Below, piece after piece: positions 1 to 33,913 of a DNA stretch of 33,913 nt; position 1 is the first letter of the stretch, and every line of letters starts with the position of its first letter. The stretch comes from a virus (Duplodnaviria > Heunggongvirae > Uroviricota > Caudoviricetes): the IMG/VR virus record IMGVR_UViG_3300013102_000003, positions 134,644-168,556 of that record. One strand, given 5' to 3'. The notes under the pieces are model-generated. The model saw nothing but the letters and a program-made list of their open reading frames with translations. It ran no database searches and was not told where the DNA came from. The position numbers and the translations under genes were made by a program.

Positions 1-1
1 A

Positions 2-3000
2 TCCTACGGAGGGTTCTACCTCACCGACGAGTCCTCCAAGAGTTGGTCTGACAAATACGCCAAGGAGCGTAACGGTGTCATGCACGGCTTCGCCATCGAC
101 AAGAACGCCCGAATCGATGACCGTGGAAGCGAGCAGATCGACCGCATCTCCGCAGAGGACCGTGCCAAAGCTGCCGAGACCTCCGATATCATCAAGGGTA
201 AGGACCTTCTCGGGCGTACCCAGTATGTTATCCTCAACAAGGATGTCGTCAAGGGTGTTGGTGAAACCAACATCAAGGAGGACAAGGCCTCTGAAAACGC
301 CCCAGACGCTCCCACGGCCTCAAAGCCTGAAGCAGCCCCAGAGTCTGCCCCTGAAGCACCTGAATCCGCTTTCCTCAACGGATACGACATTGACGCGGAC
401 TCCGAACTGGGTACTGTCGAGCGTGACGTGGACGGTCAGGACTTCACGATGATGAACACCAGCCGGGACCTGCTCAACGCACTTCCGGTTGGCTCTACCG
501 TTACCACACTCGACCCTGAAAAGATGGACGCCGGTCAGCCTGTCGTCAAGGCTGGCCCGAACACTTGGGGACGCTCTCGCTCACTGGGTGACCACACTTG
601 GGATATCTTTGCAGATAACCAGATGCTAGAGTATGGTGTACACACAGGTATCCGTATGCCTGACCACGCAGAGAACGACTTCACCCCTCAGGAGCTTGCG
701 GACATTAACAGGCAGGCCGAGAGGGAGCGTGCTGAGGAAGCGGCATCTGAAAAGCGCTACCAGCAGAGGCAGACAGAGCGCGAAGCCAAGCAGAACGCGA
801 CCCCTGTTGATGAAGCAACCCCTGAGGCAACTCCTGCCCCCACACAGGCACCGCTTGTCCGTGGCGAGCAGGGAGAGATCAAGCTGTCAGGTGTCCGCAA
901 GCAGACCAAGCGCGACGACAAGTCCACACAGCACGTCAAGACTCTTGACAAGCTTGAGGAAGGTGATAGAGTAAGCCACACGAACGCCCGTGGAGAGAAG
1001 TCTACCTACCAGAAGCACGCTGACGGTACTTGGGACGAGATTGACCCCAACGACGAGTTCCCTGAGGACAGCCCCATCCGTGAGGCCATCCCCGCATCGG
1101 AAATCGCTGACATTCACAAGCGTGGAGACCTCAAGGTCACCAAGGCTGGCGAAGAGGAACAGGTTGACGCTCCTGCACAGGCACCAGCACCGGAACAGGC
1201 TCCAGAAGCCGCTCCGGCACCTGACGCTGCCCCGGAAACGGACGCAACACCAGAAGCTGACGCCCCGGAAGAGGTAAAGTACTCCAGAATCCTCGCGCCG
1301 GATGTACGCCGTACGGTCAGCAACTACGCTAACGAGCATGGCGACGACGCTGGTTTCCGTGTTGTGAACGGCAGCACAATCGAGGTCACAGATCTCGATA
1401 AGGCTCAGCAGGCATTCAGGGACATGGTATCGGAACTCGATCAGCCCGGTACAAGCCGTGCAGCGAACATTAGCAGGAACCGCGTTCAGCGCGAGGCCCG
1501 TGCTATGCTTGTACGTTTGAACACCGAGATCGAGAACAGGGATCGTGACAATTCCAAGGCACAGCCTGTGAACGGTGATCCGGACTTCACTCCGATTGAC
1601 GGCAAGGTCACTGTACAGCCAGACGGTAGCCAGAAGTTCACATCTACCAAGACAAAGCGTGATGAGGCCAAGAAGGCTCAGGAAGAGGCTGGACAGGAAC
1701 CGTCAGACGTTCAGGATGCTGAGCTTGATGACAACGCGCCCGAGCAGGAGAAGGTTGACCCTATCTCCGATGAGCAGGCTGGGCGTGTCCTTGAGTCTCT
1801 GACCGCAGAGAACCCTCTTCCGGAGGGCATCGAGCGCCACGTTCCAGAGGCAGTTGAGGGTGAGGATTACGCTCCGACCCAGCAGCAGCAGGACGTTATT
1901 GACGCCGTTCTCGGCGGATTGAACACTCTTGTTCAGGCTAAGGCCGGTGCCGGTAAGACTTCCACGCTTCGTGCAATCGCACGCCGCTTGAAGCTCACCC
2001 GTCCGGATGCTAAGATTGGCTACATTGCGTTCAACAAGTCGGTTCAGCTTGAGGCCAACGGGTCCATGCCAAACAACACTGAGGCCCGTACAGGGCACTC
2101 TATTGCCATGGCATGGGCACAGGAGTGGATGCAGAAGCGTCTCGCTCCGAAAACTCTCCAGAACCCGACTGGGTCCCTTAGCCGTCCGTCTGACTGGGCC
2201 GATCACCTAGGCATCCACACCACTCTTGACAACAATGGCAAGGCGTTCGCTACGAACAGTCAGGCCATGGCGGTCAAGCGCACTCTGGACACCTACGCGT
2301 TCAGCGGTGATGACAATATTGGTGCCCACCACCTTCCGGAATCCGTCAAGGAGATGCCAGAGCACATTCAGGACGCCGTCCTAGACTTTGCTTCTGCCGC
2401 ATGGTTTGACATGAAGGATCGCAACGGTAAGCTTCGCATGACCCTTGACCAGATCCGCAAACAGTGGGCACTTTCCCGTCCGGACTTCTCCAAGCCCGGT
2501 TCTGGACTTTCCCGCCCTGTTAGTGTATTGTTCCTTGATGAGGCTCAGGACACACCTCCTGTTCTCGCCAAGGTCATTGCTGACCAGAAGAACGTCCAGA
2601 AGGTCATCGTTGGTGACGCGGATCAGGCTATTTACGGCTTCACCGGAGCAACGGACTACCTGTCCGAAGCTGAGGGTGATGTTGAGCTTCCGCTGAACAA
2701 GTCGTGGCGTTTCGGCCCTGCCGTTGCCGACATGGGTAACCGATTCCTTCAGATTGCAGAGTCTCCACAGCGTGTCGTTGGCGGCGGCGATTCCAAGATC
2801 GTTGAGAACATGCAGGATGCTGACGCTGTGCTTGTCCGCTCCAACGGTGGCATGCTTGGCGAGATCGGCAGTGAGCTTGAGCGCGGACGTGTCGTGGGCG
2901 TTTCCGAGAAGACCAAGGATGACCTGAAGTCTCTCATTGCGACTGCACGTTACCTCCGTGACGGTGGCCGCGCACCTCGCTCGCTGCATGAAGATCTTGC

Positions 3001-6000
3001 TGACTTCCACTCTTGGGGGGAATTCATGCAGGAAGTGGACAGGGGCGACGACCAGAACCTTGCCAAGATTGCGCGTATGATTGATACGTTCGGCCTTGAC
3101 AAAATGGATGAACTGATTGATAGTGTAGTAGCTACTGGCGGATCTGTGTTCAACGCCATCACCTTTGAGGACCACCCTACGGTCGGCCTCATTGCTCGCG
3201 GTGACACCTTCCCAGCTAGGACGTTCATGCGAGATGCCGGGTTCCGCTGGGTCAATGACCCTAGTGGAGCTATCATCCCGGCTGGCCGTAACAATGCCGG
3301 ACAGCGAGAGAAGGTTTGGGCTGCTGCGGGTACGCCTGCCGAGCGTCAGGCCAAGCTTGATCGTGCCAAGGAACTTGGCGCATCGACTGAGCCGGATGTT
3401 GTGATCTCGACCGCGCACAAGGCCAAGGGCCTTGAGTGGGATCGTGTCCGCATCGGTGATGACTTCTGGGCACCAAAGGTTGACCCGGATACCGGCGAAG
3501 TGGAGATGGTAAAGCCTGAAGAGCTTCGCCTGAACTACGTTGCCGTGACTCGTGCTGCCAAGGAACTTGATCTGGGTTCCCTCGCGTGGGTATTGGATCA
3601 CTCTGATGAGAACGGCGGGATCGTCCCGAGCGCCACTGAAAAGGACGTTACTCCTTCCCTCCAGTCGGGAGACGAGGACCGTACAAAGTCCCCTGTCAAG
3701 TCGGCTCCGGAAGAAGTTGCGCCTGAAGAGGCACCTGCTCTGGTAGAACCAGATGTGGCTCCGGAACCTGAAGTTGCACCTGAGCCGGAAAACCCGTACA
3801 ATGAGAACGGCCTCACAGACGTTGAGCAGTCTACACTAGACTACGCTAACCGTCGTCTGGACCGTGCCCGTCAGGGTAGCGACACCGCAAGCATCGATGA
3901 TCTGGAACGTGAAGTCAACAACATCATGGAACACGGGGAGCGCCGCAACGCTGGCGAGACCCTTCCTGAGTACGATCCTGAGCCAATCAGGGACGAAGCT
4001 GAGGAAGTTCCTGAGGTTGAAGACGCTCCGGCAACAACTGAACACATACCAATGGGTCGCCGTACCCGTCGTGACTACAGCGGTGTCATCCTCAAGGATG
4101 CCAACGGTGCTGAGCTTTCACACGGCGATATGATCGGTCACAGGACTCACGGACCAGTCCAGATCACTGGAATGACTCCGGCATCTGGCCGTGTCCAGTT
4201 CATCAACCCTAAGACCGGACACACCGGCTCTGTTGACACAAGCCGTGTAACCCGTATCGATGCTTCGGCTCCTGAGGCGGCTACACCTGAGACACCTTCG
4301 GCTGGTATTCCGGATGTTCCGGGTACCCTCTTCATTGATCCGGCAACGGGCAAGAAGGCGTTCATTGACAAGCATGGTAACATGGTTGTCAAGGGAGATC
4401 GTGTCGTTGACTCTAGGAACGGAAACGCTGGCGAAGTTGTCGGTGTTTATCGTGCTGCTGACGGTGGAGCATGGCCTGCCATCAAGTTTGATGGGGAGGC
4501 CGGAGGACCGCGCCGTGTCAAGGGTCACCTTGTTCACAAGGAAGGTTCGGAAGAAACTTCTCCTGCCCCTGAGGCTCCTGTTACACCTGAGGTAGCTCCG
4601 GCTCCTGAAGCTCCTAGCGCCCCTGAGGCTCCGAGTGCTCCGGAAGTACCGGAGACCGTTGTAGACGCCCCTGAGGCGGCTCCAGCGGATGCTCCGAGTG
4701 GCAGATCACTTACAGGCACGAGGACAGAAATCCACAATGCCTTGAATGCTGCTCCAATTGGATCGACAGTGCTCAACACCATGAATGGTAGAGTTCTGAC
4801 GAAGCTACAGGACAACGTCTGGGGAAGTGACGGCGTGGGAAGCCACACCAGCTTGGACCTTGCCCGTTCGGCATCTATCGCTCAGGTCCAGAACCCGTTC
4901 GAGATTACCCTTGCCGAGGCGGCACCTAGCGCTCCGGAGGTAACTCCGACTGTAGATGCTACACCGGCTGGGCCGTCCACGCCAGTATCTCCGCAAGGCC
5001 CAGTAAGTGTGCAGCTAGGCCAGAGTGAAAGCGAGAGGTTGGATGCCATCCTCAACGCACCAATCGGTTCGACCCTACGTGGAGCCAACTCCCTTAGAAC
5101 ATACACTAAGAGGGATGACGACGAGTGGTTCTCGGATACAGGTGTGACATCTGTACCGTGGACAAACTCAGAGATGGCTGGAATTTCGGACCCGACAAGT
5201 GCTCGTGGTGTCACAACGCTGACAACACCTACAGCACCCGACGCCCCCGTGGCACCTTCGCCTGAGACTGTGGCTCCGGTACGTCTTCAAGGCTTTACGG
5301 CTATCGCACCCGACACCGCACTCCCCGGAGACGTTGTTGGTCGTCGTGATGTGTTGTCAAATGCTCCGATTGGCACTAAGCTGGGCGGACCTAGTGGCAC
5401 TTTTATGGAGAAGGTCGGACCAGATGAGTGGCACAACGCGGCAATGGATCACCGATGGACCAGCCAAGATGTTGCACTTCTCTCCACTTCTGGAGGGTGG
5501 ACGCTTAATCCGTCTGGCGTTGCAACGCAGCCAGAGGGCACACTTCCGGCAGATCCCGCAGAGAGGCTAAGTTTCGTTGAGGGGCTTCACGAAGGATCTA
5601 CCCTCTCCAGAAATGGTCTGAAGTTTACCAAGATTGGGCCAAACCAATGGAAGTCTGACTTCACTGGCACCATTTACGGTGACAATGATATGGCTGATCT
5701 GGGAAGGGAGAACTACGGAAGCTGGAATGTCGTTGCCGCAGAGAAGGCAGTTGAGCCGGAAGGAATTCACCCCGGACTGCCGGATGGTTCATTCCTTCCA
5801 AACTCTGAGGGATCGACTACAGGACTACGTAGGGTTGGCGCTGACCGCTGGGAGATGATCCGCAACGGAGAATCAACCGGTCGATTCAGCAATGATGAGA
5901 CTGCACAGATGTTGATGGACATGAACGGCACGACAGTTCAGGCTCCACCTCCCGTAGCCTCTCCAAAGGTCGATTTTGGGCCAATGGATTTCGGTATATC

Positions 6001-6826
6001 TAACTTCCCCGGAGGTAAATCATTCGGTGATTGGATTCTCGAAAATCAGGGGGATTTCTCCAACCTGACCATTGACCAGAAGCAGGCGGTCAAGGATAGC
6101 TACAAGGCATTCATTGAGCACCTAAACACTAGACTGCCGGAAGGTGTCAGGGCGGAACAGAGCGGGTCCATCTCGTTCGGTTCCACTAACATGCGCCACT
6201 CCATGGCTTTCTACAAGGGCAATGTGCACCTTGGAAACGCTGACCGAGACTTTAACGCCAATTACTTCGATGCACGTACTGGCGCAAGAGTATCGCATGT
6301 ACACCACTCGCTCTACCAGATCTCCGATCAGGGTGGCGGAATTTCTTCGGCATTCCTGAAGGCTTCAAAGGAACTCTACAGGCAGATGGGTGTGGATCGA
6401 ATCACTATCCATGCAGCCCTTACGGTTGGCGGGTACGCTTGGGCCAGAGGTGGTTTTGACTTTGAGAACTTCAACGCCATGAAGCACGCCATCACATCTT
6501 GGAAGCTGAGAATGCCTACCCGACCGTTCCCCGGCCAGTCGCAGGCTGAGTTTAATGCTCTGAAGCAGAAGTTCGCTGAGTTGTCCGCAAGAGCTACAAT
6601 GCAGAACTACCGTGACGGAACGCACCCGACTCCGCGTGACTTTGCGGATATCGGTCGTCCAAGTGGTCGAACCACTAAGGACATGAACTGGTTCGGCAAG
6701 AAGATGCTCAAGGGCAGTAGCTGGATGGGTGAGTTCGTGTTGAACGCTGACGGAAAGCCGAACCCCTACTCCGTAGACGGTGCCCCGGTGACTGAGGTTG
6801 CGCAGGCAGCACCGAGTGGTGTATAG
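2..6826 (+). CDS. Giant polyvalent phage protein (5'-truncated, at least 2274 aa): ART-like segment, repeat domains, SF1 UvrD-like helicase, SH3-like modules, C-terminal GNAT-like domain
   Basis: The frame is open from base 2 (SYGGFYLTDESSKSWSDKYAKERNGV) into the listed ATG at 80, so the true start lies upstream of the window. Helicase motifs: I AGAGKT (~1943), II DEAQD (~2537), III VGDADQAIYGFTGA, IV LNKSWRF, V STAHKAKGLEWD (~3407), VI EELRLNYVAVTRA (~3518). Globular islands are separated by Pro/Ala/Glu linkers. Confidence 0.9.
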   Translation, partial: SYGGFYLTDESSKSWSDKYAKERNGVMHGFAIDKNARIDDRGSEQIDRISAEDRAKAAETSDIIKGKDLLGRTQYVILNKDVVKGVGETNIKEDKASENAPDAPTASKPEAAPESAPEAPESAFLNGYDIDADSELGTVERDVDGQDFTMMNTSRDLLNALPVGSTVTTLDPEKMDAGQPVVKAGPNTWGRSRSLGDHTWDIFADNQMLEYGVHTGIRMPDHAENDFTPQELADINRQAERERAEEAASEKRYQQRQTEREAKQNATPVDEATPEATPAPTQAPLVRGEQGEIKLSGVRKQTKRDDKSTQHVKTLDKLEEGDRVSHTNARGEKSTYQKHADGTWDEIDPNDEFPEDSPIREAIPASEIADIHKRGDLKVTKAGEEEQVDAPAQAPAPEQAPEAAPAPDAAPETDATPEADAPEEVKYSRILAPDVRRTVSNYANEHGDDAGFRVVNGSTIEVTDLDKAQQAFRDMVSELDQPGTSRAANISRNRVQREARAMLVRLNTEIENRDRDNSKAQPVNGDPDFTPIDGKVTVQPDGSQKFTSTKTKRDEAKKAQEEAGQEPSDVQDAELDDNAPEQEKVDPISDEQAGRVLESLTAENPLPEGIERHVPEAVEGEDYAPTQQQQDVIDAVLGGLNTLVQAKAGAGKTSTLRAIARRLKLTRPDAKIGYIAFNKSVQLEANGSMPNNTEARTGHSIAMAWAQEWMQKRLAPKTLQNPTGSLSRPSDWADHLGIHTTLDNNGKAFATNSQAMAVKRTLDTYAFSGDDNIGAHHLPESVKEMPEHIQDAVLDFASAAWFDMKDRNGKLRMTLDQIRKQWALSRPDFSKPGSGLSRPVSVLFLDEAQDTPPVLAKVIADQKNVQKVIVGDADQAIYGFTGATDYLSEAEGDVELPLNKSWRFGPAVADMGNRFLQIAESPQRVVGGGDSKIVENMQDADAVLVRSNGGMLGEIGSELERGRVVGVSEKTKDDLKSLIATARYLRDGGRAPRSLHEDLADFHSWGEFMQEVDRGDDQNLAKIARMIDTFGLDKMDELIDSVVATGGSVFNAITFEDHPTVGLIARGDTFPARTFMRDAGFRWVNDPSGAIIPAGRNNAGQREKVWAAAGTPAERQAKLDRAKELGASTEPDVVISTAHKAKGLEWDRVRIGDDFWAPKVDPDTGEVEMVKPEELRLNYVAVTRAAKELDLGSLAWVLDHSDENGGIVPSATEKDVTPSLQSGDEDRTKSPVKSAPEEVAPEEAPALVEPDVAPEPEVAPEPENPYNENGLTDVEQSTLDYANRRLDRARQGSDTASIDDLEREVNNIMEHGERRNAGETLPEYDPEPIRDEAEEVPEVEDAPATTEHIPMGRRTRRDYSGVILKDANGAELSHGDMIGHRTHGPVQITGMTPASGRVQFINPKTGHTGSVDTSRVTRIDASAPEAATPETPSAGIPDVPGTLFIDPATGKKAFIDKHGNMVVKGDRVVDSRNGNAGEVVGVYRAADGGAWPAIKFDGEAGGPRRVKGHLVHKEGSEETSPAPEAPVTPEVAPAPEAPSAPEAPSAPEVPETVVDAPEAAPADAPSGRSLTGTRTEIHNALNAAPIGSTVLNTMNGRVLTKLQDNVWGSDGVGSHTSLDLARSASIAQVQNPFEITLAEAAPSAPEVTPTVDATPAGPSTPVSPQGPVSVQLGQSESERLDAILNAPIGSTLRGANSLRTYTKRDDDEWFSDTGVTSVPWTNSEMAGISDPTSARGVTTLTTPTAPDAPVAPSPETVAPVRLQGFTAIAPDTALPGDVVGRRDVLSNAPIGTKLGGPSGTFMEKVGPDEWHNAAMDHRWTSQDVALLSTSGGWTLNPSGVATQPEGTLPADPAERLSFVEGLHEGSTLSRNGLKFTKIGPNQWKSDFTGTIYGDNDMADLGRENYGSWNVVAAEKAVEPEGIHPGLPDGSFLPNSEGSTTGLRRVGADRWEMIRNGESTGRFSNDETAQMLMDMNGTTVQAPPPVASPKVDFGPMDFGISNFPGGKSFGDWILENQGDFSNLTIDQKQAVKDSYKAFIEHLNTRLPEGVRAEQSGSISFGSTNMRHSMAFYKGNVHLGNADRDFNANYFDARTGARVSHVHHSLYQISDQGGGISSAFLKASKELYRQMGVDRITIHAALTVGGYAWARGGFDFENFNAMKHAITSWKLRMPTRPFPGQSQAEFNALKQKFAELSARATMQNYRDGTHPTPRDFADIGRPSGRTTKDMNWFGKKMLKGSSWMGEFVLNADGKPNPYSVDGAPVTEVAQAAPSGV
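1865..3600 (+). other. Superfamily 1 (UvrD/Rep-like) helicase domain within the giant protein
   Basis: Q-motif region PTQQQQDVI, Walker A AGAGKT, Ia YIAFNK, Walker B FLDEAQD, and motifs III-VI are all present in order without disruption. Confidence 0.93.
6200..6745 (+). other. GNAT-fold acetyltransferase-like domain at the C-terminus of the giant protein
   Basis: ISDQGGGISSAFLKASKELYRQMGVDRITIHAALTVGGYAWARGGFDF resembles GNAT motif A (Q/RxxGxG/A-like loop then helix), followed by the beta5 strand and a motif B ending in ...xGF. Confidence 0.65.
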
Positions 6827-6855
6827 TAATGGTAAACCTAGAGAAAGGACTTACA

Positions 6856-7374
6856 ATGTTGAGTGAAAGAGGCGTAGAGATACGCAGAATCCGCGATCAG
6901 ATCACGGAGATCCACGAAGCGTGGGTTGAAGAGATGGAGTCCAAGGTTCCATACAACGCCAACGAGGACGCGGACTACAATGAGCACCACGTAGTCATGG
7001 ACGCGACAGCGGAGCAGGAGAAGGTCTTCCAAGACCGCATTGCCCCTCTGGAGAAGCGTCTTGCGGAACTGCTGAATGACCCGGCCAACGATGAGACGGA
7101 TCTTGTGTCCAAGGTTTCAGACTCGGTGGACTTTCATCTGGCAGTCAACGGAGATGCTGTCCAGATGCTGGTCAAGCACGACTTCGATGAAGGTCTGCTC
7201 AGCTATCGGGAGAAGGGTGAGTGGGTTCCGGTCAAGCCGGGAGACGACCTCCCAGCCCTTGATGAGGCTGACCTGCTTGAAGTGGTCGGAGACGCCACAG
7301 AGATCTGGGACGAAAAGGAAGGATCGGAGATTAATCTCTTTGACTTCAGTTCGGTACTTCTAGACGAAGCATAA
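6856..7374 (+). CDS. Acidic hypothetical protein (172 aa), two-module; putative partner of the upstream effector
   Basis: ORF 6829..7374. ATG 6856 is preferred because of the RBS GAAAGGA at 6843-6849. The gene is closely coupled to the giant gene and followed by a terminator hairpin. Confidence 0.85.
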   Translation: MLSERGVEIRRIRDQITEIHEAWVEEMESKVPYNANEDADYNEHHVVMDATAEQEKVFQDRIAPLEKRLAELLNDPANDETDLVSKVSDSVDFHLAVNGDAVQMLVKHDFDEGLLSYREKGEWVPVKPGDDLPALDEADLLEVVGDATEIWDEKEGSEINLFDFSSVLLDEA

Positions 7375-7383
7375 ACACAAATG

Positions 7384-7420
7384 AGGACGCCCATTGCGAC
7401 AAGCGGTGGGCGTCCTTTGT
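7384..7420 (+). terminator. Intrinsic terminator-like hairpin
   Basis: AGGACGCCCATTGC-gacaa-GCGGTGGGCGTCCT forms a 14-bp stem with two G-U pairs, followed by TTGT, about 10 nt after the stop at 7374. Confidence 0.75.
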
Positions 7421-7428
7421 GGTATACT
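7420..7428 (+). promoter_or_regulatory. Extended -10 promoter (TGGTATACT)
   Basis: TGn-TATACT in AT-rich intergenic DNA directly after the terminator; the motif recurs in the window. Confidence 0.65.
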
Positions 7429-7514
7429 GTAGACTACCGATAAAATATGTTTAAGTAGGCTTGATGTCTGATATTACACCGTCCGCCTCTGACCTGTCCA
7501 TGGAAGGCGAAACT

Positions 7515-9905
7515 TTGGCTAACGATTACCACTGGCGCAGTACTAAAGCAAAGAAGCAACTCAGAGACCGTTTCGGGCGCTGGATCTCCCTAGGAGCCAA
7601 CGTGCGCTTCCGTGGCGACGGCGCAGAGCAGTCCGGTGTGGTTACCAGCGTCATCGACGGCAAGGCCTATGTCGATCAGAAGAACCTCGATGGTACGGTC
7701 ACACAGAAGATCATTGACCCGTCCGCCATCCGCGTTATCGCGTCGAAGGCAACCCTGCCACCGGACGGCAAGAAGATCCGTGACGAGGACAACAACTTCG
7801 CTGCTGCCCTGAAGACCCCTGAATTCCAGAACGCCCTCACAACGAACGGTGAGGCCGTGATTGAGCGTGCGGATGGCTATGCCCTCTCCGCAGAGTTGCA
7901 GGACGATGCACAGGGCGGCGAGAATGATGTCAAGGACGGAACTGAGCCGGAGCCTCACGAGGACAAGTCCACTGGCAACAATATCATGTACCAGCTTTTC
8001 GCGCCCGGTGGCCGAAGCCTTGGACAGTACGGACAGGCCGCAGTAGGTGACTTCGATGCCATGGTCTCGGAGGACCAGATCGGCCAGACCGCTGACACCA
8101 ACCCTACAGGCGGTGGAGAAGCTGCCCCTGCCGCTGTAGCCGCCTCTGTCTCCATCTCCGGAGAAGAGAAGCCGTACCGTGTCCCGGAGTCCGTCAAGAG
8201 CGACATCCAGTCCACGATTGCCAGCCTGTCCGTTGAGCTACCAGAGGCTGACCTAGCTGTGGCGACACGTCTTGCCAATGATTCTACCGTTTCCCTCTCA
8301 GATGTAGAATGGGTTCACGGGTTTTTCTCAGAACATGACCTAGATGAGAAAATCAGGGGCGGGTTCAAGGGCCGCAAGTGGGCCTCCAAGATTGTTGACT
8401 CCGGTGACGAAATTACCGCACCCGATGACATTGAGGTTGACACACACCCGAAGTACACCTTTGACGACGACACCTACGGGTACTTTGCTGTCGGCAGGGA
8501 TGCCGGGTCGAGCATTGTCAACAAGCTTCTCGCTGTAGACTATGAGACCGGTGAGGTCTACTCGTGGTCACCTGACGGGTTCTGTGCCATCCCGGACATG
8601 GACATGAAAGAAGTGGACGAACCACAGATCATCCCGATTGACGAGATGACGGCTGATGAGTTCGCCCACTGGCTGGACTCCGGCAGTGCCGAAGAGTTTG
8701 ATATTCTTGATACAAATCCTGAAGAGCGAAACCTGTTCACTCTGGCTGATGCGGAGATAGACTATGATGAGCTAGACCGATCATACTCTATCATTGCTGC
8801 TGCCGGTGACGGAGTGTATACCCCTGTTGAGCGTTCCCAGAATGCCAAAGTACAGCAGCGCGGCGCTGGCGGCAAGTTCGGTGAGACTCCGGACGCTGCC
8901 CCTGCCGTACCTGAGGGTGAAGAACCCAAGGTTCAGAAGGCTAGACTGCCTGTAGAGCTTCCCATCGTCGCTGACCCTGCCGCACGTATCGCTGAATGGC
9001 TCTCAACAGCCGCTGAAGCCCCCGTGGTGGCCGCAGGAGAGGCTTCAGGTACTCCCGAGTACACTGAGGAAGATCAGGCCGTAGAAGACGCTGCAACAGG
9101 CCCCACAGACGAGGCCCTGTACTTCGCCATTGTTGACGAGATCGACAAGTCGGCTGTACTCGATGCAATTGCCATTGTCAAGTCAAACGGACAGCCGTCT
9201 GCATTCATCCGTCAGGGTGGAGCATGGGTTGCGTCTCCGGATACACTCACACTGCTTCAGGGTGCTACCCCGCCGACTGTGGTCGAGCTTCCTGATCCTG
9301 CAACCGTCAAGACGGTTCTTGAGCAGATCGATGCCCACGACGCTGGAGGCGACACCACGCCTGACCCTGAGGAAGCAGCACTTCCCAAGCCCGGTGAGGT
9401 TCCGCTGGCAGCTTCAGGTTACGCACTGGCTGATGGGTCATACACTATCATTGATGTAGATGACCTAAAGGAAGCAGTTGTTGCATCCGCTGCAACCGCT
9501 GACATCTTCGTGAAGGCCCACATCCGCAAGCGTGCCCGTGCACTCAACCGTATGGATGTTGTTCCAGCGGAATGGCGCGAATTCTCGCTTGCAGAGATTG
9601 GCGAACTGACTGCCGAGCGCAATGCTTACGGCGAGTTTGGTGAAATCCTGACGGCGTCCGCTGGACCTAAGCACGGCCACGGCAACGCGGCACAGCTACA
9701 GGCCTACTGGACCACCGGAAAGGGCGCTCTCAAGATCCGCTGGGGTACCAAGGGTGATCTTACCAGAGCACACAAGCATTTGGCAAAGTACGTTGGACCG
9801 CAGCGCTCATGGGGCCTCGCCCAGAACTACCACAGGAGCCTCTTCGGAGTCTACAACCACACACACGATGTTGCAACCGGACAGTACGTTCCGAGAAGAA
9901 AGTAG
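7515..9905 (+). CDS. Modular head-region protein (about 796 aa), probable virion-associated polyprotein
   Basis: ORF 7461..9905. TTG 7515 is preferred (RBS GGAAGG at 7502-7507), giving MANDYHWRSTKAKKQLRDRFGRW. It contains an SH3-like segment, a YRVP...RLAN...GGxxGxxWA module, two related beta-rich modules, an ALADGSY...HIRKRARAL module (DUF6582-like) and a C-terminal YWTTGKGALKIRWGTKGD module. It lies immediately upstream of the capsid protease. Confidence 0.8.
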   Translation: MANDYHWRSTKAKKQLRDRFGRWISLGANVRFRGDGAEQSGVVTSVIDGKAYVDQKNLDGTVTQKIIDPSAIRVIASKATLPPDGKKIRDEDNNFAAALKTPEFQNALTTNGEAVIERADGYALSAELQDDAQGGENDVKDGTEPEPHEDKSTGNNIMYQLFAPGGRSLGQYGQAAVGDFDAMVSEDQIGQTADTNPTGGGEAAPAAVAASVSISGEEKPYRVPESVKSDIQSTIASLSVELPEADLAVATRLANDSTVSLSDVEWVHGFFSEHDLDEKIRGGFKGRKWASKIVDSGDEITAPDDIEVDTHPKYTFDDDTYGYFAVGRDAGSSIVNKLLAVDYETGEVYSWSPDGFCAIPDMDMKEVDEPQIIPIDEMTADEFAHWLDSGSAEEFDILDTNPEERNLFTLADAEIDYDELDRSYSIIAAAGDGVYTPVERSQNAKVQQRGAGGKFGETPDAAPAVPEGEEPKVQKARLPVELPIVADPAARIAEWLSTAAEAPVVAAGEASGTPEYTEEDQAVEDAATGPTDEALYFAIVDEIDKSAVLDAIAIVKSNGQPSAFIRQGGAWVASPDTLTLLQGATPPTVVELPDPATVKTVLEQIDAHDAGGDTTPDPEEAALPKPGEVPLAASGYALADGSYTIIDVDDLKEAVVASAATADIFVKAHIRKRARALNRMDVVPAEWREFSLAEIGELTAERNAYGEFGEILTASAGPKHGHGNAAQLQAYWTTGKGALKIRWGTKGDLTRAHKHLAKYVGPQRSWGLAQNYHRSLFGVYNHTHDVATGQYVPRRK

Positions 9906-9910
9906 TATCC

Positions 9911-11512
9911 ATGAAAATCATGCCAAACTTTGACGAGGAAATCGTCAAGTCGCTAGCCTTTGATGAAGCCATGGTTGCTTCCGCTGCTGTAGCGGCGTCA
10001 GAGTTCTCCAGCATCAACGAAATCGAAACCACGCTCTACACATTTGATGAAGAGCTTGGCCAGTACCGTGACGTTGACGGAAACGCACCCGTTGTTGCCG
10101 CAATCATTGCGTCTGCTGTTGTCCCCTCCGGTGGCCGCTTTATCATCCCTCTCGCTGTACCGGAAGAGGTTTCCTCCGGTGATGAACGTTCCTTTAAGAA
10201 AGACTCTATCACAACCCGTGATCTTCCGCTACCCCTAATGTGGCAGATCAAGACTGGTGCAGGTCACGAAGGATCTGTAGTCGTTGGGCGTATCGATTCC
10301 ATCGAACGCCTTGAGAACGGTCTTGGAAATGCACGCGGTGTATTTGATGTTGGACCCTATGGACGAGAAGCAGAGCGAATGGTTCGCGGTAAGTTCCTCC
10401 GTGGAGTTTCCGTTGACCTCGACAAATTTGAGGCAGAGGTTGAGGAAGAGCCTGAAAAAGAGCTATCCAAGAAGGATGACCTCCCTGCAAAGAAACAAAA
10501 CTCCATTAAGAACGAAAAGATTGTCGTTGACTCTGCTCGACTAATGGGTATCACCATCGTACCAAAACCAGCATTTCAGGAGTGCTACATTATGATTGAA
10601 GAAGAGCCAATTCTGGAGCTTGAAGAGCTTCCTCTCGCTGAGGGAATCTACGAGGAAATCCCAGAGGATTACGAATACCAGCTTGCGGCTCTTGCTGCAT
10701 CGGCTGCTCCAGTTGTCCCGCCCAAGTCGTGGTTCAAGGACCCCGGACTGTCACAGGCAACACCGCTGACCATCACAGATGACGGTAAGGTCTTTGGACA
10801 CATTGCCGCGTGGCAGACCTCCCACATTGGTATGCCCGGACGTGGCGTCAAGCCACCGCGCTCTGCATCCCAGTACGCGTACTTCCGAAACGGCGTTCTG
10901 CGCACGGATGAAGGTGACGTTCAGGTTGGGCAGCTAACCCTTGCTGGCGGGCACGCATCCCTACAGGCGTCTGCTGACGAAGCTATCAAACACTATGATG
11001 ACACGGCTTCTGCTGTGGCTGACGTGGTTGCTGGCGAAGACCAGTTCGGCATCTGGGTTTCGGGGTCTCTCCGTCCAGAGGTGACACCCTCACAGATCCG
11101 TGCGTTCCGTGCGTCCTCACCGTCCGGTGACTGGCGTCCGATCAATGGCCGTCTGGAGCTTGTAGCCGTCTGCCAAGTGAATGTACCGGGATTCCCGATT
11201 GCACGCGCTATTACGGCCTCCGGTGGCGTTCCGGGAGCACTCGTTGCTGCTGGTGCCGCGTACCTTGCTGAACTCCGTGAGGACAACAAGCTTTCTGAGC
11301 TTGATCGTAGACTATCTAAGATCGAAGCAACGGAGCTATCCTCCAAGGCTGAAGCGGCTCGCGGTCGCATGGGTGCTCTTGTCACTCAGCGCAACGCTGA
11401 ACTGTCTTCCAAGGCTGACGCCGCACGTGCCCGCATGATGTCTACTCGCCAGTCCGCTGACGCAGAGCTTGCGGCCAGCGTAGCACGTTTGCGAGCAAAG
11501 TTCAATAGCTAG
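9911..11512 (+). CDS. Capsid maturation protease (two protease-like halves)
   Basis: The listed start at 9809 overlaps the previous gene; ATG 9911 (or 9920) follows its stop. SGDERSF...PLPLMWQ...GHEGSVVVGRID...LRGVSVDLD matches HK97-type prohead protease His/Ser motifs of mycobacteriophage cluster-B-like phages. The second half reads PPxSWFxDP...GHIAAW...HYD...SGDWR...VNVPGFP. The gene precedes the capsid gene. Confidence 0.85.
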   Translation: MKIMPNFDEEIVKSLAFDEAMVASAAVAASEFSSINEIETTLYTFDEELGQYRDVDGNAPVVAAIIASAVVPSGGRFIIPLAVPEEVSSGDERSFKKDSITTRDLPLPLMWQIKTGAGHEGSVVVGRIDSIERLENGLGNARGVFDVGPYGREAERMVRGKFLRGVSVDLDKFEAEVEEEPEKELSKKDDLPAKKQNSIKNEKIVVDSARLMGITIVPKPAFQECYIMIEEEPILELEELPLAEGIYEEIPEDYEYQLAALAASAAPVVPPKSWFKDPGLSQATPLTITDDGKVFGHIAAWQTSHIGMPGRGVKPPRSASQYAYFRNGVLRTDEGDVQVGQLTLAGGHASLQASADEAIKHYDDTASAVADVVAGEDQFGIWVSGSLRPEVTPSQIRAFRASSPSGDWRPINGRLELVAVCQVNVPGFPIARAITASGGVPGALVAAGAAYLAELREDNKLSELDRRLSKIEATELSSKAEAARGRMGALVTQRNAELSSKADAARARMMSTRQSADAELAASVARLRAKFNS

Positions 11513-11517
11513 AGCTT

Positions 11518-11550
11518 AGGGCCTCCCGTTACACACGGGAGGCCCTTTCT
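11518..11550 (+). terminator. Intrinsic terminator hairpin
   Basis: AGGGCCTCCCGT-tacac-ACGGGAGGCCCT is a perfect 12-bp stem followed by TTCT, 6 nt after the protease stop. Confidence 0.85.
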
Positions 11551-11609
11551 CATTGTACGCCATTAAGCGTGCTCTGTCAAGCAAAACTTGCTGCACACCC
11601 ATTTTTTTA

Positions 11610-11618
11610 TGATATACT
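11610..11618 (+). promoter_or_regulatory. Extended -10 promoter for the capsid operon (TGATATACT)
   Basis: TGn-TATACT preceded by a T-tract, with a possible -35 TTGCTG at 11588-11593 (19-nt spacer), about 110 nt before the capsid start. Confidence 0.65.
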
Positions 11619-11728
11619 GGAGTCATACTTTAAGCGCGAAGTGTCTAGAACGCTCGCCCTTCTGCTGAATGTCACTAAAACACCCGATGGACATATTCGT
11701 CCACCTCTATAAATCTAAGGAGGGAACT

Positions 11729-13654
11729 GTGGATTCAATCCGTGAAAACCTTGATCGCCTAGCCGATCTGTCACCGGAAGAACTCTCAGCCCTACAGGAA
11801 AAGATTGTGGCCGAATTTGGTTCGCTTTCAGATTCCGTTGGAGACAATCCCACACGCGAAGTCGTAGATGCTATGAACGAATTGGCTGACGCTAACGATG
11901 TAGTCGTTAACGAGACAGACCGTCGTGTAGCTGAGACAGCCGAACTCGCATCCGCTGCTGAAGAAGCAATTTCCCGCATGACTGCTGGAGATGCCGAAGC
12001 TGAAGCAACAGATGTCGCAGAAGGCGAAGAGACCGGCTCAGAAGAAGAACTCGCAGCCCCTGACGCTCCAGAGGAAGAGGAAGAAGCACCCGCTGAAGCC
12101 CCTGCCGAAGGAACCGAAGAGGAAGAAGCTGGCGAGACTCCGGCAGAAGAAGACGAAGAGAAGAAGAAGGACCTAAAGCCCTTCTCCGCTGAGTCTGAGA
12201 CTGCTGCTGAAGCCGTAGTAGACGCTCCAGCCGAAGCTGAAGCATCTGTCGAAGAAGCACCAGAGGCTGAAAGCGCCCCTGAAACCCCTAATGAAGTTGT
12301 AGCAGAATTCGCTACAGAAGAGTCTAACACAGAAAGCCCGGTGGAAACAGTGACCGCCTCCACAACACCAGAAGAGCTTGCATTTGAAGCTCCCGCAGAG
12401 CTACGCCCTGCACCTAAGGCTGCTAAGGCCCCAATCGTAATTACTGCTGGTGCTGACCTTCCGGGCATCACAGCAGGCTCCGAGCTTTCCAGCATCTCTG
12501 ATGTTGCACAGGCTCTTCTTTCCCGCAAGCACGGCATGGGCCGCACTTCCGGTGGAGACGGCGAGCAGCACACCGTTGCACGCTTCGCAACTTCCTTCCC
12601 AGACAGCCGTATGCTCTTCAGCAACGATGTTGAAGGTAACCGCGCCAAGATCAACAACGTTGTCTCCCCTGAGGCCGTTGTTGCTGCCGGTGGCCTTACC
12701 GCTCCGGTTGACACCTCCTACGACATCTTCGAGCTTGGCGAGACTTCTGTCCGCCCAGTCCGTGACGCTCTCGCCGTATTCGGTGCAGATCGTGGTGGCC
12801 TCCGCTTCATGACCCCACCGCTGCTTACTGACCTGAACGGTGCAGTTTCCGTTTGGACCATGCAGGATGACATCGACGCCTCCACACCTGAAGGCCCGAA
12901 CCCGGTCAAGCCTTGCCTCCGCGTTGCAGCAGGCGTTGAAGTTACCGTCTACACCGACGCTATCCCGCTCTGCCTCACCTTCGGTAACCTTGGCGCACGC
13001 GCCTACCCGGAGCTTGTTGAGCGCCACACCCAGCTTGGAATGGTTCAGCACGCACGTTTCGCTGAGACCCGCCTGCTTACCCGCATCGGTGCCCTCTCCA
13101 CACAGGTTACAGCCGGTGCAGAGCTTGGCGCAGCACGCGACATCTTCGTCCAGATCGAACAGGCAGCTTCTGCTTACCGCAGCCGCTACCGTCTTGACCC
13201 GAAGTCCCCGCTTCGCGTTATCTTCCCTGAGTGGTTCAAGAATGCACTCCGTGCAGACCTGACCAAGCAGCTTCCGGGAGATGGCCGCGACGGTACCTTC
13301 AACCTTGGCGAGTCCGAGATCAACAAGTGGTTCACCACTCGTCAGATCAACGTTTCTTGGCACCTTGACGGCGAGACCGGCCAGATCTTCGGATCACAGG
13401 CTGATGGCGCTCTTCTCGGATTCCCGACCGACGTTATCTGGTACCTCTTCTCTGAGGGCACCTTCGTATTCCTTGATGGCGGAACACTGGACCTCGGACT
13501 TGTCCGCGACTCCACCCTGAACGGCACCAACGATTACAAGATCTTCCTCGAAACTTTCGAGGGCGTTGCCAAGGTCGGCGTAGAGTCCCTACGCGTCAAG
13601 TCCACCCTGAAGATCAAGGGTTCATCCTCCGCTACTACTGTAGTTGCAGGCTAG
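11729..13654 (+). CDS. Major capsid (hexamer) protein with N-terminal fused acidic scaffolding region
   Basis: GTG 11729 has a strong RBS AAGGAGG at 11717-11723. An N-terminal helical then Glu/Ala/Pro-rich region is followed by AVVAAGGLTAPVDTSYDIF...RGGLRF...KPCLRV...GNLGARAYPEL...LDLGLVRDSTLNGTNDYKIFLETFEG, characteristic of cluster-B/Patience-like actinophage major capsid proteins. Confidence 0.9.
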   Translation: MDSIRENLDRLADLSPEELSALQEKIVAEFGSLSDSVGDNPTREVVDAMNELADANDVVVNETDRRVAETAELASAAEEAISRMTAGDAEAEATDVAEGEETGSEEELAAPDAPEEEEEAPAEAPAEGTEEEEAGETPAEEDEEKKKDLKPFSAESETAAEAVVDAPAEAEASVEEAPEAESAPETPNEVVAEFATEESNTESPVETVTASTTPEELAFEAPAELRPAPKAAKAPIVITAGADLPGITAGSELSSISDVAQALLSRKHGMGRTSGGDGEQHTVARFATSFPDSRMLFSNDVEGNRAKINNVVSPEAVVAAGGLTAPVDTSYDIFELGETSVRPVRDALAVFGADRGGLRFMTPPLLTDLNGAVSVWTMQDDIDASTPEGPNPVKPCLRVAAGVEVTVYTDAIPLCLTFGNLGARAYPELVERHTQLGMVQHARFAETRLLTRIGALSTQVTAGAELGAARDIFVQIEQAASAYRSRYRLDPKSPLRVIFPEWFKNALRADLTKQLPGDGRDGTFNLGESEINKWFTTRQINVSWHLDGETGQIFGSQADGALLGFPTDVIWYLFSEGTFVFLDGGTLDLGLVRDSTLNGTNDYKIFLETFEGVAKVGVESLRVKSTLKIKGSSSATTVVAG

Positions 13655-13706
13655 TAGTAAATCAATAGTAACAGTAGCTGGACTCAGAATCAACTAAGGA
13701 ATCAAC

Positions 13707-14576
13707 ATGGCACGCAGTAACACCACCCTAGTCCCCACAGCGGGACTTGAGGTCGCCCCCTTCGGTATTCTGAGTCCAGCTACCACTACGTACAACGAGA
13801 GTGACAGCTTCTGGACTTCTGGGCTTACCTACGAAGATCTGGACGCCGGTGTAGTTGTTGTCAACGGATCGATCTACGGAGTCAGCCCTGCTGCATCCGT
13901 AACGGTTGTTGACAACAGCGCTTCTAAAGAACACTTCAAGACGTACTATCCTTTCGATGTCAAGGCATCCGTGAAGGTTTCCACCATGGGAACCAACCCG
14001 GCTGATATTGAAGCAAGCGCCAAGGCGGCGCTTGACATTGTGACCCAGAAGGCCGTTGAGACGGAATTCTGGAATGGCGATGTAGCAAAACTTCTTACCA
14101 CTGACAATGATAACAGATACCTCGCTTCGGCGCAATCTGTAGATGTGACCCCTACACCGGGAACAGCCGTCAAGGTTCGTTACGGTCTGGCGCTGTTGGA
14201 GCAGGCAATTGCCAACTCCCCAGTAGGCGCACAGGGACTTATTCACGCACCAAGAGATGTAGCTTCCACGCTACCCCTTGACAAGGATGGTACCACACTT
14301 CGAACCTCTCTGGGAACACCTGTAGTTGCAGGCGTTGGATACTCAAAGAAGGGTCCGACCGGAGCAGTAGCTGCCGCTGGCAAGGCTTGGATGTACGCAA
14401 CCGGGCCTGTCTCGGTTCGTCTCGGCCCCACCATTGTTACACCCGGAAACCTGAATCAGGCTGTCGATATTCGCGTCAACAACATTGAGTACTTCGTTGA
14501 CCGCTCAGCAGCCGTTACATGGTCCACCACCACGTCGTACGCAGTACTCGTTGATCTAACACTAGACTACGCATAA
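13707..14576 (+). CDS. Capsid pentamer-like / minor capsid protein
   Basis: RBS AAGGA. Directly follows the major capsid gene. LEQAIA...GLIHAP...LRTSLGTPVVAGVGY...WMYATGPV resembles the second HK97-fold capsid protein of this phage lineage. Confidence 0.7.
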   Translation: MARSNTTLVPTAGLEVAPFGILSPATTTYNESDSFWTSGLTYEDLDAGVVVVNGSIYGVSPAASVTVVDNSASKEHFKTYYPFDVKASVKVSTMGTNPADIEASAKAALDIVTQKAVETEFWNGDVAKLLTTDNDNRYLASAQSVDVTPTPGTAVKVRYGLALLEQAIANSPVGAQGLIHAPRDVASTLPLDKDGTTLRTSLGTPVVAGVGYSKKGPTGAVAAAGKAWMYATGPVSVRLGPTIVTPGNLNQAVDIRVNNIEYFVDRSAAVTWSTTTSYAVLVDLTLDYA

Positions 14577-14591
14577 ATTAGGAGATAAACA

Positions 14592-15233
14592 ATGGCACAA
14601 GACAACGCCTCCGCAGTTGCGGGTATGGCAATCCGTCTTACTCGTCTAGCTGCCGATGGTGCGCCCGTTATTGGCGCAAGCGCATCATACGTCACAAAGA
14701 AGTTCGTATCCCTCGGCTTCACACCGGAATACGAGACTGGAGATGAATTCACAACCAAGGCAGCAGACGGTACCGTTTGCGCCTCGTGGAAGGCTCCAGA
14801 CACACTCAAGCGCGTCACACTGAGCATTGCGCTCTGTGATCCCGATCCCGAGTTCACCGAAATGATTGCCGGTGGAACTCTGCTTTCTTCAGGCGGCAAG
14901 TCCGTAGGTTGGAAGGCACCTCTCGTAGGTGTCGATGCTACTCCTAACGGTGTTGCTATCGAAGTTTGGGCTATTGCGAACGTCGGTGGCCGTCAGGCTT
15001 CCGTCAACCCGTACTGGCACTTCGTCTTCCCATACGCACAGATGCACATGGCCGGAGAACGCGCAATCCAGAACGACCTCATGGCGACAAGCTTTGAAGG
15101 CTGGTCCGTTGGAAACCCATCGTTCGGAGACGGCCCCGCTGCTCCGCTTTGGCCTTTCGCATCGGATTCCCCGATTGCTTACGCTCGTACCACAGCTATC
15201 CCTGCTGGAACTGGCTACCAAACAGTAGCATAA
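14592..15233 (+). CDS. Major tail (tube) protein
   Basis: RBS AGGAG. IRLTRLAADGAP...TPEYETGDEFTTKAADGTVC...TLKRVTLSIALCDPDPE is typical of cluster-B-like tail tube proteins. A terminator follows. Confidence 0.85.
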   Translation: MAQDNASAVAGMAIRLTRLAADGAPVIGASASYVTKKFVSLGFTPEYETGDEFTTKAADGTVCASWKAPDTLKRVTLSIALCDPDPEFTEMIAGGTLLSSGGKSVGWKAPLVGVDATPNGVAIEVWAIANVGGRQASVNPYWHFVFPYAQMHMAGERAIQNDLMATSFEGWSVGNPSFGDGPAAPLWPFASDSPIAYARTTAIPAGTGYQTVA

Positions 15234-15248
15234 GCTACAAACTAACAC

Positions 15249-15285
15249 AACCGGCTGGTTCCTCTTGGAGCCAGCCGGTTCTGTT
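15249..15285 (+). terminator. Intrinsic terminator hairpin
   Basis: AACCGGCTGGTTCC-tctt-GGAGCCAGCCGGTT forms a 14-bp stem with one G-U pair, followed by CTGTT. Confidence 0.8.
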
Positions 15286-15290
15286 ATGTG

Positions 15291-15299
15291 TGGTATAAT
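15291..15299 (+). promoter_or_regulatory. Extended -10 promoter (TGGTATAAT)
   Basis: Consensus TGn-TATAAT immediately after the terminator and about 25 nt upstream of ATG 15325. Confidence 0.75.
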
Positions 15300-15324
15300 T
15301 AATCTAAAGAGCATTGGAGAATAC

Positions 15325-16014
15325 ATGGCTACCCTATGGATTAGTGCAGCAGATACTATAGACCCAACCGGGCCGTATACTGAGTCTGCTGTCCAGTTTG
15401 CCTGCTTTGTGCTCTACAAACTGTCCGGCGAGAAATATAACGGAATCCAAACCACCACTGAAGTCTACACCGCTGACAATATGATGTCAAATCTCACTCA
15501 GCCCACCGTCGTTGGCGGCAACATGTACAACTTCCCGCGATTCGCAGACGGGCACCGTGAGCTTAGACTCCGACACACGCCCATCCGATCCATCCAATCT
15601 ATCACGTATCTAGGTCGAACACTAGACCCATCCGAGTATTCTCTGAGAAACAACAGCTATGTTGTCCAGAAGAACGCTATGCCGTGGGTCCTGAATCCCG
15701 TAACAGAACTTGAAGTAACCTACGAGTACGGCACACCGCCTCCCGCAGCAGGACGACGCGCAGCTATCAGGCTCGCCAATGAGCTAATTCTTTGGGACAG
15801 AGGCTCAGGAAACTGTGCGCTTCCCGAGAGAATTTCCTCCGTCTCCAAGCAGGGTGTGTCATACACTATCATGGACCCGCAAGAATTCATCTCCAACGGT
15901 AAGGTTGGGATCTACGAAATTGATCTCTTCCTTGCAGCAGTAAATCCCACCAAGGCTAAAAAGAGGCCAAAAGTGTTCTTGGCTAATGGGCCAAGAGCGG
16001 AAAGAGTAAACTAA
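15325..16014 (+). CDS. Head-to-tail adaptor
   Basis: ATG 15325 with RBS GGAG (the listed 15265 start lies inside the terminator). EVTYEYGTPPP...CALPERISSVSKQGVSY...GKVGIYEIDLFLAAVNP is the adaptor signature in cluster-B-like actinophages. Confidence 0.8.
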   Translation: MATLWISAADTIDPTGPYTESAVQFACFVLYKLSGEKYNGIQTTTEVYTADNMMSNLTQPTVVGGNMYNFPRFADGHRELRLRHTPIRSIQSITYLGRTLDPSEYSLRNNSYVVQKNAMPWVLNPVTELEVTYEYGTPPPAAGRRAAIRLANELILWDRGSGNCALPERISSVSKQGVSYTIMDPQEFISNGKVGIYEIDLFLAAVNPTKAKKRPKVFLANGPRAERVN

Positions 16015-16015
16015 T

Positions 16016-16264
16016 ATGAGCGATACAGATCCTTACGCAGCCCCCGTAGCCGAAGAAGCAGCATTCGTTGTTCCTACACCCGCCGAGCCAGAAGCCGTAG
16101 AAGCCCCTGTAACGGAAGAGATTTCCGTCCCTGAGGGTTCTATCAAGACTGTCCTCGCTTGGGTCGGAGACGACGCCACAAAGGCGCAGGCAGCACTTGA
16201 CGCAGAGAGCAAGGGCGAGAAGCGCACTTCCCTCATCACCAAGCTAGAATCCATCATTAACTAA
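16016..16264 (+). CDS. Small hypothetical virion-region protein (82 aa) with a C-terminal helical module
   Basis: Tightly packed ORF with an acidic Pro/Ala N-terminus followed by VPEGSIKTVLAWVGDD...AALDAE...KRTSLITKL. Confidence 0.75.
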   Translation: MSDTDPYAAPVAEEAAFVVPTPAEPEAVEAPVTEEISVPEGSIKTVLAWVGDDATKAQAALDAESKGEKRTSLITKLESIIN

Positions 16265-16278
16265 CACTAGGAACCGCC

Positions 16279-16824
16279 ATGCTTGACCCAAATGAATTTG
16301 TCGATCTGGCGGACCGCATTCTTGAAACAGTTGTAGCGACATACGCCGACCACGAGGTAGAACTCCCTGAACGGAGATACCTCGCGGTCGGCGGTTCAGG
16401 TTCCACAGTTCACGATTGTGAACAGGTCACGGTATCTTTTGAGCAGGGTTATTCCGGTCTTCCGGGAAACCAAGCCATGGAGCCGGTCAAATGTGCAGGC
16501 CCACGCTCCGGTGTTTTCGTGATTGAAGTGGTCCGCGCCTTGCCGCTATCCAACACGGAAGCGGCCAACCCAGCCACACCAGTACCGTCCCGATACGGGA
16601 ACGTGACATCCGGTGTCGCCATCCTCCCAGCAGAGGTACAGAGTGCGATTGCCCGCAAGCAGATGCGGGACGCCATGCTTCTCATTGATGCCGGTCTGCG
16701 GGCCGGAGAAACCCAGCTTACAGGATCTCTCGCTGACGTATCCGCTGGACAGCCACAGGGTGGTTTTCAGGCCATTACGTTGGTACTGACGCTCTCCGCA
16801 TTGGGTACCATGTACGATGGCTAG
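16279..16824 (+). CDS. Head-tail connector / tail terminator-like protein
   Basis: RBS AGGA. Located between the adaptor and neck genes; contains HDCEQVTV and PQGG motifs. The precise role is inferred from synteny. Confidence 0.55.
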   Translation: MLDPNEFVDLADRILETVVATYADHEVELPERRYLAVGGSGSTVHDCEQVTVSFEQGYSGLPGNQAMEPVKCAGPRSGVFVIEVVRALPLSNTEAANPATPVPSRYGNVTSGVAILPAEVQSAIARKQMRDAMLLIDAGLRAGETQLTGSLADVSAGQPQGGFQAITLVLTLSALGTMYDG

Positions 16825-17200
16825 ATTCGTACTGGATCGCGCCGTCTATGACGAGATCACCAAATCTCCCACCGGAATGACCGGAAGACATTTGGGAAAG
16901 CTTGGCGCGAAGCTGAGAACCCTTGCCCGAGCACAGGTTGGCGTAAAAACTGGCGCACTCAAGGCCTCCATCCACTACAACGTGGTCAGAAACGGTCGAG
17001 GACTTCACGTTCTCATCGGATCTGACAACAAAATCGCCCTCATGCATCACCAAGGAACCCGCCCGCATATCATCCTTCCGCGCCGAGCGCAAACATTGAG
17101 GTTTTATTCTCATGGTAGAATAGTATATGCACAGGTTGTGCGTCATCCCGGTACAAAGCCTAACAGATACCTGACGGATAACCTAAGACGAGTCATCTGA
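16817..17200 (+). CDS. HK97 gp10-like neck/tail completion protein
   Basis: Basic 127-aa protein with VGVKTGALKASI...HHQGTRPHII.P...LRF...VRHPGTKPNRYL; 8-nt overlap with the previous gene. Confidence 0.8.
   Translation: MARFVLDRAVYDEITKSPTGMTGRHLGKLGAKLRTLARAQVGVKTGALKASIHYNVVRNGRGLHVLIGSDNKIALMHHQGTRPHIILPRRAQTLRFYSHGRIVYAQVVRHPGTKPNRYLTDNLRRVI
17113..17121 (+). promoter_or_regulatory. Putative internal extended -10 (TGGTAGAAT) upstream of the tail chaperone
   Basis: Locally AT-rich patch inside the 3' end of 16817..17200, about 110 nt before ATG 17231. Confidence 0.45.
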
Positions 17201-17230
17201 CACTAAGAAATAACGACACAGGAGCCACCC

Positions 17231-17560
17231 ATGGCAGCACGTAAAGTAAAGTCCTTCACCTCCACCGCCCCGAAGGATGTAGTAGAGCCTATCACATTCG
17301 AACTCGAAGGCGAAAACTTCGAAGCCTACGGTCAGGTTCCCGGAGCGGTCCTTCTGGACTTTATCGCAGCATCCTCGCAGGAAGATTCCAACGGAACCGC
17401 AGGAGCCATTCTAGGCTACCTGAAGAGTTCCATGGACCGCGAGAACTTCAAGCGTTTCGACAAGCTCACCCGCGACCCTGAGAAGGTCATCCAGCTTCAG
17501 GTACTAGCCGATATCGTAGCATATCTGATTGAAGAGCGCACCTCGCGCCCTACGGACTAG
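17231..17560 (+). CDS. Tail assembly chaperone (G-like)
   Basis: RBS AGGAG; 109 aa; two ORFs upstream of the tape measure; ends ...EERTSRPTD*. Confidence 0.85.
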   Translation: MAARKVKSFTSTAPKDVVEPITFELEGENFEAYGQVPGAVLLDFIAASSQEDSNGTAGAILGYLKSSMDRENFKRFDKLTRDPEKVIQLQVLADIVAYLIEERTSRPTD

Positions 17561-17928
17561 TCATAGGCGTTGGTCAGGAATTCTTGAGGTGGTGGCCGTA
17601 TTATGACGGCCACTACCTTTTGAACAAGAAAACTGACCTCCTAGAGCTATTCAACGAATATGATTCAGACCGGGTTATGAATATGATTGATAACCTAATA
17701 ATCGATGATAGTGTCTATGACCAGCGAAATGACGGTCTTGTTTTGAAAAGCCGTACGTCTCTCGACAGAGACTATGGTAGAATTAAGAGAAGTAATACTT
17801 CTCAAGTAGCCACTGACGACATCTTCGACACTCTAGCAGATGCTGAAGCTGGGCTTATTACCGGAATTGACGCGACAGACGACGGAACTTTACCGGGTCT
17901 CGCCGGTATACCCATGATGAGCTTGTAG
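17548..17928 (+). CDS. Tail assembly chaperone frameshift extension (GT-like), -1 frame
   Basis: The -1 frame is open from 17533 to 17928 and overlaps the end of the chaperone, reading PYGLVIGVGQEFLRWWPYYDGHY... The listed TTG 17584 has only a poorly spaced RBS. Confidence 0.7.
   Translation, partial: PYGLVIGVGQEFLRWWPYYDGHYLLNKKTDLLELFNEYDSDRVMNMIDNLIIDDSVYDQRNDGLVLKSRTSLDRDYGRIKRSNTSQVATDDIFDTLADAEAGLITGIDATDDGTLPGLAGIPMMSL
17775..17783 (+). promoter_or_regulatory. Putative internal extended -10 (TGGTAGAAT) upstream of the tape measure
   Basis: Same motif, about 180 nt before GTG 17966. Confidence 0.45.
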
Positions 17929-17965
17929 CTCTCGCCCATGTTGATTTAGAAAGTGAAGTGGTTCG

Positions 17966-20900
17966 GTGGCTATTATTGGAACAGCCTACGTCCAGATCCG
18001 AGCCGAAGACAAGCACTTCGAAGCCGACGTACGCGCAGCAGCACGTAGAATCAAGAATGTCGCCATCCAGCTAAAGGCCGATGTCGATATGACAAAGGCG
18101 TCCAAGAAAATCCGTGATCTTAGGTACCGCATCACCTCAAAGGATGCGGTACTTAAGATCGACGCGGATGTCACCAAGGCTGACGCCAAGATGGCAAAGC
18201 TTCTCAGCAAGTTCCTTGAGAACGACCTTGAGTTCAACGCTGTTGCCAACACCGCTGGTGCAGATTCCCAGCTTACCGCACTTCGTACCCGCTTTGCGCA
18301 CACCCGCTCGACATTCAACGCTGACGCCGACACAGGAGCAGCCGAAGCCCAACTTGACTTTGCTGCCCGAAACCGCACAGCTAAGATCAGTGCCAAGCTT
18401 GACCCGCAAACCACTGCCGCCCTCAAGGGCCTCTTCAACACACTCACAGGTACAATCCCCTATGAGAAGATTCGTGGTACCCTCTCCGCAGTAGCAGCAA
18501 ACTTTGAGGCCATTGCCGTCAAGGGTACAGCCATCGTATCTGTCATTGGCGGTATCAGTGCTGAGATTCTTACTGCCGGTGCTAACATCCTCAGTGTCGG
18601 TGGAGACATCTCTGAGGCCGTAGGATTGATAGCCCTTATGCCTACCGCTATGGGTTCCATGGTGACCATCATGGGCGCTATGAAGATGGCGTGGACAAAC
18701 TTCGGTAAGGCCTTCAACAAGGATGCCAAGAAGTCCGCTGCCGCTCTGGCGGAACTGCCTAAAGAGGCACAGAACACTGTCAAGGCCCTCAAGGGTGTCT
18801 ACGCGCAGATCCAGAAGCCCGTTCAGAAGGCCTTTTGGGTCTCCATGGGCACTTCCCTACAGGACACCGTCAAGAGGCTCCTACCGGCCCTTACAGACGG
18901 TTTCGTCAAGGTAGGCGGGTCTCTCGGAACAGTGACCAAGGAAGTCTCACTTGCCTTTGGACGTCTTGGTGACGGGACACTCCAGAAGATGTTCGAGCAC
19001 CTAGCCGGATTCCTCGATAACCTCGCGCCCGGAATGGGACGCCTCATTGACGCGTTCAACATTCTCGGGAAGGTCGGAGCAACCTACCTCCCACAGTTCG
19101 GAACATACCTCACCTCACTCGCCACCCAGTTCAAGGGCTTCATCGAGAATGCCGAGAAGACTGGAAAGATCAACGAGTGGATCGAAACCGGTACTAAGAG
19201 ACTACAGGAAATGGGTTCCATTGTCAAGTCCACCACCGGTATCTTCGGTGGACTGGTTGACGCTTCGCGCCGTGCCGGTGCTCCCGGACTTACCGAGATG
19301 GCCGCTAGCTTGCGCGACATCAGGGACCTTGTCAACGGTGAACCGTTCCAGAGCCGCCTGACCACAGTACTTGAAGGTGCCAGAACTGGTGCAGCTTACT
19401 TGGGTGAAGCCTTTAGTGATCTTGCAAAGTTCGTTGGTGATTCCTCCACAGCCATTGGCATCTTCCTGACCGAGTCCTCCGTAGTCGTATCCAAGTTCAT
19501 TGGCAGCATCAAAACCCTCTTTGACGGTACCGGCCTTGGGTCCGGACTCATTACAGCCATGGATGGAATGGCTACTGCCCTAGATATCCTCCAGCCCGGT
19601 TTCGCTGACCTCGGGTCTAGTATCGGGAACCTTGGAATCATCTCCGGAGAAGTATTCAAGGGCATGGCTCCCGGCCTGAATCAGCTATTTGATACAATCG
19701 ATAAGGTCATTGAGTCCATCAAGCAGGGCGTCATTGACGCTCTCCCAGTATTCAACACATTCATGCAGGCGCTCCTTGGACTCGCTCAGGGTCCAATTGT
19801 AGCACTTGCTACCGGAGTTGGCAACCTTCTCACAGCATTCTCCAAACTGCCCGCAGCCATTCAGACAGTCATGATGTCGATTGGCCTATTCCTGCTGCTC
19901 AAGAAGGGCTTCGACAAGTTCTTTGGCGGTCTGGGTAAGAGCCTACAGGACGAGACTACCAACGCCGGTAAGTCATTCGGACAGGTCCGAAGGGGTGCGG
20001 CACAGATGCGCGGAGGCGTCCGTGACGCTTTCGCCACTATGGGTGCATCCGCCAAGAACTTTGGTGTTGCTCTCTCTGAAGGCGTCGGTAAGTCATTCAG
20101 CCCTCTGGTAGGCCGTGCACAGGATATGGCTGACAAGATGAAGGGGGCCATGCAGCAGGCCGGTGCCGGATTCAGACAGGGTGTGAATCTAGGTCCATAT
20201 CTTGACGGTGTCAAGAGGGGTCTGGGTGACGTAGCCACACGTACAAAGCAGACTATTAGTGGTATGGGTGACCAGCTTAAAGGCGTCGGGAAGGACTTGG
20301 CGCGTTCGCTGGTACCCGCTGGCAGTGCTCTGGACAACTTTGGCAAAAAGATCAAGGACACCGCATCACAGGTACACAATAACCTACAACCTGCTCGTGA
20401 CGCGTTCAAGGCCCTAGGCCCTGCCGCCCTCACGGCTGGTAAGAATCTCGGAGCTAACCTTGGGGCTGGACTGAAGCAGGCTGGCGGTGGACTCATGTCC
20501 GCGCTGGGTGGCGGCTGGGGTCTAGCTCTCATGGGCGCTACCATGGCAATCGGGCTATTCGCTGACTCTCAAGCTAAGGCTGAATCCAAGGTCGCCAGCC
20601 TTGCGGGTGCCCTTGATGAGCAGTCTGCTGCCTTCACAGGCGCTGCCAAGAAGATGCTGGCTGCTGACGTTCTGGATCAGGACGCCAACTGGTTCGATGA
20701 CCTCATGAGGTCCGGGCGACGCAACATGGAAGAGCTTGTACGCGATACAGGTATGAACATGGATCAGGTTATGGAAACTTTGTCCAACCCTCAGGGGCGA
20801 GACGAGTTTGTCAATAACTTCAAGAAGATCCGTGACGCAACTGGTGAGGGCAATGAGGTAACTCAGGAACTTGCTGCTTCTGTCAATATGACTACCGATA

Positions 20901-22948
20901 ATTTCAAAGGTCTTTCCCAGACAGACCTCAATGAGATGACAAAGCAGATTGAGGACGGAGCTAATTCGGCTAAGAAGGCGGAAGAGCGCGTACTGGCTTT
21001 GGCTCAGGCGACCGGTAAAACTACTGTACAGGCAACTATCCTCGCACGGAACTTTGACACCCTAAAGTCATCCACCTCCAGCGTGAGTGAGAAATTTGCC
21101 GCGCTTAAGCAGAACCTTGATGTCGCTGGCGACGGAATGGCGTCTGCCAGCACTAACGCGCTTGGTTTTGCAAAATCGGTATTCGATCTGGAGGATGGAA
21201 TCAAGAGTATCGGTGGGGAGTATGACCACTGGGAGGAAAACCAGACCAAGTTCAGCGAGTCATTCAAGAAGGGCCTGCTGGACATTAACGGGCAATGGAA
21301 CACCACCTCTAGGGGTGCTGTAGCTTTCGGGCAGCAGATGGACGGAGCAAGGGACGCAGTCCTCCAGTCCGGTGCCGCCGAACTTAAGCGCCTTCAGGAC
21401 ACAGGAATGAAGTTCCCTGAGGCTGCTGCCGGTGCGTTGAAGGTTATGAACGATGGTGCCAAGCAGGTCAGGACAACCCTCGAAAAGGCGGGCCTTGATG
21501 TCGGTACTGTCAACACTATCATGGCTAACCTCAAGCTCAACCCGGAGAACCTAAAGGCTGCTGTAGCCGTTGATACCAAGGACGCAGAAAGCAAGCTACT
21601 CCATCTTGAGATTATGAAGGCCGGTGTCATGTCCGGTAACTGGGAAGTAGCTCTTACAGCATCCAGCAAGCAGGTACAGGACACCATCCTCGGTACTGAC
21701 AGAATGAGGGAAGCATACAAGAACGGCGGCTGGGAGGCTGTCGCAACTCTGAAGGATGACACCGGCAAGAGCATGGGCGAGCTTATGACTAAGATCGCCC
21801 TAGCCAAGGATGACTCTGAAGTTGAAGTCCTTCTTAAGGCTGCTTTCCCTGACTCCCACGTGTTCGATGAGGCCAAGCAGAAGGCCAAAGAGTACGGCAT
21901 GATGGATGTCAAGGCAGCACTCGGTGTCGAGGACAACGCCACTGCGCCTACGGAACTCGCTAAGAAGGCTATTGAAGAGTATAACCTAACACCTACTCTT
22001 GACAAGTACCTCAAGGGCGTTGACTTGACTGGCCCTGCTACTGAGTCAGCCAAGGCTACCATGAGTGCTCTTCCTGATGTCACCCGCAAGATGGAAGCAC
22101 AGGACGCTACTGAGGACGGCAAGAACCAAGCCGCGATCACCATGAACCAGCTTAATGATGTTACTCGCAAGTTCTTTGGAGACAACCAGACACAGGGCGG
22201 AAAGGATTCCGCAACTGGTACGATGGAATCTCTGAAGAGCGTCACTAGGGATCTTTCGGCAAATGACGCTGCTGCTCCCGGAAGGAATGCAGCCCAAGGA
22301 ACCATCGACGCGCTCAGAGGCAAGGAAGTCAAGCTCACGGCTGACGATCAGGCTTCAGGTGTGGTCGGTGCAGTTGACAGACAGACAATCGGCAACAAAA
22401 CCTTCACTGTCAGTGCACTCTGGGATGCCGCGTCGTTTGCAATCAAGCACGCCCTCGGATTCGCTAATGGTGGAATCATGAAGAACAACGTTCAGACTTT
22501 CGCAAACGGTGGTATACTTAGTAAGGCAGTTGCTCCGGCAGTCAAGGCCTATGCAAATGGTGGAATTGAAAACCACGTTGCACAGATTGCCTACAAGTCT
22601 GCGGCTGTCCCAATGCGTATCTGGGCTGAGGCTGAAGGCGGCGAAGCATATATCCCGCTGGCTCTCAGCAAGCGTAAGCGTTCGTTGGAAATCCTCCGTC
22701 AGGTTATGGCAGAGTTCGGTCTGGAGAAGTACGCCATGTTCGCTGACGGTGGCTTCAACAACAAGCCGGTTCAACCGTCCGTTGTCAAGTCGCGCCATGC
22801 TACCACAACCAGCGCAGTAAGTCCAGCCGCTCACGGCGGTGCCGGAACGCAAATCAACTTCACCGTCAACCCGTCACAGGGTCTTTCAGAAGCGCAGATC
22901 GGTGAATCTGCCATGAAGGAACTCTACTGGCAGATAGCTAGCCGTTAG
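17966..22948 (+). CDS. Tape measure protein (1660 aa)
   Basis: N-terminal MAIIGTAYVQIRA, a long Ala/Gly-rich amphipathic helical body with hydrophobic segments, C-terminal (F/Y)A(N/D)GG repeats and AEAEGGEAYIPL. It follows the chaperone pair. Confidence 0.95.
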   Translation: MAIIGTAYVQIRAEDKHFEADVRAAARRIKNVAIQLKADVDMTKASKKIRDLRYRITSKDAVLKIDADVTKADAKMAKLLSKFLENDLEFNAVANTAGADSQLTALRTRFAHTRSTFNADADTGAAEAQLDFAARNRTAKISAKLDPQTTAALKGLFNTLTGTIPYEKIRGTLSAVAANFEAIAVKGTAIVSVIGGISAEILTAGANILSVGGDISEAVGLIALMPTAMGSMVTIMGAMKMAWTNFGKAFNKDAKKSAAALAELPKEAQNTVKALKGVYAQIQKPVQKAFWVSMGTSLQDTVKRLLPALTDGFVKVGGSLGTVTKEVSLAFGRLGDGTLQKMFEHLAGFLDNLAPGMGRLIDAFNILGKVGATYLPQFGTYLTSLATQFKGFIENAEKTGKINEWIETGTKRLQEMGSIVKSTTGIFGGLVDASRRAGAPGLTEMAASLRDIRDLVNGEPFQSRLTTVLEGARTGAAYLGEAFSDLAKFVGDSSTAIGIFLTESSVVVSKFIGSIKTLFDGTGLGSGLITAMDGMATALDILQPGFADLGSSIGNLGIISGEVFKGMAPGLNQLFDTIDKVIESIKQGVIDALPVFNTFMQALLGLAQGPIVALATGVGNLLTAFSKLPAAIQTVMMSIGLFLLLKKGFDKFFGGLGKSLQDETTNAGKSFGQVRRGAAQMRGGVRDAFATMGASAKNFGVALSEGVGKSFSPLVGRAQDMADKMKGAMQQAGAGFRQGVNLGPYLDGVKRGLGDVATRTKQTISGMGDQLKGVGKDLARSLVPAGSALDNFGKKIKDTASQVHNNLQPARDAFKALGPAALTAGKNLGANLGAGLKQAGGGLMSALGGGWGLALMGATMAIGLFADSQAKAESKVASLAGALDEQSAAFTGAAKKMLAADVLDQDANWFDDLMRSGRRNMEELVRDTGMNMDQVMETLSNPQGRDEFVNNFKKIRDATGEGNEVTQELAASVNMTTDNFKGLSQTDLNEMTKQIEDGANSAKKAEERVLALAQATGKTTVQATILARNFDTLKSSTSSVSEKFAALKQNLDVAGDGMASASTNALGFAKSVFDLEDGIKSIGGEYDHWEENQTKFSESFKKGLLDINGQWNTTSRGAVAFGQQMDGARDAVLQSGAAELKRLQDTGMKFPEAAAGALKVMNDGAKQVRTTLEKAGLDVGTVNTIMANLKLNPENLKAAVAVDTKDAESKLLHLEIMKAGVMSGNWEVALTASSKQVQDTILGTDRMREAYKNGGWEAVATLKDDTGKSMGELMTKIALAKDDSEVEVLLKAAFPDSHVFDEAKQKAKEYGMMDVKAALGVEDNATAPTELAKKAIEEYNLTPTLDKYLKGVDLTGPATESAKATMSALPDVTRKMEAQDATEDGKNQAAITMNQLNDVTRKFFGDNQTQGGKDSATGTMESLKSVTRDLSANDAAAPGRNAAQGTIDALRGKEVKLTADDQASGVVGAVDRQTIGNKTFTVSALWDAASFAIKHALGFANGGIMKNNVQTFANGGILSKAVAPAVKAYANGGIENHVAQIAYKSAAVPMRIWAEAEGGEAYIPLALSKRKRSLEILRQVMAEFGLEKYAMFADGGFNNKPVQPSVVKSRHATTTSAVSPAAHGGAGTQINFTVNPSQGLSEAQIGESAMKELYWQIASR

Positions 22949-22956
22949 GTAACAAG

Positions 22957-23820
22957 ATGTATCTGAAGAATGACAAAATTGTAGCAACACTTGGAACCCT
23001 CATACTGAGGTCTTACCAGACTGGAGATACAAAACAGTTTGTCCTAGACCCGACCGCCGTAACCGGGTGGACGGATGGGTCAAACGTGCGTAGAAACACT
23101 ACACAGCGTCTGAATTCCCACGGTGATTTTCCGGAGAAGGCAGAGATGTCCGCAAGACTGATCTCCTTCTCCGGAACGGCTGTCGCCTCAAGCATTGTCA
23201 AGCTTCAGGAGATGCGAGACTTGCTCGTGGGAACCCTTGCAGACGGCTCCTACGGCTCTCTGAAGGTCGAGACGGTGGCCGGTACCAGATACGCCACCGT
23301 GGGCCTTGAGGGGGCCACCTCGTGGGTCCAGCAGTCGGATCTCTTCGCCACGTGGAAGATCGACTTCTACGCGCCCGATCCGTTTATCTACGGTGAGGAC
23401 CGTACGGTCAGCCTTGGGGCGTCTCAAGCAACGTCCGGTGGAGGTCTGAAGTACATCCTCACCTACCCGCTGAACTACAACACGGATCAGAGCCTGAACA
23501 GAGGTGACGTACTCACCAATAAGGGAAATGCGGAGGCATGGCCGATTATCAAGGTCACCGGAGATTACGCTGACGGGTTTACCATCATGGACAACAATGA
23601 CCACAAGGTAACCTATGAGGGGCAGGTTTCCTACCAGACTCCAGTCACCATTGACATGGGCAGAGGTGTGGCCCTTCAGGGAGGAATTGACAAGTCAACT
23701 CTTCTTTTGGACCGCGACTGGTTTTCGGTAGCTCCCGGTGAAATTCTGCGTCCGTCATTCGAACCGCTTTCATCCGGCACCGGCTTTTGTGATATAATTA
23801 TTAGAGATACTTGGATTTAG
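22957..23820 (+). CDS. Minor tail protein (distal tail protein, Dit-like)
   Basis: First gene after the tape measure; GWTDG...R...HGD...RLISFSG...FYAPDPFIYG...NKGNAEAWP...RDTWI is a siphovirus Dit-type pattern. Confidence 0.8.
   Translation: MYLKNDKIVATLGTLILRSYQTGDTKQFVLDPTAVTGWTDGSNVRRNTTQRLNSHGDFPEKAEMSARLISFSGTAVASSIVKLQEMRDLLVGTLADGSYGSLKVETVAGTRYATVGLEGATSWVQQSDLFATWKIDFYAPDPFIYGEDRTVSLGASQATSGGGLKYILTYPLNYNTDQSLNRGDVLTNKGNAEAWPIIKVTGDYADGFTIMDNNDHKVTYEGQVSYQTPVTIDMGRGVALQGGIDKSTLLLDRDWFSVAPGEILRPSFEPLSSGTGFCDIIIRDTWI
23790..23798 (+). promoter_or_regulatory. Putative internal extended -10 (TGATATAAT)
   Basis: Consensus TGn-TATAAT in the last codons of the Dit-like gene, about 40-50 nt before the next start. 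Confidence 0.55.
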
Positions 23821-23835
23821 TCCAAGAGAAGAGGA

Positions 23836-24732
23836 ATGGACAAAATGACTTCAGGATGGGGCGTTGACGCCACTCTCGCAGGAGGTGTACCGACTTCCGG
23901 TACAACCGATCTAGACGTACGCAAGGTGTGGGGATCTCTCTACACTCCCGGAATTATCTCCGGCTGCGTAATCACCAAAAGCTCATCCCAGCTTAAGTAT
24001 ACTGTAGCGTCGGGGGTTGCGGCAATTCAGACCGCTACCGGCGAAATCGTCATGGCACCTATCGCTGGTGGAACCGTGACGACACCTACTGTTACTTCAA
24101 CCCGAACAGACATCGTATATGCCCAGCAGGCATTCCCCACCATCGAAGGCAACTCCAACATTGTCCTCGGTGTCGCAAGCACGCTCCCTCCAAGAGCCGT
24201 TGCATTGGGAACATACAGTATCACTGCCGGAGCAACCAACACCAACAGTGTCGTGGAGACGGCGGACATCAACTACGTCCTGCCCTACGGCGCGAGCCTT
24301 GGTCTGCTCTACAACTACCAGTACAAATTCGACGGCAAGCTCAACGACACACTCGTCAGGCGCGGACAGGGTTCATTCTACGTGCCCAGCGACCGTCTTG
24401 TCAACGTCACGGTCAACGCCTGCCTCAGTGCACTCCGACCCAATGGTACCGGAGCAGTTGGCTTTGACAACACTGCGTACTGCGAGTATGGCTTCCTCCC
24501 TAACTGTGACGGAGACTTTGTTCTCTGGACTTCTCCGGGACTGCACCAGTCGTGGCAGACACTGACGTTTACCAAGACTATCACTGTATCCAAGGGCCGA
24601 CACAATGTCAACCTCGGCATGCAGAAGATGGTAGGCCCCGGAGATGCGTACGCACACTACGGCACGGACGGTCAAGGGTATGGTAGAATTGGTGTAGAAA
24701 TGATCATCATTGACGCGGGACCACAGAAGTAA
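23836..24732 (+). CDS. Minor tail protein
   Basis: Beta-rich 298-aa protein (alternative start ATG 23845) between the Dit-like and hub-like genes; LKYTVASGVA...RTDIVYAQQ pattern seen in actinophage minor tail proteins. Confidence 0.7.
   Translation: MDKMTSGWGVDATLAGGVPTSGTTDLDVRKVWGSLYTPGIISGCVITKSSSQLKYTVASGVAAIQTATGEIVMAPIAGGTVTTPTVTSTRTDIVYAQQAFPTIEGNSNIVLGVASTLPPRAVALGTYSITAGATNTNSVVETADINYVLPYGASLGLLYNYQYKFDGKLNDTLVRRGQGSFYVPSDRLVNVTVNACLSALRPNGTGAVGFDNTAYCEYGFLPNCDGDFVLWTSPGLHQSWQTLTFTKTITVSKGRHNVNLGMQKMVGPGDAYAHYGTDGQGYGRIGVEMIIIDAGPQK
24681..24689 (+). promoter_or_regulatory. Putative internal extended -10 (TGGTAGAAT)
   Basis: Same motif, about 43 nt before ATG 24732. Confidence 0.45.
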
Positions 24733-25868
24733 TGTGGGCGGCGTACCTTTACCAGTCCACCACTGGCAGGATCGGCCCTAAGCTCAACTACGAAAGCCTT
24801 GCATGGTCGGTGGAGCTAAACGGAATCGAATCCATCCAACTGAACCTCAAGAAGTCAGATCTTCCTCCGGTTGATTTGACCAAATGGCTTTCCGCTTGGT
24901 GGGCAGGAGTTGTCCTCGTCTGGAACGGTGTTCCCGTCGTGGCTGGCCCCATCACAACCCGCCCGAGCGAAAGCTGGGACTCTGTGTCCGTCAACTGTGG
25001 CGGAATCCGATCCATCCTCGCCAACCGAGTTGTTGTCGAAGAGCAGTCGGACTGGACCAAGCTGAGTAAGTCTAAGATCAGCTACAGCGGACTATCGCTA
25101 GGCACCATTGCCCAGCGAGTCGTCCAGAAGGCACAACAGAAGCCCGCTGGCAAGCTTCCAATCTCGTTTGCACTGCCGGAACAGGGTGGAACGAACGACG
25201 GATACCACCAGAGGAATTACAAGGGGTTCGACCTTCAGAACCTCACCTGTGACGGAATCCTGACCAAGCTCTCCAACGTCATCGACGGTCCTGACATCAT
25301 GTTCAAGCCGCGCCTGATCAGAAGCAACCAGTTGACTTTTGACCTGTGGCACGGAACGGAAGACCACCCGAGAATCCAGCAGCAGTTCACCCAAGTCTGG
25401 GACACGACACCTCAAAAGGGTCAGGTCGCGGACATGACGGTAAACTACACTGGAACTTACCAAGCATCACGTGTTTTCTCCCTCGGGGCTGGCATGGATG
25501 AGAAGATGATTATTCAGGTTAGCACAAACAACGGCCCGCTGCAAGAGGATTACCCACTCCTTGAGAAGGTCGTCAACAAGGGAAGCAGTGAGAACCCTGC
25601 CGTCGTGAAGGGGCATGGGGACGCTGAGCTAGCCGCCAACGATGAGGCTCTTCTGGAAGTTCAGATGACCGTCCGTGGGGACTCTGAGATCCCGTTTGGA
25701 AGCTTCTGGCCCGGAGATCTGGCACGAGTATACACTAAGGGATGGCTCTCTATCCCTGATGGGATGACTCCTATGAGGATTCTCAGCCTGACTGGCGACG
25801 GAAGTAACAACGTCAAAGTCAGTCTACAGCAAGAAAGCAAGTTTGACAAGGCTTCAGAAGAAGTTTAG
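24732..25868 (+). CDS. Minor tail protein (baseplate hub / Tal-like)
   Basis: TAATG stop-start overlap; WSVELNG...PVVAGPI...SLGTIA...LTKLSNVIDGPDIMFKP...YPLLE...FWPGD...MRILSLTGD is an actinophage hub-type minor tail pattern. Confidence 0.8.
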   Translation: MWAAYLYQSTTGRIGPKLNYESLAWSVELNGIESIQLNLKKSDLPPVDLTKWLSAWWAGVVLVWNGVPVVAGPITTRPSESWDSVSVNCGGIRSILANRVVVEEQSDWTKLSKSKISYSGLSLGTIAQRVVQKAQQKPAGKLPISFALPEQGGTNDGYHQRNYKGFDLQNLTCDGILTKLSNVIDGPDIMFKPRLIRSNQLTFDLWHGTEDHPRIQQQFTQVWDTTPQKGQVADMTVNYTGTYQASRVFSLGAGMDEKMIIQVSTNNGPLQEDYPLLEKVVNKGSSENPAVVKGHGDAELAANDEALLEVQMTVRGDSEIPFGSFWPGDLARVYTKGWLSIPDGMTPMRILSLTGDGSNNVKVSLQQESKFDKASEEV

Positions 25869-25894
25869 CAGTTAAGTGACATAGAGGATGTAAG

Positions 25895-28800
25895 ATGCAG
25901 AATAGACGAATCGGTCCAGACGGAGCTATTGCCCGCGAGATCATTGATACACGAAAGAGGGTTGAATCCCTCGAATCAAGACCGGCTGGAGATATTTATT
26001 TCCAGTCTGCCACCACCAGAGATCCGCTGACCGGCGTCGAGATTGTCATCGGGCAGCTTGCGGACGGCTCCTATGGCATCGATCCGTTCGTGGGGGACAC
26101 TACCCCGCCTCCGGTAGCCACAGCCCCTATCACTACGGCACAGCCTGCCCTCATTAGTGTTGGCTGGGATGGACTCTTTGCCGGAGGTGAAACCAAGCCA
26201 CGCGACTTCTTGCAGTTGAACGTCATCGGACACAAGATCGTGGGCGGGGCAACGGTATTCACTACCCCTGTCGGAGTCGTGCGCCGTGAACTTGCCGCTG
26301 CCTACCTCAACTTGGACGTCATTGCCGAAGACGAGACATGGCAATTCTCCTTCCAGTCCGAAGACCAAAACGGTAACAAATCTGCATTCAGCGCCAGAAG
26401 CCCCATCGTTACGATGGAAGGCATCATGTCCACCAAGCTTGTCGATGACAAGATTCAGGAACTGAAGGACAAGGACACAGAACTTACCAACACCGCCGTA
26501 CAGACACAGGACTCTCTTGCCGACGCTCAGGCCCTTGCCGACGCTCTGCTTGCCAAGGGGCAGAACCTTGTCATCAATGGTGAATTTGACGCGCCCATCG
26601 TGACAGGCAAGCCTATCACTGGATGGCCTACCCTAACGCTGTCCTCCGTAGTCGTTAATGCGAGTGCTGCACGCACAGGAACACAGTACCTGCGTTGCGC
26701 TCCCACCACATCTTCTGCCCTAGCTTACAGCAACGATGTCGCCGCTGCAAGCGGTAGAACCTACCGTGCGGAGTACTGGGTAAAGCTAGGCCAGACTGCT
26801 GCCGTAACAGACGCTACTGCTTCGGTCGGTCTCTACTTTGTCACAACCAAACTGGATGGGACAAGCAACAACGCCCCTGTAGCTGATACCACAGTCTCTG
26901 TAGCCTCTCTGACCACCTCCACATGGACTAAGGTGACCAAGGACTACACTGTAACAATCCCTGTCAGCAAAATCAAGTTCGGACCTCGCCTCACCGGTAA
27001 TGGAAACGTCTACTTCGTTGACAGCTTCAAGGTCACCGACGTAACGGATGCCCTCTCGGCCCAGCTAAAGGCAGACTCTGCGTTTGCCAATGCTCAGCAG
27101 GCCGCTGACGCTGCCGGAACAGCCCAGACTGCCGCCAACTCAAAAAACAGAAACTGGTATCAGGCAACTCCCCCGGCAGGTGTCTCCCATAAAGATGGAG
27201 ATACATGGTTCGATACTGATGATGATAACAGAATCTACGTCTGGAACGCAACTGCGGGTCCGCTAGGCACCGGAGCATGGATTGACATGCGCGACAAGGC
27301 CATTGCTGCCGCCACTGCTGCTGCGACTGGTGCGCTGGCATCTGCCGATGGAAAGAACACCAACTACTACGCCCCAACAGCACCGACCGGCATCACACCA
27401 AAAACAGGTGACGTATGGTTCGACACTACCAACGGATACCGTCTGAACACATGGGACGGAACCAAGTGGCAGACCACACAGGATATGGCGTACGCCATGC
27501 TGGAGACAGCAAAGAAGGGACGCACCTTCACACAGGCTACTGAGCCTGCCGTGGAGTTCCGCAATGCTACCACGATCTGGAATGACACTTCCGGTACCGA
27601 TGGTATGATGGTCACCAAGTACTGGGAACCTACCCTGAACGCTGGTGCCGGTGGTTGGCGTGCCGTGGCGGACAGAGGCATCAAGGTAGCTCAGGATGCC
27701 GCTGACGCCAAGGCAGTTGTCATCTACTCCAGCAGTACTCCGTCAGCTTCCGCTCAGAAGCCACAGAACCTTTGGATCGATACCACTGGCGGAATCAATA
27801 TCCACAAGCGCTGGGATGCGGTAAACGGTTGGACCGTTGTTGCCGACTCCCGTATTGCTTCCACGGTCGTTAGTGCCTCTGCTGCCGGTGTGTCCGCTCA
27901 GCAGGCGTGGGATGAGGCCCAAAAGAACCGAACATTCACCGGGGCCGTCCAGCCTGCCGTCCAGTTCCGTAACTCTACCACAACGTGGATCGACACCTCT
28001 CTCGGTGACGGACTTGCAGTCACCAAGCGTTGGGACACCGCAACAAGCGCGTGGGTTGTAGTGAAGGACGGAGCCATCTCTCAGGCTCAGATTGACGCTG
28101 CTCTCGACGCACAGGCCAAGTCCGATGCGGCATACGCTGCTTCCATCAATGCTCAGGGTTACTCAGGAAACCCTAGCTTTGATGACTGGACTGGCACCGT
28201 CCCGAACCAGTATCTTGCGTTCGGGACTGGCCCCACCAAGGAAACTACGCTGGTCCGTCGCGGACCATTTGCTGCCCGATTTAACTGTGTTGACACCACT
28301 ACAGATCGTGGACTAAACTGGAATGGTATTCTCAACCATGCTCCAAACCTTGAGTACTTTACCGTTGAGTTGGCGTTCTACCTAGTATCTGGAGCAAGCC
28401 TCTCTGGGGCAGTTGTGCGTCTGGACTGGAACGGGCTGACCCCTTACAGTTCTCAGATCAACCTGAAAGACGAGATAACCAACCCGGAAACCGGCAAGTG
28501 GTACAGAATCACTAAAACCCTCCGTCGTCCGGCTAATACTACTGGGACATGGTCCGGCATGGACGGCTACCTGATGGCCAACTGGTCCAGCGCCCTAGGC
28601 GGTTCTAAGGCTGTCAAGGACATTGTATTTGACTGGCTGAACATCCGCCCGTCAACTAACGAGGAAATCCTTGCCTACCTCTCTCCTGAGGACGCGCAGA
28701 CCAAGGCGACACAGGCAAAGCTCGACGCCATTGCCGATACCGCCCCGAAACTTGCCGCAAAGAGCGCAACGTTCTTCCAGACCGCAAAGCCGACCGGTGG

Positions 28801-31800
28801 AACGTACCTCAAGGGTGACATCTGGATCGACACTGACGACGGCAACAAGCTCTACGTTTATGATGGCTCTGACTTCATCGTAGCACAGGACACTGCCATT
28901 GACAAGGCCCTGTACTCAACCTTTACAACTGATATTGACAGCACCGCCCCGAACAAGTGGCTCTACACCAAGTACGATAAGGTACTTGCTTCGGGTGCAA
29001 CTCCGGCGTACACTGACATCGTTGGTTTTGCTGGAACATCCACACTGGTTTCAGACGGCACCGACGTGGTGAAAAACCAAGGAACCAACTACATTGGTCA
29101 GGCTCGCACTGTCGTCAATGTTATCTCATCAAAGACTATCACTGTCACCGCAACCCACGATGACGGCGGACGAGTCTACGTTGACGGTGCCTCAGTCTAC
29201 TCCAAGGGAACTGTCGGCACCAACATTGTCGTCTCCTTCCCGCTGACTGCGGGCTGGCACATCATTGACCTGCTCTGGAATGAGATCTCCGGCAACGATG
29301 GATGGTTCTCGATCAGCCCTACATTTGCATCACAGGTTGACGCAATGTTCGCGCCTGTATCGCTCACTGCCATCTCATCCATGGCGAGTGCTGCCCAGAC
29401 TTCGGCCAACGGTAAGAACCAGATCGTATACTCCAACTCTGACGCCACTGGCTCAACAGGAACAAGCGGCCAGCCGTACACCGTAGGTGACACTTGGTTC
29501 AAGCGTTCCCTCACGTCACCGTTCAACATCATTGCACAGTGGGAGTACGCCGGAGGTGGGGTGTGGACCTCGCGTAAGGTCGATGGACTCAACATTGCCA
29601 ACATCGATGCAGGCACCATTACTGTGGGTACCCTCAGCGGCCAGCAAATCTCTGCCACAGCCATTGACGGTAAGACTATCACTGGTGCTACCATCCAGAC
29701 ACACAACACTCCGGCAACCGGATCAAGTGCGCGTGGAATCAAGCTGACCTCTACTGAACTGATGGGGTTTGACGGAAGCGGCAACAAGAACTTCTCGCTG
29801 ACAACTGGCGGAACTCTTGCCGTCCGTGGTACGATCCAGTCAGGGTCCACCATCTCGGGTGCCACTTTGTCGGCATCTGGTATCTACACCAACGCTACAC
29901 CTCAGCGTGGAGTTCAGATCAAGGATACCGGAATCAACGCGTGGGATGCCAGTGGTGTGCCGACGTTTATTCTCGACGCTGCTACTGGTCAGGTCGAAGT
30001 TCCGGGCCTGAAGGCTAGCTCCATTACAGGCGACATGATCATGGCTAACACTATCGGTGTATCTAGCTTGATGGTCTCCGACCTAACGAACTTTGCTCCC
30101 TCGCTAGCAGAGTCTCCTAAGGACTGGACGCTCTCTGGTGGGATGTTGATAGTCCCCACCTCCCTTGACGCCAGTGGAAGACGTCTTGAGGCCACCGATA
30201 ACGCCGCAACTGCATGGGCACGTGGGCCGTTCATGGCCGTTCAGCCGGGAGAAAGCCTCTACGCAACTGCAACCTCCTACCGTGGACCGAGTGCCACAGG
30301 TACCATGTACCTCCGCTACGAATGGTACGATAAGTCCAAGGTACCTCTAACCAGCCCTGTCTACACTGGAGCGCCCCAGTCCAGCGCGTCCAACGGTGGG
30401 ACCAAGTTCGAACTGGTAGCCGTTGTTCCGACAGGTGCGGCCTACACACGTATCACTCTGCCAATCGGTGGCGGTGCTGTTGGGTCTAACGGATTCTACA
30501 ACATATCAGGCCGTCGTATGAACGGTGGAGAGCTTATCGTTGATGGTGCCATTGACGGTAAGACTATCACAGGTGCCCTCATCCAGACAACAAGCTCTCC
30601 GGTGTCCGGTTCATCCGCTCGCGGAATCAAGCTGACCCCTAATGAGCTTGCAGGTTTCGACGGAGCGGGTAACAAGAACTTCTCCCTGTCTTCGGCTGGT
30701 GCCCTCACACTGACTGGTGACATCCAGTCGGGATCTACAATCACTGGTGCAACAATCAACGGTACTGGCATCCAGACCAGCACATTGCCCACAAAGGGCA
30801 TCAAGATCGCTTCTACGGGCGTATCAGCATACAACAGCACCAACGGCCTGACCTTCAAGGTGGATGCCGCTACGGGCGTTGTAGAGGCTCCGGGACTGAA
30901 GTCCAACAGCATCGTGGGTGATATGATCGCTGCCGGTACTATCGGTGCAGATAAGATCTCCGTTTCTGATTTCCGGAACCTAGCCACTGTCAATGAGCGC
31001 ACAGGGGTGATGGCCACCTACCCGAGCGGTGAGACAAAGGTCACCTCCGGGTTCCTAGACATGGTGTCTCCAACCCAGTTGTACATGATGTTCACTGAGA
31101 AACGTGGACCCGTTCCCTTCAACGCTAACGACGAGATTTACTTTGAATTCACGGCTAAAGCAACTGCGGCTACCACATGTAACTTCAGTGTCTGGACGTA
31201 TGATGCCCCGACCGGAGGTACTTCTTCTGTTACTAGCAAATCGGTAACCATTCCTGCTACAGCTACTCCGGTTACCGGAGTCATTGCCGTCACCACCTAC
31301 AAAACAGACGCCTCATACTTCCTCATTGGCCTTTCCAGCGTAGCCAGCAAGGGCATCCAAGTCAAGGATGTAAAGGTTTACCGTCGAGACGGTGGACAGC
31401 TTCTTGTGGACGGTGCAATTACCACCAACCATATGAAGTCTGGTACCATTGATGCCGGAATCCTGTCTGCCGCATCGATTACCTCCGACCTGATCTCTTC
31501 TGACGCCATCACGGCCAAAGTTATCTCCGTAGGTGACTTCACCAATATTGCGACTGGTGGTGGATTCGATACGACAGGTGACAAGGCCAACTGGAGTGCG
31601 CTTCCGGTAAACACTAACTGGTCCACGACATCTCCTGCCCCCGGAAGCCTAGGATACGTTACCGCTAACGCCAATGCAGGTTCGCGTAGCTTGACGTTGC
31701 TCAACAAGCCGTCCGTACAGCCCGGAGACGAGTACTACATCTCCCTCTTGTACAAGACTTCTTCTGACTACAACGGAACAGCCAACAACTCTAAATTCCG

Positions 31801-33913
31801 TGTCGGAGACCAGATCAATGCCCACCTACTATCATTGAGTTATACCACTATTAGCTCAAGCTGGATACCAGCCACAGCAAATTATGTAGTGCCTGCCACT
31901 GGTGTGAACTCGCTTACACTTTCGCTTAACTTCGACAATACCGTTGGATCGGTGTCTGTCGATAACGTTGTTATGAGGAAGAAGGCTAGCTCTACTCTGA
32001 TCGAAGACGACGCGATCACAACCGACCACATCCGTGCTGGAGCGATTGACGCATCTAAGCTGTCCGCTAATGCTGTCACCGCAAGTGCTGTGTCTGCTAA
32101 GTCGATCACTGCTGACAAGCTTATCATCTCGTCCACTAACAACCTTCTTATTGAACCTGATTTCAGCCTCAACGGTATCGCGTGGACCACTGGAACCAAC
32201 ATCTCGGTCAACCCAACAGCAGGTCGTGGTGCCACTCCTGCTCTCAGATTTACTGGAACTACAGCAGTACAGAGCAGTTACAACCTGATCGGCAAGAACC
32301 CGGATGTCACTAACAAGATTGCAGTGGATTCTGACAACCGCTTTAGGGCCTCATTCTGGGTGAAGTCCACTGAGGCACTTCCTGCTGGTGCCGTCAAGCT
32401 TGCCATGCGACGTTATACCTCATCATCCAGCCAAACTGCATCCGGTATGGTCCAGAATGATGTGGCGCTGGTTCCAAATGTTTGGACACAATTCCAAGGT
32501 GTTTCAACGAAACTACCAGCGGGCACTAATGGTGTTGGTTCCACTATTGCTCTGGATTTCTACCTGATTGTTGACAACCTCACCACAGGCGGAATCACAG
32601 ACATTGACGCGGTGTCGGTGACCCGAGCAGCAGATGGAAATCTTGTCGTTGACGGTGACATTACCGCAAGCAAGCTGGATGCCAACCTAGTTCTGGCTAC
32701 GAAGATCATTGCCGGTGATGAGGCAGGTATTCACGCGGAAATGAGTCCTGCCGGGTTCAAAGTCTATGCTCCTGATCCGGGTGGTGGGCCTTCCACCGAA
32801 GTTGTCCGTCTGGGTGTTGCCGCAACTGATGACTACTTCGCCATTACCAAGTCCAACGGTGACTCGGCGGCGTCTATCTCGTCGGAAGGTGTCATGTATG
32901 CGCTGGACCTTATCGCTTCACGCTCCATATCCTATAGGGGTGACGAGTTGCAGTCTTTGCTTGATGACAAGCCTCGCGGTGTTGTTGCAGCGGCTTACCG
33001 CGATACTAGCTCTGCGATTAATGGTGGAACCACCAATGGCGACATCCCGTACCTTCGTTTGGAAGCATTCATGGAAGTCGGACGTGTCTACAAGATCTCC
33101 ACATCCCCTATGAGGATTTCAAGGGATGCTGGTGCGTCAGTGACTGTGGGCATCAAATACAATAGCACTGGAAATGCAACAACTCCAGCACTCGCTACGG
33201 TGTCCTCTGGTAACTTGACACAATCCATCGTCTGGGATGAAGCTAATGCCCCGATGTTGAATGAACTGTTCGCCCTTACCACCGGATCGTCACGCTGGGT
33301 CTCCTTCCTGATCTGGCTGGGAGCAGTCGGCGGAAATGCCGGATTCCGCCCAGCAGGTGGGTACCCAGTACGCCTCATCATCGAAGATGTTGGGCCAAAC
33401 CGCAACACCATCGGTAGCGGTGTCTCCGTTGACGGAAATGCTACACCTCCAGCAGCCAAGAACACCTATACCAAGCAGTACTTCGCATCAGGAAGCTCCA
33501 ACTACAAGGGAGACGGAACAGTATATAACTACGATGCTGGTAGAATGTATCAGGGCCTACAGCCCGGAACAAGTAACGGTAACCTGAAGTCCCTTGCGTA
33601 CTTCCCAAGTATGACAGGAGACCTCAGCGGTGCTATCGTAAATAACATCCGAGTCTACTTCAAGTTTGACCACTGGTACTACAACACCGGGGGTACAGCA
33701 CGAATCACCCTGCACGGCCAGTCCGGACTTCCAGCTACGTTCCCGACCACATACGGAACCCCCGCCGTGTCCTCCGGAGGATGGCCGAAACCGGGTGACC
33801 GTTGGGTGACCATCCCGACCAGCTACTACGGAGGGTTCGTCAACGGGACCTATAAGGGTGTTGCTCTTGAAGGTGACGGAACCTACAACACGTACGGTAT
33901 CGCCCAACGTCCA
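25895..33913 (+). CDS. Very large tail fibre / receptor-binding minor tail protein (at least 2673 codons, 3'-truncated; missing from the ORF track)
   Basis: ATG 25895 after GAGGA gives MQNRRIGPDGAIAREIIDTRKRVESLESRP... The same frame reads ...YKGVALEGDGTYNTYGIAQRP at the window end, and the track lists no stop-terminated ORF from this start. It contains an FN3-like segment, about six CBM-like jelly-roll modules (e.g. NLVINGEFD, GNPSFDDW, NIATGGGFD, NLLIEPDF), GDxWxDT repeats, a PA14-like HDDGGRVYVDG module and IxAxxIT repeats. Confidence 0.9.
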   Translation, partial: MQNRRIGPDGAIAREIIDTRKRVESLESRPAGDIYFQSATTRDPLTGVEIVIGQLADGSYGIDPFVGDTTPPPVATAPITTAQPALISVGWDGLFAGGETKPRDFLQLNVIGHKIVGGATVFTTPVGVVRRELAAAYLNLDVIAEDETWQFSFQSEDQNGNKSAFSARSPIVTMEGIMSTKLVDDKIQELKDKDTELTNTAVQTQDSLADAQALADALLAKGQNLVINGEFDAPIVTGKPITGWPTLTLSSVVVNASAARTGTQYLRCAPTTSSALAYSNDVAAASGRTYRAEYWVKLGQTAAVTDATASVGLYFVTTKLDGTSNNAPVADTTVSVASLTTSTWTKVTKDYTVTIPVSKIKFGPRLTGNGNVYFVDSFKVTDVTDALSAQLKADSAFANAQQAADAAGTAQTAANSKNRNWYQATPPAGVSHKDGDTWFDTDDDNRIYVWNATAGPLGTGAWIDMRDKAIAAATAAATGALASADGKNTNYYAPTAPTGITPKTGDVWFDTTNGYRLNTWDGTKWQTTQDMAYAMLETAKKGRTFTQATEPAVEFRNATTIWNDTSGTDGMMVTKYWEPTLNAGAGGWRAVADRGIKVAQDAADAKAVVIYSSSTPSASAQKPQNLWIDTTGGINIHKRWDAVNGWTVVADSRIASTVVSASAAGVSAQQAWDEAQKNRTFTGAVQPAVQFRNSTTTWIDTSLGDGLAVTKRWDTATSAWVVVKDGAISQAQIDAALDAQAKSDAAYAASINAQGYSGNPSFDDWTGTVPNQYLAFGTGPTKETTLVRRGPFAARFNCVDTTTDRGLNWNGILNHAPNLEYFTVELAFYLVSGASLSGAVVRLDWNGLTPYSSQINLKDEITNPETGKWYRITKTLRRPANTTGTWSGMDGYLMANWSSALGGSKAVKDIVFDWLNIRPSTNEEILAYLSPEDAQTKATQAKLDAIADTAPKLAAKSATFFQTAKPTGGTYLKGDIWIDTDDGNKLYVYDGSDFIVAQDTAIDKALYSTFTTDIDSTAPNKWLYTKYDKVLASGATPAYTDIVGFAGTSTLVSDGTDVVKNQGTNYIGQARTVVNVISSKTITVTATHDDGGRVYVDGASVYSKGTVGTNIVVSFPLTAGWHIIDLLWNEISGNDGWFSISPTFASQVDAMFAPVSLTAISSMASAAQTSANGKNQIVYSNSDATGSTGTSGQPYTVGDTWFKRSLTSPFNIIAQWEYAGGGVWTSRKVDGLNIANIDAGTITVGTLSGQQISATAIDGKTITGATIQTHNTPATGSSARGIKLTSTELMGFDGSGNKNFSLTTGGTLAVRGTIQSGSTISGATLSASGIYTNATPQRGVQIKDTGINAWDASGVPTFILDAATGQVEVPGLKASSITGDMIMANTIGVSSLMVSDLTNFAPSLAESPKDWTLSGGMLIVPTSLDASGRRLEATDNAATAWARGPFMAVQPGESLYATATSYRGPSATGTMYLRYEWYDKSKVPLTSPVYTGAPQSSASNGGTKFELVAVVPTGAAYTRITLPIGGGAVGSNGFYNISGRRMNGGELIVDGAIDGKTITGALIQTTSSPVSGSSARGIKLTPNELAGFDGAGNKNFSLSSAGALTLTGDIQSGSTITGATINGTGIQTSTLPTKGIKIASTGVSAYNSTNGLTFKVDAATGVVEAPGLKSNSIVGDMIAAGTIGADKISVSDFRNLATVNERTGVMATYPSGETKVTSGFLDMVSPTQLYMMFTEKRGPVPFNANDEIYFEFTAKATAATTCNFSVWTYDAPTGGTSSVTSKSVTIPATATPVTGVIAVTTYKTDASYFLIGLSSVASKGIQVKDVKVYRRDGGQLLVDGAITTNHMKSGTIDAGILSAASITSDLISSDAITAKVISVGDFTNIATGGGFDTTGDKANWSALPVNTNWSTTSPAPGSLGYVTANANAGSRSLTLLNKPSVQPGDEYYISLLYKTSSDYNGTANNSKFRVGDQINAHLLSLSYTTISSSWIPATANYVVPATGVNSLTLSLNFDNTVGSVSVDNVVMRKKASSTLIEDDAITTDHIRAGAIDASKLSANAVTASAVSAKSITADKLIISSTNNLLIEPDFSLNGIAWTTGTNISVNPTAGRGATPALRFTGTTAVQSSYNLIGKNPDVTNKIAVDSDNRFRASFWVKSTEALPAGAVKLAMRRYTSSSSQTASGMVQNDVALVPNVWTQFQGVSTKLPAGTNGVGSTIALDFYLIVDNLTTGGITDIDAVSVTRAADGNLVVDGDITASKLDANLVLATKIIAGDEAGIHAEMSPAGFKVYAPDPGGGPSTEVVRLGVAATDDYFAITKSNGDSAASISSEGVMYALDLIASRSISYRGDELQSLLDDKPRGVVAAAYRDTSSAINGGTTNGDIPYLRLEAFMEVGRVYKISTSPMRISRDAGASVTVGIKYNSTGNATTPALATVSSGNLTQSIVWDEANAPMLNELFALTTGSSRWVSFLIWLGAVGGNAGFRPAGGYPVRLIIEDVGPNRNTIGSGVSVDGNATPPAAKNTYTKQYFASGSSNYKGDGTVYNYDAGRMYQGLQPGTSNGNLKSLAYFPSMTGDLSGAIVNNIRVYFKFDHWYYNTGGTARITLHGQSGLPATFPTTYGTPAVSSGGWPKPGDRWVTIPTSYYGGFVNGTYKGVALEGDGTYNTYGIAQRP
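29660..30960 (+). repeat. Intragenic diverged direct duplication (~29660-30070 vs ~30548-30960)
   Basis: GCCATTGACGGTAAGACTATCAC (23 nt) is identical at 29660 and 30548, and similarity continues through GGAATCAAGCTGACC, AACAAGAACTTCTC and CCGGGxCTGAAG. Confidence 0.85.

Follow-up and report, generated by a model that had tools for sequence, protein, structure and literature searches.

The window, that is, the whole 33,913-nt stretch of DNA that was analysed, is the head-assembly module of an actinobacterial siphophage of ~170 kb, whose kin include the Arthrobacter phages Racecar, Mimi and Atuin. Three adjacent head genes, encoding a multi-module head protein, the protease for capsid maturation and the major capsid protein, share a five-residue motif (aliphatic-any-Ala-Ser/Ala-Gly/Ala) at the joints between modules, and the motif is found also in hundreds of related phages (Table 1). 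A terminator-like hairpin and extended -10 element upstream of the multi-module gene would mark the start of a transcription unit that comprises this gene and that of the protease. The multi-module product had been read as 796 aa, with a start at 7515, and the ORF listing gives 814 aa from a TTG at 7461; a start at the ATG at 7464, yielding 813 aa as in 96 homologues, is more likely. The AlphaFold model of this protein (mean pLDDT 72) has low-confidence linkers between its modules. None of 60 homologues matches a Pfam family, and the protein contains no MuF domain; its fold matches are weak, and module F matches phrog_6439.

The protease protein, for which 1436 homologues were found and 120 of them listed, opens with an N-terminal propeptide region, which is followed by an S78 domain and a second conserved domain, and closes with a coiled-coil tail. 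Of 44 homologues, 18 match PF04586 (best E-value 1.6e-5), the window's own protease scoring 0.13, short of the Pfam threshold. The putative catalytic His119 and Ser167 are 48 residues apart, compared with 49 for His65 and Ser114 of HK97 gp4. The second domain shows no similarity to the S78 half by hhalign and gives weak leads only in the ESM Atlas (Mu-like_Pro, S77 and S80); certain Gordonia phages have it without the S78 half, with matches spanning the second-domain half alone. Behind the helical N-terminal part of the capsid protein come an acidic stretch (36% Asp+Glu across aa 101-228), then a middle region (aa 229-339) and, last, the HK97 fold. Its model aligns to HK97-fold capsids with VIA-align Z scores of 8-9, and Foldseek finds phage capsids with E-values of 3.6e-5 and weaker. 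Structural alignments to mature capsids place the start of the N-arm at ~aa 315-335, a position that is approximate because the confidence of the capsid model is low (pLDDT 55).

Table 1. Features of the head genes and candidate processing sites (a slash marks the proposed scissile bond)
Feature	Position (nt)	Strand	Basis or remarks
Terminator-like hairpin, then extended -10 (TGGTATACT)	7383..7430	+	Sequence read directly; putative promoter/terminator function
Multi-module head gene, 813 aa from ATG 7464	7464..9905	+	96 homologues; AlphaFold model
Modules of head gene (813-aa numbering)			A 26-208, B 234-447, C 454-520, D 535-632, E 652-718, F 739-810
Site S1, V-A-A/S-V	8136..8150	+	Within linker aa 209-233; weakest of five
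Site S2, I-I-A/A-A	8790..8804	+	End of module B, just ahead of conserved basic peptide opening module C
Site S3, V-V-A/A-G	9024..9038	+	Start of linker C-D
Site S4, L-A-A/S-G	9405..9419	+	End of linker ahead of module E
Site S5, L-T-A/S-A	9648..9662	+	Linker ahead of module F
Capsid maturation protease protein, 533 aa from ATG 9911	9911..11512	+	phrog_859, phrog_18402, phrog_21470; alignment of 15 loci
Protease site a, M-V-A/S-A	9971..9985	+	Near N-terminus; kept in close relatives only, P1 Ala 65%
Protease site b, I-I-A/S-A	10103..10117	+	Directly ahead of S78 domain
Peptidase_S78 (HK97 gp4-type) domain	10118..10615	+	PF04586 matches in homologues
Putative catalytic His119	10265-10267	+	Invariant in 44 homologues
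Putative catalytic Ser167	10409-10411	+	Invariant in 44 homologues
Protease site c, L-A-A/S-A	10691..10705	+	Between S78 and second domain, behind acidic variable linker
Second conserved domain, aa 268-437	10712..11221	+	phrog_18402, phrog_29860
Protease sites d (I-T-A/S-G) and e (L-V-A/A-G)	11210..11254	+	Past second domain, ahead of C-terminal coiled coil
Major capsid protein with fused scaffold region, 661 aa	11669..13654	+	phrog_777; structural matches
Capsid site 1, V-T-A/S-T	12350..12364	+	End of acidic stretch
Capsid site 2, I-T-A/G-A	12440..12454	+	Ile 100%, Thr 95%, Ala 100%, Gly 98% (120 homologues)
Capsid site 3, V-V-A/A-G	12677..12691	+	Expected N-arm start of HK97 fold

The strict form of the motif is [VIL]-x-A-[AS]-[GA]; a relaxed core, [VILM]-[VTIALM]-A-[SAG]-[GASTN], was drawn up post hoc, with the data already seen. 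All 13 instances named in the sequence-only reading lie in frame at the nucleotide positions given for them, and nine of these fit the motif as it had been written, AVAASV, MVASA, VTAS and ITAG fitting the relaxed core only. Relative to composition shuffles, the strict motif is enriched in both the 814-aa ORF (six matches, 0.8 expected; p<0.0005) and the protease (five, 0.6 expected; p=0.0005); the capsid gene has one strict match only. The relaxed core gives six matches per gene in all three, against 0.6-0.85 expected. Across the genome, the strict pattern occurs 59 times versus 25.8 by shuffles, and the motif background is already some 1.5-2-fold above the shuffle expectation (strict and relaxed scans); the 813-aa gene and the protease are the strongest strict-pattern outliers among 225 ORFs. 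The codons used vary between sites, and the signal is therefore one of protein, not DNA, sequence. In the homologue alignments, the P1 Ala is kept in 95-100% of sequences at nine of the 13 sites.

Within the 813-aa protein, all five sites fall within, or at the edge of, low-pLDDT linkers, which bears out the placement of the motif at domain boundaries, albeit that the linker-placement test on its own is weak (p=0.07). Four of the five are kept, in the relaxed form, in 58-59 of 60 homologues, whereas the neighbouring linkers vary; the comparison of motif with flanking linker proposed in the sequence-only reading thus comes out in favour of the motif. S1 is weaker: 18 of 60 homologues have a strict match close by and 47 the relaxed form, and in distant homologues an inserted domain has a new motif copy before it. 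At S2, which abuts the low-pLDDT segment 449-454, two overlapping strict matches at 8790 represent a single site, with Ile at P3 in 88%, Ala at P1 in 95%, and either Ala (51%) or Asp (41%) at P1'. The strict motif is found at S3 in 57 of 60 homologues (P1 Ala 96%), at S4 in 53, and at S5 in 50 (relaxed form, 59); the linker 3' of S3 is hypervariable, and where S4 is absent, a new copy lies a few residues upstream. More generally, loss of a site is accompanied by a new copy close by, and inserted or duplicated modules carry their own. In 137 diverse proteins in which module F is internal, the motif lies no more than 25 aa upstream in 63%, compared with 7.5% of control windows. The further strict match VVASA at aa 673 lies within a predicted helix; it is unlikely to be a site.

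In the protease, the sites surround the S78 and second domains in the alignment, as had been claimed for its two halves. Conservation of sites a and b is no more than moderate; around site b the sequence varies, yet most loci have a copy of the motif there, the fused ORF of locus L018 among them. At site c, all 44 homologues have Ala at P1, Ser at P1' and Ala at P2', and there are equivalents in Rizwana, Jefe, ReqiPine5, Phlyer, Saguaro and Cece. The P1 Ala of site d is likewise 100% conserved, as are P4 and P2 to P3' of site e, where P3 is Leu in 95%. In 120 capsid homologues, the V-T-A/S of site 1 is conserved to 96% at P3, 98% at P2, 100% at P1 and 97% at P1', and eight distant phages have an equivalent behind the acidic stretch. 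Site 3 sits, as anticipated, at the expected start of the N-arm, with P1, P2' and P3' 100% and P1' 99% conserved, and its equivalent in eight distant phages reads [LIV]-x-A/A-G-G-W. The portal, too, has a motif site near its N-terminus, and nine of 10 portals, taken from three host genera, keep it there. A matrix with homologue sites S2-S5 as its sole training set was scanned across the 225 ORFs of the 168-kb genome, and the top four heptamers outside the training gene were protease site d (the best), protease site b (joint second), portal aa 31-37 and capsid site 3.

Distant phages of Microbacterium, Mycobacterium, Rhodococcus and Arthrobacter show the pattern again. In six distant phages, there are 20 matches in protease genes versus 5.4 expected, 12 versus 3.9 in capsid genes and 10 versus 8.3 in other genes. 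The head genes of HK97 and L5 are without it, HK97 gp3, gp4 and gp5 containing zero copies. In loci L018-L020, a 1584-aa ORF joins the modules of the 813-aa gene to the protease, with the motif at the module junctions in L018, and gp70 of Cece (1548 aa), also modules plus protease, has 12 strict matches versus 1.5 expected, several at equivalent junctions. Such joining of the modules to the protease as a single ORF in related phages, the motif standing at every junction, was counted toward the polyprotein reading.

Taken from sequence, the data support that reading. We consider it probable (roughly 0.7) that the motif sites are cleavage sites of the prohead protease, with an assemblin-like Ala/Ser or Ala/Ala specificity, and that the gene specifies a head polyprotein. 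On this proposal, [VILM]-x-Ala followed by [Ser/Ala/Gly]-[Gly/Ala] would be the recognition site of the phage's own S78-bearing capsid-maturation protease, which would, on the model of herpesvirus assemblin, cut after the Ala. In the procapsid, self-cleavage at sites a-e would detach the protease from its N-terminal region, second domain and coiled-coil tail; the enzyme would also divide the scaffold region that is fused to the capsid protein into pieces, releasing the HK97-fold part at V-V-A/A-G-G; the portal would probably be trimmed by ~34 residues. Four to five linker cuts would turn the 813-aa product into five or six small proteins of ~8-24 kDa, both numbers being possible given the weakness of S1, and the gene would therefore encode a head polyprotein. 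We infer cleavage at the motif, the identity of the cut bond, which domain of the protease protein acts and the location of the products. If the motif does mark protease cuts, one could predict from sequence which mature head proteins this group of phages makes.

The alternatives differ in what they make of this pattern. It is unlikely, although the least so of these, that the motif is an uncleaved short linear motif, conserved as a docking strand (for scaffold, capsid interior or protease) or as an N-terminal domain cap. A role in the fold would fit its continuation into A-G-G-x-D-R-N before module F and A-G-G-L/W, such as A-G-G-W-C-A-P, in the capsid N-arm, and at these two places the motif may belong to the folded domain instead of being a cut site. 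However, the motif stands ahead of at least six unrelated modules, as well as behind the second domain of the protease and the acidic stretch of the capsid protein; a hypervariable linker often comes after it; and it recurs near the N-terminus even of portals that are otherwise unalignable. Since its contexts are so varied, a single docking role is less economical than one protease specificity. Slightly more doubtful still is a restriction of cleavage to the classical substrates, that is, to protease autoprocessing and removal of the capsid scaffold, with the 813-aa protein bearing look-alike sites and remaining intact, or forming no part of the virion or prohead. The lack of a Pfam family and the weak fold matches would be in keeping with this, but its sites are conserved as well as those of the protease and capsid, its gene probably shares a transcription unit with the protease, and Cece and L018-L020 hold its modules and the protease in one polypeptide.

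Cutting by a host enzyme, such as a signal-peptidase-like activity, which reads small residues at -1 and -3 (the A-x-A rule), is very improbable: P1 Ala and a small or aliphatic P3 do resemble that rule, but the sites have no preceding hydrophobic signal segments, and the motif brackets the domains of the protease itself and tracks this protease lineage, being missing from HK97 and L5. Chance, or a by-product of composition, was tested and rejected. The three head proteins are 13% Ala and the genome-wide pattern runs ~2-fold above shuffles; nevertheless, neither the tape measure (14% Ala; one strict match, 2.3 expected) nor the giant helicase (two, 1.35 expected) has an excess over composition shuffles, and the matrix scan, being out of sample, argues the same way, as do the replication in distant phages and the motif's conservation relative to variable flanks. 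The tape measure, suggested beforehand as the Ala-rich control, being negative, Ala-richness does not explain the motif.

Proteolytic processing at the motif would have counterparts in known systems. The head proteases of T4 and the giant phages belong to families S77 and S80, unlike the S78 protease here, and that of T4 cuts at L/I-x-E. In T4, phiKZ, 201phi2-1 and SPN3US (gp21, gp175, gp245), a single head protease acts on numerous head proteins through cuts at a short motif; it cleaves long propeptides at multiple positions, strips N-terminal propeptides from the portal and the capsid protein, and shortens itself at the C-terminus (PMC10052503). The proposed likeness lies in the one protease, short motif and many head substrates. 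Those enzymes cut after Glu (A-x-E in SPN3US; PMC10052503), whereas P1 is Ala here, and their substrates shed propeptides, whereas one gene product here would give five or six modules.

S78 proteases are regarded as relatives of assemblin; between assemblin and the protease here, no relationship is detectable in sequence. The assemblin sites YLQA-T and VQA-S (PMC4498786) share with the motif an aliphatic P3, an Ala at P1 and Ser/Thr at P1'. In both, self-cleavage would release the protease from a C-terminal scaffold-like tail (here proposed), but assemblin has two or a few sites, as opposed to about fourteen over four proteins. HK97 gp4, the Peptidase_S78 archetype, has in common with the protease the S78 domain and its His/Ser pair at the same spacing, and HK97 has the same gene order (portal, protease, capsid) and a scaffold joined to the capsid protein, the gp5 delta domain, which its protease removes; HK97 does not use the motif, however, and gp4 is without the additional conserved domain and the long extensions that the protease here carries.

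Literature searches found no paper reporting such a cleavage motif, and none published for the actinophage protease/MuF-like fusions, and a 2022 preprint describes the delta-domain cleavage site as unpredictable. Actinophage head functions fused in one ORF are presumed to be processed (PMC7302621). The same two-domain protease, which occurs in 860 phage records, is found in actinophage genes annotated as 'capsid maturation protease and MuF-like fusion protein'; unlike these fusions, the 813-aa protein is without a MuF domain and is encoded by a separate gene. The protease/MuF-like fusion and protease-scaffold-capsid genes of actinophages carry the same motif.

The recurrent motif occurs well above expectation in the head genes of this genome. 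All 13 instances reported by the sequence-only reading were recovered where it had placed them; its treatment of them as a single motif holds in a looser form, as some fall outside the strict pattern, [VIL]-x-A-[AS]-[GA], and are taken in by a relaxed core, [VILM]-[VTIALM]-A-[SAG]-[GASTN]. The strict form is found six times in the 814-aa ORF form of the 813-aa gene (0.8 expected) and five times in the protease (0.6 expected), and these two genes are the top outliers among the 225 ORFs of the genome, across which it occurs at about twice the shuffle expectation. The relaxed core, which was picked after the data had been seen, has six matches in each of the 813-aa gene, the protease and the capsid gene, with 0.6-0.85 expected in each case, and no other ORF of the genome is enriched in it. 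Additionally, a pattern (M3) drawn from only the four clean sites of the 813-aa protein matches four protease sites (0.19 expected). Richness in Ala does not account for these counts: the tape measure, with 14% Ala, has one strict match versus 2.3 expected, and the giant helicase has two (1.35 expected). A signal at the DNA level was ruled out: codons vary from site to site and, therefore, the signal lies at the level of the protein. The relaxed core is absent from the 3124 residues of the giant helicase (2.2 expected; lower-tail p ~0.09, not significant), which would fit a packaged cargo having to escape the protease.

Coordinates of the features discussed (window positions unless a contig is named)
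Feature	Position	Strand	Length
Portal gene (outside the window)	contig 130441-132090		
Giant helicase gene	2-6826 within the window (full ORF from contig 132095)		3124 aa
Multi-module head gene (modules A-F, sites S1-S5)	7464-9905	+	813 aa
Basic peptide, start of 813-aa protein	7536-7590		
Basic peptide, start of module C after S2	8820-8880		
Protease gene (sites a-e)	9911-11512	+	533 aa
Second domain of protease	10712-11221		
Capsid gene (sites 1-3)	11669-13654	+	661 aa
phrog_779 gene, 3' of capsid gene	13707-14576		289 aa
ORF overrunning the contig end	25895-33913		2673 aa
Giant upstream ORF of related contig L016	L016:1235-7153		

The start at 7515 previously proposed for the multi-module head gene gives way to ATG 7464, which is favoured by homologues; a hairpin and an extended -10 lie directly 5' of the gene. 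We aligned 60 of the 96 homologues of the 813-aa protein (34-91% identity). At S2 (end of module B, before C), S3 (between C and D), S4 (before E) and S5 (before F), the relaxed form is kept in 58-59 of the 60, whereas the linker-side flanks have column identities of 10-40%; the motif is thus conserved relative to its linker. The strict form is present in 31-57 of the 60 (57 for S3, 53 for S4 and 50 for S5); at S2, I-I-A is kept in >80%, followed by Ala or Asp, and S1 is weakly conserved. Homologues that lack S4 have a replacement copy a few residues upstream, and in distant homologues an inserted domain or a second copy of module E comes with additional motif copies at the new junctions. Across all 13 sites, Ala at P1, the residue before the presumed cut, is found in 95-100% of homologues at nine.

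The 813-aa protein, as modelled by AlphaFold (mean pLDDT 72), has six modules joined by low-pLDDT linkers, and all five sites fall within or at the edge of these linkers, as expected from their earlier assignment to domain boundaries; a binomial test of linker placement alone is marginal (p=0.07), and one additional strict match falls in a helix. We infer that the five junctions carry a conserved protease recognition site; cutting after Ala would give pieces of ~24, 24, 8, 13, 9 and 9 kDa. None of modules A-F belongs to a Pfam family, and none of the 60 homologues matches the Phage_Mu_F domain (PF04233) at E<=0.01. Fold searches of the model against PDB, BFVD and Atlas assigned no function: the sole leads are an SH3/Tudor-like barrel for module A and a weak resemblance to capsid-maturation-protease and MuF-fusion clusters, the shape neighbours that lie in clusters of MuF-protease fusions being weak (TM ~0.2). 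Module F is found in 781 protein clusters, in many different positions, and also as a free-standing protein of 70-90 aa; where it is embedded (n=137), the motif lies just upstream in 63%, versus 7.5% of control windows. In the related contig L016, the giant upstream ORF has an N-terminal domain that resembles module A (aa 25-100 in the 813-aa numbering), the L016 homologue of the 813-aa protein is without it, and the module has thus moved between neighbouring head genes. A basic peptide, A-K-x-Q-x-R-x-x-x-G-(K/R)-(F/W), is found at the start of the 813-aa protein and again at the start of module C, as well as at the N-terminus of the giant helicase and in the fused ORF of metagenomic locus L018; it may serve as a signal for head targeting.

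The protease is the next gene (stop 9905, start 9911, the ATG favoured by homologues) and, in this genome, not part of the same polypeptide. Its N-terminal half is an S78 domain: PF04586 is matched by 18 of 44 homologues (54-88% identical; best E 1.6e-5), one homologue has a precomputed PF04586 match, and the window's own protein gives E 0.13 and 12.9 bits (cut-off 21). The putative catalytic residues, His119 and Ser167, are invariant in the 44 homologues and stand 48 residues apart; those of HK97 gp4, His65 and Ser114, are 49 residues apart, in a similar G-x-S-V context. Sites c and e are near-invariant, P1 of site d is Ala in all 44 homologues, and a and b are variable. The sites do bracket both halves, as had been proposed, with b and c around the S78 domain, and c and d/e around the second domain; a coiled-coil tail follows the second domain and sites d/e. 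This layout of site-bracketed domains and tail would be analogous to that of the assemblin precursor. The second domain is a separate conserved domain, which many Gordonia phages carry without the S78 half, annotated as capsid maturation protease, virion structural protein or RNA ligase. A tandem duplication of S78 was rejected, as hhalign found no similarity between the two halves (probability 0.3%). A predicted complex of the S3 linker segment and aa 70-255, the S78 domain, scored 0.00 ('no answer'), which speaks neither for nor against binding, and sequence searches of solved structures with the protease, the capsid protein and the capsid profile gave no match.

In the capsid protein, which also matches phrog_777, sites 1-3 have Ala at P1 in 100% of 120 homologues. 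A low-confidence model of aa 211-661 (pLDDT 55) aligns with HK97 and other capsids over model residues ~160-438 (VIA-align Z 8.6-9.0; Foldseek E from 3.6e-5), leaving ~336 residues ahead of the HK97 fold. Because the structural alignments begin at residue ~160 of this model, equivalent to residue 34-57 of mature capsid chains and 142 of HK97, the N-arm would start at ~aa 315-335; site 3 (aa 337-341) fits this position, and the earlier placing of the motif at the start of the capsid fold is upheld at the confidence of the model. Sites 1 and 2 lie within the scaffold region, site 1 at the end of an acidic stretch. Short homologues of 431-434 aa, whose first residue is the Val codon of site 1, were set aside as probable gene-calling artefacts, because GTG was likely taken as the start after breaks in the acidic repeat.

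A site matrix was built from the homologue sites S2-S5, with the window's own sequence excluded, and the whole genome was scanned with it. Apart from the training gene, the four top-scoring heptamers are protease d, protease b, aa 31-37 of the portal and capsid site 3; the protease, portal and capsid protein together make up <4% of the proteome. The portal match, P-I-T-A↓S-A-A (arrow, presumed cut), lies ~34 residues from the N-terminus. Of 10 portals from phages of Arthrobacter, Microbacterium and Mycobacterium, whose N-termini cannot otherwise be aligned, nine have a counterpart inside the first 20-55 residues; a similar motif is present in Racecar, Rizwana, Jefe, PG1, Phlyer, Saguaro and Blab, and Atuin has Ser at P1. 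The motif predicts that a propeptide would be removed from the portal.

The same association is seen in distant phages and in fused genes. In Cece, gp70 (1548 aa), in which modules like those of the 813-aa protein are fused to the protease, has 12 strict motifs versus 1.5 expected, and Blab gp21 has seven versus 1.2; the genes neighbouring these two have no excess. In three metagenomic loci (L018-L020), the protease, the modules and a tail resembling a scaffold are all parts of one 1584-aa ORF, every junction of which has the motif. In Rizwana, Jefe, ReqiPine5, PG1, Phlyer and Saguaro, there are 20 matches in the protease genes (5.4 expected), 12 in the capsid genes (3.9 expected) and 10 in other genes (8.3 expected). 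The positions that recur are the N-arm, the segment behind the acidic stretch and, in the protease, the joint of its two halves and the segment following the second. The motif is absent from the head genes of HK97 and L5, which served as negative controls.

Proteolytic maturation of phage heads is well known. To our knowledge, the cleavage sites have been mapped in few phages only, all cut after Glu. Head processing at multiple sites has been established in T4 and in phages of the phiKZ group, where P1 is Glu (PMC10052503). Processing of the T4/phiKZ/SPN3US type uses L/I-x-E or A-x-E, whereas P1 here is Ala; the assemblin sites YLQA-T and VQA-S (PMC4498786) are the analogy by which the cut bond would be placed after Ala. 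The simplest account would be that one specificity, that of the protease, serves for cutting the portal, the polyprotein, the capsid scaffold and the protease itself; against it, some sites run on into conserved residues and might be part of the folds. The products of the 813-aa protein may be internal or ejected, as the sequence-only reading had it, the indications being its gene position, the fusions to the protease and the basic peptide shared with the giant helicase. More broadly, we favour slightly (probability about 0.55) the reading that an assemblin-like specificity, [LIVM]-x-Ala↓[Ser/Ala]-[Gly/Ala], is common to a lineage of proteases with S78 and second domains, spanning at least 860 sequenced phages of Mycobacterium, Gordonia, Microbacterium, Arthrobacter and Rhodococcus, and that these proteases use it on MuF-like or other cargo polyproteins, on the portal and the capsid scaffold, and on themselves; the odd head fusions would then be true polyproteins, and all mature head-protein termini in these phages would be predictable from sequence. 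Actinophage fused head genes have been described as probably processed (PMC7302621), and one survey (2022 preprint) considered delta-domain cleavage sites not to be predictable; we found no report in the literature of the motif, or of cleavage sites in these phages. If the motif is a cleavage site, it would provide a sequence rule for the mature termini of capsid, portal and protease in hundreds of phages, explain many fused head genes as polyproteins, identify small head-associated proteins, freed from a single precursor, as a new class, and place phage S78 proteases in functional parallel with herpesvirus assemblin.

The window is the final 33.9 kb of a 168.5-kb contig, the assembly of which is incomplete or permuted at position 33913, because the 2673-aa ORF overruns the end. 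With the relaxed core, this ORF has seven matches versus 3.9 expected, which is not significant; the strict motif is also found seven times, versus 2.6-2.7 expected (p ~0.01-0.02). The head proteins are 58-59% identical to those of the Arthrobacter phages Racecar, Mimi, Atuin and Talia1610 (194 kb), and the gene order is the same, being annotated in those phages as portal, giant 'DNA helicase', small gene(s), 800-aa hypothetical protein, capsid maturation protease and major capsid hexamer protein. The phrog_779 gene occupies the position that in Jefe and Phlyer is annotated as 'major capsid pentamer protein', and it probably encodes the penton protein.
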